Part shown: positions 1-64,000 of the stretch, piece after piece | Numbering within the stretch: position 1 is the first letter of the stretch | Layout of the letters: each line of letters begins with the position of its first letter | Assembly: GCA_965208325.1 (NCBI GenBank) | Contig: OZ242326.1 | Location: forward strand, 352,001 to 416,000 | Origin: Candidatus Poribacteria bacterium | GTDB lineage: Bacteria > Poribacteria > WGA-4E > PCPOR2b | Length of the DNA stretch: 64,000 bases | Direction of reading: 5' to 3' | Position numbers and translations under genes: made by a program | Notes under the pieces: model-generated | The model's input: the letters and a program-made list of their open reading frames with translations, nothing else | Database searches by the model: none | What the model was told of the DNA's origin: nothing

Positions 1-2
1 TC

Positions 3-323
3 ATTCTGCGAGTTGAGGATGACGTTCATAGCATGAATCAAGCATACGACTGGCTGGGAAATGTACGAAGGGCGCGTTGGTTATCGAAAACTAGTTATCC
101 GTTATCCTTTAGTGAGATTGTTATATATGCTGCCAACTTAAAAGTGCCGTATTCAAGACCCGGCGATCTAATTGGAAACTGGCACGATGATGAATCTGGT
201 ATAATTAGCAAAGCGGTGTCTAGCATTATTCCTATTGATTTGTGTTTGGAATCCGACATCGCATACAGATCCAGTGGTAGACGGTATGATGAGGACGACG
301 ATGTGGAGCAACCTGGGCCATGA
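3..323 (+). CDS. hypothetical protein, probably 5'-partial
   Basis: Frame is open from the window start (ILRVEDDVHSMNQ...) to TGA at 321-323. Confidence 0.5.
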   Translation: MLRVEDDVHSMNQAYDWLGNVRRARWLSKTSYPLSFSEIVIYAANLKVPYSRPGDLIGNWHDDESGIISKAVSSIIPIDLCLESDIAYRSSGRRYDEDDDVEQPGP

Positions 324-594
324 AGTCGCACAGCAAGTGTTTTTTATCACCGTGTTGACCCCATTGGTCGTTTTGGGTGCTGTCCTTCTTTAACACCTAA
401 ACCGACCTATGTCGCTTTAGGCTGAATCAGATGAATTTAAAATCAAAACGGAAATGGTTAGGAAGGGTGAATAAGCAATGCCGAAGTCGTCCGAATGAGT
501 TATCCCGGCTTTAGAACATCATGAGGACGTAGTTGATTCAGCGTCAGATTATGAACATGCCGAATTCAATATTTCAAAAGGCGGACATGCAGAA

Positions 595-861
595 TTGGCT
601 GCACATTCTGATGAAATGATAGCTGTGCCCATTGATGCTAAAGCTAATCTTGTGAACCCAACTCAAATTAGCGGTATAGATGAACTAATTGAGCGGCGAT
701 ATGCTAGCGATTCCGCATTAAAGTGTATGCGCTATTTAATGATAGCACTTGGGATGACTACCGACGAGGCAGCCAGAGAACCTGAGTATACTCATGAGCA
801 TCCCGTTGATTTAGAAGCGATAGAGTGGTTCCTCGTTGCTTTTGACAGGGAGATTCAATAA
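595..861 (+). CDS. hypothetical protein, start uncertain
   Basis: Acidic ORF; frame is open back to 499, with an upstream ATG at 478 separated by TGA 496-498. Confidence 0.4.
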   Translation: MAAHSDEMIAVPIDAKANLVNPTQISGIDELIERRYASDSALKCMRYLMIALGMTTDEAAREPEYTHEHPVDLEAIEWFLVAFDREIQ

Positions 862-918
862 TCCATTACATCCGGGGGACGCTGTCGCCTCCCCCTCAGC
901 CGTTACAAAGGAGAGTAT

Positions 919-1110
919 GTGATGTTCGACGTTGTGAATAAACGTAATGTAAAAATCACTTATCAGAATTGCGAGGCCATGCCTCCCGAATCCGCCCTAA
1001 TATGCGTTATGCATGAGGACTCATCGAAAAACGGTCATATTGAAATCTCTGTTTCTGGCGAAGGATTTATTAATCTTGAAATTGTAGCAAAAGAAGATCA
1101 ATCCAATTAA
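919..1110 (+). CDS. small hypothetical protein
   Basis: AAAGGAGAG ribosome-binding site just before GTG/ATG. Confidence 0.5.
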   Translation: MMFDVVNKRNVKITYQNCEAMPPESALICVMHEDSSKNGHIEISVSGEGFINLEIVAKEDQSN

Positions 1111-1231
1111 AGCTCTGATTAGCTCAATGTTTTTGTCGGTTTACATATGCAAAACTAGGCGCGTTATGCACATGTGTCATTGGTGGAGCTCACCGCACTG
1201 GTACGGTTCAAACGTGGGAATTTAAAACAAC

Positions 1232-1777
1232 GTGGTGGAAAAAGGAGGTATTTCTGTGCAAATATTAGAATTCGCAACAATCGCGTTAGTGGTGGTTACC
1301 GGTGCGATGGTCGCGGTTACATGTTGGTATGCTTGGCTTACACGGAAAATACTAAAAGAACAACACCCAATGCGCGTAGACGATCAAAGACCGCTACTTG
1401 TGATGCGCGTATTATCAGGTGACAATTCGGAGACGTTAAAGCTAATTTTAATCGTGGAAAACGTAGGTCGTGGAGTTGCTCTTACGGTAAAATTTGATAC
1501 GGACGAAAATTGGGCGGAAGTGGCCGGCGATTTGAAAGGCGAATACGGCGATATTAATGACGGTATGCGTTACCTCCCACCCGGAGTTAGCGAGAGATTT
1601 GAAGGAAGACCTTTAACCATAGTAAAACAGATGGCGCGTTCGGCACCGAATAAGACGACAATTATTAAAGTGACATATGAGGATTCATTAAAAAATAGGT
1701 ATTACAATAGTGAGGAAATAAAATTTCGTGAGTTTGGATTGAGGCGCAAATTTTTCCTATCGCAGTTAACGGTCTGA
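1232..1777 (+). CDS. membrane-anchored hypothetical protein
   Basis: N-terminal TM helix (ATIALVVVTGAMVAVTCWYAW) followed by a beta-rich soluble domain (ENVGRGVA motif). Confidence 0.7.
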   Translation: MVEKGGISVQILEFATIALVVVTGAMVAVTCWYAWLTRKILKEQHPMRVDDQRPLLVMRVLSGDNSETLKLILIVENVGRGVALTVKFDTDENWAEVAGDLKGEYGDINDGMRYLPPGVSERFEGRPLTIVKQMARSAPNKTTIIKVTYEDSLKNRYYNSEEIKFREFGLRRKFFLSQLTV

Positions 1778-1799
1778 TATTCACACTGATTTACAGTTT

Positions 1800-1967
1800 T
1801 TGTACGTTGGGTTTAACGGGCTCGCGAAACGCAACAATCAGCAGAACTCAAAACGTTATAACAGTGCTCGTAGGTTACTTAGAAACCAGAGAACCACAAC
1901 ACTTTTGAAACCTACGAACGATGCGAAAGCGGTCGGTTGTCCTCTGACTCGACTCAACCTACTCGTA
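1800..1967. repeat. degenerate GTAG-type REP doublet
   Basis: TTGTACGTTGGGTTTAACGG at 1800 and inverted ACTCAACCTAC at about 1952. Confidence 0.55.
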
Positions 1968-2305
1968 TTTTGCCTATCGCTCTATCGCTTGACTGTCACA
2001 CTCCACTCAGGTATATTACCAGTAACTTCCGGCTTTTCAACGCTGACCAAATTCCTACGGATTTGCCTCAAAAACCTCATTCATTGCAATCCAAAAAATG
2101 GAGGTAAATTCAGAGAAAAATCAATTTTGGTCCAATCTTGCGTCCAAATTGCTTTTGAGCAATATTATTTGTCTAATCTCAGTTGGTCGTGCCGTATAAA
2201 ATGAGGTCTTATCTATGTTTGCCATTTAATCACTTTCTTACCATCGAACTTCGGCATATTCTGATTCCGTCATTTTTAACAGCTTATCACTATGGGTGTA
2301 TCAAA

Positions 2306-2884
2306 ATGTTTAGCCGTGCATGCAAATTTATTTGGTCTATTTCGCAGAAACTTACTATAGGTTATTTTGCCATGGTATTCGGATTAGGGGCGCTAATGTG
2401 GGCTGCCTTCGCATTATACAATCTTATATTTCACCCCATCAAGACTACCGTTTGGATATACTCGATTGTTGCTCAGTATATTCCACTTGTATTGTTGTTA
2501 GCATTGTTCTCCGGTGGAATTATAGCCATTGTAATGCGGCTACGCTATAATAGAAAGTCGAACCCCCACGTAAAACCCAAAGAATATTACACGGCGAAAC
2601 TAGAACGTATTCTAAAAGCCTGTGCCGGTATCATAGGGCTCGCGTTCATTTTACTTGCATTGTTCGTGTTAGTTTACGAGAATGCGCCTGTAATCGGTGG
2701 TTTTATTATATCAACATGGACAAAACTCACCAACGCCTTAAACACCACTATCGTCTGTACAATAATTATTTTGTTTGTAATGGTGAATCTTTATAACTCC
2801 TTACGGCGTGAACACCACGAGCTATACCAGGAATTTTGCAAACGCCTAGACGACATTGAGAAACGCCTCGATTCTAGGCGTTAG
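2306..2884 (+). CDS. multi-pass membrane protein
   Basis: About 4 hydrophobic segments and a short C-terminal coiled coil; ATG 2306 preferred over the ORF-track start. Confidence 0.65.
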   Translation: MFSRACKFIWSISQKLTIGYFAMVFGLGALMWAAFALYNLIFHPIKTTVWIYSIVAQYIPLVLLLALFSGGIIAIVMRLRYNRKSNPHVKPKEYYTAKLERILKACAGIIGLAFILLALFVLVYENAPVIGGFIISTWTKLTNALNTTIVCTIIILFVMVNLYNSLRREHHELYQEFCKRLDDIEKRLDSRR

Positions 2885-2939
2885 CATAGTAAAATTACAA
2901 TGTCTCAATGTTTGTAATTACGCCGAAAACCAGGCGGTT

Positions 2940-3075
2940 TTGTACGTCGGGTTTAATGCTCAATTACCTGAATAGGATCGACAGAGCGAATAGCGACGGA
3001 AATAATTACCTAGCGCGTGCGATATATTCTCGCTTCGCAGACGTAAAACCTTCACCGACTCCAACCCAGGGCTGT
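2940..3075. repeat. degenerate GTAG-type REP doublet
   Basis: TTGTACGTCGGGTTTAATGC at 2940 and ACTCCAACCCAG at about 3058. Confidence 0.5.
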
Positions 3076-3222
3076 TGCAACAGTCAAGCACAGTCAATTA
3101 TCCAAGATTTACTAACCTTTTTGCAATACCTGGGAGAGTTTTGCCGTTCCTTTAAGACATTTAGCGTCAAATTGCACGTTTTATTGCGACAATTTTTCAA
3201 TCGCTGAATTAAGAGAAATAAC

Positions 3223-4674
3223 ATGACACAGGAAAGCAAACAGGAACTGAGACGGTTACTAACACAAGCGATGCGACGTTTAGTGATACGATATAAATAC
3301 GGCGGCCCTACATCAATCCCAGTGGCTCTATATAGAAGGTACTTGCAGGAACGCTGGAGATACTACGGTATAGATTTCTTTTCGTTTGCATTTTCGATTC
3401 AACTTGTCCCCGATGTAGCCGATGGCTCCACAAAATCAAGTCTTCTTGCTTACATAAGAAAACAGTTAGCACCCTTTATTGGTGAAAGTACGGACCCAGA
3501 CCTTGATTGTGTCCGCAGCACCAACTATTCAATAGAATGCAATTCTTCATATGGAGATCATCTAGTTACTCATGGAGCCGGCCCCGTTCCGTTGTTTATG
3601 GTTTTAGAACGCCTTCTGGAAATTACCCTTGACCGGGGAATACTGGAAGCGGTATCATTTTTTGACCGGTGTAGTCGCCCCGAGGGTACACAGGTATTTC
3701 TTTGGGACGTTGCATTCCTTGAAGGAGTAAAGATAGAGTCAGAAATCGAACTCTGTAATGGGGTGCGACTTATCCCTTTGCCTTCTGGGGAAATATCATC
3801 GAAAGTCAAACAATATCTGCCCGCTGTTTCTGTCTTTGCCTTTACCGATCATGCGGACTCTTTTTTCGGCAGAACGCTGCTCGTTATTGACCGCCCCGCA
3901 ATTTCTATGCTTCGTAAACCTTCCGAAAAAGCAATTCAGAACGGAACCCGGATTGACAATCTCCCTTTTCAGGTTGAGGTGCCCAATGTAAAATTTCGCA
4001 ACCACCAAGCGATTGGTTCTTTCGATAAGTTATTCTGTCAAGCACTATCGTTAGTATGTAATTCGGCCGTTAAAATTGTAATAACAGGATTTTTTTTGGA
4101 GGAAGAAAACTCGTTCAGTCAGACTCACGGCCCTGGCAAGATGTTTAGGTACTTCGATTCACTCGGAAATCCTCCTGAACCTGGGAAAGTTGAAATAGAA
4201 AAAGCCAATCGTCTATACGAGAAATTGGCTGGTCTAAATTCAAATGATAGAGAGAAATTGCAGATTGCAATCGATAGATGGATAATGTCAAAATCAGAAA
4301 GGAGTCACATTGACAAAATCATTGACCTAGGTATAGCCATTGAAGCGCTATATGTCCCAGATGGGCGCAGCGGCGAGATCAGATTTAAATTGGCTGTTCG
4401 TGCAGCTTGGAATTTGGGAGAAAATGAAGAACATCGAAACAAGTTAATGAAGGAGTTTCAGGAAATATATGATTGGCGTTCCACGATTGTTCATACAGGA
4501 AAACTGCCCAACAAGACAAAGAAAACACCCTTTACTCCAGTAGAGGTAAACCAATTTATCGCACGAGCTCAGGATTTGTGCCGGGATTCAATTTTGAAGG
4601 TTTTAGAAAAGGAGAAATTCCCTGATTGGAACAACCTGATACTCTCCGGCCACGCAGAAAGCACAACTCAATAA
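3223..4674 (+). CDS. HEPN domain protein (ApeA-like C-terminal HEPN), putative defence RNase
   Basis: C-terminal IDLGIAIEALY...FKLAVRAA...IYDWRSTIVHTG containing an RxxxxH motif. Confidence 0.75.
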   Translation: MTQESKQELRRLLTQAMRRLVIRYKYGGPTSIPVALYRRYLQERWRYYGIDFFSFAFSIQLVPDVADGSTKSSLLAYIRKQLAPFIGESTDPDLDCVRSTNYSIECNSSYGDHLVTHGAGPVPLFMVLERLLEITLDRGILEAVSFFDRCSRPEGTQVFLWDVAFLEGVKIESEIELCNGVRLIPLPSGEISSKVKQYLPAVSVFAFTDHADSFFGRTLLVIDRPAISMLRKPSEKAIQNGTRIDNLPFQVEVPNVKFRNHQAIGSFDKLFCQALSLVCNSAVKIVITGFFLEEENSFSQTHGPGKMFRYFDSLGNPPEPGKVEIEKANRLYEKLAGLNSNDREKLQIAIDRWIMSKSERSHIDKIIDLGIAIEALYVPDGRSGEIRFKLAVRAAWNLGENEEHRNKLMKEFQEIYDWRSTIVHTGKLPNKTKKTPFTPVEVNQFIARAQDLCRDSILKVLEKEKFPDWNNLILSGHAESTTQ

Positions 4675-4916
4675 ACTCTCCAAAAACTAACCAAACCAAA
4701 AGAACTACACAATCGCTGCGCTATACAAATTGTCCACCCGAGTGCGGATTTGCATCTTTGTGCGGTATAGTTTAAATTCTTGTAGGTAGCATTTCCTTAC
4801 TCCGTACAAAATTGTTACGATGAAAAAACCACTAAACGCCTCCGAAATACTTGTCTTTTTTCGTTCAAAACCCTTTAACCCATCCTACAAACGCCGAGAA
4901 AAGGAGGTTTGTTATC

Positions 4917-5507
4917 ATGTCCGATGTGGACTACCGGAAATATATGCAATCTGAGGAATGGAAAGCAAAACGACAGACGAAACTGGACGATTGCCGCGGC
5001 AAGTGTGAATGTGAAGGCGGCTGTTACCGGCAAGCGACGCAAATTCATCATCTGCATTACGACACATTGGGAAACGAATGTTTTGACGACTTGCAAGCAT
5101 TGTGTCCGAAATGCCACATGAAAAAGTCTAATGTTCGGGATTTTTATGGTTATGTTGCGAAAGACTGTTGCCAACGCACCCCGCTTAGTGAGGAGGAGAA
5201 GCCGAAGAAAGCCCTGCCGTATTCTGTCTGGCATGAAGCAAACTTTCGTTATCAGATGGACCGCGAGCGATGCACACAAATCGCCGAGACGTTAGGGACG
5301 GACCCCGTAATCGCAGCGCTGCTCGATAACCTCGAAATCATGTTTGCTTGCGGTGACATTGCAGTAGAGGCGAAAATTACAAAGGCAATCGGGCGGTTTG
5401 CCGATGTTGTACCCGCCAAAGAGGGCGGCTTGGATGGGTACGGGCATGAAACCGTTTACAAGTTAAAACCCGAATTTTCAAAACACTTCTCCAATGATGA
5501 GAATTAA
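4917..5507 (+). CDS. HNH endonuclease with C-terminal extension
   Basis: YMQSEEWKAKR, CECEGGC, QIHHLHY, LQALCPKCH; AAGGAGG ribosome-binding site before ATG 4917. Confidence 0.8.
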   Translation: MSDVDYRKYMQSEEWKAKRQTKLDDCRGKCECEGGCYRQATQIHHLHYDTLGNECFDDLQALCPKCHMKKSNVRDFYGYVAKDCCQRTPLSEEEKPKKALPYSVWHEANFRYQMDRERCTQIAETLGTDPVIAALLDNLEIMFACGDIAVEAKITKAIGRFADVVPAKEGGLDGYGHETVYKLKPEFSKHFSNDEN

Positions 5508-5889
5508 ACGCATACCTCGCAGTCGCCGCACAAGTTACGCAAGCAGTGGAAGTCATTCGCCCCATGATAAGGCTAGTTTTGTAGATTCAGTTAAGCGCTC
5601 AAATACCCGATAACGTCGTAAAATAGTTTTGCCTACCACGAAATCCGACGCTGTTGGTCGCGCCGTACCGGTACGTCTAACGATACACATCCGATTACAA
5701 AAATCGCTGGATTAGGCTACTTCACACAATTTTGTTACCACAATGAAATTACCGAACTCCGACGTACATTTGCTTTTTTTCCTACAACACAGCTTCACCG
5801 CCCCGTAAAACCTTAAAATAGACACGAATTTTGGACTGAAAAACAGATAAATATTGAATTAATGTTGGAAACATGATATATTTTTAGAC

Positions 5890-6008
5890 AAAGAAAAAGG
5901 GAGTAGTTGTCAGCTACTCCCCAAAAAATGTGAGCCGATTTTCGTTAGCCTAGCACGCAGACAAAAACGGGCTTTTTTATTGTACCTGACATTCTCGCCG
6001 AATGTCAA
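5890..6008 (-). ncRNA. candidate small antisense RNA with its own promoter and terminator
   Basis: Minus strand: TTGACA-18 nt-TACAAT, about 80 nt containing a hairpin, then GGGAGTAGCTGACAACTACTCCC followed by a T-run. Confidence 0.45.
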
Positions 6009-6053
6009 GAAAATCACAACTCATTCTTCAAAAATTTCAAGGAGAAGGTACAT

Positions 6054-6392
6054 ATGTTTGGCTTGAAGTTCCGAAAGAAGGAAACTCTTGAGTGTAATGC
6101 GTATCAAGCGTTAGAGGCGCGATTTGACAGGTTGGAGCGGGAGATGAAACGAGAAAATGACGATCTTCATGCTTCAATTGATTCTGCACGTGAGCCGATT
6201 CAGGAACTGTGCATATTAATGAAAGAATCTCATACAGATGTCAATGAGTTAAAAGCTTCGTTGCGTGCTTTAGAACGTCAATTGGAGGATATCAGCGTTG
6301 AATTGAAAAGGCTGCGTGCGCCTTTTGGCGGAATTCACTATTTCGATATAAATGAATCAGTTGAACCACCGTCAAATCGTCGGTATGGGTGA
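6054..6392 (+). CDS. coiled-coil hypothetical protein
   Basis: AAGGAGAAGG ribosome-binding site; heptad pattern. Confidence 0.7.
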   Translation: MFGLKFRKKETLECNAYQALEARFDRLEREMKRENDDLHASIDSAREPIQELCILMKESHTDVNELKASLRALERQLEDISVELKRLRAPFGGIHYFDINESVEPPSNRRYG

Positions 6393-6479
6393 AATTAAAG
6401 ATTTGGTTAAAATACCTTACGACGGGGCGTGAGTTGACGTTCCCACAACATTGTGGAAAACCGCTAAATTTTCGTCCTT

Positions 6480-6842
6480 ATGGAGCTAAATATGTCTGAT
6501 ATCCTGAGACAAATAACGCTGGTAAAAGACGCTGAAGATCGCCGTGTAGTTCGTTTTGAGAGTAGAACTAAATTTACTCAGCTCGTTCTGGCTGTTCATG
6601 ATGCTTTGGTAAGCATAGACAAAAAGCTGGCTGAAATAGAATCTGAAGCCAATGGTATTGCTGACCAAACGCACCAGAAAGGCATGGATACCAGAGTTGA
6701 GTCGAGGAGGAACGTTCTTGGAGAAGATGTATCAGATTTGTTTGAACAACTTGAACTTCTCTGTGAGGTTATTTGTCCTGCTGGGGAATTGTTAACGCGG
6801 TACAAAAATCAATTAAAACATAGATTTTCTTCCTTTATGTGA
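6480..6842 (+). CDS. alpha-helical hypothetical protein
   Basis: 120-aa ORF co-oriented with the previous gene. Confidence 0.6.
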   Translation: MELNMSDILRQITLVKDAEDRRVVRFESRTKFTQLVLAVHDALVSIDKKLAEIESEANGIADQTHQKGMDTRVESRRNVLGEDVSDLFEQLELLCEVICPAGELLTRYKNQLKHRFSSFM

Positions 6843-6900
6843 TATGACTTTCGACTTGGTGCGGTGAAACGTATTCTGACCAAACACATTAAATGAAAAC

Positions 6901-7017
6901 TTGTAGGATGAATTGAGCGGCATCAACCGAGCCGATACCGAAGGATTGACTTAACGGCTAGTGAGTGCGATAGATATCAATAGTCTTTTATTGTCTTCTC
7001 CGAAACCCAACCTACAA
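6901..7017. repeat. GTAG-type REP doublet
   Basis: TTGTAGGATGAATTGAGCGG at 6901 and CGAAACCCAACCTACAA at 7001-7017. Confidence 0.6.
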
Positions 7018-7347
7018 GTGCATTGCAAATCGCTCTGTCGCTTGACTTTCACATTCCACATCCGATATATTACTATCATTTCCGGTTTTGAAACCTCGCC
7101 AAATTCCCACGGGTTACCACTTAAAATTTTTTCATCCCTGTGCAAAGGACTGGCGTTAGTTCACTCCGCCACCCGATGAAATAGTAACGGGGCGTCTGAA
7201 AGCATCAAACAAACACCACCGTAAATTATGAAGTGACTCATCCCTATGCTTTTTCATACGGGGCCAGCGCTGATTAACCGATTCCGATTCTGGTTACGGA
7301 AATAGAGTCTTAAATCCAAAAATCAACGTCTCAAATGGAGGTAATCA

Positions 7348-8217
7348 TTGAACAGAAACTGGACGGAACTCCTCAAATCCGTAATTCCTAGACCTTGCAT
7401 CAATCAACGTCCGTTTGTATGTGATGGTTTTCCTGATGAGTGTGAAGTAATTATAATCGGTCAAAATCCAAGAAATGAATTGTGTGTAGACTGGTGGGGC
7501 TTTTGGGACAATAGCTCTGGTTTCGATCGCCTTCGCCTTTCAGATGTCTACCAACAAAAAGGCTTCGACTTAAACACTGGGACACGAGGACGTTTAAACA
7601 AAATCAAGGATAGAGGCGTACAGTGTGTCGAAACCAATGTATATAGCTCTGAAGGTTCGTGCAACCGGAGCGACCGCATTCCTAACCAAACCGTTCTAGA
7701 ACTACTGTTAAGAAACATGCCACACCTCGAGTGGGTAATTGTACATGGCGCCATTGCGCACGACTGGATAAAAAAGTACAGAAATTTGATTCGCTTACCA
7801 GACAATCGGCTTCTCAAACCCTGCCATTTCAGAAACATAAGCGACGACAGGCTAAATCAGATTTGCAGACAGGTAGAGAAAGCCAGATATGAATGGATTG
7901 AAGAAGGCAAACAACTATTACTTTATAATCACATTACTGCAGAACGCGCCATTGCTAGTAGAAATCCTGAACTTCCACCCATGTCGACGCAAGAGATGTT
8001 ATGGGAACAGAGCAATGCGGCCCGCAATTGGTCAAATCGTGTAGAACTTCGTTTTGGTGCACGGGCATTTGCCCCTTATCCGTATGCGCTTCATAGTTTC
8101 AAGGAAAACACTACGGACCTCGATGTTCAAGACCGATGGTCACAATGTAAAGCCCATCTTAATAAAAGTATCGCTAGTCTAGAGAAATATCTTTCCGAAC
8201 TAATCAAGACTTTGTAG
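7348..8217 (+). CDS. uracil-DNA glycosylase-like superfamily protein with extra C-terminal region
   Basis: RPFVCDG..VIIIGQNP, VETNVY, VIVHGAIA, PCHF resemble UDG-fold motifs; GGAGG ribosome-binding site before TTG. Confidence 0.55.
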   Translation: MNRNWTELLKSVIPRPCINQRPFVCDGFPDECEVIIIGQNPRNELCVDWWGFWDNSSGFDRLRLSDVYQQKGFDLNTGTRGRLNKIKDRGVQCVETNVYSSEGSCNRSDRIPNQTVLELLLRNMPHLEWVIVHGAIAHDWIKKYRNLIRLPDNRLLKPCHFRNISDDRLNQICRQVEKARYEWIEEGKQLLLYNHITAERAIASRNPELPPMSTQEMLWEQSNAARNWSNRVELRFGARAFAPYPYALHSFKENTTDLDVQDRWSQCKAHLNKSIASLEKYLSELIKTL

Positions 8218-8545
8218 GCACACGGCGCAATTGAGCGCGCGTACAAGCGACAGTACCGTGTTTTTCGAATTTAATAGGGCACACCCTTTGAAACTCCTGA
8301 TAGTTTTAGATTCACACGGACACGTTATTGAACAATGGATAGAACGATGAACTGAACGAATCGCGAAGACGATAGTCTTGATTCTTCTAAGTTACGCCGA
8401 GTCGCCAAACCTGCCGTCGCGAATCCAGAAATCGCGCCGTGCAGGACAGATCTCCGTATCGCGACCTTTGAATAGTAGTCCAATAACGCGCAAGGGCTAC
8501 GAGATTCGGCTGCGTTTCAACATCGCATGATTATGCGCATTCTCG

Positions 8546-8697
8546 ATCATTGCACATCGTTCAATCATACAAATCACAGTCCAGACAATAAAATATGCTC
8601 AAACCCCCTACAAGCCCGTCAATACCGCCAAAACCCCTCTTTTTTTGCACTATTACTTGTTATCTGTTAATAAGGGTGTTACACTAGTCTCACTATG
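8546..8697 (+). promoter_or_regulatory. copy 1 of a duplicated ~150-bp promoter module
   Basis: Aligns with 12624-12774; TTGTTA-17-TACACT then ATG 9 nt downstream. Confidence 0.6.
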
Positions 8698-8703
8698 AAG
8701 TTT

Positions 8704-8970
8704 TTGTAGGTTGGGTTAAGCGGGTATCCCCAAATACATTGGTATTGAGTATTTGCCGTCCAATCACCGATAAAACTTAATAACAACATGCGCGTAGCGA
8801 ACCCAACGCTTTTGGTAGAATCGTACCGGCGGGGTGTTTCGATTCACGTTCCAACTCCAAAAAAACGCCGGGTTAAGCTTCATCAGTTTTGATCATGTAG
8901 GCAATCAAAGCTACTACCGCTCGCCGCATACTCGCGTTGGTTGGTCAAAATCACTCAACCCAGCCCACAA
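8704..8970. repeat. GTAG-type REP/REPIN-like element
   Basis: TTGTAGGTTGGGTTAAGCGGG ... GAACCCAAC ... CTCAACCCAGCCCACAA. Confidence 0.65.
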
Positions 8971-9005
8971 GGGTACAAGGGTAAAGTAATCCTCTCCCTT
9001 ACCAA

Positions 9006-9229
9006 GCTTACTATTACCCACAAGGCCGCGAAGTCGGATAGGGTACGGGTTGTCTCCCCTCATTCTTGACGTAACCATGCTGTGCAGCACCTGTGGGAAG
9101 GGCTTCCTAGCCCTGATTATCGGGACAGGGATGTCCCTCGTACAGTTTATGCCATACCGAAATGAACAATCGTTCTTAGCCCCAACATTGACGGCGTCTA
9201 CCTCCGGAGACTTGTGGGTAATAGTAAGC
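9006..9229. mobile_element. MITE, 224 bp
   Basis: Perfect TIRs GCTTACTATTACCCACAAG (9006-9024) and CTTGTGGGTAATAGTAAGC (9211-9229), flanked by direct repeat TTACCAA. Confidence 0.85.
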
Positions 9230-9444
9230 TTACCAAAGGGAGCTAGAGGGGGTCATACACGCATCGTCAGACATCGGAATTCGCTCCTACAAGAATCCAA
9301 CCCCTGTAGGAGCGATCTCCGAATCGCGACTTATATTAGACCGATGACTCAACCCCACCCAAATAACCTCCCCTTCTTCACTCACAACTCTCCACGGCTT
9401 TTACCCATGACACTTTTTCACCTACACAGTGCTTTAATCTGCGT

Positions 9445-9485
9445 TTGACAAAAAACCAATTATATCATATTATATTAAGTGAATG
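9445..9485 (+). promoter_or_regulatory. sigma70-like promoter (ATTAAGT family)
   Basis: TTGACA-17-TATTAT followed by ATTAAGTGAATG. Confidence 0.6.
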
Positions 9486-9613
9486 TTCGTATAGATTTTC
9501 GATGGTAGGTTGCGCTGCGAAAAGCTAAATCTGCCTACAATAGCTGCAACCGGTTTTTCTGGCCACTGGCGGCTAGCCACTGGTCGCTGCTTCCCAACAA
9601 AGGAGAAATTGCT

Positions 9614-10027
9614 ATGAAAACGAAACACAGTCTTTTTATAAGCGGTATTGTTGGCGGAGTCATAGGGAGTTTGTTAACGGCGTCGTTGGTTTCACCAGTC
9701 ACAGCGCAAAGGGATAAGTTTGACACGATCCAGTGTTCGCGACTAGAGGTTGTTGATGAAACGGGCATGCCGAGGGTTGCTCTCATGACCGATGAAGGCA
9801 GTGGATTTGTCGGTATTGGTAGCAAAGATAAGGGATTTCTGACAATGGCAAGTCACTTTATAACTTTCGGTGGAAAGGAAAGCAAACCCGTGATAAGGCT
9901 CAGTATCGACGAACGAGGCGGGCATGTGTCTGTCTACGGCAAAGGCAAAGGTCAAGCGGCGATGGGAATCAACGAATACGGAAACGGCGTTGTGAGTACA
10001 TGGGACAAAAACGGCAATCGGCAGTAA
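9614..10027 (+). CDS. secreted beta-rich hypothetical protein (paralog A)
   Basis: AAGGAG ribosome-binding site; signal peptide ending SPVTAQ; KFDTIQCSRLEVVD. Confidence 0.8.
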   Translation: MKTKHSLFISGIVGGVIGSLLTASLVSPVTAQRDKFDTIQCSRLEVVDETGMPRVALMTDEGSGFVGIGSKDKGFLTMASHFITFGGKESKPVIRLSIDERGGHVSVYGKGKGQAAMGINEYGNGVVSTWDKNGNRQ

Positions 10028-10186
10028 ACTCAATGACTGAAACACAACAAAATTTCACAATGCGACTACTAGATTTGAAAAGATGTTTAATGACGGGTAC
10101 ACTCATGTCTGTGATTTCCGACCTTGTTGCCACGGCGATTGGTACCCTTGCGAAGGACATTATACCTTAACGAAGGAGGCATTAAA

Positions 10187-10612
10187 GTGTTTAAAGCGCA
10201 AAATTGGAAGATTGGGATGGTTTATGCGATGCTCGGAACGATAATCGGGTTGCTCCTTTCGCCTGTCACGGCGCAAAGGAATAAGTTTAACACAATCCAG
10301 TGCTCTCAGTTGGAAGTTGTTGATTATGCGGGCGAAGTGCAAGTGCATCTCGGTACGGATATCTATGGCGGTAGTCTCATAGTTTTCAGAGAAGGGGGCG
10401 GTTTTGTGACGATAGGTAGCTCTGAACACAATAGTGGCCTCTCGGTTTTTGACAAAGAAGAGGACTATTTAGTGATGATAAGTAACAATAAACACGGTGG
10501 ACAAGTGGGTGTCTTTAGCAAAGGCAAAGGCGATGCGACAATGGGCATAGACAAATCCGGCAACGGTGTTGTGGTGACTAAGGACAAAAACGGCTATCGA
10601 GATTGGAAGTAA
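10187..10612 (+). CDS. secreted beta-rich hypothetical protein (paralog B)
   Basis: AAGGAGG before GTG 10187; SPVTAQRNKFNTIQCSQLEVVD and C-terminus match paralog A. Confidence 0.8.
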   Translation: MFKAQNWKIGMVYAMLGTIIGLLLSPVTAQRNKFNTIQCSQLEVVDYAGEVQVHLGTDIYGGSLIVFREGGGFVTIGSSEHNSGLSVFDKEEDYLVMISNNKHGGQVGVFSKGKGDATMGIDKSGNGVVVTKDKNGYRDWK

Positions 10613-10633
10613 ACCCAAAGGAATAATGCAACC

Positions 10634-10855
10634 ATGCGAATGCGAGCGCTCATCGATAACGTTTTGCTGACTATGGCGGACGATGACGGAGACTATCTCA
10701 ACGATACCCGTATGCTTGCGTTTGCCGACAAAGCCCTTCGGGAAATAAACGAGCTTTGCCGCTCGATTCACGGCGCGCGTAAAATCAGTGTCAATGCAGA
10801 ACAAGCCAACTACGGAATGCTAGACACCTTTACCAGTTTCTGTAGGTTGGGTTAA
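10634..10855 (+). pseudogene. truncated phage head-tail adaptor-like fragment
   Basis: LIDNVLLTMADDDGDYLND...FADKALREI resembles adaptor N-termini; ORF ends inside the REP at 10841. Confidence 0.4.
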
Positions 10856-10943
10856 GCGGGCCAAATTAAACACACGAAACATGTCGAACGGATATCGGCG
10901 TTTGAATACGTTCGGACCTTGTTAAGATACACCGAACCCAACC
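10841..10943. repeat. GTAG-type REP element
   Basis: TGTAGGTTGGGTTAAGCGGG ... CCGAACCCAACC. Confidence 0.65.
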
Positions 10944-10976
10944 GAAAAAACTTAACATATAGAAAATTCCCAATAC

Positions 10977-11888
10977 ATGCATTACATACGCGGCAAGGCC
11001 AATAGATATTGGTACTGTGAAAGTTTATGGCAGTTATTTAAAGACCTCTTAAAAACTCCATTTGAAAATCAGCCTCAGACCGGCCCTTGGGGTGACGAGG
11101 TCCTAAGTAGAGGTTCCGACTACCATCGACGCGAAATCCTAGATCGCGGGAGGACAAATTTTGATGAACCATTTAATGGGCTTTCTCCCGATGATAAGGT
11201 GTTGATTTACTGTAATCATTATATGCCTATGCACCTTATTAGTTCGTATCAAATATTTCGTGTTCACTCGACATATTTTACGAATCTTCTCGCATCAGTT
11301 GATAATAATGTTGTCTTTATCGACTTTGGCTGCGGCCCATTAACTTCAGGTATTGCATTTTGGGCTTTTGCAAGGCGAAGCAACATTTTTTATTTGGGGG
11401 TTGATTCTTCACATGCCATGCGTGCAAAGGCGGAGAATGTCAACCAATATGGACCCTTCCAAGATTTGGATCCTTTCTTTAGCCGATTTAAACTCATTGG
11501 TAGCCTTACAAAACTGCCCAAAATATTAGACAATATCGTAACGAGGCATAATAAGATACTGATTGTATTCAACTTCTGCTACTTCCTCGCTAGCCGGTAA
11601 TTAGATGCCAATAACTTGAGTAACTTGAAAGATGTCATGGTTCGAATTGTGGAACAGCACAGTAGACAAAATATGTGCATGGTGTATCAAAACCCTGACT
11701 TACCGCAATTACATGAAAATTGGGAAATCCTCAAAGCTAACCTTTCGGGGTTTAGCAGTGTAACAAATGCACCCAATGTCACATGGTTCAACTATGAAAG
11801 CCTAATTACTGGTTCGCGCCACGAAACCACAGTTTACTATGATATACTTTGCAAAGACGAAATTCGACATCAGGAGGACCGGCAATGA
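10977..11888 (+). pseudogene. class I SAM-dependent methyltransferase interrupted by in-frame TAA (11598-11600)
   Basis: FIDFGCGPLT motif I and YLGVDSS motif II; the same frame resumes after the stop (FLASR*LDANNLSNL). Confidence 0.7.
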
Positions 11889-12541
11889 CGCAACCAGCCC
11901 TCTTTCCCGATTTAGATCTTCAACCTCCTTCGCCACATCCTTCACCAAAAAATGAGGACGTTACTGATACAATCAAAGGATTCAATTACATTGAACACTA
12001 CATTGATAAAAATGAACATGAACGATTATTAAAACAGATTGACGAGAACTCGTGGCTACAAGATTTTAAGCGGCGTGTTCAGCATTATGGTTTCAAGTAC
12101 GACTACAAAGCGCGGAAAGTCAACTATGATATGCGTATTGGGCATTTGCCTGAGTGGCTGCAAATACTTGGTCAAAGATTACATGAGGATGGTCACATGC
12201 CGGCAAAACCAGATCAAGTTATTGTCAACGAGTACAAACCTGGGCAAGGGATTTCCAGTCACATTGATTGCGAACCTTGTTTTGAAAATATGATTGTCTC
12301 TCTGAGTTTGGGATCGAGTTGTATCATGGATTTCACGCACAAACTTGACAAGACAAAAAAAATGCCTGTTTGGCTTGCACCGCGAAGCATTATCGTATTG
12401 AAAGGTGAATCAAGATATTATTGGTTACACGGTATCGCTCCGAGAAAATCAGACCAGTGGGATGGTCAAACGTATAATAGACAACGCCGAGTATCGTTAA
12501 CATTCAGAAGGGTGATAATCGAAAACCCTTCAAGGGGATAA
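11885..12541 (+). CDS. AlkB-family 2OG-Fe(II) dioxygenase
   Basis: RRVQHYG, IVNEYKPGQGISSHID (HxD), WLHGI, RVSLTFR; ATGA overlap with the methyltransferase stop. Confidence 0.9.
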   Translation: MTQPALFPDLDLQPPSPHPSPKNEDVTDTIKGFNYIEHYIDKNEHERLLKQIDENSWLQDFKRRVQHYGFKYDYKARKVNYDMRIGHLPEWLQILGQRLHEDGHMPAKPDQVIVNEYKPGQGISSHIDCEPCFENMIVSLSLGSSCIMDFTHKLDKTKKMPVWLAPRSIIVLKGESRYYWLHGIAPRKSDQWDGQTYNRQRRVSLTFRRVIIENPSRG

Positions 12542-12623
12542 CTGTTGCTCGAAGCTTTTTCGAATCTACACATCGGTTTAATTGGTTCGGCAGAGCGCAT
12601 CCGATGAAGTATGCCCTCCTTTA

Positions 12624-12774
12624 ATCATTGCGCATCATTAAATCACACAAATCTCAGCCCCGAAAATAAAACCCTCTCAACCCCTTACTACCCCGTCAAT
12701 AACGCGATCACCCCTCTCTTTCAGCTATACCACTTGACAACTGTTACAATATATGGTAATATTTTACCGTTATG
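12624..12774 (+). promoter_or_regulatory. copy 2 of the duplicated promoter module
   Basis: TTGACA (12734)-17-TAATAT (12757), ATG 9 nt later, no ribosome-binding site. Confidence 0.65.
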
Positions 12775-13275
12775 CTAAAGCAAGAATTATGCTTTAGCGA
12801 ATCGGACATCGACTTCACAATCGATCTCTTCGCGCACTACGGCGACGGCAAAGCCAACGCCAATCGCGTCATTGAGGAATTGTGTGAATACTTTGGGATA
12901 GCGGACAACGCAAGTAACCATAAACTGTTGTCAAACAAAATCCGCACCTTTAATCCCAACAGAAAGGATTGCGCCGATCAGTATCGCAAGCGTTATCTTA
13001 TGAAACGCACAGACAATCTCAAAAATAGACACGAACCCGACGGAATCTATTCGCGGCATAAACAGAAAATCTATTACCGCGCCGTTGACGTGTTGTATGA
13101 AGAGATGACGCCAGCGCTCGCGCTCAAGGTCATTGAAGCCGAAGACCGATTTGCTATCGAAAACAAAAACTTAAACTTACAAGAAAGGATCGAACGCGAA
13201 TGTTTAGCTGACGATACGGGAGATAGTTCTTTCCGTCATGGCGAAACGCAGCCAGATTTACAGCAACCACAGTAG
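12772..13275 (+). CDS. phage hypothetical protein, possible terminase small subunit
   Basis: 167 aa, helical, directly upstream of and overlapping terL. Confidence 0.55.
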   Translation: MLKQELCFSESDIDFTIDLFAHYGDGKANANRVIEELCEYFGIADNASNHKLLSNKIRTFNPNRKDCADQYRKRYLMKRTDNLKNRHEPDGIYSRHKQKIYYRAVDVLYEEMTPALALKVIEAEDRFAIENKNLNLQERIERECLADDTGDSSFRHGETQPDLQQPQ

Positions 13276-15049
13276 GTTTCTGAAAATCTATCGCGCAAAT
13301 CATAATGCCCGCGCACTGCACGCCGTCGAGAGAACTGAAGAGGAACAAGACATCTATCTCCGCGGTTTTGATGATGTCTTAGTCTTTGCCAAGACCCATT
13401 TCCCGGACGTATTCACGGTGAAATGCGGTCCGCACGCGTCTCCTATCCTAAACTGCATTCCCGCCGGTGACCGCGGAAGGCGTGCCAATATCATTGCGCC
13501 CAGAGGATGCGGCAAAAGCACTTACATCGCCGTCATCTACGTACTCCACTGTGTCTACTACAAAGAGGAATACGAGCGCCGCGGATTAATGCCCGATAGC
13601 TTCATTATGATCGTAAGCGGCACTGAAGAACTTGCCACTGACCGCCTGCGCGACATCCGTATCAAAATCGAAGACCATCCCACCTTCCGCCACTTAAAAG
13701 GTCAAGCCAACTGGAGCGCTGATCTCCTCGAAACCCGAAACGGCGTTCGCATCTTGCGCGTCGGCAGGCGCGGCAGAATCCGCGGGCAACTCAAAGACCT
13801 TGCCCGACCCACGCTCATTATCCTCGACGATGTAGAAAACGGTGAGGAAATCCAAAACCCCAAAATCCGCGATAAAAACTGGAAATGGTTCAACGAGGAT
13901 GTTATGCCTGCCGGTCGTATCGACGGCAAGACGAACTTCATTCACATTGACACCGTAAAGCACGAAGAAGCCATCTCCAAACGACTGCATCTCCTTCCAG
14001 ACTGGTACACCCAATTCTACCGTGCTATTGAGAATCCCGTAGACCTGCGCCACCCCGCCGCCGAGCCGTTGTGGGAAGATTGGGAGAAAATCTATACGGA
14101 CATGACGCTCGAAAAAGACGAACGCGACCGCCGGGCGCGCGCATTTTTCGAGCGTCACAAGGGTGAAATGCTGGATGGCGTGCAAGAACTCTGGCCGGAA
14201 ATGCTCTCGTATACCTACATCCGGCGGCTCATCTGCAACGAAGGTTACATTTCCGTCATGCGCGAGCGTCAAAACTCGACGCGCGACCCTTCAAAAGAAA
14301 TCTTCAACATGGAGAGTGCCGTTCGCTTCAAAATCACGCCCGACGGACTCTTGAGAAGCGACGGACGCATAGTCCACTGGAGCGATATCGCTGGCGCCAC
14401 CGTTTTCCTCGATTGGGCTGGCGGCAAGGACGCTTACGATTCCTGCTTCGCCGCCGCTGTGTTCGTGTTGTGGGTACCGCTGCCCCACGCGAATATGAAA
14501 CGCCGCCGCGACCCGATCGCCGCCCTCTCTAACGCCCACGCCTACGTGCTTGATGTCTGGATGGACAAAGTGCCTGTCACTGCGCAATTAGAAGAGACAT
14601 TTAAACTCATTAAGCGTTGCGTCAGCGCAGTGCCGCACGTTCGTTTCGATTCCATCATGCTCGCTGTCGAGGACATCCCGAAAGACACCGGCAACGCGAT
14701 GCACGACATGATTAATCGGGCGTTCGAGGTTGCGCGGAAAAAGTATCAGATGACCTCGCTCGTCCGCATGCAGTACTACCCGCGAAGCATGCGAAAGTTA
14801 GACCGTATCGCCGCCTTGGAACCGCCTATCACCAACGGCTGGATTGCATTCAACGAGACGCTATCCGAGGAGTTTATGCGTCAGTTGCGGCAATTCCCCA
14901 CCGGCGATTTCTGCGACGGACCCGACGCTTTGCAAGGCGCAATAGAGTTGCCCATTACCCGCTTCCCCGCCGAACGGCTGCCGAACGGAATGCCGGAAGA
15001 TGACGATTCGGACCAAATGATGCACATTGTAAGGAGCTATCTATCATGA
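13238..15049 (+). CDS. phage terminase large subunit
   Basis: Walker A APRGCGKST, Walker B IILDDVEN, nuclease domain FLDWAG...KLDRIAALEP...QFPTGDFCDGPDAL. Confidence 0.85.
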   Translation: MAKRSQIYSNHSRFLKIYRANHNARALHAVERTEEEQDIYLRGFDDVLVFAKTHFPDVFTVKCGPHASPILNCIPAGDRGRRANIIAPRGCGKSTYIAVIYVLHCVYYKEEYERRGLMPDSFIMIVSGTEELATDRLRDIRIKIEDHPTFRHLKGQANWSADLLETRNGVRILRVGRRGRIRGQLKDLARPTLIILDDVENGEEIQNPKIRDKNWKWFNEDVMPAGRIDGKTNFIHIDTVKHEEAISKRLHLLPDWYTQFYRAIENPVDLRHPAAEPLWEDWEKIYTDMTLEKDERDRRARAFFERHKGEMLDGVQELWPEMLSYTYIRRLICNEGYISVMRERQNSTRDPSKEIFNMESAVRFKITPDGLLRSDGRIVHWSDIAGATVFLDWAGGKDAYDSCFAAAVFVLWVPLPHANMKRRRDPIAALSNAHAYVLDVWMDKVPVTAQLEETFKLIKRCVSAVPHVRFDSIMLAVEDIPKDTGNAMHDMINRAFEVARKKYQMTSLVRMQYYPRSMRKLDRIAALEPPITNGWIAFNETLSEEFMRQLRQFPTGDFCDGPDALQGAIELPITRFPAERLPNGMPEDDDSDQMMHIVRSYLS

Positions 15050-15291
15050 CTGAATTATCAATAATATCTGAATTAACTAACCCGAAAAAGGCTTCAAAAA
15101 TGAGCATTCTCAACTTATTTTTTCAAATGCTCACAAATGCTCAACCCTGCAAACCCGCTCCCTGTCTAGCTTCGTGCCCATTTTCGCCAATTTTCGTATA
15201 TTTCAAATGCTCACAGAATGCTCAAATCAAAAATCCCAAATCTTGTTCCCAATCGGGTCGCCAAAACCCCAAATCTTTAACAGATTTTGTA

Positions 15292-15332
15292 TTGACTTGT
15301 GTCGAATAATATAATATTATATTAAGTAAATA
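15292..15332 (+). promoter_or_regulatory. sigma70-like promoter (ATTAAGT family)
   Basis: TTGACT-17-TATTAT followed by ATTAAGTAAAT. Confidence 0.55.
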
Positions 15333-15429
15333 CAAATAAAGTATTCAGTGGGTGGTTAAACGTCTTTACTAGCCACTGTCCACTAGTCACTAACCACTGT
15401 TTTTGAAAGGGAGATTTAACATGTTTAGG

Positions 15430-15552
15430 ATTCAGATTTTTTTGCGCCGTGGCAGGCGACGCTAACATCCCGATAATTGTGCAAAGGCACCCAAACAAAC
15501 TACCGAACCCAATATAGACCAACTTAATTTTCCAATGCTGACTGTTACACAC
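15430..15552 (-). pseudogene. truncated third paralog of the SPVTAQ secreted family
   Basis: AAGGAGG ribosome-binding site; QHWKIKLVY...TIIGMLASPATAQK, after which similarity is lost. Confidence 0.65.
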
Positions 15553-16525
15553 TGTGTTTCCCTCCTTTTTTTATGTTACGGACTAAGCCCTCAAATAATT
15601 CGCGGATACCGACACTCCCAAAATTCCAATCGTCCCAAGGCGTACGGTGTGGCAGTTGGAAAACACGCCAAAATTTCATAGTTAACTTCCGCGCCGACTT
15701 CGGTGCGAACAGCTCTAAACCCAGTGTTAGACTGAATTTGCGCGTTTTTTCGTCCCCATAAAATCGCTGTGTTGCGTAGGAAAACTATGAAAACTATGAA
15801 ATTTTCACACAATCACTCGTTAAATTTAACCATAACCGAATGTATCCGCGCAACGATTTTCTCAGGCGCATCCCTGATAAAGCGTTTAACTCGCTTTTTC
15901 GGCTGAAACCGCTATTCGCGAGTGCAACCTTAACAATCGAATTTTACCGAGATTAGTGCAGGACAGATGTAATTGGCATCACGGTTGGCGTGTTGACACG
16001 CATTCCGCTATGATTTAATATAACGCATTTTCCCAGAGAAGTTGATTTTTTTCGGTAATGCCGCCCCAAGAACGCACAATTCATTTCCCCAAAACGAACT
16101 AGACAGGGAAGGTAACATCTCTGTAAACAATGAAAATAGGACCTACCCAGCTCAGTTTGTAGTAGCGCAACTTATTGCGCGTCCGGCAGATAGGTCACGT
16201 CCTTGTACATCACCTGACATATTTTTTATGTAAAAACGGGCAATAAATTGTCCTACTATGAACCTTTGGACGTTCAACAGCGTAACTCCTACCACTATCA
16301 CATCTGATTGACATTATTGAATATAAGGCAGCGGTAAAAACCCCAGATTAGGTCGGTTTTTGCTGGTAGCTTCGCCGCTTCTAGTGTATAATATTGTAAA
16401 TTAAATCGGCACAGGCATTACTGTTAAACGAGATTTTCATCATTACTCAGAAATTCAACCGGTTTGCTTGGATCAAGCTTGTCTTATTCGATAATTCGAT
16501 TGGCGGCTTGAATGGAGTCATTGCC

Positions 16526-19093
16526 ATGATAGGGCGGTGCAATTTCACGATTTTTGTCGCGGCGATATTGCTGATGCTATGGGGTCCGCATGCGCTAGAC
16601 GCTAGTGAGCCTGATCAGGCGGTTCAAGATGAGCAATATGCGTTCTTTGAAGCAAAAATACGTCCGGTTTTAGTGAACACCTGTTTCCAATGTCACGGGG
16701 GGGAGCAGACCAACAATGGTCTACGCGTAGATTCCCGCGAAGCACTGCTTGAAGGCGGCATTTATGGGCCAGCGATAGTGCCGAACGAGCCCGATGCGAG
16801 TTTGATGATTGAAGCCATACGGCACAATGAGACAGCGTACGTAACGATGCCGCCCGACGAAAAATTGCCCGACCATGTTGTAAGGGATTTCGAGGCTTGG
16901 GTGAAGACTGGCGCAATTTGGCCGCCGGAAACCGATTGGCAGACTAACGACGCGGTGAAAGCGGACGAACATTGGGCATTTTTACCGGTAAAAGCAGTTG
17001 AGCCGCCGACCGATTTCTCGAATTGGTCTGATCATCCAATCGATCGGTTCATCAGCGTGCAGCGGGTCGAGCGGGGTTTAAATCCAAATCCGCCGGCGGA
17101 AAAGCGTACGCTCATGCGCCGCGTCTACTTTGATCTCGTAGGATTACCGCCGACACCGGAAGAAGTGTACGCATTTTTGGCGGACACGTCGCCGCATGCG
17201 TTAGAACGTCTCGTCGAACGCTTGCTGGCTTCACCGCGGTATGGCGAGCGTTGGGGGCGGCACTGGATGGATGTGGTACGTTACGCCGATACTGCCGGCG
17301 ATAACGCTGATTACCCTATACCGGAAGCGCACCTTTACCGTGACTACATCATCGATTCGTTCAACGCGGACAAACCGTACGACCAGTTTGTTCAGGAACA
17401 GCTAGCCGGTGATATTCTCGCCAACAATGCACCGCTTCAGCAATACGCCGAAAACATAATTGCTACGGGATTCATCGCTTTATCTCGCCGGTTCGGCACC
17501 GGGCCGCTTCAATTGAAGCATCTAATCATCGAAGACTCGATTGACACAACGGGACGCGCATTCTTAGGATTGACGATGCGCTGCGCTCGCTGTCATGACC
17601 ACAAGTTCGAGCCGATTACCATGCAAGATTACTATGCCATGTATGGCATATTCGACAGCACAACCTATCCGTACCCCGGCTCCGAGTCATTTCAAACTGA
17701 TCGAAATCCGCGTACAAATTTCGTGCCGCTGCAGCCTCCTGAGCAAGTTCAACCGCAAATTGACGCTTATCAAGCCGAGTTGAGTCAGCGCCGAAAAGAG
17801 ATTGAACAGCTGGAACATGAAGGCGAGCTAGCGGAAAAACGAAATTCAATCAAACAACAAATTGAATCGTTGCGAGAGCAGATTAAAACACTGAAAGCGG
17901 ATGGCGGCGATACTAAAGACCTCGAATCGCAGTTACCTGAGCTGTCGACGCAGCAAAACGAACTCAGGGACAAAATTAACCACCAAAAAGGCGATCTGAA
18001 GCGAAAATTGCCGCGTTCTGATCTACCGGCGGACATACCTCAAGCTTATGCAGTTAAAGATGGAGAAGCGAAAGATGCGCACATCCACCGGCGCGGCGAC
18101 CCAGCGCAGTCGGGGCCTGCAATAAGGCGGGATGTGCCGAAATTCCTTAACAACGGTAAGACGCTTGAAATTCCGGACGGTCAAAGCGGACGCTTGCAAC
18201 TGGCGCAGTGGCTTACTGACCCGGCGAACCCGTTGACGGCGCGGGTAATGGTCAATCGAATTTGGCAATATCACTTTGGGAAAGGAATCGTTTCTACCCC
18301 GTCGAATTTTGGTCGTAACGGCGCTAAGCCGACACACCCGCTTTTGATTGATTATTTGGCAACGCGCTTTATCGAAAGCGGTTGGTCGGTAAAGGCGATG
18401 CACCGACTAATTCTTTCATCGAAGACTTACCAACTGGCGAGCAGCGGCAACGTACAGAACGCCGTTGTCGACCCGTCAAACGATTACTATTGGCGATTCG
18501 ATCGGCGACGGCTTGACGCAGAAGCCTTACGCGATGCCGTGATGAACATCAGCGGTTTACTGGATTTAAGCCGGCCGGGAGCGCATCCGTTTCCGCCAAT
18601 AGAAAAATGGTTCTGGTCGCAGCACGTGCCGTTTCCTTACGATAACGTGACTGGCCGCTTCGTACCAACGCCGTATCCCTCGAACCACCGCACCGTTTAT
18701 CTGATGACGCAGCGGCTTCAATACCATCCGTTTCTCGGACTATTTGACGGACCTGATACGAACACGACTACTGGAGTACGCACCAGTTCTACGGTACCCC
18801 AGCAATCTCTATATCTCATGAACAATCCGTGGGCTTACGCGCAAGCCCAAGAATTTAGTAAACGCTTGATTGCGTTTTCACAGGATCCTTTAGAACGCGT
18901 TAACCGCGCACATTTGCTCGCTTATGGCCGCGAGGCAACCACCGAAGAAAAGCAGCTTGCTGAAGCGTATATTAAACGTGTAGTTGAAAACCTTCAAACC
19001 AACGAATTCACTCCCGAACAATGGGAGGTGGAAGTGTGGAACAGTTACGCACAGGTGTTGTTAAGATCTAATGAATTACTTTACATTGACTAA
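16526..19093 (+). CDS. planctomycete cytochrome c plus DUF1549/DUF1553 protein
   Basis: CFQCH and CARCH heme motifs; YGERWGRHWMDVVRYADT; NPLTARVMVNRIWQYHFG; RRLDAEALRD. Confidence 0.92.
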   Translation: MIGRCNFTIFVAAILLMLWGPHALDASEPDQAVQDEQYAFFEAKIRPVLVNTCFQCHGGEQTNNGLRVDSREALLEGGIYGPAIVPNEPDASLMIEAIRHNETAYVTMPPDEKLPDHVVRDFEAWVKTGAIWPPETDWQTNDAVKADEHWAFLPVKAVEPPTDFSNWSDHPIDRFISVQRVERGLNPNPPAEKRTLMRRVYFDLVGLPPTPEEVYAFLADTSPHALERLVERLLASPRYGERWGRHWMDVVRYADTAGDNADYPIPEAHLYRDYIIDSFNADKPYDQFVQEQLAGDILANNAPLQQYAENIIATGFIALSRRFGTGPLQLKHLIIEDSIDTTGRAFLGLTMRCARCHDHKFEPITMQDYYAMYGIFDSTTYPYPGSESFQTDRNPRTNFVPLQPPEQVQPQIDAYQAELSQRRKEIEQLEHEGELAEKRNSIKQQIESLREQIKTLKADGGDTKDLESQLPELSTQQNELRDKINHQKGDLKRKLPRSDLPADIPQAYAVKDGEAKDAHIHRRGDPAQSGPAIRRDVPKFLNNGKTLEIPDGQSGRLQLAQWLTDPANPLTARVMVNRIWQYHFGKGIVSTPSNFGRNGAKPTHPLLIDYLATRFIESGWSVKAMHRLILSSKTYQLASSGNVQNAVVDPSNDYYWRFDRRRLDAEALRDAVMNISGLLDLSRPGAHPFPPIEKWFWSQHVPFPYDNVTGRFVPTPYPSNHRTVYLMTQRLQYHPFLGLFDGPDTNTTTGVRTSSTVPQQSLYLMNNPWAYAQAQEFSKRLIAFSQDPLERVNRAHLLAYGREATTEEKQLAEAYIKRVVENLQTNEFTPEQWEVEVWNSYAQVLLRSNELLYID

Positions 19094-19118
19094 CTTTAAT
19101 CGACGCTAGGAGTGAACC

Positions 19119-20498
19119 ATGAGCAACCAAAACCAAGTCAACCGTCGCCAATTTTTGAGTTGTGCGTTCGCCGGATGTCTGACAAGTGTGCTTGGTCCCT
19201 TTGCAAAATTGTCTCTTGCGGCAGAACTCTTTGCAGGACACCCGTTGGCACCCAAATTGACGCATCATCCCGCGAAAGCCAAAAATCTTATCTTCGTTTT
19301 TCTAACTGGCGGATTCGCTCATGTCGACACTTTTGACTATAAACCGAAGCTGCAGAGCGATCACGGCAAGGAAATTCCGGCCTGGGGCACCCAAAAACCG
19401 CTTATGGGATCGCCGTTTGAATTCCAGCCATACGGTGAGTCAGGGCTAATGATTAGCGAACTATTCCCAAATCTGGGAGGTATGGCAGACGAACTATGCA
19501 TCATTAAAAGCCTGCACACCGATATCGTTGAGCATTTTCAAGCGACCCTTGCCATGCACACAGGATCGGCGACCATACCGATGCCTAGTATCGGAGCTTG
19601 GCTAAGTTACGGTTTGGGCACGCAAAATCAGAACCTGCCGTCATACATGGTTTTGTGCGAAAACATACCCTATGCGGGGTCGCAGGTATGGGATAATCAT
19701 TTTCTTCCGCCGCTGCATCAAGGTGTGCGAATACAACCTGGCGATGAGCCGGTAGCAAATCTGAAATCGAAATCTCAAGCGGTAACGCTTAAAGAACTCG
19801 AGCGCATCATGCTGCGAGACATTAATAAAATCCACGTCCGTGAGCGTCCTGGAGATATGGAACTGCTCGCACGAATGAACGCCAACGACACCGCAGTTGG
19901 AATGATGCAAACCGCTCCAATGGTGTTCGATCTCACCCGAGAGAACGATGCGACATTCGATTTGTATGGGTTGACGCGCGGAGACAACAGCTCATTCGCG
20001 TGGCAGTGCCTCGTTGCACGTCGCCTGGTGGAAAACGGGGTCCGCGTCGTGGAGCTCATCGACACCGGAGCCACTAACAACTGGGATGCGCACGGGAATA
20101 TGCAAGATCACCGTCCGAAGGCGGAACGCGTAGATCGCCCGCTCGCTGCGTTAATCAGGGATTTGAAGGATCGTGGAATGCTTGATGAAACGCTTATCGC
20201 TATTTGCACGGAATTCGGACGCACCCCGTTTTCAAATAATATGGCAGGACGCGAACATCATGCTAGCGCCTTCTCATGTCTGCTCGCGGGTGCCGGCGTC
20301 CAGGGCGGAACAACTTACGGCGAATCAGATGACTACGGCGTTGAGATTGCTTCTCAACCCTGTCACGTCCACGACTACCACGCCACCATCCTGCACCTGA
20401 TGGGCATTGACCACACAAAATTGACATACCGTTATGCGGGTCGAGATTTCCGCTTAACAGATGTGAGCGGAAATGTCCTCCAAGAAGTTCTGGCTTGA
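19119..20498 (+). CDS. DUF1501 domain protein
   Basis: Tat-like NRRQFL; HVDTFDYKP; WDAH; EFGRTP; GRDFRLTDV; usual partner of DUF1553 genes. Confidence 0.92.
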   Translation: MSNQNQVNRRQFLSCAFAGCLTSVLGPFAKLSLAAELFAGHPLAPKLTHHPAKAKNLIFVFLTGGFAHVDTFDYKPKLQSDHGKEIPAWGTQKPLMGSPFEFQPYGESGLMISELFPNLGGMADELCIIKSLHTDIVEHFQATLAMHTGSATIPMPSIGAWLSYGLGTQNQNLPSYMVLCENIPYAGSQVWDNHFLPPLHQGVRIQPGDEPVANLKSKSQAVTLKELERIMLRDINKIHVRERPGDMELLARMNANDTAVGMMQTAPMVFDLTRENDATFDLYGLTRGDNSSFAWQCLVARRLVENGVRVVELIDTGATNNWDAHGNMQDHRPKAERVDRPLAALIRDLKDRGMLDETLIAICTEFGRTPFSNNMAGREHHASAFSCLLAGAGVQGGTTYGESDDYGVEIASQPCHVHDYHATILHLMGIDHTKLTYRYAGRDFRLTDVSGNVLQEVLA

Positions 20499-20552
20499 TT
20501 TCGGGTGTAGTTGTTGCGGCCTTAATCGCCTTTTTGCGTTCCGCTGCAAGTG

Positions 20553-21953
20553 CTACGCAAACTGGCGAAAGACGGTATAACTGGCGAGAGCGACCATGAT
20601 GAGAAAGCATATCCACAGTATGGAGTCGGCCTTCCACGTTGGTCTGATATGGCGGTTTACGTGGGTATAGCGCAGGAAGATGGTGCTGCCGGCAACGATC
20701 GGCATCATTATTGCCGCAATTGTGCCGCTTATCGTGAGCATCCAGACAGGGTTTTCAATAAAGAAATAGCACAACGCCATGATCATGGGGGAAACTACAG
20801 CCCAGATTCGCATGACCCGCACACGGCCCCGATAGTCATCGGGATTAACCACGCCCAATACACCCATCGCGTCAGCAACCATGCGTGTACCCCCTGCTAG
20901 CGCTGAAACCACGGTAGAGAACAATACAAAGAATGCCCCCAATAGGAATAACCACGCCGCCCATTCACCCAACGTTTGAGTATACACGTGGGACAGGATG
21001 CTGATCGTGTCGAGGCCATTCGGTACGGTTTCCATTTGATGCAACACACCCGCACCCAACATATAAAAGGGCACTGTCGCACACGTCAACACTCCCAATG
21101 TCAGCAATACATCAGCCTGCATGACCCGTATCCAGCCGCGCGCGCGGCGAATCCATTCCGGACTATCTTCAGTCGGCCCTGCGAAACGGGCATAACCCTT
21201 CTCGACGCACCAATACGTATAGGACATTGACTCCCCCGCAGTCACCCCGGTGGCGCCGTATGCTCCCAGCGCGGCAGCCACTGCGTAAGCTGGGAACTGA
21301 AATTGTAAGCCAGCGCCCACATCGCCCCAGGTAATCGCATATGGCGTGAATTGCAACATGACAGCGCACGCCAGCGTGAGAATAGTAAAGGTTGCAACCA
21401 TAAAGGTCATCAACTTTTCTAGGAAACGATAGGTGCCGCTCAGAATCAGAACCACCGCTAGTGCGGCAAAAATTATCGTCCACCATTTCGATGCGAGAAA
21501 TGGAAACGCCATGTGAACCGCCTGCCCTACCCCGCCGTAGACGCCGCCGCCGCCTAAATGCGCCGGGATTTGCTGGAACATCCATAACCAGATAAACCAT
21601 GAAATCGTCTTTCGAGGTCCCGGTAGTTTGCCCGGCAATCGATTAAAGGCGTGCAGCACCGTCTCGCCGGAAGAAACCGTATAACGCCCCAGCTCTGCCT
21701 GGACAATACTCTTTCCCCAACTGCTTACCAGCATCCACCAGAACATCACGAATCCAACGGTTGCGCCGAGTGTCGTTGTCATGATAATCTCACCGGAGCC
21801 AACTACGGTGCCTACCAAGATTAACCCCGGTCCGAGAAACTTTAGCGTATTCCATAACCCGGCGGGCGGTTCTCTAGCGTCTTCATGATGGCGAGTATAA
21901 GGATCTATGTTGAGATTCTGCCTAGATGGTTTAGGTTCCTCATTTTGTGGCAT
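20553..21953 (-). CDS. Nramp/SLC11-like transporter
   Basis: LGPGLIL...VGSGE, ELGRY, YWCVEKGYA; about 11 TM segments. Confidence 0.8.
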   Translation of the reverse strand: MPQNEEPKPSRQNLNIDPYTRHHEDAREPPAGLWNTLKFLGPGLILVGTVVGSGEIIMTTTLGATVGFVMFWWMLVSSWGKSIVQAELGRYTVSSGETVLHAFNRLPGKLPGPRKTISWFIWLWMFQQIPAHLGGGGVYGGVGQAVHMAFPFLASKWWTIIFAALAVVLILSGTYRFLEKLMTFMVATFTILTLACAVMLQFTPYAITWGDVGAGLQFQFPAYAVAAALGAYGATGVTAGESMSYTYWCVEKGYARFAGPTEDSPEWIRRARGWIRVMQADVLLTLGVLTCATVPFYMLGAGVLHQMETVPNGLDTISILSHVYTQTLGEWAAWLFLLGAFFVLFSTVVSALAGGTRMVADAMGVLGVVNPDDYRGRVRVMRIWAVVSPMIMALCYFFIENPVWMLTISGTIAAIMMPIVAGSTIFLRYTHVNRHIRPTWKADSILWICFLIMVALASYTVFRQFA

Positions 21954-22040
21954 TTGCCAGTACCGCAGTTGGTAAGTTCTGTGATATACGTCTATTGGAT
22001 AAAAAGTATATGCAAACGTGAGGTTTCAATCTTCACAAAC

Positions 22041-24632
22041 TCATCCCATAGACGCCAATTCCAACTGATCCTTCCATAAAATTTGCAACATTGCTTTTAA
22101 TGCTTGGTGCTCTGCTCTCTTCAGTGTCGGATCGGACTTTGTGAGTAACGCCGCCTCGGATTTTGCAAGCTCAAGCAGTGGGGCATCTCTAATAATATTG
22201 GCAATTTTGAAATCCGGAAGTCCGGATTGCCGTGTCCCAAAAAATTCACCCGGTCCCCGAATTCGCAGGTCTTCCTCTGCAAGCTCAAATCCGTCGTTGG
22301 TCAGTGTCATTGCTTTGATTCGGCTCACACTATCTTCACCTTTCGGATTGGCAATGAGGTAACAGGAGGATTTGTGTTTGCCGCGTCCAACGCGGCCGCG
22401 CAACTGATGCAATTGCGCTAAACCGAACCGTTCAGCATTTTCAATCACCATTATCGTGGCGTTAGGGCAATCGATTCCGACTTCAATGACCGTTGTTGAC
22501 ACCAAAACATCAATTAGCCGATGCTTCAGGTGAAACATCACCTCCTGTTTCTCGGCTGATTTCATCCGTCCGTGTAAAAGCCCGACTCGTAGGTGAGGGA
22601 AGACGTTGTTTTGGAAGTGTTCCGCCATTTCCGTAGCAGCTTTTGTATCTTCAAGTTTGTCTGACTCTTCAACGAGCGGATACACGATGTAAGCCTGCCT
22701 CCCGCGCCGAATTTCGGTCTCGATTTGCGCGTACAGTTGGCTGCGGTTTTTCTCTTTCACCCATTTCGTGGCAATCTCACGCCGTCCAAGCGGCATTTCA
22801 TCTATTACCGAGACGTTTAAGTCGCCATAGACTGTCAATGCAAGCGTTCGCGGAATGGGCGTGGCTGTCATAACAAGTACATCGGGAGTATTTCCTTTGT
22901 CCCGCAGCGTCGCCCGCTGCAAAACGCCGAAGCGGTGCTGCTCATCTATGATGACGAGGCCTAGATGGTGAAATTCAACACCCTCTTGGATTAGGGCGTG
23001 CGTTCCAACTACGATATGCGCTGAACCATCCGCGGTGGCAGCGAGGACCGCTTCACGTTCTTTCTTGGGAAGTTCGCTTTTGAGCAACACGACGTTTAAG
23101 TTCATGGGTTTGAGTAGTTCGGTTAAGTTGTATGCGTGTTGCTCGGCTAGAATCTCCGTAGGTACCATGATTGTACCTTGGTACCCGCTCTGGATGGCGC
23201 ACAGCAGCGCCATAACGGCAACGATGGTCTTACCGGACCCGACATCTCCTTGGAGCAACCGATTCATAGCTTGAGCAATGCTCATGTCGCTTTTGATTTC
23301 CGCAATGACTCGTTCTTGCGCTTGAGTCAATTGGAACGGAAGAGAATCGAAAAATTTTCGAATGAGGTCACCTTCAACTTGGAAGGCAATCCCTTTTTCT
23401 TTCGTCTCCCATCGCCGCTTTTTTAGTTCAAGCCCTACTTCCAGCAGTAAGAATTCCTCAAAAACAAGCCGTCTTCGCGCAGCTTTGAGTGATGGTTCCG
23501 AGGTCGGAAAATGGATTTCACCAATCGCGGGACGCCGATCCAACAACCTATGTTTCCGGCGGAGGTCTAATGGGAGAATTTCGGGACACCGCTCTAAGTT
23601 TTCATCAAGTACGCTTTTAACCCATTGGCGGAGCATGCGTTGAGTGAGATTAGCCGTTAGCGGGTATTTCGGCACGATTCGACCGGTGTGAATCAGGTCG
23701 GCATCCGCATCGTCAAGTATTTCGACTTCAAAGTCGGTCGTCTGAATCTCATTGTTTCGACGAGCGAATTTCCCGCTCACGACCACCCGAGTACCGATTT
23801 TCAACATGTGCTTGAGATAAGTAATTCGACGCCCAAAACCCACAAGCATCGCCACTCCCGTATTATCGTAGACGGCAAATTTACCGACCGGCTTTGCGCC
23901 GCGTCGGCGCGGGGTAAATTGTGTCCGATTGACAACTTTCCCTTGAATTGTCTCGTGTCCATCCGCCCGCCCAACATCATAGATTGACCGAAACTGACTC
24001 CGATTCAGATAGGCCCTTGGGTAGTGTTGCAATAAATCCCCAACCGTATGAATATCGAGTTCTGATGCGAGTTTCGCTGCGCGCCGCGGGCCGATGCCCT
24101 TTGAGCGCTCAATTGATGTCCGTAGAAAATTTAGTGAAGAAGAGTCGGTCGAAGCGGGTGCATCTGCAATCGTGGCTTCTAAAGTAGAGAATTCTGCCTG
24201 AATCTCAGCGCTCGCCGCTGGTGAAGAAACGTCTGAAATATCAAAAAGTGGATTTGGAATTTTGGACGGTACTCCATCAGCTGGAGGTAGCGGTTCGGCG
24301 GCGTTCGGGCTAGATTGCGACAGGGCGTAATCTTCGGCCAAGGACGTTGCCGTCGGCGTTTCGCCCAGCATCTGCTTTATCTGCTGTGTAGCGTTATGGA
24401 TTACGTCAAGCCGCTTTGCCGGTGACAATACCGCATAATCCGCAAACATATTCTCCATCGCGTTTAGCGACTTCTCTTGAGCCGGATTAAGCGTCAAGGT
24501 GCGGGCCTTTTCCACCCAAATGGACACATAATTTCCAAGACCGTTAACCGCCGCGTCATTCTTACACCCGTTGCGGTTTTCCTGTTGGAATGGGCGGCAA
24601 ATTGTCCTTAGTATTTCGGCAAGTTCATTCAT
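22041..24632 (-). CDS. recG: ATP-dependent DNA helicase RecG with N-terminal extension
   Basis: LLQGDVGSGKT, DEQHRFG, MTATPIPRTL, QLHQLRGRVGRG, DLRIRGPGEFFG. Confidence 0.97.
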   Translation of the reverse strand: MNELAEILRTICRPFQQENRNGCKNDAAVNGLGNYVSIWVEKARTLTLNPAQEKSLNAMENMFADYAVLSPAKRLDVIHNATQQIKQMLGETPTATSLAEDYALSQSSPNAAEPLPPADGVPSKIPNPLFDISDVSSPAASAEIQAEFSTLEATIADAPASTDSSSLNFLRTSIERSKGIGPRRAAKLASELDIHTVGDLLQHYPRAYLNRSQFRSIYDVGRADGHETIQGKVVNRTQFTPRRRGAKPVGKFAVYDNTGVAMLVGFGRRITYLKHMLKIGTRVVVSGKFARRNNEIQTTDFEVEILDDADADLIHTGRIVPKYPLTANLTQRMLRQWVKSVLDENLERCPEILPLDLRRKHRLLDRRPAIGEIHFPTSEPSLKAARRRLVFEEFLLLEVGLELKKRRWETKEKGIAFQVEGDLIRKFFDSLPFQLTQAQERVIAEIKSDMSIAQAMNRLLQGDVGSGKTIVAVMALLCAIQSGYQGTIMVPTEILAEQHAYNLTELLKPMNLNVVLLKSELPKKEREAVLAATADGSAHIVVGTHALIQEGVEFHHLGLVIIDEQHRFGVLQRATLRDKGNTPDVLVMTATPIPRTLALTVYGDLNVSVIDEMPLGRREIATKWVKEKNRSQLYAQIETEIRRGRQAYIVYPLVEESDKLEDTKAATEMAEHFQNNVFPHLRVGLLHGRMKSAEKQEVMFHLKHRLIDVLVSTTVIEVGIDCPNATIMVIENAERFGLAQLHQLRGRVGRGKHKSSCYLIANPKGEDSVSRIKAMTLTNDGFELAEEDLRIRGPGEFFGTRQSGLPDFKIANIIRDAPLLELAKSEAALLTKSDPTLKRAEHQALKAMLQILWKDQLELASMG

Positions 24633-25029
24633 ATTGTTTGAATCACGGTTGCAAGTTTGGACAAATCAATTGGGTGGATACTACCGGTTGGTTTCATACA
24701 CCCCTATTTCTTAGCAAACAAGCGGCTGTTAACATTTTGTAGTTTAATTGATAATAGCGATTCGCTTACATTATACACCAATGTGTACTCAACTCAACAA
24801 GCATAATCAGGTAGAACGAGGTCGAACAGTGTTTACCTCGCGGTGAAAATCCGCCGTTACGAACTGAAGCGCAGCGGTTTTTCAAGTATTTCAAAAATAC
24901 AGATGATAATTTCTTCCCAATTTTGGAAAACTATTATATACTATCATTATTTCTTGATGTACCAAAAAATCTATCGCCTGTTTTTTTGCTTAATTTTTAT
25001 TATTGCTTGTTTTATTAGGAGAAAATACT

Positions 25030-27723
25030 ATGCGTGAGAGTTACACAAGACACAATGGGACCAAAACTACAACTTCGTTTTTCATGTTTGCCCTATTAAT
25101 ATGCCTAAATTCCTTTTTTCTGTGGAAAACCGATGCGCAAGTCAAACTTGAACCAATTCCCGCACCTGATGGCTCAAAATATACTTTTGAGCGTATTAGC
25201 GTCGAGGGTGTAGATTTCTTGGCGCTGGCGGCGAGCAGCGACTTTGAAGATTTCGCGGGCTACACGAAAAGTGATGACGGCGAAAAAAACGTAGCCTTTA
25301 CACTCATTGACGGCGTTTTAAAGAAGTACGACTTCCCCGGCGCGAAAAACACGTATTTCTTCGCACTCGGAAATAATGGGATTGCCGCGGGGCATTACGA
25401 AGATAGCGGCGGGCTTTTCCATGGGGTTATTTTAGAGAATGGCGAGTGGCAGGAATACGACTTCCCGAATTCTGTTCAAACGGAGATTTATGGATATAGT
25501 GATTCAACGGGCGCACTGACGGGTAATTTTACGGACGAGTCTGGTGTTCGCCGTGGATTCTCTGGAGAGACTATTGTTGAGTTCCCGGGGGCTTTGGAAA
25601 CGTACGCCGATTTTGTAAGCGGACTTGGAAATATCGTGGGCAGCTACGTAGATACTGAAGGCGAATATCATGCGTACCTGCGCGGTCCTGGAGGTAGTTT
25701 TGCAACACTGGATACGCCAGAAGTCCCAAACCAGGAATACTTTTATCTGCACGGTATCAACGATTCACTGGTTGCCGTTGGCAGAGCGAAATCGGAGGAT
25801 GGCGTCCCGCTCACCTTTGTCGGCAACCCCGTCGCACTGCAAGGATTTGGGGTTCCGGGCGCCGTTAGCACGGAAGGTTGGAACATCAATCAGGATAGTT
25901 CTGTCGTCGGACACTATGACTCCGCCGATGGACGCCGACACGGCTTTATCGCCAGACCCTTACAGCCGACCGCTGTGCGGCCGCCGCCTGACCTGAACTA
26001 TACGTTTGAAAGCATTGATGTTCCCGGTGTAGAGTTTTTGGCGGTTACGGCGAGTAGCGACTTTGGAGATTACGCCGGCAACTTTCGGAGAGCTGTTGAT
26101 GGAAAAGATGTCGGCTTTACACTCATCAAGGGGGAATTTAAAGACTATGATTTCCCCGACTCGCAGGGCACCTATTTCTATGCACTCGGTAATGATGGGA
26201 CCGCTGCCGGACACTACCAAGATAGTGAGGGACTGTACCACGGAGTGGTATTGGAAAATGGGGAACTTCGAGAATGGCGTTTTCAGGATGCCGTTCAAAC
26301 GGAGATATACGGTTTCAGTGATAGAACCAAGGCACTGACTGGTAGTTTTGTAGATGCTTCCGGTGTTCGCCGCGGGTTTTCAGGAGATATAGTCGTCGAA
26401 CGCCCAGGGGCATCGGCAACATACGCCGATTTTGTGAGCTGGACGGGAAATATCGTGGGCAGCTACGTGGATACAAAAGGCGTGTATCATGCATACATGC
26501 GTAGTCCGGTGGGCAGATTTCTATCTATCGACCTTCCGAACGCACTAAATTTGGAATACTTTTTTCTCCACGGTCTCAACAGGGCAAGGACTGTTGTTGG
26601 CAGAGCCAAAGCGGTGGGTGATGTCCCGCGTACCTATGTTGGCAGCCCGCTCAATCTACAGGAATTGCATTTTCCGGGCAGCGTTAGCACGGAAGGGTGG
26701 AATATTAACGAGGATGGTTCAGTCGTTGGGCACTATGACTCGGCCGATGGGCGTAGACACGGATTTGTCGCAAGACTCGGCACTAAGGAAGAGAGCGATT
26801 ATTTCAGCAATACGTATAATGTCACGCTAACTACAGGGTTGAACATGATTTCAGTTCCGTTGGCACCCACTGCGGCGATGAACGCAAAGTCGCTTGCCGC
26901 GCTGACTGGTTCGACAATCGTCATTACTATTGACGCAACGAACCAACGTTTCGTCGCATGGACGCAAAGCGCACCGGATGTCGGTTTTTCGATTGAAGGC
27001 GGAGGCGGCTATATCGTCAATGTTCCGCAAACCCGCAGCTTCGCGTTCGTCGGCGCACCCTGGACAAGTCAACCGGAGTTGACAGCGGCGCCGCCCGCCA
27101 TTTCCGTTAATTCGACCCAGCATAAGCAGGCATGGGCGTTCGTCGTTAGCGGGCACCTCGAAGGTGTGCCGTCGTTTGACGGCTATCAGGTGTCCGTCCG
27201 CAACCTGAGAACAAACAGCACTATAACTACGCCAGTGCAAGGCAATTACTTCGCTGCTGCCACCGCGGATTTGGCGCGCCAAAGCGTTGTCCAAGTCGGA
27301 GATGTGGTGGAAGTTCACGTCATCGGTCCGAGTGGCAATGTTGAGTCACCGACCCTCGACTACAGAGTAACCCCTGAGCACTTGGCAGACGCCGTAATGT
27401 CTGTGAGGCTCGACAGCATTGGCAGACCGAAGCTAACCCAGCTATTGCAGAACTACCCGAATCCGTTCAACCCGGAGACGTGGATTCCGTATCAACTCGC
27501 GGAAGACAGTACCGTGACGGTATCCATTTATGATACAACGGGTACGTTAATTCGCAGCCTTCCACTCGGTTTGCAGCCAGCGGGATTCTACAATAGCCGG
27601 CACCGCGCCGCTTACTGGGATGGACGAAATGCCCTTGGGGAACGCGTTGCGAGCGGTACGTATTTGTACCAGTTGACGACGCCATCCTACCATCAAACAC
27701 GGCGGCTGGTTATAATAAAGTAA
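25030..27723 (+). CDS. secreted repeat protein (two HAF-like repeat modules) with T9SS/FlgD-like C-terminal domain
   Basis: Signal peptide; repeated GIN..G..VG.Y....G..HGF units; LLQNYPNPFNPETWIPYQL. Confidence 0.85.
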   Translation: MRESYTRHNGTKTTTSFFMFALLICLNSFFLWKTDAQVKLEPIPAPDGSKYTFERISVEGVDFLALAASSDFEDFAGYTKSDDGEKNVAFTLIDGVLKKYDFPGAKNTYFFALGNNGIAAGHYEDSGGLFHGVILENGEWQEYDFPNSVQTEIYGYSDSTGALTGNFTDESGVRRGFSGETIVEFPGALETYADFVSGLGNIVGSYVDTEGEYHAYLRGPGGSFATLDTPEVPNQEYFYLHGINDSLVAVGRAKSEDGVPLTFVGNPVALQGFGVPGAVSTEGWNINQDSSVVGHYDSADGRRHGFIARPLQPTAVRPPPDLNYTFESIDVPGVEFLAVTASSDFGDYAGNFRRAVDGKDVGFTLIKGEFKDYDFPDSQGTYFYALGNDGTAAGHYQDSEGLYHGVVLENGELREWRFQDAVQTEIYGFSDRTKALTGSFVDASGVRRGFSGDIVVERPGASATYADFVSWTGNIVGSYVDTKGVYHAYMRSPVGRFLSIDLPNALNLEYFFLHGLNRARTVVGRAKAVGDVPRTYVGSPLNLQELHFPGSVSTEGWNINEDGSVVGHYDSADGRRHGFVARLGTKEESDYFSNTYNVTLTTGLNMISVPLAPTAAMNAKSLAALTGSTIVITIDATNQRFVAWTQSAPDVGFSIEGGGGYIVNVPQTRSFAFVGAPWTSQPELTAAPPAISVNSTQHKQAWAFVVSGHLEGVPSFDGYQVSVRNLRTNSTITTPVQGNYFAAATADLARQSVVQVGDVVEVHVIGPSGNVESPTLDYRVTPEHLADAVMSVRLDSIGRPKLTQLLQNYPNPFNPETWIPYQLAEDSTVTVSIYDTTGTLIRSLPLGLQPAGFYNSRHRAAYWDGRNALGERVASGTYLYQLTTPSYHQTRRLVIIK

Positions 27724-27833
27724 GGTCTTTCCGATACCAGCGAGCGTCACAGCCGCGAAATCTTCGCAGCCGTAATATGCCGTTAGGCGTAGAAACACGC
27801 CTACACTCTACGTACGTTATAATGAGGATAACT

Positions 27834-29669
27834 ATGGATCACCACAAAAAAGCGATTCCAACCTTGTTCATATTTTTAACGGTCTGTGTTTTGGGATTTG
27901 GCGTTGCACGGGTCCATGCAGAAATTCCGATAGCAGATTATTTCTTTGAAACTATAGAAGTCCCGGGTGTCGATTTTTTGGAAGTGGCTGCTAGCAACGA
28001 TTTCGGGGATTATGCAGGCAACACCCGCAGCCCCGATGGCGAGAAAATCGTCGGTTTCACATTGATTGACGGTGTTTTTAAAAGGTACCAGTTTCTAGGT
28101 GCTCTCAATACCTTCTTCTATGCACTCGACAACACCGGAAAAGCAGCCGGGCACTACAAAGATATAGATGGACTCTATCACGGCGTTATCTTAGAAGGTG
28201 GCGAACTGCGCCAATACGATTTTCCCGGTGCCGCTGAAACCCACATCTACGGCATCAGCGATGAAACGGGGGCTTTGAGCGGTAACATCGTAGATGAAGC
28301 AGGCACCACCCACGCTTTCTCGGGGGAACTGACCATTACATTCCCCGGTGCAGTCAACACCTATGGAGACTTTGTTAACGCCGCAGGGGCTGTGGTCGGC
28401 AGTTACATCGATGCAGATGGCATGTTTCATGGATTCATACGCCACCCGGACGGCAGTTTCACCACTATTGACCTTCCAACAATGCCGAATCTTAGATACC
28501 TATTCGTTAATACCATCACCGATTTCGGGGTTATCGGTTTCAGAGCCAAAGCTGCAAACGACATACTGCGTTCCTATATCCTCTTACCAGATGGCACCCT
28601 CTATGAAGTGCGCATCCCAGGTAGTGTTATCACTGTCGTCCGAAATGTTAATCAGGATGGAAGTATTGTCGGGTATTATGACTTAGCGGATGGACGTAGA
28701 CTCGGTTTCCTCGGTAGACCAAATACACAACCAGCCAGCGAAAGTTTCGGCAATATTTTTTCTATACACCTCTCTCAAGGTTTGAACATGCTGTCTGTGC
28801 CGCTGAAACCGACTGTCCACATGACAGCGCGCACGCTTGCAGTAAAGACAAACGCGACCACGGTCATTACACTTGATGCGGAAAACCAACAATTCGTCGG
28901 GTGGACCCTAGATGCACCGGACGACGGATTTTCCATCGAAGGGGGTAATGGGTACATCGTCAATCTACCAATGGCGCGCGACATAGTCTTCACGGGGACA
29001 GCGTGGACAAATCTAGCGGAGGCTGCACCTGCCATTCCCCCCTTGATAAGGGGGGACAGGGGGGTTGTCCAGGAAGCATGGGCGTTCGTTGTAACCGGGC
29101 ATTTGAACGGTAAACCGGCGTTTGACGGCTATCAGGTAATAGTCCGGAACCTCAGAACAAACAGCGCGATAACCGCACCGGTGCGGGGCAGCTACTTCGC
29201 CGCTGCAACCGCCGACTTGTCGCGGCGAAGCGTTGTGCAAATTGGAGATGAAATTGAAGTTCATGTCGTCGGTCCGGGCGGAGTTGTTGAATCTCAAACC
29301 CTAAGATATAAAGTTACCCGTGAACACTTGGCAAACGCCGTGATGTCTGTCAAACTTGACGGAATTGGTAAACCCAAACTGACGCGGTTATTGCAGAACT
29401 ATCCCAATCCGTTCAACCCGGAAACGTGGATTCCGTATCAACTTTCGGAAGACAGTCCTGTGACGGTATCAATTTATGATACAACAGGTAAGTTAATTCG
29501 CAGTCTTCCACTCGGTATTCAATCAGCGGGGTTTTACAATAGTCGAGACCGCGCCGCATATTGGGATGGACGTAATGCCGAGGGCGAACGCGTTGCGAGC
29601 GGCGCTTATTTCTACCAATTGACTACGCCGTCTTTCCATCAAACGCGTCAGCTTGTCATTATAAAATAG
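27834..29669 (+). CDS. secreted repeat protein (one module) with T9SS-like C-terminal domain
   Basis: Paralog of the flanking genes; GAGGA ribosome-binding site before ATG 27834. Confidence 0.85.
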   Translation: MDHHKKAIPTLFIFLTVCVLGFGVARVHAEIPIADYFFETIEVPGVDFLEVAASNDFGDYAGNTRSPDGEKIVGFTLIDGVFKRYQFLGALNTFFYALDNTGKAAGHYKDIDGLYHGVILEGGELRQYDFPGAAETHIYGISDETGALSGNIVDEAGTTHAFSGELTITFPGAVNTYGDFVNAAGAVVGSYIDADGMFHGFIRHPDGSFTTIDLPTMPNLRYLFVNTITDFGVIGFRAKAANDILRSYILLPDGTLYEVRIPGSVITVVRNVNQDGSIVGYYDLADGRRLGFLGRPNTQPASESFGNIFSIHLSQGLNMLSVPLKPTVHMTARTLAVKTNATTVITLDAENQQFVGWTLDAPDDGFSIEGGNGYIVNLPMARDIVFTGTAWTNLAEAAPAIPPLIRGDRGVVQEAWAFVVTGHLNGKPAFDGYQVIVRNLRTNSAITAPVRGSYFAAATADLSRRSVVQIGDEIEVHVVGPGGVVESQTLRYKVTREHLANAVMSVKLDGIGKPKLTRLLQNYPNPFNPETWIPYQLSEDSPVTVSIYDTTGKLIRSLPLGIQSAGFYNSRDRAAYWDGRNAEGERVASGAYFYQLTTPSFHQTRQLVIIK

Positions 29670-29891
29670 AGTCACTTTTAGTCATTATGGTTTTTCTTCC
29701 ATTTATTGGTGAAGTGCCATATAATATCAGGAAATCAAAATCTTCGCAGAAATGGAACTCTGGTTTTAAAAATAAAATTATGAACTCAACCCTACAATGG
29801 TTCAAAAACTAGATTCACCTAACGATCCGTCAGAACGGACACAGTGTCCGTTTATCTTTGGAGCAAAATAATCTAAGCGAGGTTTTCTTTA

Positions 29892-32579
29892 ATGCAGAAT
29901 AAGAACAAAAGCGGTTATTTTATTTTCATCTTCACGTTTTTGATGTGCCTTAATTCCCTTTTCTTTGGAAACAGTGCCGCACAAGTCAACGATCCATCCG
30001 TTGTCGCGACGGGAGGTTCCAACTATACCATTGATTCTATTCGGGTTGAAGGCGTAGAGTTTTTGGCGGTGACTGCGAGTAGCGACCATGAAGACTACGC
30101 GGGTTACACACTGAGCGCTGACGGGGAAAAGACCGTCGCCTTTACACTCATTGATGGCGAATTTAAGAGGTATGAATTCGAAAACTCGCAGGACACTCGA
30201 TTCTATGCGCTCGGTAATGACTTGCGAGCTGCAGGACACTACCAAGACAGCGACGGTCTGTACCACGGTGTCATCATGGAAAACGGTGAATTGCAGCGCT
30301 ATGATTTTCCGGGTGCTGTCCAAACGTTTATTTACGGTATCAGCGATGCGACCGGGGTGCTTACCGGCAATTGGATTGACGAAGCCGGCGTGCACCGCGG
30401 CTTTTCAGGGGATGAAACAGTTGAATTCCCCGGGGCGCGGGAGACGCACGCTCATTTTGTGAACGCGAGCGGAGGTATGGTAGGCAGCTACGTTGATGCT
30501 GGCGGCGTATACCATGCATACGTGCGGACCCCGGGTGGTAGGTTTATTTCACTCGACCTGCCGCGTGCAGGAGAACTGGAATACTTTTTTGTGCACGGCA
30601 TTAACGATGCAGGATTTGTCGTTGCGCGCGCCAAACCGTCGGGCGAGCTTCCGCTCACCTATGTCGGTACATTCCAGCAAGGTCTAAAGGAATTTAAAGT
30701 TCCGGACAGCGTCAGCACAGAGGGCTGGAATATAAATCAGGACGGTTCTATCGTCGGCCACTACGAAGCGCCGGATGGGCGATCATACGGCTTTATCGCC
30801 AAACCTGCGGAAGAAGTTGACGATGAACCCGTAGCCACCCCCGCCGACCTAAATTTTACTTTTGAGAGTATTGATGTTCCAGGTGTAGATTTTTTAGCGT
30901 TGGCTGCCAGCAGTGACTTTGAGGATTACGCCGGCTATACGCGGAGTCCTGACGGTGGAAAAATTGTAGCATTTACTCTCATTAATGGTGAGTTTGAGAC
31001 GTATGAATACGAAGACTCGCAGGATACGCGTTTCTTTGCGCTAGGTAACAATGGGGATGCCGCCGGACACTACTTGGACAGCGATGGCAATACGCGCGGT
31101 GTCGTATTGAGAGGCGGTGTGTTGGAGCCGTTTGATTTCCCGAACAGTATTCAAACGGAGATTTTCGGTATAAGCGACGCGACGGGTGCATTGACAGGAA
31201 ATTTTACTGACGCTTCCGGCGTTCGCCGCGGGTTCACAGGAGACACAATCATCGAGGTGCCCGAGGCATTGGAAACTTTCGCGGATTTCGTCAGCGCGGG
31301 CCGTCTCGTAGGCAGTTACGTAGATGCTGATGGGATTTATCATCCTTATGCGCGTACACCCGCGGGTAGGTTCATATCCATTGACCTTCCCGGTGCGGCA
31401 ACTCTGGAGTACATGTTCTTGCACGGCATCAATGATGTAGGGACTATGGTTGGTAGATCTAAACGGATAGGAGACCTCCCGCGCACTCATGTCGGCACAT
31501 TCCGGGACGGGCTGCAGCAACTGAGGTTTCCGAATAGCGTTTTCACGGAGGGCTATAATATCAACCAGGATGGCTCTGTGGTGGGTCACTATCAATCAGC
31601 GGATGGGCGCGTACACGGCTTTATCGCAAGGCCCGTTGACAAAGCAGACAGCGACTATTTTGGAAACGTTTACAATGTCACTCTGGATAAAGGTTTAAAT
31701 ATGATATCCGTGCCCTTGGCGCCGCCAGCGCCAATGAGCGCTAAGTCGCTCGCTGGACTGACCGGGGCGACAACCGTAATTACGCTCGACGCACCTAACC
31801 AGCGTTTTATCGCATGGACGCCGGGCGCGCCCGATGACGGGTTTCCAATTGAGGGCGGCGGCGGGTATATCGTAAATGTGCCTGAAACTCGCCAATTTGC
31901 CTTCGTCGGAGCGCCCTGGACAAATAGAGCGGAGGCTGCCGCTGCGCCGCCTGCAATATCCGCAGAGGCGGTGCAGGAACATGAAGCGTGGGCATTCGTG
32001 GTTAGTGGTCGGTTGCAAGGGGTTCCCCCTCACGATGGCTATCAAGTAACCGTGCGTAATCTACGAACAGATAACACCATAACCGCGTTTGTGCAGGGTG
32101 ATTACTTCGCGGCTGCAACCGCCGACTTGTCGCGCCGCAGCGTTGTTCAAGTCGGTGACGTGGTTGAGTTGCGGGTCATCGGTCCGAGCGGGAATGTCGA
32201 ATCACCGACCCTCAATTACAAAGTGGCCCCTGAACACCTGGCAGACGCCGTAATGTCCGTTAATCTTGACGGCGTCGGAAAACCAAAGCTGACCCAGCTG
32301 TTGCAGAACTACCCGAATCCGTTCAACCCGGAGACGTGGATTCCGTATCAACTCTCGGAAGACAGCCCTGTATCTTTATCAATTTATGATTCCACCGGTA
32401 AGTTGGTTCGTACGCTTTCGCTCGGTTTTCAATCCGCGGGATATTACAATGGTCGGGACCGCGCTGCATATTGGGATGGAAAATCCGAGACTGGAGAGCG
32501 GGTTGCGAGTGGGGTATACTACTATCATCTCAATGCGGGCAGCTTTACAACGGCAAAACGCATGGTCATCTTGAAGTAG
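29892..32579 (+). CDS. secreted repeat protein (two modules) with T9SS-like C-terminal domain
   Basis: Same architecture as 25030-27723. Confidence 0.85.
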   Translation: MQNKNKSGYFIFIFTFLMCLNSLFFGNSAAQVNDPSVVATGGSNYTIDSIRVEGVEFLAVTASSDHEDYAGYTLSADGEKTVAFTLIDGEFKRYEFENSQDTRFYALGNDLRAAGHYQDSDGLYHGVIMENGELQRYDFPGAVQTFIYGISDATGVLTGNWIDEAGVHRGFSGDETVEFPGARETHAHFVNASGGMVGSYVDAGGVYHAYVRTPGGRFISLDLPRAGELEYFFVHGINDAGFVVARAKPSGELPLTYVGTFQQGLKEFKVPDSVSTEGWNINQDGSIVGHYEAPDGRSYGFIAKPAEEVDDEPVATPADLNFTFESIDVPGVDFLALAASSDFEDYAGYTRSPDGGKIVAFTLINGEFETYEYEDSQDTRFFALGNNGDAAGHYLDSDGNTRGVVLRGGVLEPFDFPNSIQTEIFGISDATGALTGNFTDASGVRRGFTGDTIIEVPEALETFADFVSAGRLVGSYVDADGIYHPYARTPAGRFISIDLPGAATLEYMFLHGINDVGTMVGRSKRIGDLPRTHVGTFRDGLQQLRFPNSVFTEGYNINQDGSVVGHYQSADGRVHGFIARPVDKADSDYFGNVYNVTLDKGLNMISVPLAPPAPMSAKSLAGLTGATTVITLDAPNQRFIAWTPGAPDDGFPIEGGGGYIVNVPETRQFAFVGAPWTNRAEAAAAPPAISAEAVQEHEAWAFVVSGRLQGVPPHDGYQVTVRNLRTDNTITAFVQGDYFAAATADLSRRSVVQVGDVVELRVIGPSGNVESPTLNYKVAPEHLADAVMSVNLDGVGKPKLTQLLQNYPNPFNPETWIPYQLSEDSPVSLSIYDSTGKLVRTLSLGFQSAGYYNGRDRAAYWDGKSETGERVASGVYYYHLNAGSFTTAKRMVILK

Positions 32580-32643
32580 TTACCCCATTATCAGCTGCGG
32601 ATTTCGAGATCGTTTACCCGCATTCAATGGGAGACCAAATCCT

Positions 32644-33711
32644 ATGCCTGAAATACCCAAACCGATATTGATTCAAAAGGACGAACTTCGTGAATTCGTT
32701 GGAACGCTGTATCAGAAGACTGGCGTACCGCAAGATCACGCCAACCTAATGGCAGATTTACAAGTCGAAACCGATTTGCGAGGCGTGTTTTCGCACGGTA
32801 CGCGTGCGGTTCCAGGGTACATCGAGAAGCTTCTTGATGGCAAAATAAACCCGACGCCGCGGTTCGAAATTGTCAAAGAGGCGCCCAGCACCGCTGTCAT
32901 TGACGGAGACAATGCATTAGGGCATGTCCCCTCCGCGAAGGCGATGGAAATGGCCATCGAAAAAGCCAAATCTATGGGAATCGGCGCCGTAGGTGTCTGC
33001 AACGCTGGGCACTTCGGCGCCGCAGCGTGCTACGGAATGATGGCTGTCCGCGAAAAAATGATCGGCTTTGCCACAACAAGTACAGCGATGCGGAGCGTCG
33101 TCGCACCCGGCGGTGCAACGCCCGTAGTCGGTAACGTGGCGCTCTGCTACGCCTACCCGTCCCGAACCGAACAACCCGTGGTGCTCGACATGGCGTGCGG
33201 CATCTCGGCCTGGAATAGGATTGAAACCATGCGCATGTACAATATCCATATCCCGATGGACTGGATGTTGGACATAAATGGGAAACCGACCAACGATCCG
33301 AGCAAGGGAGAGATGCTCAAACCTGCTGCAGGTCCAAAAGGTTACGGTTTGGCGATGGCTATGACGGCCCTCGCGGGCCCTCTAATTGGCGGCATGATGG
33401 GCTGTCATAAGGACGCTGGTCCATCTGAACACTTTTTCATAGCGTTCAACGTCTCTAGTTTCACCGACTACGATGATTTCATACGTGAAATGGACAGGTC
33501 GGTTCGCACGGTGAAAACTTCAAAGACTGTTGACGGCGTGGACCGGGTTTACCTGCCGGGCGAAATTGAATGGGAAAACTACGAACCGTGGAGCGACTAC
33601 GGGATTCCGCTCCACAAAGACCACTTGAGCGCGCTAGCGGAGACCGCCGAAAAACTCGGCGTTGATGTGTTTTGGGATGTGGGGGGAATAACCGCAGCGG
33701 GAACTCGTTGA
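32644..33711 (+). CDS. Ldh_2 family oxidoreductase (malate/L-lactate/sulfolactate dehydrogenase-like)
   Basis: DLRGVFSHG, GHFGAA, VLDMA, GPKGYGL, VYLPGE. Confidence 0.9.
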   Translation: MPEIPKPILIQKDELREFVGTLYQKTGVPQDHANLMADLQVETDLRGVFSHGTRAVPGYIEKLLDGKINPTPRFEIVKEAPSTAVIDGDNALGHVPSAKAMEMAIEKAKSMGIGAVGVCNAGHFGAAACYGMMAVREKMIGFATTSTAMRSVVAPGGATPVVGNVALCYAYPSRTEQPVVLDMACGISAWNRIETMRMYNIHIPMDWMLDINGKPTNDPSKGEMLKPAAGPKGYGLAMAMTALAGPLIGGMMGCHKDAGPSEHFFIAFNVSSFTDYDDFIREMDRSVRTVKTSKTVDGVDRVYLPGEIEWENYEPWSDYGIPLHKDHLSALAETAEKLGVDVFWDVGGITAAGTR

Positions 33712-33763
33712 CTTAGACGAATTCCTCCTTCTTGCCAAGATGAAGGTAAAGGGGATTTCGTCT

Positions 33764-34573
33764 TCAAACGCCATCCGACACCGAAGGTACGTTATCTTGA
33801 CAATAGACGGGCCGGAAGAGCGTGCGTCTTTTGAACGGCATTTCGGCAAGGTGTGCCGGGTGAGGCTCCCACTTGTGCCACTTGTTGCCAATCACGTTGT
33901 AGCAGTTGAATATGGCGACCCGGTCGGCAGTATCGTCCTCCCAACGGGCGCCTGAGTGAGTGATCGCCTCGGTAAAGAACAACACCGACCCTGCCGGGCA
34001 AGAATAATCCTCCCACAAGGGGCAATCCCGATTCTCAGTCGTTTTTGGCGGTGGAAATGCCGCTTTGTGGCTTCCGTTCAAAAACATAGTGCCGCCGCCG
34101 CGTTTTTTCACTGGGTTCAGCTCCCATACAACTCGCGTCAAACCACTGTGTACCTTGTCCGGATGCATATGATAGGTGTGTGAGTTTCCGGGAAAGTTGT
34201 GCATACCGCGTCCGCCATGAGGTCTAAAGTGGTCTTGGCCTTTGGCTCGAATCGTCAAAAACGTACCCTCCAAGCGAAAACCGTAGCACTCCTCGTTCGA
34301 ATAGCCGGACGCGACAAATTCGTTCATGAATCCCAAGACAGCTGGGTGATCTGTGAGTCTTTCGAGCGGACCGCCGATGGACGAACGGTGAGGCTCTGGA
34401 ATTGACTCGGGCTCTCTCTGCAGACGGTAACAAAACTCCCGCATCTCGACAACCTCATCGTCGTTCAGCACGCCGGGCAGAGCTATCCAGCCCCGTGTGT
34501 CGAAGATAAACTTCTGCTCTTCGGTAAACTCAATTGCCGGCGTTCCAACGGCGTTTGTCGAGGGCATAACCAT
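33764..34573 (-). CDS. phytanoyl-CoA dioxygenase (PhyH) family protein
   Basis: FIFDTRGW, PHGG, GSHK, FTEAITH. Confidence 0.85.
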   Translation of the reverse strand: MVMPSTNAVGTPAIEFTEEQKFIFDTRGWIALPGVLNDDEVVEMREFCYRLQREPESIPEPHRSSIGGPLERLTDHPAVLGFMNEFVASGYSNEECYGFRLEGTFLTIRAKGQDHFRPHGGRGMHNFPGNSHTYHMHPDKVHSGLTRVVWELNPVKKRGGGTMFLNGSHKAAFPPPKTTENRDCPLWEDYSCPAGSVLFFTEAITHSGARWEDDTADRVAIFNCYNVIGNKWHKWEPHPAHLAEMPFKRRTLFRPVYCQDNVPSVSDGV

Positions 34574-34677
34574 AAAAATAGCCTTCCATTTATTTGTGTT
34601 TCATTGACGACTTACAATTAGACGAATTACAATTACGGATTAAGGGCGGATGGCTTTTGTAGCTCGCCTACCTTCAA

Positions 34678-35565
34678 TCATACGCCCCACCGCTTCCGCA
34701 TCTTCTCCATCGGCACGGTTTCGCCCTGCATCCAAGCATAATGCGCAATCGGCTCATCTCCGATCCAACGTTCATCAACCGGTTCATCCGCGCGTTGGAA
34801 GCGTGTGTCAGCGCTAAGGCGGTAACGGTTCGTTGTGTTGTCCAGCGATCCGTGCATCGTGAACATGCCGAAAATTAACACATCTCCCATCTTAAATGAA
34901 CTCGTACCCCACTGCCCGCCGTAACGGTCAACTAATTCGATTGGATCATTCGAGAACGAGCCGGTCACATTGTCACGATCCACATCCATCTCGCCGTAAG
35001 TCTGTTTAATTAAATCAAAACGGTGGGAACCGACAAGAATCGCCAAAGGGCCCATCTCAAGCGGCAGGTCGCCAATTGGCGTCCAGCAGGTTACGACATG
35101 TTGCGTCCCGCGTCCCATGTAAACGATGTCGTAATGTGCACCGGTGAAGCCGCTCGGCTGTACCACGCGCAGCCATTTATAATCGTACGTGATGACGGGT
35201 GCACCGAAGAAATCTACAAAAAAACCCAAAACTTCAGGGGATTCGACCAGATTCAAAAATTCCGGTTGGTGGGTGACGGCGCTATTGCCGCCCATAAACA
35301 TGCCGCGCTTGCCTTCCGCCGGAATCCCGTCTGATACCGGATGCGCACGGTCGAGTTGCTCGTTCTCGTCCAGCTTCCTGAGCAGAAATCGGCGGGTTGC
35401 CTTGACGTTTTCCGGGTCGTACAATCCGCGAATTAACAGATATCCATCAGCCTTAAACCTAGCATACAGCTCCTCGCGGTCGCCGAGTACGCCATTTGCT
35501 TCTCGCAACCATCCAAGGTACTTCCCGCCCATTTCCATCTCTATTTTGTTCATCGTGAGAATCAC
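34678..35565 (-). CDS. phytanoyl-CoA dioxygenase (PhyH) family protein
   Basis: TGAHYD (HxD), GSHR, TMHGS, RLSADTRFQ. Confidence 0.9.
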   Translation of the reverse strand: MILTMNKIEMEMGGKYLGWLREANGVLGDREELYARFKADGYLLIRGLYDPENVKATRRFLLRKLDENEQLDRAHPVSDGIPAEGKRGMFMGGNSAVTHQPEFLNLVESPEVLGFFVDFFGAPVITYDYKWLRVVQPSGFTGAHYDIVYMGRGTQHVVTCWTPIGDLPLEMGPLAILVGSHRFDLIKQTYGEMDVDRDNVTGSFSNDPIELVDRYGGQWGTSSFKMGDVLIFGMFTMHGSLDNTTNRYRLSADTRFQRADEPVDERWIGDEPIAHYAWMQGETVPMEKMRKRWGV

Positions 35566-35712
35566 GTCAAATCTCCGTTTTTCTCCGTTAGAAATACGTT
35601 AGCCAACCGTTAATCAACCCGTAATTCGTCCGCTAAAAATTTAATGCTGTGAACACTTGAAATAGTCAGTGCCATGTCAGAAATTTGCGCGGTTGCTTAA
35701 TGTAATCAATCA

Positions 35713-35741
35713 TTGACAAATTTCCAAAATTATATTACCAT
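35713..35741 (+). promoter_or_regulatory. sigma70-like promoter
   Basis: TTGACA-17-TACCAT upstream of 35782. Confidence 0.55.
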
Positions 35742-35781
35742 CGAATCATAAAGCACACAACAAGAAAAAAGGGAAGGCATC

Positions 35782-38154
35782 ATGTATCGCCAGAGGCATC
35801 TTGTTATTGTTAACCTGATAATGGTCGTTGTGCTAACGAGTTCCTGCGGCATCGGGCGAGTTTTTGAACCCCTTGTATTCAATTCCTATGAGTCTCGGAT
35901 GCAATCGGTCATTGAGCAAGGCACGGTTGTTAAAAATTACTTGAAAAGCCTTGAACGTGCGCTTCGGGATGGTGATGACCGCACTATCGCACTATTGGCG
36001 CCCGAAGCCATCCGTTCGTTTCCACCCTGTGAGGAAGAAATAGAACGCCGGACTGATCTGCCTGGTGTGGAAATTATCCGTTGGGAATCAACGCCGGGAA
36101 ATGGAGGAGGCAATCCTTGGGTAAACCTAGCAGACCACTGGGGAAGCGGATCAATAATATCGAAGAGTTCGTTTAACATGATTCACCTCAACATAATCAG
36201 CGGCGACATCTGCGAGCCAGAAATCCGCATTAGCATACAGGGCATTGATACCGCGGGAAGACACCGCCAAGATGTCAGTTATATGCGGCTCAAGGTAGAT
36301 TTCTCCGGGCACGCCGCTGTCATTCGAGACAGCCTAAAATTTGTTTCCCATTCGCTTATACGCACCGGAGATACGCTATTTAAAGACGAAACGGAGAAAC
36401 GGGGACTGGTATTTCAGCCGCCCAACGTTCCATTTCGGGACGACCTAAAATTTGCGCCCTTTACGGCTACGGGTGGTGGAGTCGCCGTCGCTGATGTAGA
36501 TGGGGACGGATGGGACGATGTATACCTCATCGGCAGCGCGCCGAACACAAGTAGATTTTATAAGAATATTGGTGCCGGATACTTTGAGGAGGCGACAGCG
36601 AGTTCCGGATTAGCAAACCCCCAAGATATGGCTATGGCTGCTGCCATTGGCGACGTTGACCGAGACGCTGATTTGGATATTGTTGTAACGCACGGTTTTG
36701 CGCCGCCTACACTCTTCCGTAACCGCGGCGATACGGTGTTCATTCGTGAGCCGTTCGCGTCTTCAAATGGGCAAACCGAAGAGGGTGCCGCGACGCCCTC
36801 GTTGGTTGATGTCGATAACGACGGGGACCTCGACCTGTATGTTGCATACTACGGTCCGGTGTCAGAATACGTACCGGACACGATATACATTGGACTTAAC
36901 GGTGTTCAAGACCGCCTCTACATCAATGATGGCGCAGGGAATTTCACGGAAGAGGCGCGAAGCCGGGGGATTACCGATTCGCGATGGACATTTCAAGGCG
37001 CATTTGCTGATTTCGATGAGGACGGCGATGCCGATCTTTACCAAATTAACGATTTTGGACGCAACACGCTCTATCTGAATGACGGGACGGGGAATTTTAC
37101 GGATTGCACCCGCGACTGGGCGGGAACTGAAGCCTTTGGGTTCGGTATGAGCGGCAGTTGGGGCGACTTCAATGCGGACGGCAATCTCGATATGTATATC
37201 GCCGGCATTGCTTCAGGCGTGCAATGGTTCGCGGAACAGACCGATGTTATGCGATTTTACCTTCTAAACGCGAAGCGGAGCCGCTACTTGCCGCCCGCGC
37301 AAGTTGACCGCATAACAGCGGAACTTGAACCCTATATGATTTCCGCCGATCATCTGGGCGATTCCTTGCCCGCAATTCGCCAGCGATACTTCCAAGGAAA
37401 TGTCTTGCTTCGGCGCAACGGCAACGGATTTGATAACATCAGCCAACCATCCGGTACAGAATATGGCGAATGGGCATGGGGTTCAGGGTTTGTTGACTTT
37501 CAAAACGACGGACTAGTTGACCTTTACACAACCAACGGTTTTATTACGGGCGAGAAAAAAGACGATCTCTGAATGCCATTTTTCGAATCGGCGGTCCGCC
37601 GGCCTCTCGATTATTATGAAGGCGCATTTTATTCCGCCGATTTTGTTCGCTCCAATTCTTGGAACGGACTGGAAAGCAACTTTGCTTATCTCAACCTTGA
37701 TGGAAGTAACTTCCTTGAACTAGGTTTTGCACTTGGCATTGACAGTACTGCTGACGGACGAAGTTTCGTCGCTTTTGATTGTGACGGCGACGGGGATCAA
37801 GATTTGCTTGTTGCTAATCGGAACGCACCGGCTAAACTATTTGTCAACCGCTGGGCGGACGCTGCGAATAATAATTGGTTGAAAGTTCGTCTCATCGGTG
37901 ACAATGATAGAACCGCAGTTGGCGCCGTGGTTAAAGTTCAAACGGGCAATCGGAAGCAAGCCCAAACGTCCTCCTTGGGCAATAGCTACTTGTCCTGCTA
38001 CGCCGGACCGCTCCTATTTGGAATTGGTCCCGCAACTCGAGTCGATGCGGTAGATGTGGTTTGGCCGGGCGGTGAATCTAGCCGAATCACCGGGATTAAC
38101 GCTAACCAAATGATTGAAGTGCGTTTTCCCGCCGCAGCTCGGACGGACAAATGA
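35782..38154 (+). CDS. CRTAC1-like FG-GAP/ASPIC-UnbV lipoprotein with in-frame TGA (37570-37572), probable selenoprotein of 790 aa
   Basis: Lipobox-like LTSSC; many DxDxDGxxD repeats; a further repeat and the ASPIC/UnbV domain (LLFGIG...VVWPGG) continue in frame after the TGA; hairpin downstream. Confidence 0.75.
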
Positions 38155-38684
38155 CGCTAATGACGAAACACCTTGGGAATTTACCCTGGCCGTATCTGCC
38201 TTTAGTTCTATCGCTCTCGGTTCTGGCGGGTTGCACTCAGGTCCATCAGACAATCGCCGTCGGTGAAATGATTGGCGATATTGATGTTGTTCAACTATCG
38301 GGTAAAAGAGAGAAACTTTCCTCTCTGTCCAAAGACCGTATCACTTTAGTGGTGTTCTGGGCAACTTGGTGCCAACGTTGCCGTGAAGAAGTTCCGGACA
38401 TCAATAATTTAGCGGCTGATTACGGATCGTCTTTAGCCGTGATTGGAATTTCAGCGGGCGAGACCCTCCACACCGTCAAAGCCCATTCCGCAGGCCTAGG
38501 CATACGCTACCCAGTGGTTGTTACCGAGTTATCCAACTTGGCTGCACTCGGAATTGACAGTATTCCGCGGTTGGTGGTTTTAGACTCGAAAGGGAGAATT
38601 CAGCGGATTGAAAACGGCGTGAATACGTCTTTACGGGCACGACTCACGCAACTCGCTCACGAAAACGAACCAAATCAAAATTGA
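38151..38684 (+). CDS. TlpA-family thiol-disulfide oxidoreductase, lipoprotein
   Basis: FWATWCQRC; LAGC lipobox; cis-Pro IP motif; ATGA overlap with the previous gene. Confidence 0.88.
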   Translation: MTLMTKHLGNLPWPYLPLVLSLSVLAGCTQVHQTIAVGEMIGDIDVVQLSGKREKLSSLSKDRITLVVFWATWCQRCREEVPDINNLAADYGSSLAVIGISAGETLHTVKAHSAGLGIRYPVVVTELSNLAALGIDSIPRLVVLDSKGRIQRIENGVNTSLRARLTQLAHENEPNQN

Positions 38685-39408
38685 TGCGGCGGACAGGTAA
38701 AATATCACCGTATCCTTTTCCCGCTGTTCTGAACATACGAATCGCTTGCACAATACTGAGCGCTCCTGAAAATTTGCGCTCAACCCAACCTATCAGAGCT
38801 ACAACCCCCCATCAAATCGGCAAATGCCTAGCCGCTATTCTCGGTCCGGTTTGCAAATGTATTCAAAACTCTGGCAGTATCCAAAGGTGTCCCCATCAGC
38901 GCGATTGTGTCCCTTATGACACTCACCTCCATCGGCAATATTTTGGTTGATTTTGTCATCTCAGAATGCTAGGGAATCCTGTCACACACTAGCTTTTCGG
39001 CATTTCTGGGCGCACGTAGCAATGCGTCGGCTCGAAGTGCCCTAAAGTGTCCTTTTGTGCCCTAAATTCGGATTCACTTTTTGGGACATTTCTGATGCAT
39101 CGGGTATCATGTCCAGATTGCAGATTTGATTTAATGCCGAGGCGACGGCCGCCAATGCGGATTCCTCGAAATCAAATATCTGATTTTTGCGCACGTTCAG
39201 GTCACCAAAAAAAAAGCGAGGCTGCGACTCTTTCAGCGCCCTCGCCTCGCCAATGAGAATGTAATCTTTATATTATAAGTGAACCAGTGCCGCCTGTTTT
39301 CCTGAATTATAAACGATGTGAAATGCATGTGCCAAGAGGAAAAGCGGTAGGTACCCCTTGTAGGTTGGGTTGAGCAGGCTTCCTAAAACCAAGGTCTCCT
39401 CTTAATCA

Positions 39409-39852
39409 TTACTCATGACTTCTCAGGTGTTCAATGTGGTTCTGGTTAAGGACGCTCATTTCGTCTCGCACGCCGCTGATTTCAGCTCGCACGCCGCTGA
39501 TTTCAGCTCGCACGCCGCTGATTTCAGCTCGTACATCGCTGATTTCGGTTCGTACATCGCTGATTTCGGATTTAAATTCAATTCGTAGTTTGCCAATCTC
39601 ATTCCGCAGGTCGCTAATTTCAGATCGAGTTTCGTTTCGCAGGTCGCTAATTTCGGAGCGAATTTCGGTTCTGACTTCATCAATTCGATTCTCTAGGCGT
39701 TGTCCTTGCTGCTGAAAATCGTCGTTTTGCTTGTCCATCCGCTTTTCAAGTTGCGCCGTGCGATAGAACAAGACGGCAATCTGGCCAATAAAACCCACGA
39801 CGACAACAATAATAAGGATTGTGTGCGATGGTGACCACGTGCCGAAGTCCAT
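39409..39852 (-). CDS. TM-anchored coiled-coil protein with tandem heptad repeats
   Basis: N-terminal TM helix; EISDVRT/EISGVRA repeats. Confidence 0.8.
   Translation of the reverse strand: MDFGTWSPSHTILIIVVVVGFIGQIAVLFYRTAQLEKRMDKQNDDFQQQGQRLENRIDEVRTEIRSEISDLRNETRSEISDLRNEIGKLRIEFKSEISDVRTEISDVRAEISGVRAEISGVRAEISGVRDEMSVLNQNHIEHLRSHE
39466..39570. repeat. 21-bp coding tandem repeat, 5 units
   Basis: TCGCACGCCGCTGATTTCAGC x3 plus TCGTACATCGCTGATTTCGGW x2. Confidence 0.9.
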
Positions 39853-40245
39853 TGATTGCGCCTCCTGCCGTACTTCTTTCGCTCAACAAGACATTGGGAA
39901 TGCGTGTAAAAGCGTGTTGATTTTCTTAGGGAAATGTGAGCCCGACATGAATCTGTTTTGCGCGGCCATTAGCTTCACGGCATTTTTCGTTAAGCTAAGT
40001 TAAGTATATCATAATACCAAACAAAAGTCAACATTTTGCGACGGAGTGTGGCTTTTTTAGGTTGGATTGAGATCGACGGAACGATTAGAGAAGGCTTTAG
40101 CGAATACATAACGAGTGAGATATCCTTCTTTAGTTTCTCCCTTTATCAAAACCGCTCAACCAAAGCCGCAATCCAAAAAATACGGCAAAATTTAAACAAC
40201 AGATAACCAACTACTGGTCGCAGACTGCCAACGTAAATTTTTACG

Positions 40246-40287
40246 TTGACGTAACATACAATTACATATATAATATTAAGTAATGAG
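40246..40287 (+). promoter_or_regulatory. sigma70-like promoter (ATTAAGT family)
   Basis: TTGACG-17-TATAAT followed by ATTAAGTAATG. Confidence 0.6.
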
Positions 40288-40485
40288 TTGTAAGGTAGCG
40301 GGTATGCGTTAAAACCAGGTTACTAGCCGTACCGTATGTGCCACTGTTTCTAGCTAGGCGGCAAATACGAAAATTACGTGGTAAAGCCTGCAATCGAAAA
40401 TGAAGAAATCTTAAAAACACCGAAGAATCGAAGGAGGGTCGCTTTGACGATTAACGCAGTTGGTCGCAATCGTGGAAGGAAAAAA

Positions 40486-41241
40486 ATGCGCATGAATATA
40501 AAGTTGTTTTGTATTATGTTGGCGGTGTCGTCTACTTGGGCTTACGCAAAACCTAAGTTTGAAGATATAAGAGTATTTGAAGCCTCCAGTCGGGGGGAAA
40601 TTTTTATTATTAATGGAAATGAAAAGGCAATCTTGTCGTCCCCTGCAGGAGTGTTCGACATTAAGTGTTTGCAGCAAGGCATACCTCGAGGCGTCTTTTT
40701 TATTGGGGGAACGAGTATAGTACAGATAGAAGAAACATCGTGGGATAAAAGGAAACAGGGCTATTTGGCGCATTTTGAAAATGAAAGCGTAGTGTTTAAA
40801 CCATTGGATGTTTTTCCGAAGAACACCATTCAAAACGTCAAGTTACTGCACAATTCAAGGAGATTTAGTGTTTACGAGAAAAACGCTTCAGTAGTCGTTT
40901 TTAACATAGATACTAAAAAAGTTGTAGAGCCCGAAAAGAACACTTCCTCTGGAAAATCATTTAGAGATGGGTCACTAACATTTCTGATACTCGATGAAAG
41001 TAAAGCACAAATGTACGGAAATCAGGGAAGTGACTCTATCGAATTTTATAGAGACAAGAATTGCCTAATATTTACGGAAACAACGCCGGTTGGAAGCAAA
41101 CATGTTTTCATAATTTCAGACAAATATGACCCCGGTGAAATGGGCTTCAGATACACCTATGTGAGAAACACTTTGAATATAATCTTCAGCAACGAGTTGA
41201 TTCGCACAACTTCACATGGACTAGTAAAGGTAGATTATTAG
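40486..41241 (+). CDS. AT-rich secreted hypothetical protein
   Basis: Signal peptide MNIKLFCIMLAVSSTWAYA; visibly lower GC than neighbours. Confidence 0.65.
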   Translation: MRMNIKLFCIMLAVSSTWAYAKPKFEDIRVFEASSRGEIFIINGNEKAILSSPAGVFDIKCLQQGIPRGVFFIGGTSIVQIEETSWDKRKQGYLAHFENESVVFKPLDVFPKNTIQNVKLLHNSRRFSVYEKNASVVVFNIDTKKVVEPEKNTSSGKSFRDGSLTFLILDESKAQMYGNQGSDSIEFYRDKNCLIFTETTPVGSKHVFIISDKYDPGEMGFRYTYVRNTLNIIFSNELIRTTSHGLVKVDY

Positions 41242-41558
41242 GTAACTAATCGAGAGGAAGAAAACTCAAATGATGCGCAAGGGAAGCGGCAAATTGCCGC
41301 AATCTAGTATGAACGAAGCCAAAGTACCATATCGCAGCATAAATTCACCATTCGAAAAAAGAGTGCTTAAATTTTGTGATTTGCGCATTACGGCGAACGT
41401 ACACCAAACGCAATAAGCCGCGCCGAATTCATAATCAGCTAATGAAAAATTGCGCTGCATCGTACACTTAATTACGCAATCTGTATTTACGATATGCATA
41501 CGAAACACTGTGCGCGTTTAAATATCTCCGCTCAACCCAATCTACAAACGCTGCTAAA

Positions 41559-41978
41559 TCAAAACATGCGTTCACCGGGTAGAACCGACGCTTGCCGAAT
41601 CCAGCCCGCCAATAACTCCTCGTCGAAAGGATCGTCCTCGTGGATGTGAAAATAGCGCACCGCCTCATGTTTGGATTTAACGGGCGGCACGGGTCGCAGT
41701 GACGCGCCGTTTAGGAAGGTCACCTTGACATACTTTGTGAAGCAATGGAACGAGAGGAACCAACCTTGCCCTTCGATCCCATAGAAGGGTGAGTTCCACC
41801 TCACCGCTTTGCGCACTTCGGGCACGGTGCGCGCGATGAGTGCATCGAGGTTGCGTCCAACGTCCTGTTTCCATCCCGGCATGGCTGCGATGTACGCTTG
41901 GACAAGTGCGTCCCCGTCACCTTTTGGAATTTGCGGGTTGCCCCCGGAGAGAAGTTTCGGTTCGGATGAGTTTTTCAT
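41559..41978 (-). CDS. DUF1801 domain protein
   Basis: LLSGGNPQIPKGDGD, KAVRWNSPFYG, SFHCFTKYVKVTF, WIRQAS. Confidence 0.85.
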   Translation of the reverse strand: MKNSSEPKLLSGGNPQIPKGDGDALVQAYIAAMPGWKQDVGRNLDALIARTVPEVRKAVRWNSPFYGIEGQGWFLSFHCFTKYVKVTFLNGASLRPVPPVKSKHEAVRYFHIHEDDPFDEELLAGWIRQASVLPGERMF

Positions 41979-42177
41979 AATTATTATTGTACCATATTAC
42001 GATCATGTAGTCATTGGTGCAAGTTTGAAATAGAGAGTATAACCGGCGTGAACGGAGAGCACTCCACCATGACTTAGCTTCGGCACAAAATTTACCGTGG
42101 TTATGGGAAAATTTCCACCGCTAAGGATGAATTGAGCGCCGAGAAATCATCAATTTTACATAAATCCAAATCGAATA

Positions 42178-42410
42178 TGTAGGCTGGGTTGAGCAATTTT
42201 TTCGGTACTAGTGAAAAAATGCACGAGTTTGGTCTGTTGATTGCATTGAACGCGTGTTTGCGGGAAGTGAAACGCCGCGTTTTTTGGTTTCCTGGACGCT
42301 TTAAACCGTTGGGTTTTGCTGCATCGTGCGCTTGATGAAACCATCCGGACAACTCAAACCGCATAAGGACTAGCGCGCGCTCAAAAATGTTTCCGCTCTA
42401 TCCAACCTAC
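42178..42410. repeat. GTAG-type REP doublet
   Basis: TGTAGGCTGGGTTGAGC ... GCTCTATCCAACCTAC. Confidence 0.65.
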
Positions 42411-42415
42411 TAGCA

Positions 42416-44347
42416 CTACCAACCCCACTCAGTAAAATACGGGAAGATTCTGTACACATGCTGCCCGCGTATCTCGCCGAAGATTGTCCATAAACTGCCG
42501 ATAACGTGTTGGCCCAAGATTATGCCAATAAAGAACGGTACCATGCGACGATTGAGCTGAATCCCGCCGAACTTTAGAATTACCCACTTAATCAGCCACG
42601 CGGCAAAGACTGAAAACCAGATTCCGCCCATCATCCAACCGCATGCCACGGCATAACCGACGGGATGGAACGGGAATGCAAGGAATCGTTGATGCAATAG
42701 ACGAAGGACGACAGTGATACCCGCGCCCATCCCAACGTCGCGAAGCATCGGATAGTTCTGATCGCGCGGGTGTTTAATCCAACTGTCCAACATTCGGAAA
42801 CCGTTGTGGCCGATATTGTGGTAAACGTTGTCCGCGCCGAAGCGGTACATGTTGTCGAGCAGCGCCCAAAAACCGGCAAATGTGCCAACAATTGAAGCGA
42901 TAACCATTGCAATTAAGAAATGCCGGCTGCGGGCATTTAGCAGTTGCGCCATCTTGAATCCTTCAATCTGATGACCAACCGGATGGGAGCGGTATGCGCG
43001 GCACATCCAGAACAGATGGCTGAACATGGCGATATTCGTCACCCCGATACGCCGTGAGCCGAATACGTTCAATAGCATCTGATCCGGCCCCATAAACTCG
43101 GCGTCGTGTGCTGGAGGACCTATCTCGGCACGAATGCGAGCTATAGCAACGGCATAGAGAATATATACGAGTAGAAACAGAAGAACGACCCACGCGGACA
43201 TGCGGGCGTATCCGAGGAACGCCACCATAGACACGACACCAAGGACGATGCCGATGATAGCCGATCGGTAGCTCATTGCCTCGTTTGCGGCAGTTTCAGG
43301 CGTTTTGCCCCGGACAACCTCTGTGAACACTTGCTTTAGATGGTTTCGTGCAGACCACAAAGGTAAAATTGCTAAGACTATCCATGCCCCCGCAGTTTGG
43401 TAACTTCGGAATGGCCCTGGTGTTGCCCAGATGCCCACCGCATCTCAATACACTAAGTCCGCCTTCCAGAAAAGATGGAAGAACCAAGCAGAAAACGCCA
43501 GATTCAGCGGCAAGAAATAAGCCATACCGACCACGAAGGGGTAGACCGCCAACGGCAGCCAACCGACAGCATTCCACGGCTTTTCGGTGAAGAATCTGCC
43601 GAGATTGTAGATTGGCGCAAAATTCGGAGCTGCGGGCCACAAGCCGTGCAGCCCGTTGATGAGGTCAAATGCGCCGGCCAGCCCGAATCCTAGCCACAAC
43701 ATGCGGTTGGAAAGCAACCCGGTGCCGCCCTTTGCCATCTCCATCGGTAGTTGTATAACAGGATAGGCGAGTTTTTCATTTTCTGTCCACTGTTTGCGAA
43801 TGATTACGTTGATACACACAATTACGAAGAAGAGCACGATCAGAAAACTGCCCCAAGCTATAGCCGGGATTAGCCACGGCATGAAATGTTCCGAGACATA
43901 GAGAGAGGTTTCGCCGTGATGGTAACCTAGGAGCGCTGCCGGGTCGTAAACGGTTGCCCATTCGGGTACGTGTCTCCCGAAAAGCGTCATCCATTCGTTT
44001 TCTGGCGTCACAAACCAAAAACTCGTGAGGTGCTGAACCATGACGAGCAATAGGTCGTGTCCGAATATGCCGGTCGCGATGGCTGTCATCACATATATGA
44101 TGATGAGTTCTACGGGTTGAAAGGCGGCGCCGGGAGCGTATTTGTTAAGAATGGCGTTTAACACCAGCAGCAGGAATAGGGTGAACGTGACGTTGTAAAA
44201 TAGTGTGAAGAGTGTCGAAAAGACGGGCTGATAAACGGTTTCAGCGAGCGTCAGCCAATACAAATTGATAGGAATGAGGAGTGCGCCGATAATCAGTGCA
44301 CGGTATGAAATACCGGTGGGATTACGAGGGGTCGATCCAGCTTTCAA
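42416..44347 (-). pseudogene. DUF6785/DUF6784-type polytopic membrane protein split by in-frame TGA (43445-43447)
   Basis: The two ORFs share one frame (LVY*DAVGIW); joined 643 aa is collinear with the intact 635-aa paralog at 59754-61661. Confidence 0.7.
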
Positions 44348-44788
44348 ACGATCACCGGTGCGAGGGTTTTCAAACGTCTTAGCAAAAAGGAGGAATAGGA
44401 CGGAACAACGTTAAAACAATCACAATAACGGAGTGCGTCATTCTAGCACACAAGATTACACTGAACAACATGAAACAGATGTTCCATTGACCGTTCTACC
44501 GGACTATGCTAATCTGTAATTTCTGCGCTAAATGTAACCATTTATGGCTGTAGGCTGGTACGCATTCCGTTTGTTTCAGTAAAACCGAAATTCATTTTTG
44601 CTCTGCGGTAGGTTCGATTTTGCAGCCGAACCGGCATTCATCCATTCTTGTGGGTGCGGTTTGAATCCGCGCCAACCGAAACACATGCAAATACAAATGG
44701 AATTGACTGTAAATCGTAATATATTTGTTTAAATCGAATTTTCAAGGGAGAATGCTGCGCTGGAAATTCTATGACGTAGACGAATGCA

Positions 44789-45583
44789 ATGTTAATTTTC
44801 GCGCTGTTAATTGTAGTTGGAACGGGACTGCAGCGAATCAATCCCAACGCTTTGGGAGAAAGCGGATCAGGGTTACCCGACAATACACTCATCAACCTAC
44901 CGGAAGCGCGAAACGCGGCGTTTGCCGGCAAAGCTTGGGCAAACCAAGCGCAAGCCGCAGCAGCACCAAGCCTAACGCACGACTCTGACACTTGGGCGTT
45001 TGTTGTTAGCGGGCACTTACAAAGCAGTCAAAACCTGGGCGGCTATCTAGTCACGGTGCAAGATTTAACCACAGGCGATGTCATGACAGAAAGTGTGAGA
45101 GACGGCTACTTCGCCGCGGCTACAGCAAATCTCGCACGCCAAAGCGTGGTGAATGTTGGCGTCGCTTTAGAGGTCACCGTCACCGATACGACCGGCGAAA
45201 TTGCTTCGAAGCCGTTAATTTTCACGGTGACGCACAATGCGCTCCTAAACGCAGTACTTCCTTTAGTGCTTGATGGAGTAGGTGTACCGAAGCAGACGAT
45301 TTTATTGCAGAACTACCCAAACCCGTTCAACCCTGAGACATGGATACCGTATCATCTTTCCGAGGCAGGAGATGTGTCGACGACTATTTACGATACGACG
45401 GGCCAACACATTCGGATGCTATCGCTTGGCTTTCAGTCGGAGGGTTACTATCAAAGCCGTTCGCTCGCCGCCTATTGGGATGGGCGAAACGACCTCGGTG
45501 AACAAGTCTCGAGCGGGATTTACTCCTATCACTTGTCCGCCGGCGATTAAACTGCAACGCGGCGGATGGCGATTGTCAAATAG
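44789..45583 (+). pseudogene. degenerate T9SS-type protein lacking cargo modules, premature TAA at 45548-45550
   Basis: WAFVVSG domain plus LLQNYPNPFNPETWIPY; tail reads AGD*TATRRMAIVK. Confidence 0.7.
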
Positions 45584-45607
45584 CCCATCTCGAGTTGGAA
45601 AGGCAAG

Positions 45608-46096
45608 TCAACGACCTAACTTGACTCGCGCCCACAGTGTTAGTCGTTTTAAATTTGGACGCACAGAAGACGTTTTGTCGACTGGGTGCCCCGCCTGTTC
45701 CCATGCGAAAAACCCACCCAACAGCACCGCAACATTCTCTGGATTAAAGCCAAATTTATCAATTAGCTGGCGTGCCGCACGGACACTGGTGGCTTCGGCC
45801 GGTCAGCTTCAGTAAAAAACGACAAACGGCTCATTTTTGAGCTCCTGATGCCTCGTGGAGATGTCACTAATCGGCATAGAGACGGCATTCTGAATATGCC
45901 CGTTGTCGTAGGCGCCTTTGATGCGGACATCTATAATCACGACATCATCACCTGCATCCAACCGGGCTTTGAGGTCAGCGACCGTAATTCGCTGCACATC
46001 TTCAGGAGGCGCTTGAGCGGTCGAATGTGATGCGAAAGACGTTTGAAGGAGAAGGACGGTCAACAGGAAGAAAATGCACCTATATGTTTTTTTCAT
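45608..46096 (-). CDS. exported rhodanese-like protein with two in-frame TGA codons (Y-U-S-U-P), probable selenoprotein of 162 aa
   Basis: IIDVR...YDNGHIQNA...VVFY*S*PAEATSVRAARQL...VLLGGFFAWEQAGHPV completes the rhodanese fold only with readthrough. Confidence 0.85.
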
Positions 46097-46184
46097 CGGT
46101 TTTTCTCCAAGTGTTGGGTTTTGACTTTTGTAATTTTAAGGTGTTTTTCACGCCGGTGTCAAGAGTTTTCTGACATTGGTCAAA

Positions 46185-47750
46185 TCATAGGTTTTCCATC
46201 TCACCCGTCATCAGCAGCCCAATTGCCGGCAGTTCATGTCGAAACCGTGTTGCGTCCGCCAGTCCGCCGTTGTACATCACAAAGATGCGGTCGCTGAGTG
46301 CTAGCACTTCATCTAACTCGGTGGAGATAAGCAATACGGCGCGGTGATTCCGCCGCTGCTCAAGAAGCCGCTGCTGCACATAGTCCGCCGCGCTAATGTC
46401 CAGACCGCGCGTTGGGTTGACTGCAAGCAGTAGTTCCGGTGTTTGTGAGAGTTCCCTAGCAATGAGCACCTTCTGCTGATTCCCGCCGGATAAGAATTTT
46501 ACGGGTGAGTTCCGATTAGTAGTCCGGACATCATATCCCCGGATGAGTTCATCGGCATCAGCATTGATGCGTTTTCGATCCAACAACGGGCGCCAACGTT
46601 TAAGAAATTTGGAACCGCCCATGAGGCTGGTTCGATAGTTATCAAGTTGCTGAATGTTAAGAATTAGGTTTTCCGCAACTGTGAAATCGAGAATGAGTCC
46701 GGCGTTTTGGCGATCATCGGGGATATATCCATATTTCAATCGGCGTATTTGATTCGACAATAAGTTGGTGACGAATTTCCCGTTGAATCGAATTTCACCG
46801 TTGCGCGGCATTCGCAGTCCCATAATGGTTTCTGCAAGCTCAATCTGGCCGTTGCCGTCAACGCCGGCGATTCCGACGATTTCGCCTGTATTCACCTCAA
46901 GTGAGCAACTGTTTACAGCAATCTGGCCTCGACTTCCGACGACAGTTAGGTCCCGGATTTGGAGGTGTGCGGTGCCTGAGGCGTGCGGTTCGCGTTCAAT
47001 CTGCGGCGGGTCATACCCGACCATGTGTTTCGCCAGGTCTGGCGGTGATGCGTCTGCCGCATGTGTAGTCGCGACCCGCTTGCCGCGGCGCAAGACCGTA
47101 ATTCGATCGCTAATCTCCATGACCTCTTTGAGTTTGTGGCTGATGAAGATTATCGAGTTGCCTTCTGTCTTTAGGCGCCGCAGGATGGTGAAGAGTTCGT
47201 GGGTTTCTTGGGGGGACAGGACGGATGTCGGCTCGTCAAGCACTAAAATTCGCGGCTTGATGGAATCGTCCATCGTTGGATTGACCAGTGCCTTGAGAAT
47301 TTCAACGCGTTGCTGCATCCCCACCGACAATTGCCAAATTTTGGCACGCGGTTCGATCAACAATCCATAACGGCGGGAAAGTTCAAACACTAGCGCCTCA
47401 ACCGTTCGCCGCTTTAGGCGGAATTTGCCGCGTCTGAAATTATGCGCGATGTTTTCGGCAACGCTCAACGTGGGAATTAATGCAAAGTGTTGATGAACCA
47501 TGCCTATCCCGTGTGCAATTGCCGTGTTCGGCGAATCAATTAGAACTGGCTTGCCGTCAATCCAAATCTCGCCCTCATCGGGTTGGCACAAGCCGTAAAT
47601 CGTATTCATAAGGGTCGATTTACCGGCTCCATTCTCACCGAGTACCGTGTGGACTTCACCGCGCCGTAAAGTTAGATCCACACGGTCAACGGCGAGATTG
47701 TTTCCAAATGCCTTGGTGATGCCGCGAAGCTCTAGCGCGTAAGGTGTCAA
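46185..47750 (-). CDS. CUT2-type (nucleoside/sugar) ABC transporter ATP-binding protein
   Basis: [34 protein letters not shown]. Confidence 0.93.
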
Positions 47751-48026
47751 ACTTACGTTCTCCCCTTTTATTTTCGGCTGAAATTCTTAACCCTGGAAGC
47801 GTTTTCTTATGCCCTATCAAACCGGATTTTGTTTCAATAATACCAGATCTGGGTATGTCCCGCTATCAAAAAGCAAGCAGGCATGGCGGTGCGATCAGTT
47901 GTGAATTAGGTGTCTTCGATTGAAAACGGATAATTTTGCAGACAAGGGTAAATTGGTACACGGTCAGCACCGTATGGGCGCCGTTGCGTTGATTCCCGAC
48001 TTCTCCAACACCATGTCCCCGCTCGG

Positions 48027-50039
48027 TTACACAACGACCAGCTTCATTCCCCAAGTTTCGACAGCGGGCAAAACAAATTTATTGTACGCTCCATCCGTCC
48101 CATGGGAGCGGATCACGGTCTTAGCGCAGTGCATGTCGAAGACGCTTATTTCCTTCGTCGTTGTATGGAGCATAAGCGAAACGTTCTCCGCCCGATCGAG
48201 GCATGAATTGGTTACCGCGAGAGCTAGTCTCTCTGTTTCGGTTGTTCTGACCCACATGTTAATTTTGTGGAAGGAACTAATATAGGCCGGCAGGGTATCT
48301 TTTGAAAGCCAGCGTAAAAGGATTTTGAGCTGAGATGATTTAGAACCGTTTTGTAAAAACTTCCACGGATAGTACCCCGCGGCACATATTCTGCCGCCGA
48401 TGTGGTTTTCAAATACGCCCATGCAGCACGGAGCGGTTTCTCGCCCTGTGTAATCCACGATTCGCGCTAGGACTTTCGCGGTTTCACTAATCGGCTTAAG
48501 AACCGCGGCGGGGGACAGCCATGGTAAGAACGATTGGCGTGCATCACGCTTGCGTCCGGCAAAGGGCGCATTTAGCGGATGATTCGTGAATTCTTCGATG
48601 CAATCCTCGTTCAGGAAACGCTCGACCTCAAATCCGGTGAACTCACCGTACCCCATTTCGTTCAGGCAGATTAAGGCTTTCGCATCCATGTAAACCCCCG
48701 AAGACAGCATTTTTAACACTTGCTCGTCACTCATGGCTAAAACGCTGCTTTCGGACAGGGCGGTCACTGAAGCGCATTCCGGTGAATAAGCTGCGGGCAA
48801 TCCAATTTCTAGCAGTTCATCCGCATGCGATGCGCAGATACTTAGGACATTGTCGGCAAGCCAATCGCCTTCTGCCAAGTTGTTCACTGCATAAACATCT
48901 TTTCCCCACCCAGTATAAATTCCTATCGGTTTTTCTCTTTTGAAATGCCTTACCAGTAAATCATAAAAAGGCCTAGTATCCCGTAGTTTTCTCAGGAGCG
49001 GCTCATACTCATCAAGAGGCTCGTCATGTTGAGATAGTACATTGAAGGCGGCGCCCGTGCAACCTGCGGCGATATGCGACGAAGCTTCCAGCGCTGTCGC
49101 GGCGGCGCTTTTCTGCAGGCGTTGATACGGAAAATTCTCTATCTCGGATTGTATTGAGATGATGCTGTTTGGAAGCATGCATACCTGTCTCCCGACATCG
49201 TGGGACTTCCCAGCTAGCCCTCTCATGTAATCATCAAAATAGAAACCGCCCCCCGGCCGCCACATGACCTCTGACCCGTGGTCGCCGGACAAGACTTCAC
49301 TCCAATGGTGGAAATCATACCCCTCAAAAAACCGATCACCCGTCATGAATCCTAGCGGCAAACTCGGCTTCACCCGATGTACTGTGTGTTCTATCAATTT
49401 AAAAAGGCGAGCGATTGTATTGCGATTATGCTGCAGCCACGCCAGGCGCACCTCCAGCTTTTTCGCGGTGGAACCAGTATTAAATGCATCTTTAAGTGTA
49501 TCCCTCGTAAACTTGACCCCAAACTCCTCTTCAAATATGAGTAGGCAATTATCGCAAAAGCAGCCGTAACCAATGGGCATATGCCCAAAGCGTACATCGT
49601 CGTCTATCCAGATATAGTCGGGATGGGCACTAGTTACAATATTGTAAAGCTGACTGATATAAGTTCTCATGCCCTCATCGTTGGGACAAAATGAACCCAA
49701 GCAGATGTTACCGTAGATGTCCGTCATGCGGGTATAATCGGCAGCAAGAGAGTTGGGCAAGTTTTCGTTGTGATGGCCAATAGTGGTGAGAATGTTGATA
49801 CCCGTTCTGTAGCCCATAGACCGCAGTTGCGCCATGCGTTCACTCAGTAATGATACGTGTTCCTCAATTGTCTCTAAATCAAGCGGTGCGTGCGTTTCCG
49901 AGGTAAAAAATGTCACCTCATCGGTGAGTCCTTTGTATTTTTCTAATAATTTAACAAGCGACTGAAAGCAGCTTTCAGGCTGCCACTGGCTTATCCCAAT
50001 TCTAAAGGAAACCACAGCGTTCTGAATTCCGGGTTCCAT
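48027..50039 (-). CDS. hypothetical protein, possibly glycoside-hydrolase-like TIM barrel plus GATase-like domain
   Basis: FCPND, IWIDDDVR, CFCDNC motifs. Confidence 0.6.
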   Translation of the reverse strand: MEPGIQNAVVSFRIGISQWQPESCFQSLVKLLEKYKGLTDEVTFFTSETHAPLDLETIEEHVSLLSERMAQLRSMGYRTGINILTTIGHHNENLPNSLAADYTRMTDIYGNICLGSFCPNDEGMRTYISQLYNIVTSAHPDYIWIDDDVRFGHMPIGYGCFCDNCLLIFEEEFGVKFTRDTLKDAFNTGSTAKKLEVRLAWLQHNRNTIARLFKLIEHTVHRVKPSLPLGFMTGDRFFEGYDFHHWSEVLSGDHGSEVMWRPGGGFYFDDYMRGLAGKSHDVGRQVCMLPNSIISIQSEIENFPYQRLQKSAAATALEASSHIAAGCTGAAFNVLSQHDEPLDEYEPLLRKLRDTRPFYDLLVRHFKREKPIGIYTGWGKDVYAVNNLAEGDWLADNVLSICASHADELLEIGLPAAYSPECASVTALSESSVLAMSDEQVLKMLSSGVYMDAKALICLNEMGYGEFTGFEVERFLNEDCIEEFTNHPLNAPFAGRKRDARQSFLPWLSPAAVLKPISETAKVLARIVDYTGRETAPCCMGVFENHIGGRICAAGYYPWKFLQNGSKSSQLKILLRWLSKDTLPAYISSFHKINMWVRTTETERLALAVTNSCLDRAENVSLMLHTTTKEISVFDMHCAKTVIRSHGTDGAYNKFVLPAVETWGMKLVVV

Positions 50040-50528
50040 ACCAATGCCTCCCTTTCATTTGATCGCGGTTAATCGGTACAGATTACAAGGTTGTAAAGTA
50101 TAACACATCTGTTAACGCCGCGTCTTGGCAACGCCGTGTCAAAGGTTTTAAGCAATCCCGACCCTAGTTATGGAATTTCATAGCCGAACCAATAAAACAC
50201 TTGACAAAAACGGCGTAGATGAGTTATCAATATATTTGCGTTCGACCGGGGCATCACCCCATTTTTTTTGCGCGTTGCGGATGATGACTTCTTACGGAAG
50301 TGTAGTTAGTTAAAATGTTGAGCTCAATCACCCGGTGCATTGGTTGCGTATGTCAATAATTCTCGTGAAGGAACGAAACCAGAAAAAAAATGGATACACC
50401 CGCGAAATCTGAGTTTTGGGTGTAATCTTCCGATTTTTATTGGGCGTTCTAACGACTAACTATATTATCGGGACACCGCGTTCGGTCGTTCCCGCCAAAA
50501 TTTGCAAATTCGCGAGCAAAAGGCAAAA

Positions 50529-51536
50529 ATGTTATTTCCCAACCGGTACATGCGATGGATCCTGTGTCTAATGGCTCCCATTATTCTCATATCCGGCTGC
50601 GGTGAGGACGATGTTGATAGGTACGGCGGCAATCTCGCGCCAAAAATTTTTGCTTTTGAGGCAGAATCGGACATCGTTGAACCCGGTGCGCAGGTACGCA
50701 TTACACTCGACGCCCGCGATATTGAAGGGCAAAAGGTCACCGTCAGATGGGATGCAGCAGGAGGCGACATCGACGGAGACACTTTCGGCGCCGTTTGGAC
50801 TGCACCGGAACGGGAACGCAAGTATCAGATTGAAGTCAGGGTAAGCGACGGAGAAAAATCAACATCAAGCACCATAGATATCCAGGTGTGGCGGACGCGC
50901 CCCGGAGACTACTATCCGCTGGCAGTCGGGAATATATGGCGGTATCGCGACGATGAAGCCAACGAGATAATTTTTGAGATTGTGGATACAATTCAGATTC
51001 ATTTACAGGACAGTGATCCCGTAAAAAGTTTTGTGCTTGAAAAATACAGTAATGATGAGGATCTTGAAGGAATTAGCAACTTTTCCTATCTTGGCAGGCA
51101 GCTTGACGAAAATGGAGATTCTAGAGGCATTGTTCAGCACGCTCAAAATGTTACATCTGGCGGGCCGGATACGATACTCTTCGTTCCGTTCCTGCCGCTC
51201 TACAACTTTCCACTGATTCCCGGCAACACCTGGAGGACAAATTTTGAGGCGAGGTTAACTGGCGAATTGTTTCCAATTGGCGGCGGGAACGACCAGTTCG
51301 AGGTGGTATCTGAGGAGACGGTAACTGTTCCCGCAGGCACATTTGAAAATGTCTTTCAAGTTCAGGAGACGTTTAAGTGGAGCATTTTTGAACAGGATCT
51401 TGATACAACAATCGCCCAGAAGTGGCTCGCACCTGGTGTTGGTATAATTAAATTCACGCAGTCTCAGACTCGTGCCGGTGTAACCGTTGAAGTTGAATTT
51501 GAACTAGAGTCTTTTGAATTGGCGACTGATGATTGA
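50529..51536 (+). CDS. lipoprotein with Ig-like domain and C-terminal beta-rich domain
   Basis: ISGC lipobox; WTAP; YYPLAVGNIWRY; TVPAGTFE; WLAPGVGIIK. Confidence 0.75.
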   Translation: MLFPNRYMRWILCLMAPIILISGCGEDDVDRYGGNLAPKIFAFEAESDIVEPGAQVRITLDARDIEGQKVTVRWDAAGGDIDGDTFGAVWTAPERERKYQIEVRVSDGEKSTSSTIDIQVWRTRPGDYYPLAVGNIWRYRDDEANEIIFEIVDTIQIHLQDSDPVKSFVLEKYSNDEDLEGISNFSYLGRQLDENGDSRGIVQHAQNVTSGGPDTILFVPFLPLYNFPLIPGNTWRTNFEARLTGELFPIGGGNDQFEVVSEETVTVPAGTFENVFQVQETFKWSIFEQDLDTTIAQKWLAPGVGIIKFTQSQTRAGVTVEVEFELESFELATDD

Positions 51537-52635
51537 AAAGCTAAGTGTAATTCTAATGCGAACAACGCATGCAGAATCAACGCGCCGCAAATTGCGCGGC
51601 AAGCAACACGAACCGCGTTTATTCGCGCGGCTGGGTGCTATCGTTGTTTTGGTTACGCTCTTGAGTTGGTCAGCAGCCGAGTCGGCAAGCAAATATGCCG
51701 GCGATTTCTTGACACTGGGCGTAGGTGCGCGGCCGTTAGGCATGGGCGGCAGCTTCGCGGCAATTGCGGATGATTCCACCGCAGCTTACTGGAATCCCGC
51801 GGGACTCGGGCGGTTGCGCCACTCCGAAATCGCTTTTATGCATTCCAGCCTCGGTGAGCTAGATAGCTACGATTTCGTCAATTACATCCATCCGCTCCGT
51901 GATAGTGAATCCATCGGACTCAGTTGGTTGCGCGTTGGCATTGATGACATACCAATAACGAGCTTAAGAGTTGCGTCCAGGTCGATAGGTCCGACCAACC
52001 GCCCTGAAATTAAGGGAACTTTCAGCAACACTAACAACGCTTTCTTATTGTCCTACGGCAGACGTATCGGTTTTGACTTATCATCGAAGCGGATAGATTT
52101 ACTCGTCGGCGGTAATGCCAAGTTACTTTACATTTCTGCGTTAGGAAATAGAAATGCGCTCGGGGTAGGGGGGGATGCCAGCTTGCTCTGGACGTCAGAC
52201 CTTCAACGTGCGCGCCGGTTTTCGATTGGCGTTGTCGCGCAAGATTTCTTTAAGACAAAATTATACTGGAACAATCCGCCTGAACATCCGGATCAGGCTG
52301 CGAACACTGATACAATCAATCCGAATCTTAAGTTTGGTGTCTCGTTCGGGCAAGATATCGCGCCGCTAAATAGCCGCGTGTTGTTGACAATTGATACCGA
52401 CAGCTTATACGCCTTTGAGATGCACTACGGCGCGGAGTATGTTTTCGCCAATCTTCTGTCGCTCAGGGCCGGCGTACAGGAGCGCAAAGGTATAAACACC
52501 CTTCGGCTGATGACAGCGGGTGCAGGTTTCCGGCTCTCTTTCTTGACAGGGGCGGCCTTCTCCATTGATTATGCGTTTCTCGGCAACGATGAACTCGGCA
52601 ATAGCAATCGAATTTCGCTGATGACAAGGTTCTAG
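51529..52635 (+). CDS. PorV/PorQ-family outer-membrane beta-barrel
   Basis: FLTLGVGARPLGMGG...AAYWNPAGL; terminal Phe; start uncertain. Confidence 0.85.
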   Translation: MIEKLSVILMRTTHAESTRRKLRGKQHEPRLFARLGAIVVLVTLLSWSAAESASKYAGDFLTLGVGARPLGMGGSFAAIADDSTAAYWNPAGLGRLRHSEIAFMHSSLGELDSYDFVNYIHPLRDSESIGLSWLRVGIDDIPITSLRVASRSIGPTNRPEIKGTFSNTNNAFLLSYGRRIGFDLSSKRIDLLVGGNAKLLYISALGNRNALGVGGDASLLWTSDLQRARRFSIGVVAQDFFKTKLYWNNPPEHPDQAANTDTINPNLKFGVSFGQDIAPLNSRVLLTIDTDSLYAFEMHYGAEYVFANLLSLRAGVQERKGINTLRLMTAGAGFRLSFLTGAAFSIDYAFLGNDELGNSNRISLMTRF

Positions 52636-52695
52636 GGGCGTCAAGCAAGCGTCATCTACCGCTATTGGCGGTTGCGATTGCGGTTTTCGATATGT

Positions 52696-53949
52696 TCACG
52701 GATCCAGAGCATCGTCCAGCGTAAATCTAATTCGATTGAATCGGCGTGCCAGCGCGATTACCTTACGCCTTAAATCATCGAGATTGTCTCCACGCAGCGC
52801 ATTGATGATGCATTCAGCAATCTCCGGTGCATCTGACGGTGTCATACCGTACCGTGTAACTTCTTGTACCCCAATGCGTAGGCCGTGCGATCCGAGTTTC
52901 GCAGGAACTTCGGCCGATCCGACGATAATATTACACGCCTCAAGCCGCTTAGCTAATGCGCCGCCTTCACCAAATTCATCGACTATGGGTAGGAGCGTAT
53001 GCGATTCTGTGTACCCAAGCTCTGACCCTACAAGGCGTAGTCCGCGTTCGTGCAGCGCCTGCCCCAACGCTTTGGCATTATTGATGATTGCGGATGCTTG
53101 AGCCTTTCCGAACGTGAGCCATTCCAAGAATGTCGCCGCGAGTGCGGGCAAGCGGCCGAGGTGGTGATTCGCAATCAGCAACGGTGTGAGCGCTGATCCC
53201 ATTCGCTCTGCGATAGCCCTATCGTTGGTCAAAATCATGCCGCCTTGCGGTCCGGCGAGGGTTTTATGTGTGCTGGTAACAATCACGTCTGCACCTTCAT
53301 CTAGCGGTGATTGAAACCGTCCACCTGCAATTAACCCCATGACATGTGCGGCGTCATATATCAGATAAGAGTCGGGATTGAATTGGCGCATTGCCGTTTT
53401 GAATTCTCGCACCGGTTGAGGAAAGAGAAAGAGCGCGGACCCAATGATGACGAGTTTGGGACGATGGTGTTGGATGAGAGCAATTGTCCGATCGAGGTCA
53501 ATGTTGTATTTTTCACCATCCCAAGGAATGTCGACGGAATGGAGGTCGACTTTCAAGAAAGAGGAAGCTAACTTGTGCGCGTAACGATGCGCATTATGTA
53601 CTTCTAACACAGTATCGCCCGGGCTGCCGAGCGCAAATGCAGCCGCTATCCCCGCGATGTTGCCTGACAATGGCCGCAGATCGACATACGCCGCACGAAA
53701 AAGTTGCTTCGCCAATTCCTGGGCGGACTCTTCAATCTGTACGATATATCGATTTCCGCGATAGGCGCGTTGGTGTAAGTCTATGCCGGTATAGTAGCCG
53801 TAACGGCGATTGAGTTCATCGGAAAGCAAACGCTCCACCAATGGACTGGGGGAATTTTCAGACGCGATAAGATTGAGACAATCGGCTCGAAAATTTCCGT
53901 GTTTCTGCAAAAGGGATTCAATATCCCGTACATTGGCGGCAGGTTCCAT
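52696..53949 (-). CDS. serine hydroxymethyltransferase-like PLP enzyme
   Basis: LNLIASEN, YDAAHVMGLIAGG, STHKTLAGPQGG, GLRIG. Confidence 0.85.
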   Translation of the reverse strand: MEPAANVRDIESLLQKHGNFRADCLNLIASENSPSPLVERLLSDELNRRYGYYTGIDLHQRAYRGNRYIVQIEESAQELAKQLFRAAYVDLRPLSGNIAGIAAAFALGSPGDTVLEVHNAHRYAHKLASSFLKVDLHSVDIPWDGEKYNIDLDRTIALIQHHRPKLVIIGSALFLFPQPVREFKTAMRQFNPDSYLIYDAAHVMGLIAGGRFQSPLDEGADVIVTSTHKTLAGPQGGMILTNDRAIAERMGSALTPLLIANHHLGRLPALAATFLEWLTFGKAQASAIINNAKALGQALHERGLRLVGSELGYTESHTLLPIVDEFGEGGALAKRLEACNIIVGSAEVPAKLGSHGLRIGVQEVTRYGMTPSDAPEIAECIINALRGDNLDDLRRKVIALARRFNRIRFTLDDALDP

Positions 53950-54001
53950 AGAACTTTCTCAATCCGTAGGGCGTATTGTATTCTGGAAAAATTAGACCAT
54001 C

Positions 54002-54802
54002 CTACTCGTTCTTGGCCTCGGCGGCCTTGGGCGGCATTACTATAATTTCGATGCGGCGGTTTCTCGCTCTACCCGTGGAGGTGTCGTTAGTATCAATTGG
54101 GTGGTAATGGGCGTAACCGACAGCCGCCAAACGGGTTGCCTCTACGCCCGCGTGTTGCTGTAAATAGCGCACCGCAGAAATTGCCCGCGCCGTGGATAAA
54201 TCCCAATTTCCGAGGAGAGCGCCTCTGAATGGGCGATTGTCGGTATGCCCTTCTACACGAATCTCTCGATCGGGATAACGGTTCAAGAACGTCCCCGCAA
54301 TCTTATCCAAAACCTGCTTGCCTTCGGTTTTAATCCGTGCGTCTCCCGAGTCAAACAGAATCTTATCCATGAGGTTGACTGTCAGCTTACCCTGTAGTTC
54401 AGTAATCATGATTTCTTTGTTTTCGATCTCTTGATGCAGGCTATTAACTAAGTCTTGATACTCTTCTTCCCTATCCTTTTTTTCTTTGAGGAGTTTCTGC
54501 TTTTCGGCTTCCACCTCGGCTTTTGCTTTGCTCAATTTCGTGACGTCTTGCTGTACTTCCGCGATAGTGCCTTCAATAATTTTAATACGGTATTTTTTTG
54601 CTTCTAAGTCTTTCTGGGTTTTCTTCAATTCGCGTTGTAAATCCTTGGACTCCTTTCGGGAGGTTGCCAAATTTGCCTGCTCTGCAGCCAATTCGACTGC
54701 TGTATGCTTGAACTTGACGCGGTAATAGCCGATCAAAGCGGCCAGAACAACCAAGATAAGCCCGGCAGCACTACCGGCTAGATATAACCGTTTCTTGCTC
54801 AC
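54002..54802 (-). CDS. OmpA/MotB-family protein
   Basis: TM helix, coiled coil, VEGHTDN, NWDLSTARA, NRRIEI. Confidence 0.9.
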   Translation of the reverse strand: MSKKRLYLAGSAAGLILVVLAALIGYYRVKFKHTAVELAAEQANLATSRKESKDLQRELKKTQKDLEAKKYRIKIIEGTIAEVQQDVTKLSKAKAEVEAEKQKLLKEKKDREEEYQDLVNSLHQEIENKEIMITELQGKLTVNLMDKILFDSGDARIKTEGKQVLDKIAGTFLNRYPDREIRVEGHTDNRPFRGALLGNWDLSTARAISAVRYLQQHAGVEATRLAAVGYAHYHPIDTNDTSTGRARNRRIEIIVMPPKAAEAKNE

Positions 54803-55097
54803 CTTTCCCTAATCCTCCAGATTTATTATTCAAAAACAGTTGTGATTCATATCAAGTTTTAGAATCAATTTATAATATATGGGACCGCAGATTCAGTGCC
54901 CGAATTGTATTGCTGTGGGAAACTAGTTTAGCACGGAGACCTAGTAGTGTCAAGAATGAACACATTCGGCGGTGCTGCAATAGTAGTTGATCTCAATTGA
55001 GATTTCTGTTACACTTTTGGTTGCCAGAGACACCGGAAGGGTTTCATGATTACATTTTTTTTAGGCGCATTTCATTTGCGTTGGCTGATATTTTCCT

Positions 55098-56252
55098 ATG
55101 CGTATTCTCATGTTCAACTACGAATTCCCGCCAATCGGGGGAGGCGGTGGATGGGTGTCCTATTTCCTCGGAAAACAGTTTGTTGAAGCTGGACATGAGG
55201 TACGGCTCATCACGTCGCGGTTTCGAGATTTACCGAAAGAGGAAATGGTTGAGGGATTTCGCGTGTACCGCGTTCCCACGCTACGCAAAAACCGCTCGAC
55301 ATGCGCCGTCCACGAAATGCTGACCTACGCGATTAGTTCAAGTGTATACGGATTCAAGTGTGTAAAAAGCTTCCATCCAGAAATAATCCAAGTGTTTTTT
55401 GGGATTCCGTCCGGAGGCGGTGCATACCTGCTGCAGAAGGTATTCGGTATTCCATATATTGTATTTCTCGGAGGGCGCGATATTCCGCGCCAGAATCCGG
55501 ATCCGCCTTATTATCGTCTACTGTACGGTTTACTTGCCCCTGTGATTAAAGCAATTTGGGGCAATGCCGCTGCTGTGGTTGCGTGCAGCGGCGGCTTGCG
55601 CGAGTTAGCTTTGCGCACGGAGCCGAATATTGACATCAATACGATTCCGGATGGACTAGATGTTAACCGTTTCTCGCCGATTCCCCGTGGCGCGCACAGT
55701 GAGCGCGTACGGATTTTGACTGTCGGACGGCTCATCCCCCGAAAAGATGTTCAGCTCCTCATCCGCGCCCTTCCGCAACTCATTCAGAACGCAACTCGTG
55801 ATTTCGAAGTCGAAATTGTTGGTGACGGACCTTGTCGTTCGAATCTGGTGAAATTGGCGGAAGAACTGCGTGTCAGTCACAAAGTCCGTTTCGCCGGCTC
55901 GGTTCCGTATTCGGAACTCCCGGAAAAATATCAAAGCGCCGATATTTTTGCTCTATGTTCCCTCGCCGAAGGGATGCCGCTCGTTGTACTGGAGGCAATG
56001 GGATCGGGTTTACCGGTAGTTGCAAGCCGGGTGCAGGGGGTTGAAGATGTCGTCAAGGTTGGAATAAACGGTTGTCTCTTTAACGCCGGCGATGTTGATG
56101 CGTTAGCCAGGCAGCTGGCTTCACTAATTGATGATGACGAGAGCCGCAGAAAAATGGGCATCGCGAGCGTCATACAAGCGCAGCGGTATGACTGGAAAAA
56201 CATCGCCCAGTCCTATTTGAATATATATAAACGCGTAACGTGTGCGAGTTAG
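55098..56252 (+). CDS. glycosyltransferase family 4
   Basis: YEFPPIGGGG, VGRL, EGMPLVVLEAM. Confidence 0.92.
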   Translation: MRILMFNYEFPPIGGGGGWVSYFLGKQFVEAGHEVRLITSRFRDLPKEEMVEGFRVYRVPTLRKNRSTCAVHEMLTYAISSSVYGFKCVKSFHPEIIQVFFGIPSGGGAYLLQKVFGIPYIVFLGGRDIPRQNPDPPYYRLLYGLLAPVIKAIWGNAAAVVACSGGLRELALRTEPNIDINTIPDGLDVNRFSPIPRGAHSERVRILTVGRLIPRKDVQLLIRALPQLIQNATRDFEVEIVGDGPCRSNLVKLAEELRVSHKVRFAGSVPYSELPEKYQSADIFALCSLAEGMPLVVLEAMGSGLPVVASRVQGVEDVVKVGINGCLFNAGDVDALARQLASLIDDDESRRKMGIASVIQAQRYDWKNIAQSYLNIYKRVTCAS

Positions 56253-56307
56253 GTCATCTAGGTAGGCATAACGGCTAATTCCGAACGCGGTATTACCGGG
56301 GAATTTC

Positions 56308-57669
56308 TTGATGAGAGTTGCAATCATCGGTACGGGTTACGTTGGCCTTACAACGTGCGTAGCCATGGCATACCTAAACCACGAGGTTGTGGGGGTAGAT
56401 GTCGATCCAAAGAAACTGGAGGCATTACGCCGCGGAAAAAGCCCAATCCACGAGCCGGGAATCCAGAAACTTCTAGACCAAGTCGGCGAAAATGTCTGCT
56501 TCACAGATAAGTTGGCAGATGCTATAGCGAATGCTGACATCATAATGATTGCAGTCGGCACGCCGCCGAAGCGGGATGGAGATGCGGACGCGAGCTACGT
56601 TGAAGAGGCGGCGCGGCAAGTAGCGCAAGGGTTGCAGCCTAAACGGACGTATACCTTGGTTGTCAAATCTACTGTTCCCATCGGGACGAACCGGCGGGTG
56701 GCTAATGTGATCACTCGCGCACTTTCTGAACGTCAGGTAAAAACCAAAATTCATCTTGCTTCGAATCCGGAGTTTTTGCAAGAGGGTTTAGCCTTGCGGG
56801 GTACCTTCTACCCGGATCGAATTGTTGTCGGCGTTGAAGAATCGGAAGGTGTAGAGGCGCTGCGTCGACTTTATCGTCCTATACTTGAACAGACGTTTGA
56901 ACCGCCGAGTTTTTTGCCGCGCCGCGAAGGATACAGCTTACCACCCTTAATTACGACAGACCCGACGAGTGCCGAGATGATTAAGTATGCCGCCAACACG
57001 TTTCTTACGCTCAAGATTAGTTTCATTAACGAAATTGCGGGACTTTGTGAAAAGGTAGGTGCGGATGTGACGGAGGTATCTCGCGGAATCGGATTGGATA
57101 CCCGCATTGGGCAACGTTTCCTCGAAGCCGGACTGGGCTGGGGAGGCAGTTGTTTCCCAAAAGATACTGCGGCGCTCTTGAGTGTTGCAGGCGAATACGG
57201 GTACACGATGCAAATTGTCCAAGCCGCGCGTGAGGTCAACTGGAGACAACGTCAGTTGATTGTTGAGAAACTCCAATCTGCCCTTAAAATTCTGCGCGGC
57301 CGCACAATTGGAATACTGGGGTTGACATTCAAACCCAATACGGACGATGTTCGAGAGGCTCCGGCAATGGACATCATCCGGGCGCTAATTGGACGCGGGG
57401 CGCATGTCCAAGCTCACGACCCAATTGCTATCCCTCACGCCCGGAAACTTTTGAAAGGGCTGGATGTGGCGTTCGAGGAAGACGTTTACCGCCTCGCGGA
57501 CGGAGCGGATGCGCTCGTATTGGTTACCGGTTGGGAAACATACCACTCGCTCGATTTGGCGGAACTCGGCAAGCGGATGAATAACCGCGTTTTAGTCGAT
57601 GGACGAAATTTTTTCGTGCCAGACGACGCACATGCGGCTGGATTTGTATACATGGGTGTTGGCAGGTGA
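56308..57669 (+). CDS. ugd: UDP-glucose 6-dehydrogenase
   Basis: GTGYVG, KSTVP, NPEFLQEG, GWGGSCFPKD, FKPNTDDVRE. Confidence 0.93.
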   Translation: MMRVAIIGTGYVGLTTCVAMAYLNHEVVGVDVDPKKLEALRRGKSPIHEPGIQKLLDQVGENVCFTDKLADAIANADIIMIAVGTPPKRDGDADASYVEEAARQVAQGLQPKRTYTLVVKSTVPIGTNRRVANVITRALSERQVKTKIHLASNPEFLQEGLALRGTFYPDRIVVGVEESEGVEALRRLYRPILEQTFEPPSFLPRREGYSLPPLITTDPTSAEMIKYAANTFLTLKISFINEIAGLCEKVGADVTEVSRGIGLDTRIGQRFLEAGLGWGGSCFPKDTAALLSVAGEYGYTMQIVQAAREVNWRQRQLIVEKLQSALKILRGRTIGILGLTFKPNTDDVREAPAMDIIRALIGRGAHVQAHDPIAIPHARKLLKGLDVAFEEDVYRLADGADALVLVTGWETYHSLDLAELGKRMNNRVLVDGRNFFVPDDAHAAGFVYMGVGR

Positions 57670-57789
57670 TTACAATCTCGCTTATTTACGCTCGGCGTTT
57701 GGACAATAGTAGCGATGACAGGCATTACGAGACTCAAGATTGACAGAGCCGCATGGATTTTAGCATCTTTACAGGGTATTATGTGAAAT

Positions 57790-59178
57790 ATGAAAATACA
57801 TCAATACAATCTCATTGTTATCGGCAGCGGAAGCGCCGGATTTTCCGCGGCGACTACCGCTAAGGAGAATGGGCTAGAGAAGATACTGCTGATCGAAAAA
57901 CGCCGCGTCGGGTACAGCCTCTGTACGAATGAAGGTTGTATGCCTTCCAAAACGCTGCTCGCGTCCGCCGAAGTGAAGCGAATCATCGAGGAAAGCACCG
58001 ATTTCGGGATTGCGTCGACGCAGCCAAACGTAAATTGGGACGCGGTGCAGAAGCGCGTCCGAACTTTGGTGGAAGATGATTTCTTCGCTGCAAGGCGAGA
58101 CGCGATTCGCAACGCCCCGGTGGATTTAGTCGAAGGGAATGCGCGGTTTACAAGCCCGCACACTATCCAAGTCGGTGACAATACGTATACGGCAGACCGA
58201 ATCGTTATCGCCACCGGTTCTGTCGTTAGTGTGCCTCCCTTTCCCGGATTAAGAGAAACCGGGTATTTGGATAGCGACGGCGCGCTCTATTTGGAGAAAT
58301 TGCCGAGGTCGTTAATTGTGCTGGGGGGCGGATATATTGCGATTGAGCTTGGGTATCTATTTCACAAAATGGGCGTTGATGTCACGATTGTACAGCGCAG
58401 CGAACGGATTTTGTCGAGTTTGGATGCGGATATCAGTTCTGAATTGGAGCGAATTCTTCGGCGCGGCGGTATGAATATTCTCACCGGCGTAGATGTAGAA
58501 TCGGTAGACCGATCGAGCGGTAACAAGCGTGTTCACGCGGCTATCAGGGAAGGGGGACAAACCACATTAGAAGCAGAGGAAATTATGATAGCCACTGGAC
58601 GCGACCCCGCAATAGGGGGTTTAAACTTGGAGCAATTCGGCGTTCAGTTAGATGAGTATGGCGCAATTCAGGTCAACGATTTCTTACAGACATCTGTACC
58701 GCATATCTATGCAGTCGGCGATGTGAACGGCAAGATGCCGCTTGTCTACGTAGCCTCAATGGAAGGCAGGGTCGCGGGGCTGCACGCTGCAGGGGTAAAC
58801 GGCGAAAAAATCGATTACCGATTGGTTTCAAACATCATCTTTTCCCACCCGGAAATTGGTACAGTCGGTCTTACCGCTCAAGAGGCAGAGGCAAACGGGC
58901 TGAACGTAGTATCTGCAAAGACGCCGATGGAAGATATTGGTAAAGCTGTGGCGATTGGGCAGACGGACGGATTCATTAAGCTAGTTGCTGAATGGCCATC
59001 GGGCAAAATCGTCGGGTTACACGTCATCGGGCCGCATGCAACTGACATAATGCAGGTGGCGCTGCCGCATATTTACCATAACGACACGGTGTTTGACGTG
59101 CTAAATATCCCTTATCCCCACCCAACGCTCGGCGAAGCGCTCAGTTATGCCGCCGAAGAGGTCGCAGCGTGCCTTTAA
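57790..59178 (+). CDS. dihydrolipoyl dehydrogenase-like pyridine nucleotide-disulfide oxidoreductase
   Basis: GSGSAG, CTNEGCMPSK, GGGYIAIE, HPTLGE. Confidence 0.88.
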   Translation: MKIHQYNLIVIGSGSAGFSAATTAKENGLEKILLIEKRRVGYSLCTNEGCMPSKTLLASAEVKRIIEESTDFGIASTQPNVNWDAVQKRVRTLVEDDFFAARRDAIRNAPVDLVEGNARFTSPHTIQVGDNTYTADRIVIATGSVVSVPPFPGLRETGYLDSDGALYLEKLPRSLIVLGGGYIAIELGYLFHKMGVDVTIVQRSERILSSLDADISSELERILRRGGMNILTGVDVESVDRSSGNKRVHAAIREGGQTTLEAEEIMIATGRDPAIGGLNLEQFGVQLDEYGAIQVNDFLQTSVPHIYAVGDVNGKMPLVYVASMEGRVAGLHAAGVNGEKIDYRLVSNIIFSHPEIGTVGLTAQEAEANGLNVVSAKTPMEDIGKAVAIGQTDGFIKLVAEWPSGKIVGLHVIGPHATDIMQVALPHIYHNDTVFDVLNIPYPHPTLGEALSYAAEEVAACL

Positions 59179-59194
59179 ACCAAGCCGCCGATCG

Positions 59195-59560
59195 TCACCG
59201 GTTTCCGTGCTTTTCCTGAATCTGCCTATCCAATTGCAGCGACGCCTGAACAGCAGCGGCGTCCCCGGATTCAACCAATCGGCGGAGGCGAGTTGCACCG
59301 CAGGTTTCCAGCGATTCTTGCCAGACTGGCTGGTTTTGGCATTCCGCATGCGCTAGTGTAATTTCCGCCGGACGCATACGATCGATACGTTCACGATAGA
59401 TGTTCAATTTTTGCCATCGAAGTACGTCCGAAGACAGCGTGTGAAAATTTTCCGAATCCAACAATACGGACGTCAGTTTAACATCCTGTTCTTGTTGATG
59501 GGGAGGTAGGTGTGCCGTTTGGCTAGCTTTTATTGAGCGGGAGGATTTCGATTCCAACAT
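59195..59560 (-). CDS. hypothetical protein
   Basis: AAAGGA ribosome-binding site before ATG 59560. Confidence 0.5.
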   Translation of the reverse strand: MLESKSSRSIKASQTAHLPPHQQEQDVKLTSVLLDSENFHTLSSDVLRWQKLNIYRERIDRMRPAEITLAHAECQNQPVWQESLETCGATRLRRLVESGDAAAVQASLQLDRQIQEKHGNR

Positions 59561-59753
59561 GGGTAGAATTCCTTTCACATCATCGTCATAACAGCCTCCG
59601 TTGCGCGTTTCAATTAGCGTACATACGTAAAGGCGGCTGAATGGAATCACAGGACTGATAACGATCAATTGAGGGCCCTAACCATAGGAACGAAAAATAA
59701 GGGCGGCGGTTTCCAAAATTTTCAATATTTTCCCGCCGTGCATTAGCAGTAAC

Positions 59754-61661
59754 TTACCACCACGCGGTGAATGTGTAAATCGGTTTTTTTACGACTATAC
59801 TCAATAACGCCCAAAATCCGCCGACGACAAATTCTCCGAGAATGATTCCAAAGAAAAAGGGAACTGCTTTGCGGTACGCCTTTACACCGCCATATTTCAA
59901 GATTAGCCATTTTATGAGCCATGCCACAATAAATTGCGTCCAAAACGTCCGCATAGACCACGTACTGGACACTGCATAACCGGCCGGGTGCAAGGACCAC
60001 CATAAAAACCTGACTCGCATAAACATAAGGAAAATACCAAACAATATTCCGTAGAGGAAGAAGCCTAGACCTGCCATGTCCGTGGACGCGGGAAGTGTCA
60101 GCCACTGCTGCAACCGCGCAAACGGTTCCCTTCCGAAAAACTGCAAGACGACATTACTATGTCTGTATCCCGAATGCAAAATTGCCCAGAAAGCGGCAAA
60201 AGTACCTACTACAGTGGCAATAAGGATAACGCCAAATACCCAACGGTTGTCCATTCGGGCTCTATCAGCCAGCTTAAATCCCTCCAGTTGATGCGGCATC
60301 ACGTCGCTGTAATGCATTCGAGATAGAAACCAAAACAGCGACATGATGGTTAGATTTCTGGGGCCAATCTTTCGCGTGCCTACCGCTCCGATCATGAGTA
60401 TTTCGGGACCGGCAAAGTGCAGGTCATGAAATGGAGAGCCGACTTCCGCGCGAATTCGCGTAATCCCAATTTCCGTCATCAGGTATAGTGCGAAAAAAGC
60501 CCCGGCCGCCCATAGTGACATTCCAGCCTTCCAGCAAAAAAGCAGAATCAAACCAATTCCGCAGATGAGTCCCCAAACGGCAATCCTGTAGTCTAGCAAC
60601 TCGGCAGAATCGTCATGTTTGCCGCCGCGCATGGCGGGCTTCAGTGCAGCCTTGAATACCTGGCTCAAATGACGCCTGCCTATCCATATAGCGATGAAAA
60701 ACAGGGAGATGTGCGCGCCCGCGGCCTGTTCTGAAAGTAATGGCCGGGCGCGCCATCCCAAGGCGCTCTCGAATATTTGCTGTGCTTTCCAAAGAACAAA
60801 GAAGAACCAGCAAGAAAAGGAGATGTCCAACGGAATTAAAAACACCAATCCAATCAGGAAAGGGCGGAATGTAAGCGGTGTGTACCCCACGGCGTTCCAC
60901 GGCCTCCCGGAAAAAAGTTCGCCGAGGTTATAGGGTGCGACGCGTAGGGAGGGGACGGAAGGGAAAAAGAAGTTCAGCCCATTGACGAAGGTCATTACAC
61001 CTACAATAGAAAAACCTAACCACATCAGCTTGTTTTTGAACAACCGGGATGTGCGGTTCGTAATTTCGAATGGGAGTTGGACGATAGGATATGACAGCCT
61101 CTCTCTATCAATCCACTGCTTACGTACGATCACGTTGAAGCAAATCATCACGAACATGAGTACACAGATGAATGCTGCCCAGACCATAACCGGCGTCAGC
61201 CATGCCTCAATGTGCTGTGCGGTATAGAGAGTTGACTCTCCCGTCAATCTCTTGGCAATGTATCCGTCGACTGCCCTCTCATCATTCACAGCCAGCCAGT
61301 GCGGAATATACCGCCAAAAGAGTTCTTTCCATTCGTTTTCGGGCGTTGCAAGTCCAAAAGCGCCAGCCATCGTTGGCGGCAAAATCTGCATCATGCTGTG
61401 TCCCGCGAGTGCGGACGCTTGGCACAGCATGATGTAAATGGTGAGTAGCTCGCCTTGTTTGAAAGCCATGTCGGCAGACAGCCTTCTCAATGGAATGTTG
61501 ACCACTAACAAAACCAACACCATGAGTAAGACGTTAAAGAAGAGCGAAAACAGTGTGGAGTGCGCGACGTAATACACACACTCCATCTGTATCAGCAGAT
61601 AGGAGTTGATTGGAATCAGGATAAGCCCTATAAGTATCGCTCTCCAAGTCACGTTTCTCAT
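59754..61661 (-). CDS. DUF6785/DUF6784-type polytopic membrane protein (putative transporter)
   Basis: RKQWIDRERLSYP, RIRAEVG, PHQLEGFK, HPAGY, PFFFGIILG. Confidence 0.8.
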   Translation of the reverse strand: MRNVTWRAILIGLILIPINSYLLIQMECVYYVAHSTLFSLFFNVLLMVLVLLVVNIPLRRLSADMAFKQGELLTIYIMLCQASALAGHSMMQILPPTMAGAFGLATPENEWKELFWRYIPHWLAVNDERAVDGYIAKRLTGESTLYTAQHIEAWLTPVMVWAAFICVLMFVMICFNVIVRKQWIDRERLSYPIVQLPFEITNRTSRLFKNKLMWLGFSIVGVMTFVNGLNFFFPSVPSLRVAPYNLGELFSGRPWNAVGYTPLTFRPFLIGLVFLIPLDISFSCWFFFVLWKAQQIFESALGWRARPLLSEQAAGAHISLFFIAIWIGRRHLSQVFKAALKPAMRGGKHDDSAELLDYRIAVWGLICGIGLILLFCWKAGMSLWAAGAFFALYLMTEIGITRIRAEVGSPFHDLHFAGPEILMIGAVGTRKIGPRNLTIMSLFWFLSRMHYSDVMPHQLEGFKLADRARMDNRWVFGVILIATVVGTFAAFWAILHSGYRHSNVVLQFFGREPFARLQQWLTLPASTDMAGLGFFLYGILFGIFLMFMRVRFLWWSLHPAGYAVSSTWSMRTFWTQFIVAWLIKWLILKYGGVKAYRKAVPFFFGIILGEFVVGGFWALLSIVVKKPIYTFTAWW

Positions 61662-61900
61662 GGCATCACCTTTATTCGAAGCGGCAACATACGGCAGCGT
61701 TGCTGCGGAAGCGGTTGGAAAATAGCATTTGTATTGACATGCCGCTCCCTTGGCGCGAATCCCTACAGTCGTGCTATGGCCTTAGCTTATCGTGTTTTCA
61801 CTGCTTCGGAGCGGCATGTGAATCGTTGAAAGAAACCGCGTGAGTCAATAAAACTTGGTACGCTCTCATTGAAACATGGGAAATGGCAAACTGTAATCCC

Positions 61901-62539
61901 TTAATCAGCCAAAATCCTGACCGGTGTGCCAGCCGCAATACGTTCATATATTTTTTTGGCGTGATTGGGAATTAGAGCAATGCATCCGAGGGTTCCTTTG
62001 TAGTCTTTAATACCGACGTTCTCCAATATTGCCGAGGCATGAATTTCAATAGAACTTCCTGTCCTACCTTCCTTTTTATCTTCTTCGTTTGGATAGTCGA
62101 GCGCCATCACATAAACATCCTCGCCGCCATAAGCTGCGGTCCACAGCTTTTCATCTTGAGCGATTTTGAACTCCGGCTCAGAAAGCCCGGCATGTTCCAA
62201 TTTTCCGAAATAAAGTTCGGTATCTCGTATGGAGTATGTCTCGCCATCCACAACAAAGCTGCTTTGTCCGCCGGGGTTAATTTTAGGCGGTCCGTTGCGG
62301 CTAACCATCCATTTGACCGAGTAATCCCCAAGCGGTGTTTTCCTGTCCCCTTCTTTTTCCTTTCCAACGCCGTTTTGGCCGATGGCTATCGGAAAACACA
62401 AATGCACTCGATCGCTTTGGACCAGGCGAATTTCTTTAGATTTGCCCAAAACCAACAAACAGAACCCGTTTTCATCTCTGCCCAAACCTTGTAGATAGGT
62501 TACTGCACAATTTGATTTGAATTTCGACACTTCTAGCAC
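61901..62539 (-). CDS. L,D-transpeptidase (YkuD-like)
   Basis: KEGDRKTPLG, LDYPN, IEIH, GTLGCIAL. Confidence 0.85.
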   Translation of the reverse strand: MLEVSKFKSNCAVTYLQGLGRDENGFCLLVLGKSKEIRLVQSDRVHLCFPIAIGQNGVGKEKEGDRKTPLGDYSVKWMVSRNGPPKINPGGQSSFVVDGETYSIRDTELYFGKLEHAGLSEPEFKIAQDEKLWTAAYGGEDVYVMALDYPNEEDKKEGRTGSSIEIHASAILENVGIKDYKGTLGCIALIPNHAKKIYERIAAGTPVRILAD

Positions 62540-62627
62540 GATACCTTCCTAAATTTTGCAGATATTGAATAAGAGATGTGTTGAATCACCGGGATGCCGC
62601 GCGTGAGGAGTTAAATTTCAACGCAAA

Positions 62628-63953
62628 TTAGATTGACAGCACGACTTCAAACGCATTTTTACCGGACTGCACATCAACGCGGACAAACAACAGGCGATTG
62701 TCCAAGCGGGTAACAGCGTGGGAGTTAGATTTGGCGAGCGTGAGGCCTGCGTGATCGCCCCAAATCGTCAAGCCGTACGGCATGGTTTTAGGGGACTCAA
62801 TCTCGAAGTGCATCCGCAATAGCGACCGTGTGCGAGAAGGCAGAAATTTTTCAATCTTCGGCAAGCTAAATTCTGTACCATCGCGCGATTTCACTGGCGG
62901 CGTAATGTAGTTCTTAACGGCAATCGGTTCCATGCTGTCTGCTTCAAAGACCAACTGGCAGTCTGAATCGTAATAGCATAGCATCGACTGCGGCGGCATC
63001 GACCCAGCATCGGTGGGACTGTCTGGCGTCGTATTGGAGGTTGAATCGCCCGATTCAATGAGGAGGAAGGTGGGGGGCGTCTGATTGCACTCTCGCTGAA
63101 AGTCTTCGATAGCATTCGCAAGCGGTATGGCTTGTGTTTTGGAATATTGAGACACATGTGCGAAGTACGCGTTCAACGCTTCCAGATGTTCCGATGAAAA
63201 TTGCGCTACCTGATCTGCATGGATATGTTGAACGTAAGCGAGCCAAGGATTCCACGCTGCATTTTCCGCATAGAGATTGAAGAAATGGCGTGCTGTTCCG
63301 TTCAAAATTTGGGTACGAAGATCGAGCGGGTCATTTTCTTCAGATTCGGGCGCTTGCGTCGAAGACGGCTTTTGTTTCTCAACGCTCCGTGCCGATGCGG
63401 GATTTGGCGACGCAGCCGGAATTCCAGCGATTTTTCCCGCAGCGGGACCGCCCATATTATGCGCATCTGAGGAGGGGTAAAAAAATCCAAAAGGGCAACC
63501 GGCGTCGCCGCCTTTATCCCCCCAACGATAACCCCAAAGCCCTTTGAAACCAACTTTGCCCAACGCATACAGCAATACATGATTTTTTTCCACCGCACCC
63601 GCTACCGCCGGGCGTGCCCATTCCATTTCCCTCTGGACCTTCTCCCACTCGGATGAAATGAATGGTGGTAGTTTCTCGCGCATAGTCACGATATGCTCGG
63701 CTGATTCAGGCCGGTCTATCGGCGTATCGCTGCTCCAAATGGGTTTCATATCTACCAGCAAGAGCAGATCGTCCCCATAACTTTCGTGCCATTGGGAAAA
63801 GTCAGCAGCGAAAGCTCGCGCGGATACGCGGTTAATTGCCCAAGTTATAGGAACGCCGTGATTGTGCGCAATTTCTGCGAGGAGGCGAACGCCGCGTCTC
63901 AGATTTGTCCTGTCGTCGGAAATCGCAGTGCTAACGAGTGAGTAGGCAAACAT
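62628..63953 (-). CDS. hypothetical protein, possibly deacetylase-like N-terminal fold
   Basis: 441-aa ORF; AHNHGVPITWA, GCPFGFFYPS. Confidence 0.65.
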   Translation of the reverse strand: MFAYSLVSTAISDDRTNLRRGVRLLAEIAHNHGVPITWAINRVSARAFAADFSQWHESYGDDLLLLVDMKPIWSSDTPIDRPESAEHIVTMREKLPPFISSEWEKVQREMEWARPAVAGAVEKNHVLLYALGKVGFKGLWGYRWGDKGGDAGCPFGFFYPSSDAHNMGGPAAGKIAGIPAASPNPASARSVEKQKPSSTQAPESEENDPLDLRTQILNGTARHFFNLYAENAAWNPWLAYVQHIHADQVAQFSSEHLEALNAYFAHVSQYSKTQAIPLANAIEDFQRECNQTPPTFLLIESGDSTSNTTPDSPTDAGSMPPQSMLCYYDSDCQLVFEADSMEPIAVKNYITPPVKSRDGTEFSLPKIEKFLPSRTRSLLRMHFEIESPKTMPYGLTIWGDHAGLTLAKSNSHAVTRLDNRLLFVRVDVQSGKNAFEVVLSI

Positions 63954-64000
63954 ATTTTACTGCTGTACGTAAGTTTTGTTCAAATAATGGGCAATAATCT

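Follow-up and report, generated by a model that had tools for sequence, protein, structure and literature searches.

Within the window (the 64,000-nt stretch of DNA analysed as a whole), the locus comprises two small plus-strand ORFs and, in the intergenic region before them, a set of minus-strand signals consistent with a short non-coding RNA. The coding sequences closest to this predicted RNA end at 5507 and start at 6054, and the flanking genes are all on the plus strand. The features of the locus are as follows.

5854..5882, plus strand: alternative upstream promoter candidate, TTGAAT-17-TATATT with TGn, 9/12; match level not above chance
5889..5922, minus strand: predicted intrinsic terminator, 9-bp stem and 7-nt loop (5922..5898), then TTTTTCTTT
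5890..5972, minus strand: candidate non-coding RNA, predicted to be about 83 nt long, its 5' end placed from the -10 and its 3' end from the T-tract
5933..5973, minus strand: 5' hairpin, 4+8+2 pairs including two G-U; stable on the minus strand only
5979..6008, minus strand: near-consensus sigma-70-type promoter, TTGACA-18-TACAAT, 11/12, without a TGn extended -10
5986..6014, plus strand: candidate ORF1-ORF2 promoter, CTGACA-17-GAAAAT, 9/12; predicted start near 6021
5987..6007, no strand: perfect dyad, candidate operator, TGACATTC-N5-GAATGTCA, arms 5987-5994 and 6000-6007
6054..6392, plus strand: ORF1, 112 aa; an orphan, coiled-coil-like, preceded by the ribosome-binding site AAGGAG
6190..6200, plus strand: 11-nt stretch identical to 5930-5940, a possible trans-pairing site and a post hoc lead
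6492..6842, plus strand: ORF2, 116 aa, three-helix protein; start moved from 6480 to 6492 by homologues

A predicted small RNA on the minus strand

The initial annotation had proposed that a minus-strand TTGACA-18-TACAAT promoter gives rise to a two-hairpin RNA of about 80 nt ending in an intrinsic terminator. We recovered the promoter as described, with its -35 (TTGACA, 6008..6003) and -10 (TACAAT, 5984..5979) separated by 18 nt and a promoter score of 11/12, and the RNA stands as a prediction. Transcription would start at G5972 or A5973, 7 nt past the -10, for an RNA length of about 80–83 nt. Two hairpins are predicted for the candidate RNA, with a folding energy of -29.5 kcal/mol (z -3.89) that none of 200 shuffles equalled. 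The 5' hairpin reaches -14.8 kcal/mol on the minus strand (z -2.29; 6 of 200 shuffles equal or better), compared with -9.8 kcal/mol (z -0.59; 50 of 200 equal or better) for the plus-strand version of the same region. The terminator stem has 5 G-C pairs among its 9 bp, and its hairpin (z -4.39) was likewise equalled by 0 of 200 shuffles; it lies about 81 nt downstream of the promoter on the same strand and ranks first of the 14 terminators in positions 1-17000 of the window. Downstream of the start, no ORF of at least 20 aa on the RNA's own strand lies within the RNA, which occupies the interval 82–164 nt upstream of ORF1 and is directed away from it. Because the flanking genes are all on the plus strand, neither the RNA fold nor the strand-specific 5' hairpin is attributable to them.

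We found no relative of the candidate RNA. An Rfam search, which the initial annotation had suggested, returned no family at gathering score across the whole window, and a permissive scan of 5700-6200 gave sub-threshold noise only, the top match on the RNA being STnc290 (21.9 bits versus 60 required, E 0.19). ARAGORN detected no tRNA or tmRNA in the window. By BLAST, the RNA matched only itself in its own genome, with no paralogue, and nothing in 40 relatives; a covariance model built on the single sequence and run against 151 genomes of the order recovered only itself, leaving the 150 others empty. The RNA had no match among phage records. Compared over 5400-7000, four contigs of unknown kind show the window's sequence throughout the RNA, ORF1 and ORF2; two of them (X3 and X4) differ from it by two letters, at 5434 and 5438.

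A perfect dyad over the promoter

The inverted repeat that the initial annotation had noted over the -35 is present, with perfect 8-bp arms and a 5-nt spacer. Its right arm holds five of the six bases of the minus-strand -35. Followed along that strand, the dyad runs from the second base of the -35 to a point 2 nt short of the -10, spanning the -35 and most of the spacer, and it also covers the -35 of the plus-strand candidate promoter. It occurs as a single perfect copy genome-wide, and a perfect inverted repeat with 8-bp arms is present at 6 of the 336 strong promoters (≥11/12) of the genome. A genome scan that tolerated up to three mismatches found 43 dyad-like sites versus 5 for a reversed control pattern; only 4 sites besides the locus itself had two mismatches or fewer, and we did not count the near-matches as evidence of an operator regulon. 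MerR-type sites combine a dyad between the -35 and -10, an over-long spacer of 19–20 bp and a MerR-family regulator. The dyad position fits such a site, but the spacer is 18 bp and no MerR-family protein is found in the island. No DNA-binding protein is recognisable nearby: the 39 small ORFs of the island include no regulator, and no helix-turn-helix or repressor family was detected among these or its 5 + 14 larger ORFs.

The plus-strand candidate at 5986-6014 overlaps the minus-strand promoter fully. Its match level is not above chance, 5 promoter-like sites at this level being present in 5300-7400 compared with 3.9 ± 2.3 expected; TTGACA-18-TACAAT is the top-scoring of the five. A transcript from 5986-6014 would not overlap the RNA. 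If the 5854-5882 promoter were used instead, the mRNA leader would be fully complementary to it. As the RNA lies wholly upstream of ORF1, an antisense relation would require a plus-strand transcript that begins upstream of 5972. The sequence does not show the RNA to be antisense to the leader of 6054-6392, as described earlier: the RNA's own promoter lies between it and ORF1. Since the dyad also makes a fully overlapping plus-strand promoter (9/12), divergent transcription in which either direction shuts out the other has a likelihood at least equal to that of the antisense reading.

One stretch of ORF1 (6190-6200, codons 46–49) is identical to 5930-5940 over 11 nt and is thereby complementary to the RNA without a mismatch; under two null models, the match has a p of about 0.018 and 0.010. 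Eight of the 11 bases of the RNA's matching stretch are buried in the 5' hairpin stem. For five nearby translation start regions, duplex energies with the RNA, computed unconstrained, were not significant (0.05–0.87 of shuffled RNAs pair at least as well).

Promoter–terminator pairs across the genome

The organism uses a consensus TTGACA-17-TATAAT promoter heavily, often with TGn, together with intrinsic terminators. Promoters of 11/12 or better number 336 genome-wide, 71 of them perfect, whereas simulated genomes contain 35–57 (56 in one of them, 2 perfect). Most of the 336 lie outside long ORFs (280, versus 75 expected), and 208 have an ORF start at most 300 nt downstream (70.5 expected). 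The candidate RNA promoter has the less common 18-nt spacer (94 of 336, versus 195 with 17 nt) and is missing the TGn present in about 47% of strong promoters; its hexamers and spacer are identical to those of a tRNA operon at genome position 1167980. It is one of just two 11/12 matches in positions 1-17000 of the window, where by hand estimate chance would give about 0.5 such matches in the A+T-rich 17-kb island. The real genome has 274 strict terminator-like sites and a simulated one 186, an excess of only about 1.5-fold.

Each signal alone, promoter or terminator, is weak evidence. The pairing of the two is rarer: a strict terminator 30–120 nt past a strong promoter occurs 3 times in the real genome and in none of five simulated genomes. 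Among the 13 promoter–terminator units of the genome spaced 30–400 nt apart, 4 are RNA elements, namely two tRNA operons, a cobalamin riboswitch and a PyrR-site-like leader just under its Rfam gathering score (53.1 versus 54 bits). Because of this pairing and the over-use of the consensus, the RNA locus is likely to be a real transcription unit; the signals and their rarity are observed, and from them we infer transcription and the RNA ends.

Genes and mobile context of the locus

The initial annotation had called ORF1 and ORF2 a two-gene coiled-coil unit. ORF1 is coiled-coil-like and ORF2 is modelled as three long helices (pLDDT 79); both are charged, hydrophilic, helical proteins. Searches of Pfam, PADLOC and NCBIfam with ORF1 gave coiled-coil noise only, its top Atlas score was 0.86, under the 0.9 line, and no homologue was found. 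ORF2 has no family in Pfam, PADLOC, NCBIfam or PHROGs, and its model had no PDB match at E ≤0.001 (best E 1.5). It belongs to an unnamed family of 8 known sequences, whose distant members (P0004-P0007, P0009 and P0010) are encoded on contigs of 1.2 kb to 5.1 Mb. Run against the order (159 genomes) and the phylum (176 genomes), the family profile recovered G000 and the sister species (G002) alone, with 3 further marginal matches (E 0.004–0.006) inside long unrelated frames, and it added no member from a set of 5.8 billion proteins. As single-protein queries, ORF2 homologues hit 4 weak, unrelated loci in genome contigs and, in metagenome contigs, nothing or one spurious locus, where the shared peptide sits in an unrelated protein (≥215 aa) cut off by the contig end (L019); they had no match in viral contigs or in phage and plasmid records. 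Compared with its single close relative, a truncated copy, ORF2 has a dN/dS of 1.03.

The surrounding island (~17 kb) is patchwork, IS-active and of low GC content (0.41–0.45 versus 0.494 for the genome). Its phage-like genes are an HNH endonuclease (4851-5507; phrog_333, E 1.3e-7) and a stand-alone terminase pair, the large subunit of which lies at 13238-15049 (phrog_38, E 7.5e-55). We considered that the island might be a prophage remnant, a view weakened by the recurrence of such terminase pairs on their own (6 TerL matches in the genome) and by the HNH gene being a separate duplicated unit of 688 nt, with homology ending at 5565. The sole homologous locus, in the sister species, retains an ORF2 remnant about 460 nt before a terminase pair; the RNA stretch has been lost there, beside an IS3-family insertion. 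A cyanobacterial origin was considered and rejected, since no HIP1 sites were found and PSCyt, PSD1 and DUF1501 genes are present in the window.

Relation to known antisense RNAs and divergent promoters

The P22 sar RNA (immI) and the lambda OOP RNA are ~70–80 nt long, are made from a strong constitutive-type promoter, end at an intrinsic terminator and run opposite to their neighbours, reaching into the ribosome-binding site or the coding end of the gene on the other strand; P22 immI also has symmetric operators placed over promoters that overlap. The candidate RNA shares with them its ~80-nt size, strong promoter, terminator and opposite orientation in a mobile or phage-related region. It differs in overlapping only intergenic DNA (5972-5890), and not being complementary to a ribosome-binding site or the end of a coding sequence in any neighbouring phage regulatory gene, in standing without repressor or phage structural genes, and in having no sequence or Rfam similarity to them. 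The phage-immunity leader suggested by the initial annotation found no counterpart either in the island, where no repressor-like protein is recognisable.

Plasmid countertranscripts such as CopA of R1, RNAIII of pIP501 and RNAI of pT181 are short folded RNAs encoded on the opposite strand in the leader upstream of the gene that they control. The locus resembles them in its folded RNA, 5' hairpin, terminator and upstream position on the opposite strand. They need an mRNA leader that spans the RNA gene and, for attenuation, a leader terminator. Here the long leader is putative, there is no replication gene, and the hairpin that the plus strand would form at 5933-5973, ahead of T6, is weak at -9.8 kcal/mol and is not called as a terminator; the attenuation control proposed earlier is not supported.

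In type I toxin–antitoxin systems (hok/sok, txpA/RatA, bsrG/SR4), the toxin is usually a hydrophobic peptide under 60 aa. A small antisense-oriented RNA with a strong promoter of its own, next to small ORFs in a mobile island, recalls such systems. ORF1 and ORF2, at 112 and 116 aa, are instead charged and helical and belong to no toxin family of PADLOC, Pfam or NCBIfam, and the RNA overlaps neither ORF1 nor its ribosome-binding site, the 11-nt match in trans having p 0.01–0.02. A type III (ToxIN-like) locus has a tandem-repeat RNA ahead of the toxin gene, on its strand and set off from it by a terminator; 5500-6900 is free of tandem repeats, and the candidate RNA lies on the other strand. The suggestion that the RNA is an antitoxin is not supported.

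In E. coli bioA/bioBFCD with bioO, and in Tn10 tetR/tetA, opposite promoters share ~30–40 bp under one symmetric site. The locus has in common with them overlapping opposite promoters and one symmetric site, through which a single dimeric protein or polymerase competition could set both outputs. Here, by contrast, one output would be an ~83-nt non-coding RNA, the plus-strand promoter is weak and no regulator is recognisable in the island.

Discussion

Of the leader control envisaged in the initial annotation, sequence statistics support a short two-hairpin unit, non-coding and on the minus strand, whose promoter is covered by a dyad; the antisense, attenuation, antitoxin and immunity roles are not supported. 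With confidence somewhat short of even, we favour reading this unit as a single-copy, lineage-specific small RNA gene that is the alternative output of a shared control region. The near-consensus sigma-70-type promoter would drive an RNA of ~83 nt (5972 to about 5890) away from ORF1-ORF2, in which a U-rich linker joins the 5' hairpin to a Rho-independent terminator. The 21-bp dyad would make the same 30 bp double as a weaker plus-strand promoter for ORF1-ORF2, with the -35 of either promoter abutting the -10 of the other, so that the RNA and the ORF1-ORF2 mRNA may be alternative outputs. Which of them is made could depend on polymerase at one promoter shutting out polymerase at the other, on a single dimeric protein bound to the dyad, or on the two together. 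The RNA may also lower ORF1-ORF2 expression, in cis by pairing with plus-strand read-through across 5890-5972 or in trans by pairing with the 11-nt ORF1 match; promoter competition and target are, like the unit itself, deduced from sequence. Several points count against a functional RNA gene: the promoter is without TGn and an 11/12 match is not rare by chance (about 0.5 per 17 kb), terminator-like sites exceed simulation by only about 1.5-fold, the plus-strand promoter is at chance level, and neither an RNA homologue, an Rfam family nor an ORF1 homologue was found.

Unlikely, but the most serious of the alternatives, is the view that the unit is non-functional today, its signals having come together by chance in foreign, A+T-rich DNA or being an unused relic of a transcription unit from the island's donor. 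In its favour, the locus stands as an orphan in an island that is patchwork, IS-active and low in GC, the RNA shows no conservation in the genomes searched (its own, 40 relatives and 150 of the order), ORF2 is without purifying selection relative to its close relative, and by hand estimate single signals are expected about 0.5–1 times per island by chance. This view fits less well with a promoter and terminator on the same strand, in the right order and 81 nt apart, a combination absent from five simulated genomes, and with the strand specificity of the 5' hairpin and a perfect dyad placed exactly on the promoter.

We consider it rather improbable that the RNA acts as a cis-antisense regulator, fully complementary to roughly the first 83 nt of the leader (165 nt) of an ORF1-ORF2 mRNA that starts near 5889 (from 5854-5882) or reads through from the HNH gene, and acting by duplex-dependent cleavage, transcriptional interference or attenuation. 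The 5854-5882 candidate carries the TGn enriched among the genome's strong promoters, and its transcript would start where the RNA's T-tract ends; no plus-strand terminator is called between the HNH stop (5507) and ORF1, leaving read-through possible, and the long leader folds as three hairpins (z -2.47). That promoter is, however, only a 9/12 match of chance-level frequency, the plus-strand hairpin 1 with its U6 is weak (z -0.59) and makes no convincing attenuator, and the ribosome-binding site and coding sequence lie outside the RNA. A strong promoter would moreover sit head-on in the leader, and the second plus-strand promoter downstream makes a long leader needless.

Less probable still is an insulator role, in which the promoter would be the divergent partner of that of ORF1, the terminator would halt antisense transcription into the HNH and upstream genes, and the RNA would have no target. 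Every neighbouring gene is on the plus strand, the terminator stands 390 nt from the end of the HNH gene, and pairing to neighbouring translation start regions is not significant. Such a role leaves unexplained the stable, strand-specific 5' hairpin and why a near-consensus promoter faces away from all genes while a weak one serves them.

An elaboration of our preferred reading, which we regard as speculative and give a small chance, would make the locus a self-contained, phage-derived switch accompanying stand-alone terminase units. The dyad would yield either the 83-nt RNA or the ORF1-ORF2 mRNA, the RNA would silence ORF1 through the seed 5930-5940 against 6190-6200, and ORF2 would be the effector or the dyad binder. 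It is highly improbable that the dyad is instead a DNA-level site, such as a symmetric site that the packaging machinery recognises or cleaves: it does lie between an HNH endonuclease gene (phrog_333) and, in the sister species, a terminase pair after ORF2 (remnant ~460 nt from the pair), but it coincides exactly with promoter hexamers, there are no other phage genes, the terminase pairs stand alone and the HNH unit is separate.

A brief literature search found no paper on small RNAs in this uncultured lineage, and the candidate, if transcribed, may be one of the earliest small regulatory RNAs put forward for it. Because the locus is a singleton without assigned function, its wider importance is limited. 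Promoter–terminator scanning, by recovering tRNA operons, a cobalamin riboswitch, a sub-threshold PyrR-like leader and several unassigned short units, offers a practical route to non-coding RNA annotation in genomes beyond culture, and this may prove of greater value than the locus itself.

A predicted minus-strand RNA with its own promoter and terminator

Upstream of ORF1 (6054-6392, plus strand, 112 aa) and ORF2 (6492-6842, plus strand, 116 aa), minus-strand signals delimit a predicted non-coding RNA of about 83 nt:

6008-6003 and 5984-5979, minus strand: promoter, TTGACA, 18-nt spacer, TACAAT (11/12 match)
5987-6007: dyad, a perfect inverted repeat, TGACATTC (5987-5994), TCGCC, GAATGTCA (6000-6007)
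5973-5933, minus strand: predicted 5' hairpin, then a predicted CACAUUUUUU linker leading to the terminator
5922-5898, minus strand: terminator hairpin, 9-bp stem with 5 G-C pairs, then a T-tract

The promoter, the best of five promoter-like sites within 5300-7400, and the dyad, whose right arm contains 5 bases of the -35, had been described in the initial annotation and were recovered here; its two-hairpin RNA of about 80 nt with an intrinsic terminator was likewise predicted from the fold and a terminator scan. The RNA would start near G5972, 7 nt past the -10, and end in the T-tract after the terminator hairpin, which is the sole terminator-like site in 5300-7400 and heads the list of 14 in window 1-17000. 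None of 200 shuffles folded as well as the predicted RNA (-29.5 kcal/mol, z -3.89), and no ORF of 20 aa or longer lies within it downstream of the start. Two G-U pairs confine the structure of the 5' hairpin to the minus strand (-14.8 kcal/mol, z -2.29; plus strand, -9.8 kcal/mol, z -0.59). All genes flanking the RNA are on the plus strand, and therefore neither promoter nor terminator is borrowed from a neighbour.

Promoter and terminator signals across the genome

We scanned the full source genome (4.71 Mb, GC 0.494) and compared it with simulated genomes built from local dinucleotide content. Canonical TTGACA-N16-18-TATAAT was strongly over-represented: 336 sites matched at 11/12 or better, 71 of them perfectly, compared with 56 (2 perfect) in one simulated genome and 35-57 in further simulations. 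These strong promoters fell outside ORFs of at least 200 aa in 280 of 336 cases (75 expected from random points), and 208 had the start of an ORF of at least 100 aa within 300 nt downstream (70.5 expected). Two to three bases ahead of the -10, T occurred in 160/336 and G in 156/336, with a TGn extended -10 in about 47%. Together, this excess, placement and TG preference indicate that the organism uses the textbook consensus, and most matches of at least 11/12 are, judged by sequence, real promoters.

Strict terminator-like sites (274 real versus 186 simulated) are less telling than promoter counts, and the combination of the two signals is rare. At 13 distinct loci, a strict terminator lay 30-400 nt downstream of a strong promoter. 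Under a slightly stricter re-implementation applied to the real and five simulated genomes, we counted 3 pairs at 30-120 nt (0, 0, 0, 0, 0 in simulations) and 9 at 30-400 nt (0, 1, 0, 1, 0).

That the RNA signals are a product of chance or a relic element is unlikely, and is the alternative we take most seriously. By hand estimate, an 11/12 promoter would arise by chance about 0.5 times in the A+T-rich 17-kb island around the RNA. Two features count against the promoter itself: it lacks TGn, and it has an 18-nt spacer, found in 94/336, where 17 nt is preferred (195/336). An Rfam comparison, suggested earlier as a check, returned no family for the RNA; a covariance model found only the RNA itself among 151 genomes of the order, and BLAST found no second copy in its own genome and no match to the stretch among 40 relatives. 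Phage records held no match, and literature searches brought up no work on small RNAs in the Poribacteria lineage.

Four of the 13 promoter-terminator loci are RNA elements. Three of them are a tRNA-Leu/tRNA-Met operon (ARAGORN) that shares TTGACA-18-TACAAT with the RNA promoter, a three-tRNA operon and a cobalamin riboswitch (105 bits). The fourth, a PyrR-site-like leader (L025, source genome G000:C1 4344823-4345000, plus strand; Rfam 53.1 bits, just below the gathering score of 54), is preceded by an 11/12 promoter. Eight further units of 50-345 nt (loci L021-L024, L026-L028 and L031) matched nothing in Rfam at E 0.01 or below and are candidate small RNAs or leaders:

G000:C1 1710529-1710448, minus strand
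G000:C1 3247371-3247492, plus strand
G000:C1 505646-505769, plus strand
G000:C1 639502-639343, minus strand
G000:C1 4226426-4226672, plus strand
G000:C1 2066166-2066425, plus strand
G000:C1 4212162-4212427, plus strand
G000:C1 987479-987852, plus strand

At 1710529, a perfect promoter precedes a predicted RNA of some 45 nt, with a terminator of 14 bp.

Relation of the RNA to ORF1 and ORF2

The RNA (5972-5890) occupies the stretch 82-164 nt ahead of the ORF1 start codon and is directed away from it. Two plus-strand promoter candidates are present:

5854-5882, plus strand: TTGAAT-17-TATATT with TGn (9/12)
5986-6014, plus strand: CTGACA (5986-5991), 17 nt, GAAAAT (6009-6014) (9/12)

The initial annotation proposed an RNA antisense to the ORF1-ORF2 leader. 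Its strand and its position upstream of ORF1 stand; the overlap exists only if a plus-strand RNA starts upstream of 5972, and the sole promoter candidate there (5854-5882) is at a level equally frequent in shuffles (5 found versus 3.9 +/- 2.3 expected). Post hoc, we noticed that 5930-5940 recurs exactly at 6190-6200, making the RNA perfectly complementary over 11 nt to ORF1 codons 46-49; the frequency of matches as long was 1.8% among shuffled RNAs and 1.0% among genome windows drawn at random, and 8 of the 11 bases sit in a hairpin stem of the RNA. We regard the antisense model as rather improbable. In plus-strand RNA, a local hairpin (6033-6075; 9-bp stem AUUUCAAGG / GCUUGAAGU) contains both the Shine-Dalgarno sequence and the AUG of ORF1 (z -1.76, non-significant).

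The small minus-strand RNA unit is retained as a prediction. For the proposed kinship with RNA antitoxins, phage-immunity leaders and attenuation systems, features of toxin-antitoxin types I and III, phage immunity antisense RNAs, attenuation countertranscripts and MerR-type operators were compared one by one; each was either absent or, for antisense pairing with the mRNA (type I) and a leader spanning the RNA gene (attenuation), would depend on where the plus-strand transcript starts. That the unit merely insulates divergent transcription has little probability. It is very improbable that the dyad is a DNA-level site.

The second plus-strand candidate arises from the dyad. In this candidate and the minus-strand promoter, the -35 of each directly adjoins the -10 of the other. 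Both would cover one 30-bp stretch and be transcribed in opposite directions, away from each other, beginning near 5972 (minus strand) and near 6021 (plus strand). Among the 336 strong promoters of the genome, six contain a perfect inverted repeat whose arms are 8 bp long, and a whole-genome scan found no other perfect copy of the dyad. In bioA/bioB and tetR/tetA, overlapping divergent promoters lie under one symmetric operator, and the layout here resembles theirs. We tentatively favour, at just under an even chance, a real orphan small RNA gene whose 30-bp dyad-centred control region is common to the RNA and ORF1-ORF2.

ORF1, ORF2 and the surrounding island

ORF1 and ORF2 both have Shine-Dalgarno-like sequences, and their codon-usage scores per codon (0.079 and 0.078; true-frame 5th percentile 0.062) are within the range of true reading frames. 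Neither bears toxin, antitoxin or DNA-binding marks. The sole family matches of ORF1 were coiled-coil noise, with no homologue among 5.8 billion proteins and no Atlas neighbour scoring at least 0.9. Judged from its relatives, ORF2 begins at 6492, not 6480. Its single close homologue, in the sister-species genome G002 (79% identity; 6 synonymous and 23 non-synonymous differences, dN/dS 1.03), has its 5' end cut by an IS3-family insertion. This element (locus L003 315-1413; G002:C1 about 1766055-1767153) has two overlapping transposase frames and interrupts the homologue at codon 3-4. Its left flank shows no relation to the window, and the G002 locus thus lacks the RNA and ORF1. Exhaustive HMMER search with ORF2 added six distant relatives, full- or part-length (30-52% identity, E-values 4e-10 to 5e-5), all singletons from metagenome assemblies. 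The family alignment conserves N- and C-terminal motifs; the structure model is a three-helix protein (pLDDT 79), and no PDB entry matched it at E 0.001 or below.

The low-GC island (window 1 to about 16,500 plus about 1.4 kb ahead of the window; GC 0.40-0.46 versus 0.494) lies between ordinary genes and PSCyt/PSD1/DUF1501 genes, and the sister species has only patches of it in common. It holds mostly ORFs without assignment (39 small ones scanned had no Pfam match), with one methyltransferase-like and one AlkB-like ORF, an HNH endonuclease (4851-5507, plus strand; phrog_333) and a terminase large subunit (phrog_38, E 7.5e-55). The terminase has five further genome matches (904805, 4687856, 3138167, 2462805, 2586685), four whole and one fragment. 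In the window copy (12772-15049), the ORF ahead of the terminase (167 aa) may encode the small subunit; other phage structural genes were not seen. A paralogue of the HNH gene (3684873-3685508, minus strand; 88% protein and 90.6% nucleotide identity) defines a discrete duplicated 688-nt unit (window 4878-5565) with unrelated flanks, whose homology stops at 5565, well before the RNA. Contigs from public runs break at 5462-5491 and vary at two bases, 5434 and 5438; the duplication may be the cause. A 483-aa ORF (3223-4674, plus strand) has no Pfam family and a sole match to phrog_28161 (function unknown, E 8e-5); read by eye, the sequence close to its C-terminus includes an R-x4-H stretch, RSTIVH, that recalls HEPN nuclease motifs.

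The RNA locus adds a new, unnamed case to a familiar type of element, and the genome's over-use of the promoter consensus could serve promoter annotation in this uncultured lineage.

Follow-up and report, generated by a model that had tools for sequence, protein, structure and literature searches.

A candidate selenoprotein of the FG-GAP/UnbV_ASPIC family and its TlpA-like neighbour in Candidatus Poribacteria

Related selenoproteins and CRTAC1-like proteins

Most known selenoproteins carry selenocysteine (Sec) in a thioredoxin-like fold, and proteins of the FG-GAP/CRTAC1-like family are usually regarded as calcium-binding, adhesin-like scaffolds. The gene analysed here would place Sec in the beta-propeller of this latter family, otherwise seen as a scaffold. 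The closest described candidates appear in S9 Table of a 2016 PLoS One paper, which lists four with a two-ORF annotation and an in-frame UGA between the FG-GAP and ASPIC/UnbV parts; for three of the four, bSECISearch detected a SECIS element (PMC4807772). The present gene is split by UGA between the same parts. However, the 2016 candidates come from a different phylum, G is listed as the residue aligned in the closest match, and the paper is silent on Cys forms, covariation, a link to TlpA and gene context; as the genes are identified by IMG identifiers only, this comparison is one of descriptions (PMC4807772).

Beyond that supplement the family is hard to find. The main text of the 2016 paper never names it (0 occurrences; PMC4807772), Table 1 of a 2026 catalogue of 119 prokaryotic selenoprotein families has no row for PF13517, PF01839 or PF07593 (PMC13188914), and the main text and one supplement of BSepDB contain no occurrence of FG-GAP, ASPIC, UnbV or CRTAC. 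Literature searches returned no relevant paper linking selenoprotein or selenocysteine with FG-GAP or UnbV, and none for ASPIC among the matches listed. The first-pass annotation had spoken of a poorly described selenoprotein system, which is apt: of the sources compared here, we found the family only in the supplement of PMC4807772 and not in the list of PMC13188914. Despite its absence from the 2026 list, the Sec family occurs commonly across many phyla, in bacteria from soil, the sea and sponges.

Among proteins of known structure, the joined product matches CRTAC1 (PDB 9etn_A; phmmer E 4.4e-14) in two stretches, residues 227–354 and 654–784, and this sequence alignment leaves out residues 355–653, the region around residue 597 included. 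The titles and abstract openings among the CRTAC1 crystal-structure literature matches include no paper describing the 9etn structure. CRTAC1 and the bacterial ‘CRTAC1 family’ share with the present protein the order of FG-GAP repeats followed by UnbV_ASPIC. Unlike them, the present protein has a putative Sec where most of the family has Asp or Glu, and it carries an extra N-terminal domain of 200 residues as well as a helical insert (residues 476–535); Pfam detects no EGF-like domain in it.

Gene layout and domain architecture

The locus lies in a window of 64,000 nucleotides, by which we mean the whole stretch of DNA analysed; all coordinates refer to it (Table 1). An ORF of 596 aa (35782–37572) ends in KKDDL followed by TGA (37570–37572). 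Directly 3′ of this codon an ATG (37573) continues in the same frame, which stays open until the TGA at 38152–38154, so that ORFs 35782–37572 and 37573–38154 form a single frame with a joined product of 790 aa, as had been proposed from the abutting ORFs. Gene callers divide this 790-codon gene at 37572/37573, and homology to relatives runs on past the TGA. The second ORF had also been described as lacking a ribosome-binding site. Indeed, the 20 nt preceding 37573 contain no GGAGG-like core, but the argument is weak because this missing core is its only basis. A promoter-like site lies ∼40 nt upstream of the start codon. Assembly contigs from three sequencing runs, each spanning 37300–38300, are identical at the TGA and the downstream hairpin; two of the runs (X6 and X7) come from other studies and one (X4) possibly from the source sample, and run X8 has no cover at 37538–37605.

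Table 1. Features of the locus in window coordinates, with the evidence for each
Feature	Position	Strand	Evidence
Promoter-like site (TTGACA, 17 nt, TACCAT)	35713..35741	+	Consensus scan only, 10/12 matches
Putative selenoprotein gene, 790 codons and stop	35782..38154	+	Frame through TGA, homology across TGA, dN/dS, model
Putative signal peptide, possible lipobox (residues 1–22, ...LTSSC)	35782..35847	+	Inferred from translation
N-terminal alpha/beta domain (residues about 25–200)	35854..36381	+	Model: helices 24–72, strands 84–202
FG-GAP beta-propeller (residues about 225–690), interrupted by the putative Sec codon	36454..37851	+	FG-GAP_3 E 4e-38, FG-GAP E 1e-11 (Pfam)
Helical insert (residues about 476–535, W482)	37207..37386	+	Alignment A6; model helices 481–535
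UGA, probably read as selenocysteine (residue 597)	37570..37572	+	Column conservation, Cys homologs, Sec machinery
Putative SECIS: apical hairpin 37588–37602 (6 bp, loop GUC) and possible lower stem TCGA/TCGA	37583..37610	+	bSECIS criteria, compensatory changes in relatives
UnbV_ASPIC domain (residues 712–778)	37915..38115	+	Pfam PF07593 E 1.9e-13; aligns to 9etn_A residues 370–503
TlpA/ResA-like thioredoxin-fold lipoprotein gene (WCQRC; alternative start 38160)	38151..38684	+	Pfam Thioredoxin_8, AhpC-TSA, Redoxin

Pfam recognises five FG-GAP_3 stretches and a UnbV_ASPIC domain in the joined protein, and neither ORF product alone has the complete architecture. The claim that a CRTAC1-like protein, with a UnbV_ASPIC domain C-terminal to the FG-GAP repeats, arises only when both ORFs are joined is thus borne out. 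The joined protein matched no NCBIfam family, and its N-terminal domain matched no family in either Pfam or NCBIfam. Structure prediction returned a single confident model of the joined protein (pLDDT 86.2, pTM 0.89). In this model the strands spanning residues 565–689 cross the ORF junction, and a strand (592–595) is followed by a helix (597–606), which places Sec597 in the first helix turn directly after a propeller-blade strand. The helical insert is confined to the Sec/Cys forms: W482 is present in all 24 of these, and all 11 Asp/Glu forms have a gap at this column (alignment A6). The first-pass annotation had called the protein a lipoprotein. This holds for the present copy and its nearest relatives, which keep the lipobox Cys, but not for other relatives; the Cys is absent in P0013 and P0014, and relatives of this kind have a hydrophobic N-terminal segment without Cys. 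We read the 790-residue protein as exported and probably membrane-tethered.

The putative selenocysteine codon and its SECIS hairpin

The genome encodes the machinery for Sec insertion. Genome searches identified selA (589 bits), selB (374 bits) and tRNA-Sec (selC; 77.5 bits) clustered at C1:2041509–2044983, as well as selD (377 bits), which itself carries one in-frame TGA; all four score above their cut-offs. We dropped co-occurrence of selB with the TGA form as an argument for Sec, since 167 of the 176 genomes of the phylum have selB and the co-occurrence is uninformative.

Alignment of homologs, the check proposed at the outset, indicates that the codon is conserved. Within the phylum, TGA occupies the aligned column in 7/7 copies, found in 6 of 176 genomes, at identities down to 34%. 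The codon for residue 597 is TGA in 68, TGC in seven and TGT in two of 77 metagenome loci; among 75 genome loci, TGA occurs in 67, TGC in three, TGT in one and GCC in one, and three have no aligned residue. Combined, the two sets (n = 152) contain 135 TGA, 13 TGC or TGT, one GCC and three unaligned. Both sets were retrieved with motifs derived from the Sec/Cys forms, so these shares hold for the Sec/Cys clade and not for the whole family. The wider family has Asp or Glu at this column: of 120 database proteins, 15 end exactly at DD[LV] and four have Cys, with the remainder showing Asp/Glu or a near variant. P0017–P0020 carry Cys at the column, so that the in-frame UGA aligns with Cys or Sec in homologs. 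The split between Sec/Cys and Asp/Glu singles out residue 597 as functionally central and offers a handle on the function of CRTAC1-like proteins.

Might the TGA simply be a true stop, either in a recent pseudogene or between separate proteins of 596 and 193 aa, the second starting at ATG 37573? An ATG does stand directly after the TGA in this copy and its nearest relatives, 15/120 database proteins are split at the codon by gene callers, and the hairpin of this copy taken alone lacks statistical significance. However, among 121 distinct forms the codon after TGA is CTN 93 times and ATG just 19 times, so the restart codon is not conserved. Purifying selection is about equal on either side of the TGA (dN/dS 0.113 and 0.118 downstream, 0.117 and 0.086 upstream). 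TGA is retained at one column in 135/152 loci from many phyla, close relatives have Cys codons there, and a propeller blade crosses the junction in one confident model. Moreover, the other 14 UnbV_ASPIC matches of the genome lie in frames of at least 566 aa with no stop inside the match. We consider a true stop extremely improbable.

The downstream hairpin agrees with its earlier description as a GC-rich stem with a G-starting loop about 21 nt after the UGA, enclosed by TCGA...TCGA. Its arms are TCGGCG (37588–37593) and CGCCGG (37597–37602) around the loop GTC (37594–37596), which starts 21 nt after the UGA, and the flanking TCGA sequences (37583–37586 and 37607–37610) are able to pair. The loop GGUC of many relatives is presumably that of fdhF. 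On its own the fold of this copy is not exceptional (z-score −0.33), and the unconstrained minimum-energy fold, at about −15.9 to −16.2 kcal/mol, uses a different pairing; a fold constrained to the comparative hairpin reaches −13.9 kcal/mol. That the hairpin is more than chance rests on comparison, not on this copy alone. A hairpin was scored when the stem paired perfectly over at least 4 bp, a G stood among the first two loop bases and the spacing was 20–22 nt. By this definition, 62 of the 64 distinct TGA forms have one, as do 6.2% of 2,923 in-gene control windows and none of six distinct Cys forms. The two exceptions, L090 and L108, lack a perfect stem, and L173 has no hairpin under strict criteria.

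Covariation, likewise proposed as a check, points the same way. Pair 21–30 of alignment A5 is C-G in 16 sequences, U-A in 14 and G-C in one, with none unpaired, and the covariation score of 0.347 (0.172 in shuffles) was reached by none of 500 shuffles. Stems in the gene's own clade include UCGGCG/CGCCGG, UCGACG/CGUCGG and GGCGGC/GCCGCC, with the compensatory changes at synonymous sites, and from clade to clade the hairpin falls in differing codon phases and over differing peptides. The bSECIS model set out in PMC13188914 calls for a loop of 3–9 nt, a stem of 4–16 bp, G in the first two loop bases, a distance of 16–37 nt from the UGA and an energy of −7.5 kcal/mol or lower. The present hairpin fits this model, with a 6 bp stem, the loop GUC, a spacing of 21 nt and −7.7 kcal/mol in context (−7.1 isolated). 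As in the SelB/SECIS recoding of E. coli fdhF, it lies inside the ORF just 3′ of the UGA, but the family differs from the consensus bSECIS in a short upper stem of 4–8 bp and in a register that varies between clades (PMC13188914).

Taken together, the machinery, the conserved TGA with Cys homologs, a covarying SECIS absent from Cys forms and equal selection on both sides strongly support the reading of TGA 37570–37572 as selenocysteine, as first suggested. The whole locus is very probably best explained by one exported 790-aa selenoprotein gene with Sec597 inserted via the SECIS and a TlpA-like partner. The hairpin 21 nt 3′ of the UGA would recruit SelB with Sec-tRNA(Sec), Sec would be inserted at residue 597, and the ribosome would continue to the true stop at 38152–38154; when selenium is absent, a truncated 596-aa product may be expected. 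Because gene callers split such genes at the Sec codon, databases hold a truncated propeller and an orphan UnbV_ASPIC protein in their place, as in the 15/120 proteins that end at this codon.

The TlpA-like neighbour and the role of residue 597

Immediately downstream lies the WCQRC gene, which overlaps the upstream stop by ATGA as described and whose translation has an LAGC lipobox. Both this lipobox and FWxTWCxxC are invariant among 13 neighbour orthologs. With TlpA, ResA and DsbE the product shares a thioredoxin fold, a WCxxC motif, a conserved cis-Pro position (IP) and an extracytoplasmic location with a lipobox or membrane anchor. Unlike them, it scores far under the curated NCBIfam cut-offs (ResA 64.4 of 170, DsbE 39.4 of 123, TlpA 38 of 230) and has no adjoining cytochrome-maturation genes; by sequence it resembles TlpA without being a TlpA equivalog. 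The catalogued UGC-containing TlpA family and Prx-like selenoproteins are also exported redox proteins and belong to the same broad pathway type (PMC13188914). However, catalogued thioredoxin-fold selenoproteins have Sec at a CxxC position, whereas here the TlpA-like protein keeps two Cys and Sec would sit in a beta-propeller, a fold absent from Table 1 of PMC13188914.

The coupling of the two genes proposed in the first-pass annotation is tight at this locus (a 4-nt overlap, or a 5-nt gap from the alternative start), but most relatives' loci lack the TlpA gene. In a relative, G035, the TlpA start corresponds to the second ATG (38160), 5 nt past the stop, so the coupling is tight either way and the 4-nt overlap itself is not conserved. 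The whole genome has only six TlpA-like matches, and TlpA follows the selenoprotein gene in only three of the seven copies of the phylum. A four-seed profile found the same TlpA subfamily in 11 further loci. Its genes recur 3′ of Sec forms from other phyla, and in L173, one of the 11, it is fused to the Sec form. Within the flanks examined, TlpA is absent from 54 of 67 genome and 67 of 68 metagenome loci.

These observations bear on whether TlpA acts on Sec. Of possible electron donors to oxidised Sec or a shared substrate, the probably co-expressed TlpA-like lipoprotein would be the likeliest, and electrons would come in via the single DsbD-type protein of the genome, which encodes DsbD_TM once. 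A direct relay between Sec and TlpA is possible, if somewhat doubtful. Alternatively, TlpA may belong with the propeller family in general, sharing its substrate or serving another envelope protein; it would then make no contact with Sec597 and be simply co-transcribed at this locus. AhpC-TSA/Redoxin domains are fused to many Asp/Glu family members (Pfam), so a redoxin link exists independently of Sec; most Sec-form loci have no TlpA nearby, and in several operons an acyltransferase gene intervenes between the propeller and TlpA genes. Set against these points are the tight coupling here and in G035, G137, L130 and L172, the single polypeptide with a Sec form in L173, and the one consistent subfamily with its invariant lipobox Cys and FWxTWCxxC. 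We regard this Sec-independent partnership as a tentative alternative. Recycling of Sec by TlpA, as originally proposed, is plausible; it stays conjectural because most loci lack TlpA, Asp/Glu forms are redoxin-fused and the propeller has no conserved resolving Cys.

As to residue 597 itself, close relatives have Cys and the wider family has Asp/Glu at this column, and for this reason we lean towards Sec597 being a catalytic nucleophile or redox residue gained in one clade. Counting against a redox relay, the 24 aligned Sec/Cys forms have no second conserved Cys or His. The Trp-Asn of the SWNG motif was also considered as a GPx-like partner and dropped, the Trp being Leu in one clade. FG-GAP propellers bear DxDxDG calcium loops, and Sec597 could instead join the nearly invariant Asp595 as a metal ligand without redox function, the Asp/Glu family binding a hard ion such as calcium and the Sec/Cys clade a softer metal. 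Such loops, the switch of the column between Sec/Cys and Asp/Glu, the retention of Asp595 in 90% or more of 35 sequences drawn from both groups, and the absence of a conserved partner Cys are consistent with this. However, the Sec/Cys clade has no conserved His or Cys co-ligands, the recurrent TlpA-like partner and redoxin fusions suit thiol chemistry better, and Sec597 lies at a helix start after a strand, a typical site of redox Cys or Sec. We consider a metal-ligand role unlikely.

Genes flanking relatives elsewhere are mostly lipid or isoprenoid genes, which would point to a substrate of lipid or isoprenoid nature in the cell envelope. We conjecture, as a rather unlikely possibility, that the Sec/Cys clade may be an envelope redox enzyme acting on lipids or isoprenoids, for example reducing lipid or carotenoid hydroperoxides or isomerising double bonds by selenol addition, with a dedicated, DsbD-fed TlpA lipoprotein keeping it reduced. 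If true, this would be the first enzymatic function for the CRTAC1/ASPIC/UnbV family, animal CRTAC1 included, and the known selenoenzyme folds would gain one with no relation to thioredoxin. Testable hypotheses follow from the recurrent TlpA partner and from the lipid or isoprenoid operons.

A propeller gene interrupted by an in-frame TGA

The first-pass annotation had read two abutting open reading frames (ORFs) as one selenoprotein gene, and the layout agrees: TGA 37570-37572 is followed directly by ATG 37573, and the shared frame stays open to 38152-38154. Translation of 35782-38154 with read-through gives a 790 aa product, in which Pfam identifies five FG-GAP_3 stretches (E 4e-38) and UnbV_ASPIC at residues 712–778 (E 2e-13). 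UnbV_ASPIC is absent from the 596 aa ORF alone, and the 193 aa ORF alone contains UnbV_ASPIC and a sub-threshold FG-GAP_3 match but nothing else in Pfam; the full architecture thus appears only in the joined frame, as had been claimed. Of the 15 UnbV_ASPIC matches in the genome, this is the only one in a short (193 aa) frame.

Features of the selenoprotein locus (window coordinates)
Feature	Position	Strand	Description
Ldh_2 gene	32644-33711	+	
PhyH dioxygenase genes	33764-35565	-	two, divergent from the selenoprotein gene
First ORF	35782-37572	+	596 aa, closed by TGA 37570-37572
Second ORF	37573-38154	+	193 aa, from ATG 37573, stop TGA 38152-38154; frame shared with first ORF
TCGA pair	37583-37586 / 37607-37610	+	flanks the hairpin; able to pair
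SECIS hairpin	arms 37588-37593 / 37597-37602	+	6-bp stem, loop GUC (GTC in DNA), 21 nt after UGA
TlpA-like lipoprotein gene	38151-38684	+	177 aa, ATGA overlap with the selenoprotein stop, LAGC lipobox, WCQRC

The genome, a single 4.7-Mb contig (C1), is able to decode selenocysteine (Sec). The selA (589 bits), selB (374 bits), and tRNA-Sec (77.5 bits) genes adjoin at C1:2041509-2044983, selD (377 bits, with one in-frame TGA inside) lies at C1:4481278-4482201, and all four exceed their curated cut-offs. A selB gene is needed but does not discriminate, because 167 of the 176 genomes of the phylum carry one. UGA doubles as a normal stop codon in this genome, as both the selenoprotein gene and the downstream TlpA-like gene terminate with TGA.

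The annotation's expectation of a conserved TGA or Cys among homologs was borne out. Relatives at E 1e-20 or better occur in 53 of the 176 genomes, and seven matches from six of the 176 contain exactly one in-frame TGA, which falls in the same aligned column, that of residue 597, in all seven (identity as low as 34%). Among the 120 protein database matches listed, 15 proteins stop exactly at ...DD[LV], four full-length proteins (807–820 aa) have Cys in column 597, and the others have Asp (67), Glu (7), Ser (2), Asn (1), or Gly (1), with 23 further matches being one-residue alignment shifts beside an Asp. The codon is TGA at 68 of 77 loci in a metagenome scan (TGC 7, TGT 2) and at 67 of 75 in a genome scan using one genome per species (TGC 3, TGT 1, GCC 1, no aligned residue 3), so that Cys codons occupy nine and four loci, respectively; since the search motifs were drawn from Sec/Cys forms, these shares describe the Sec/Cys clade and not the whole FG-GAP/UnbV family. 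The genome-scan loci span Acidobacteriota, Planctomycetota, Verrucomicrobiota, Myxococcota, Deltaproteobacteria, Latescibacterota, Binatia, and others. In one clade (LDFA[RQ]IGLD; L049-L066 and L131-L136), a single protein exists in closely similar Sec and Cys versions. Another locus (L173:1207-5181) has TGA in column 597 of an 'FFWRQVV'-type protein, a type that usually has Asp.

A pseudogene, or two separate genes, is a very unlikely reading of the locus. In comparison with two relatives, dN/dS is similar on the two sides of the TGA: 0.117 and 0.086 before it, 0.113 and 0.118 after it. The next codon is CTN in 93 of 121 distinct forms and ATG in only 19 (ATT/ATC 5, GTG 1, other 3), so a restart codon is not conserved. 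AlphaFold2, given a 35-sequence alignment, produces one compact model (mean pLDDT 86.2, pTM 0.89) with propeller strands on either side of residue 597. The UnbV_ASPIC domain in a lone short frame argues the same way, as do contigs that cover 37300-38300 from sponge-metagenome runs X4 (possibly the source sample), X6, and X7 (both from other studies), which show 1–7 differences, none of them touching the TGA or the hairpin. At least half of the sampled words from 35782-38684 are present in eight runs from five studies, four of the runs being labeled as sponge metagenomes.

The SECIS hairpin across homologs

Criteria for bacterial SECIS elements in a 2026 review (PMC13188914) include a 3–9 nt loop with G in its first two bases, a 4–16 bp stem, 16–37 nt spacing, and an energy no higher than -7.5 kcal/mol. 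The predicted hairpin and its enclosing TCGA...TCGA are present, with the loop starting 21 nt after the UGA. Within its sequence context the hairpin has an energy of -7.7 kcal/mol; on its own it reaches -7.1, and constraining the fold to include the TCGA/TCGA stem as well gives -13.9. The 60-nt stretch does not stand out from shuffles (z = -0.33) and its unconstrained optimum uses a different pairing; taken alone, this copy's hairpin is not remarkable.

For the putative SECIS, comparison across homologs, not the fold of a single copy, is decisive. Of 64 distinct TGA forms, 62 have a perfectly paired stem (4 bp or longer) whose loop has a G among its first two bases, placed 20–22 nt after the UGA. 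Such a hairpin occurs in 6.2% of 2,923 in-frame control windows drawn from these genes, and none of six distinct Cys sequences has a hairpin better than -0.3 kcal/mol. In the closest Sec/Cys clade pair, Sec forms carry UUGGGC-UGGAY-GCCCAA and Cys forms lack the 3′ arm. Hairpin register and covered peptide differ between clades (...SGAVAH, ...EGVGRR, ...ESAVRR, ...AQIGLD), so it is the RNA and not the peptide that is conserved. Covariation, also proposed as a check, was found in a 31-sequence sub-alignment in which 98.4% of cells pair: one stem pair, with both sides at third codon positions, is C-G in 16 sequences, U-A in 14, G-C in one, and unpaired in none. The covariation score, 0.347, is not reached by any of 500 shuffles (mean 0.172) or by any slid control. 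Paired changes in the two arms also occur within the clade of the window's gene (UCGGCG/CGCCGG, UCGACG/CGUCGG, GGCGGC/GCCGCC). L173 yielded no hairpin under strict criteria. With complete machinery, a conserved column, a covarying hairpin, and matching dN/dS on either side, the selenocysteine first called probable is upheld, and TGA 37570-37572 is almost certainly read as Sec.

Recoding follows the standard bacterial mechanism. The fold family is shared with CRTAC1-like proteins, and PDB 9etn_A is its only solved relative (E 4e-14); compared with those proteins, Sec in that fold is the new element. None of the 119 families in the whole table of PMC13188914 has FG-GAP or UnbV_ASPIC, no NCBIfam model was found for the joined protein, and neither the BSepDB text with one supplement nor the deep-Sep text mentions the family. 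Candidates of this kind that are listed in S9 Table of Kim et al. 2016 (PMC4807772) go undiscussed in its main text. The description of a poorly described selenoprotein system therefore stands, and a new bacterial selenoprotein member, of a family barely recorded in print, is well supported.

Sec597 and the TlpA-like neighbor

In the AlphaFold2 model, residue 597 begins a helix (597–606) directly after strand 592–595. No other column of the 24 Sec/Cys forms reaches 60% Cys or His, and a conserved resolving Cys is thus absent. Columns specific to the Sec/Cys clade are W482, in a helical insert (about 476–535) that Asp/Glu forms lack, N628 and G629 (S[WL]NG motif), N679, W699, and Y736. Sec597 is a candidate gained nucleophile or redox residue, a role we lean slightly towards. 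The main alternative is that Sec597 and Asp595, the latter conserved in at least 90% of 35 sequences of both kinds, may form a retuned metal site, which we consider unlikely.

Downstream, the thioredoxin-fold lipoprotein gene is as first described, its product matching Thioredoxin_8, AhpC-TSA, and Redoxin (Pfam) and falling far under all NCBIfam cut-offs (ResA 64/170, TlpA 38/230). It overlaps the selenoprotein gene by 4 nt, or follows after 5 nt if the second ATG is the start, as in a relative (G035). Also in favor of a link, the genome encodes only six TlpA-like matches, and it has one DsbD-type membrane protein, which would feed electrons to the TlpA-like lipoprotein. A TlpA-like paralog outside the window (C1:4184465-4184791), with one in-frame TGA, is probably a thioredoxin-fold selenoprotein.

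A four-seed subfamily profile places TlpA downstream on the same strand at 10 further loci (L130, L139, L142, L143, L145, L166, L168, L171, L172, L181) and within the C-terminal part of L173, where one frame after the TGA encodes UnbV_ASPIC, Redoxin, and TPR domains. The lipobox Cys and FWxTWCxxC are invariant in 13 subfamily proteins. Several observations speak against a direct relay. TlpA follows only three of seven copies within the phylum, and at 54 of 67 genome and 67 of 68 metagenome loci it was not seen within the flanks covered. AhpC-TSA or Redoxin domains are found in many Asp/Glu forms too, so redoxin partnership is a trait of the wider family and not Sec-dependent. Selenoprotein and TlpA probably function together; direct reduction of Sec597 by TlpA is a tentative proposal, somewhat less probable than not. 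The thioredoxin partner at this locus is encoded separately, as a translationally coupled lipoprotein. The annotation's sequence observation is confirmed, and the Sec–TlpA redox relay is a candidate reading.

Neighboring genes

Lipid or isoprenoid genes make up most of the neighbors in the Sec/Cys clade. A recurrent, tight operon (L139:2-6837, L142, L145, L168, L181, L171, L159, L177, L185) runs Amino_oxidase (CrtI-like), one or two Sec-propeller genes, a 550–600 aa acyltransferase, TlpA, and ABC1 kinase, and points to lipid or isoprenoid chemistry. TlpA is absent from L159, L177, and L185, and the ABC1/UbiB kinase, present in most of these operons, was not seen in L139, L171, and L181; L139 genes abut at 1483, 3903, 5558, and 6115. 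MMPL/Patched-SSD transporters with Rieske or fatty-acid-desaturase genes flank other clades, including L049-L066 and L131-L136, and still others adjoin AMP-binding, Ketoacyl-synt_2, B12 radical-SAM, and LPG_synthase_TM genes. RPE65 (carotenoid oxygenase) genes lie upstream in L182, L189, and L165. Counted by hand, one or more lipid- or isoprenoid-type neighbors occur at 39 of the 61 genome loci scanned, a figure that includes non-independent kin and carries no background rate. PhyH genes adjoin the gene in G033 and G034, as in the window, and a fatty-acid desaturase lies beside it in G137, G033, and G034. These neighbors hint at a possible hydrophobic envelope substrate.

Beyond the TlpA-like gene, a 147 aa coiled-coil-like ORF (39409-39852, - strand) is overlapped by a + strand frame of RTPLISA-like tandem repeats (39434-39715), so the DNA there is repetitive. 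In L048 (G032:C617), two Sec-propeller paralogs lie in tandem, both with a TGA and a GGUC hairpin of their own, in a cluster with HMG-CoA reductase, ketoacyl synthases, amine oxidase, acyltransferase, and ABC1; tandem Sec-propeller pairs are common in Acidobacteriota loci too.

Follow-up and report, generated by a model that had tools for sequence, protein, structure and literature searches.

Does the 95-residue open reading frame that ends in VVFY in this stretch of Candidatus Poribacteria DNA encode a finished protein, or is it the front half of a longer one that continues through two in-frame UGA codons? On the minus strand of the window (the whole 64,000-nt stretch analysed), an ATG at 46096 starts a frame that under translation table 11 closes after 95 aa (45809..46096), with FVVFY as its last residues. 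The codons around this point read GTC GTT TTT TAC TGA AGC TGA CCG GCC GAA GCC ACC AGT GTC CGT GCG GCA CGC, and a Y-U-S-U-P-A-E motif spans both in-frame TGAs. The original prediction had the frame continue past VVFY through these two codons; it placed them exactly, and the read-through runs to 162 codons (Table 1). The gene stands alone: upstream lies a gene for an ABC-transporter ATPase, and its downstream neighbour is convergent. A promoter-like element precedes it; such sites were called by consensus match alone, and the region holds 3 of them, where 0.6 are expected from shuffles.

Table 1. Features of the rhodanese gene and its upstream flank, in positions of the window.
Feature	Position	Strand	Remarks
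Full CDS	45608..46096	-	162 codons plus terminal TGA (45608-45610); translated with TGA as U
Promoter-like TTGACA-18 nt-TAAAAT	46133..46162	-	Predicted; ~37 nt upstream of the ATG; 11/12 consensus matches
GGAG, putative ribosome-binding site	46105..46108	-	8 nt before the ATG; inferred from sequence
UGA codon 96 (predicted Sec)	45809..45811	-	Corresponds to the first Cys of Y-C-x-C
UGA codon 98 (predicted Sec)	45803..45805	-	Corresponds to the second Cys; probably the canonical catalytic position
Rhodanese domain, residues 38-134	45695..45985	-	Pfam PF00581, AlphaFold2 model, Foldseek
Predicted signal peptide, residues 1 to ~22-28	46013..46096	-	MKKTYR, hydrophobic stretch, SFA/AQA; sequence-inferred
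SECIS-type hairpin GUGUC-CGUGC-GGCAC	45772..45786	-	Pairing conserved across loci
Small 3-bp hairpin GGC-CGAA-GCC	45791..45800	-	Between UGA-98 and the main hairpin
C-terminal tag VRPNLKRLTLWARVKLGR, residues 145-162	45611..45664	-	Lineage-specific tail, common to many other exported proteins

The sequence beyond the two TGAs belongs to the same fold as the sequence before them. Pfam PF00581 matches the read-through product across both codons (59.6 bits against a cut-off of 22.2, 4.3e-16), with residues 38-134 covering profile positions 1-101 of 102. An AlphaFold2 model built on an alignment of 54 relatives has a mean pLDDT of 87.4, with values above 90 at residues 31-140, and its best Foldseek matches are single-domain rhodaneses (3nhv, 6mxv, 3gk5 and 1yt8; probability 1.00). 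Rhodanese hallmarks such as G-G-x-x-x-W are kept in the downstream half, and by the model the 95-residue product is half a rhodanese fold. The read-through product thus comprises a complete rhodanese domain behind a predicted N-terminal signal peptide, with selenocysteine (Sec) predicted at residues 96 and 98 from genome comparison.

Which of the two residues is the nucleophile depends in part on the structure used for comparison. Aligned without gaps to domain 2 of 1yt8, the protein has residue 98 opposite the catalytic Cys (loop CAGRTRS), which gives a canonical six-residue loop, C/U98-P-A-E-A-T-S104. Against 6mxv and 3tp9 it is residue 96 that matches the catalytic Cys, with a 2-residue gap. 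Around these residues, the AlphaFold2 model has a strand up to Y95 and a helix from residue 102 onwards. Because it is Sec in every member and lies at the canonical distance from the loop-closing Ser, residue 98 is probably the canonical catalytic position, even though the alignments disagree. The loop P-A-E-A-T-S lacks basic residues, and an anionic substrate of the thiosulfate type is less likely on that account.

Relatives place cysteine where this gene has TGA. An exhaustive profile-free search returned 9474 matches at E ≤ 0.001, and 26 single-domain, high-identity sequences chosen from them have the consensus Y-C-S-C-P-A-E-x-T-S, in keeping with the YCxCPxE that the original prediction had ascribed to related rhodaneses. 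Both positions are Cys or Sec in the homologues scored, and with U shown as C, residue 96 is invariably Cys in the 54 aligned and residue 98 is Cys in at least 90% of them. Four public predictions (P0035, P0040, P0126 and P0144) have W at one or both of the Sec columns; these are TGAs that gene callers translated as Trp.

The TGAs are themselves conserved. A six-frame search of 61 related genomes gave 43 strong matches in 42 genomes, the genome under study included, and 36 of these loci have two in-frame TGAs while 7 have one. In these related Candidatus Poribacteria genomes, all 43 orthologous loci have TGA as codon 98. At codon 96, 36 loci have TGA, 6 have TGT and 1 has TGC, and none has a Trp or Arg codon; all seven loci with Cys at this position fall in one family (f4). 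Four more distant loci encode Y-U-S-U (three) or Y-C-S-U (one, G063), and the motif of a fifth, G067, was left out of the counts since a contig end cuts the gene. Across the phylum, an orthologue was detected at E ≤ 1e-20 in 47 of 176 genomes, with at least one in-frame TGA in 48 of 48 matches. In family f2 this query found an orthologue in 0 of 112 genomes, though 106 of the 112 have SelA. A search for related loci with the single protein returned two close relatives, both Candidatus Poribacteria, and one spurious weak match.

Could two nonsense mutations nonetheless have made the locus a pseudogene, or could the TGAs be errors of assembly? The public record would be compatible with either, as each of the 11 homologues in the database, at 67-99% identity, is cut short by gene callers after the same ..V[FL]Y; ten of these entries are 95-96 residues long, and the eleventh, at 115 residues, has the same ..VLY end. 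Yet both TGAs are found in 36 of the 43 loci, across several families, and they recur in the contigs of four independent sponge-metagenome studies. These contigs carry 6-17 differences elsewhere in the gene and none at either TGA; neither TGC nor TGT appears at either codon, and the difference closest to them is synonymous (GCC -> GCU at 45797). Among 41 distinct orthologues, mean pairwise amino acid identity is 0.60 over the 58 residues after the motif, compared with 0.55 over the 60 before it, and judged by this comparison the part after the TGAs is translated and under purifying selection. Given TGAs in independent contigs and in so many loci, assembly error and recent nonsense mutation are excluded, and we regard the pseudogene reading as refuted, with a negligible probability. 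The argument first made for this locus, that chance nonsense mutations at both Cys positions are unlikely, gains force from the counts at codons 98 and 96.

The genome has the means to decode UGA as Sec. It carries selA, selB, tRNA-Sec and selD, and the tRNA-Sec gene (anticodon tca), which directly adjoins selA and selB, has the sole tca anticodon among 49 tRNAs. The selD gene has one in-frame TGA of its own and is Sec-containing. Of the 176 genomes of the phylum, 164 have SelA; among the 47 orthologue carriers, 46 do. The carrier in which SelA was not found, G068, is 79% complete.

The W residues in the four public predictions would also be expected if TGA were reassigned genome-wide (code 4 or 25) and these codons specified Trp or Gly. 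TGA is, however, the terminator of 590 of the 1736 ORFs of at least 300 aa, and of this gene too. With TGA an ordinary stop in these ORFs and the only tca tRNA being tRNA-Sec, the codon is not reassigned. In homologues, moreover, both columns are occupied by Cys instead of Trp or Gly. Reassignment is refuted by these observations and its probability is close to nil.

Decoding of UGA as Sec in bacteria involves a signal in the mRNA. In the fdhF-type SECIS of Escherichia coli, this is a hairpin within the coding sequence just past the UGA, with a G in the apical loop. At the present locus, UGA-96 and UGA-98 precede the stem of the main hairpin by 22 and 16 nt, respectively, and the first G of its loop by 28 and 22 nt. 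The original prediction had described this stem-loop with both loop distances correct, and comparison now extends it well beyond one genome: each of the 43 loci can form the complete set of five pairs, and the helix predicted by RNAalifold is identical. The consensus across loci is 5'-GUGYC-NGKKC-GRCAC-3', in which the second loop base is always G. At pair 4, C-G (28 loci) alternates with U-G (13) and U-A (2). At pair 2, all 43 have U-A, and C-G is seen in G068 and G063, two orthologues at greater distance. Covariation is thus limited to two pairs among related sequences, and within the 43 loci every pair except pair 4 is invariant.

Constraint at the nucleotide level points to the same element. 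Over the 45 nt after the first TGA, nucleotide conservation is far above that of the remainder of the gene, and third-codon-position entropy falls to 0 bits at residues 104, 105, 107 and 108 (alignment codons 70, 71, 73 and 74). These frozen codons, Ser AGU, Ala/Val GYC, Ala GCG and Ala/Thr RCA, lie within the hairpin; fourfold sites elsewhere, at equally conserved amino acids, have about 1.5-2.0 bits. In three metagenomes, short contigs of other organisms match the window only at 45772-45820, a block that comprises the active site and the hairpin and ends at the 3' foot of the hairpin. The selD gene of this genome has a comparable hairpin, GGAUCC-GGG-GGAUCU, 11 nt after its UGA.

Folded as a single sequence, the 50 nt from the window have a z of -0.93, and 34 of 200 shuffles fold equally well, so support for the hairpin comes from comparison between genomes. 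The minimum-energy fold of these 50 nt pairs AGCUG with CAGCU, an unconserved alternative. A lower stem of AGCTG and CAGCT had been part of the original prediction; it can form in only 2 of the 43 loci (L006 and L007), and we reject it as a conserved feature. A search of Rfam with 45700-45880, on both strands and with E up to 10, returned only a chance snoRNA match (E = 6.2).

With conservation and a hairpin in hand, it is worth asking whether both UGAs need be Sec at all. Only one of them might be, or neither, with a near-cognate tRNA (Trp, Cys or Arg) reading through or the 95-residue product as the end point. Kinetically, it would be demanding to insert Sec at two sites two codons apart with a single hairpin, and the case for selenium in the protein is one of sequence comparison. 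Against this, 95 residues make half a fold, and the downstream half is conserved at the 0.60 identity given above; codon 96 alternates only between TGA and TGY in the 43 loci; and the Sec machinery and the hairpin are both present. We consider it very unlikely that fewer than two of the codons specify Sec.

If both do, is there one recoding signal or two? The main hairpin is the only strongly conserved structure there and follows both UGAs, and for this reason it most likely serves both, much as was first suggested for a single SECIS at this locus. The alternative is that a small hairpin, or the conserved AGCUGA context, acts on UGA-96 and the main hairpin acts on UGA-98 only. The outer pair of the small hairpin does covary (G-C in 18, C-G in 5, G-U in 2, U-G in 2, A-U in 1, U-A in 1 and unpaired in 4), and 41 of the 42 distinct sequences have AGC as the codon separating the UGAs, with a third-position entropy of only 0.16 bits. 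The seven CxU loci, for which one Sec suffices, also mostly lack an intact small hairpin, but these loci form one clade in which the amino acid encoded there has changed from Ala to Asn, and the correlation is confounded. Three base pairs are, in addition, too few for a known SelB-binding element, and the small hairpin begins only 8 nt after UGA-96. With a UGA in the A site, a structure 8 nt past it would still be enclosed by the ribosome. Two separate signals are therefore an improbable arrangement in our judgement, albeit less so than a failure of either codon to encode Sec.

Where would such a protein act? In all 43 orthologues the N-terminus is basic, then hydrophobic, and ends in a small-x-small motif, and the AlphaFold2 model has a helix at residues 4-22. 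This pattern points to a Sec-type signal peptide and an exported product, and extends the signal peptide of the original prediction to the whole orthologue set. At the other end of the protein, the tail V-x-P-K-x-K-R-x-T-x-W-[GA]-R-[IV]-K, followed by a few residues, closes 42 of the 43 orthologues; in the remaining one (L047), the motif is present and the protein runs 22 residues further.

This tail belongs to a more widespread C-terminal tag, which we define as V-x-P-x-x-K-x-x-x-T-W-[GA]-x-[ILVM]-K near the C-terminus of an exported protein. A relaxed version of the pattern, used to scan the genome, is fitted by VRPNLKRLTLWARVKLGR, in which L takes the place of the T found in most copies. 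The relaxed pattern occurs 42 times when the genome is translated in six frames, and 41 of these matches are within 14 residues of a stop. Forty matches lie on ORFs of at least 80 aa, and the remaining match is the rhodanese gene. The motif at the end of the rhodanese, together with the C-terminal position of 41 of the 42 genome matches, makes the protein a further cargo of the tag. AlphaFold2 renders the tail as an amphipathic helix at residues 149-160, at low confidence (pLDDT about 57-69). Our guess is that the tag serves in sorting or membrane anchoring.

Genomic context offers little guidance to function: no neighbour gene is conserved across the whole clade, and no operon partner points to a role. 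A gene for a class-I pyridine nucleotide-disulfide oxidoreductase comes directly after the orthologue in 10 of 30 loci, all from one genus, a weak association among kin. Among the 24 runs listed, no RNA dataset with the gene appears. The datasets that hold this stretch are mostly labelled sponge metagenomes.

So, what does the locus encode? The original di-selenocysteine reading withstood each of the refuting observations named with it and draws support from the conservation of the TGAs, the Cys homologues, the hairpin and the Sec machinery, and taken as a whole the best explanation, which we hold with high confidence, is one 162-residue exported selenoprotein of the rhodanese family in which both UGAs specify Sec. 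UGA-96 and UGA-98 would both be decoded by SelA, SelB, tRNA-Sec and SelD, and a single G+C-rich hairpin within the coding sequence most likely recruits SelB for the two codons in turn. The protein would be exported by its Sec-type signal peptide, with the Poribacteria tag probably forming a sorting or membrane-anchoring helix. Residue 98, six residues before the loop-closing Ser, may be the rhodanese nucleophile and carry sulfane sulfur or selenium, and residue 96, Sec or Cys according to lineage, may be its resolving partner, closing a Se-Se or Se-S bond with 98. The outcome would be a redox-active U-x-U site in the cell envelope.

A more specific proposal, which we advance tentatively and rate at somewhat under an even chance, is that the 15-nt SECIS programmes two SelB-dependent insertions and that the product is a diselenide/diselenol redox rhodanese which the tag delivers to the envelope of the sponge-symbiotic Poribacteria, with Sec/Cys toggling at the resolving position between families. 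If true, this would be the first selenoprotein cargo of an uncharacterised Poribacteria sorting or anchoring signal.

The implications are in part practical. Public annotation is wrong for an entire clade of Poribacteria selenoproteins, present in 47 of 176 genomes. Natural U-x-U genes also provide a test of how strict SelB/SECIS spacing is and of hairpin reloading within two codons, and here 36 conserved UxU examples stand alongside 7 C-x-U controls in sister lineages. For the biology of the sponge symbionts, the protein suggests a strongly nucleophilic two-selenol site in the envelope, linked to an undescribed C-terminal tag.

How do these features compare with known systems? As a recoding signal, the hairpin resembles the fdhF-type SECIS in being intragenic, downstream of a UGA and with G in its loop. 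It differs in that one hairpin would serve two UGAs 6 nt apart (spacings of 16 and 22 nt), and it has neither sequence similarity to the fdhF-type element nor an Rfam match. Our literature search on one SECIS decoding two nearby bacterial UGAs found none, and turned up archaeal work only. Titles and abstracts on selenocysteine in Poribacteria included none on this protein.

As a protein, it has several catalogued relatives. A 2026 review recognises five forms of rhodanese selenoprotein in its Table 1, of which form 3 (NF041203) has the motif CxU with one Sec, and form 5 (TsoB, NF045694) is a rhodanese/DsbD fusion-like protein with the motif UxxxxU and 2 Sec (PMC13188914). The CxU type has also been named 'COG0607 form 2' (PMC9312934). 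The best NCBIfam match of the read-through product is NF041203 (rhodanese_LYCAU), at 81.8 bits, below the cut-off of 115. The same family is the best match for eight relatives (five Poribacteria orthologues and three database homologues), at 51.3-93.8 bits, all again below 115, and these scores under the cut-off account for the truncated public annotations. Like NF041203, the protein has a single-domain architecture and Sec at the second position of L-Y-C-x-U (here U98); the catalogued motif has one Sec (CxU), however, whereas here there are two, and the Poribacteria clade adds the C-terminal tag. TsoB likewise has a rhodanese domain with two Sec, but the match to it reaches 32.3 bits against a cut-off of 805, the Sec spacing is different, and TsoB is a fusion protein of 572 positions.

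The closest parallel is older. A UxU form of a rhodanese-related sulfurtransferase selenoprotein was described from deltaproteobacterial symbionts of Olavius algarvensis (Zhang & Gladyshev 2007, NAR 35:4952, PMC1976440), and, judged by the motif given in that description, the two are alike in having a second Sec that evolved beside the first in a rhodanese-family protein, U-x-U (here Y-U-S-U). The host phylum differs, being Poribacteria here, and the description of the Olavius proteins, as far as it concerns this form, mentions neither a C-terminal tag nor an export signal. The two-Sec UxU type of rhodanese is thus not new, and given its description in 2007 the novelty of the locus is lower than the original prediction implied. 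The finding adds no new category of system; what is new is a Poribacteria-wide clade that falls under the NF041203 cut-off and carries a lineage-specific C-terminal tag.

The genome carries the genes for selenocysteine (Sec) incorporation, with selA, selB and tRNA-Sec adjoining one another and selD at a separate site (table below). The selD gene is itself a selenoprotein gene, and its UGA is followed after 11 nt by a GGAUCC-GGG-GGAUCU hairpin. Just upstream of selD, within about 300 nt, lie three tandem repeats of ~84 nt, which translate as three copies of a 28-residue string.

Tryptophan occupies the Sec columns, the alignment columns of rhodanese residues 96 and 98, in four public protein predictions (P0035, P0040, P0126 and P0144), which read YWGW, YWSW or YCTW. 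These tryptophans are TGA codons decoded as Trp by a gene caller that applied another genetic code.

Short extra contigs from three sponge-metagenome runs match window 45772-45820 alone, the 49-nt block of active site and hairpin, and then continue into dissimilar sequence. Because the match is limited to this block and the sequence diverges beyond it, we interpret these contigs as orthologues from co-resident relatives.

Among the distant orthologues, L056 (genome G063) reads Y-C-S-U, has a lipobox-like N-terminus (..SFGC) and lacks the C-terminal tag (residues 145-162 of the rhodanese), and in L053 (genome G068) an extension of ~200 residues replaces the tag. Both have C-G rather than U-A at hairpin pair 2. 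Across the phylum survey, no rhodanese orthologue was found with this query in the 112 genomes of family f2, and SelA is present in 106 of them. The rhodanese selenoprotein is lineage-restricted, and use of Sec is widespread in the phylum itself.

The tag also recurs within the genome. With a further 1-11 residues behind it, the pattern V-x-P-x-x-K-x-x-x-T-W-[GA]-x-[ILVM]-K forms the end of 40 other ORFs of at least 80 aa (four of these places are tabulated), and a stop lies no more than 14 residues away in 41 of the 42 pattern matches.

Coordinates and loci of the features discussed (G000:C1, contig of this genome; L-numbers, orthologous loci)
Feature	Location	Strand	Remarks
selD	G000:C1:4481278-4482201	minus	..VKCAGU..
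selA, selB, tRNA-Sec	G000:C1:2041505-2044755	minus	
Tag pattern match	G000:C1:47570	+	
Tag pattern match	G000:C1:1053257	+	
Tag pattern match	G000:C1:3197930	+	
Tag pattern match	G000:C1:4668705	-	
Convergent ORF downstream of rhodanese gene	window 44789-45550	+	253 aa; ends ..LLQNYPNPFNPETWIPYHL.. then beta-rich tail
Oxidoreductase neighbour	L012, L013, L015, L016, L017, L020, L025, L026, L027, L033		from ~213 nt past motif

At 10 of 30 loci, all kin from one genus, a gene for a class-I pyridine nucleotide-disulfide oxidoreductase (495 residues, GGDCLWTGCVPSK) begins directly at the rhodanese stop. In the window, the rhodanese gene is followed by a convergent ORF, the C-terminal part of which we take to resemble a type-IX-secretion-like C-terminal domain.
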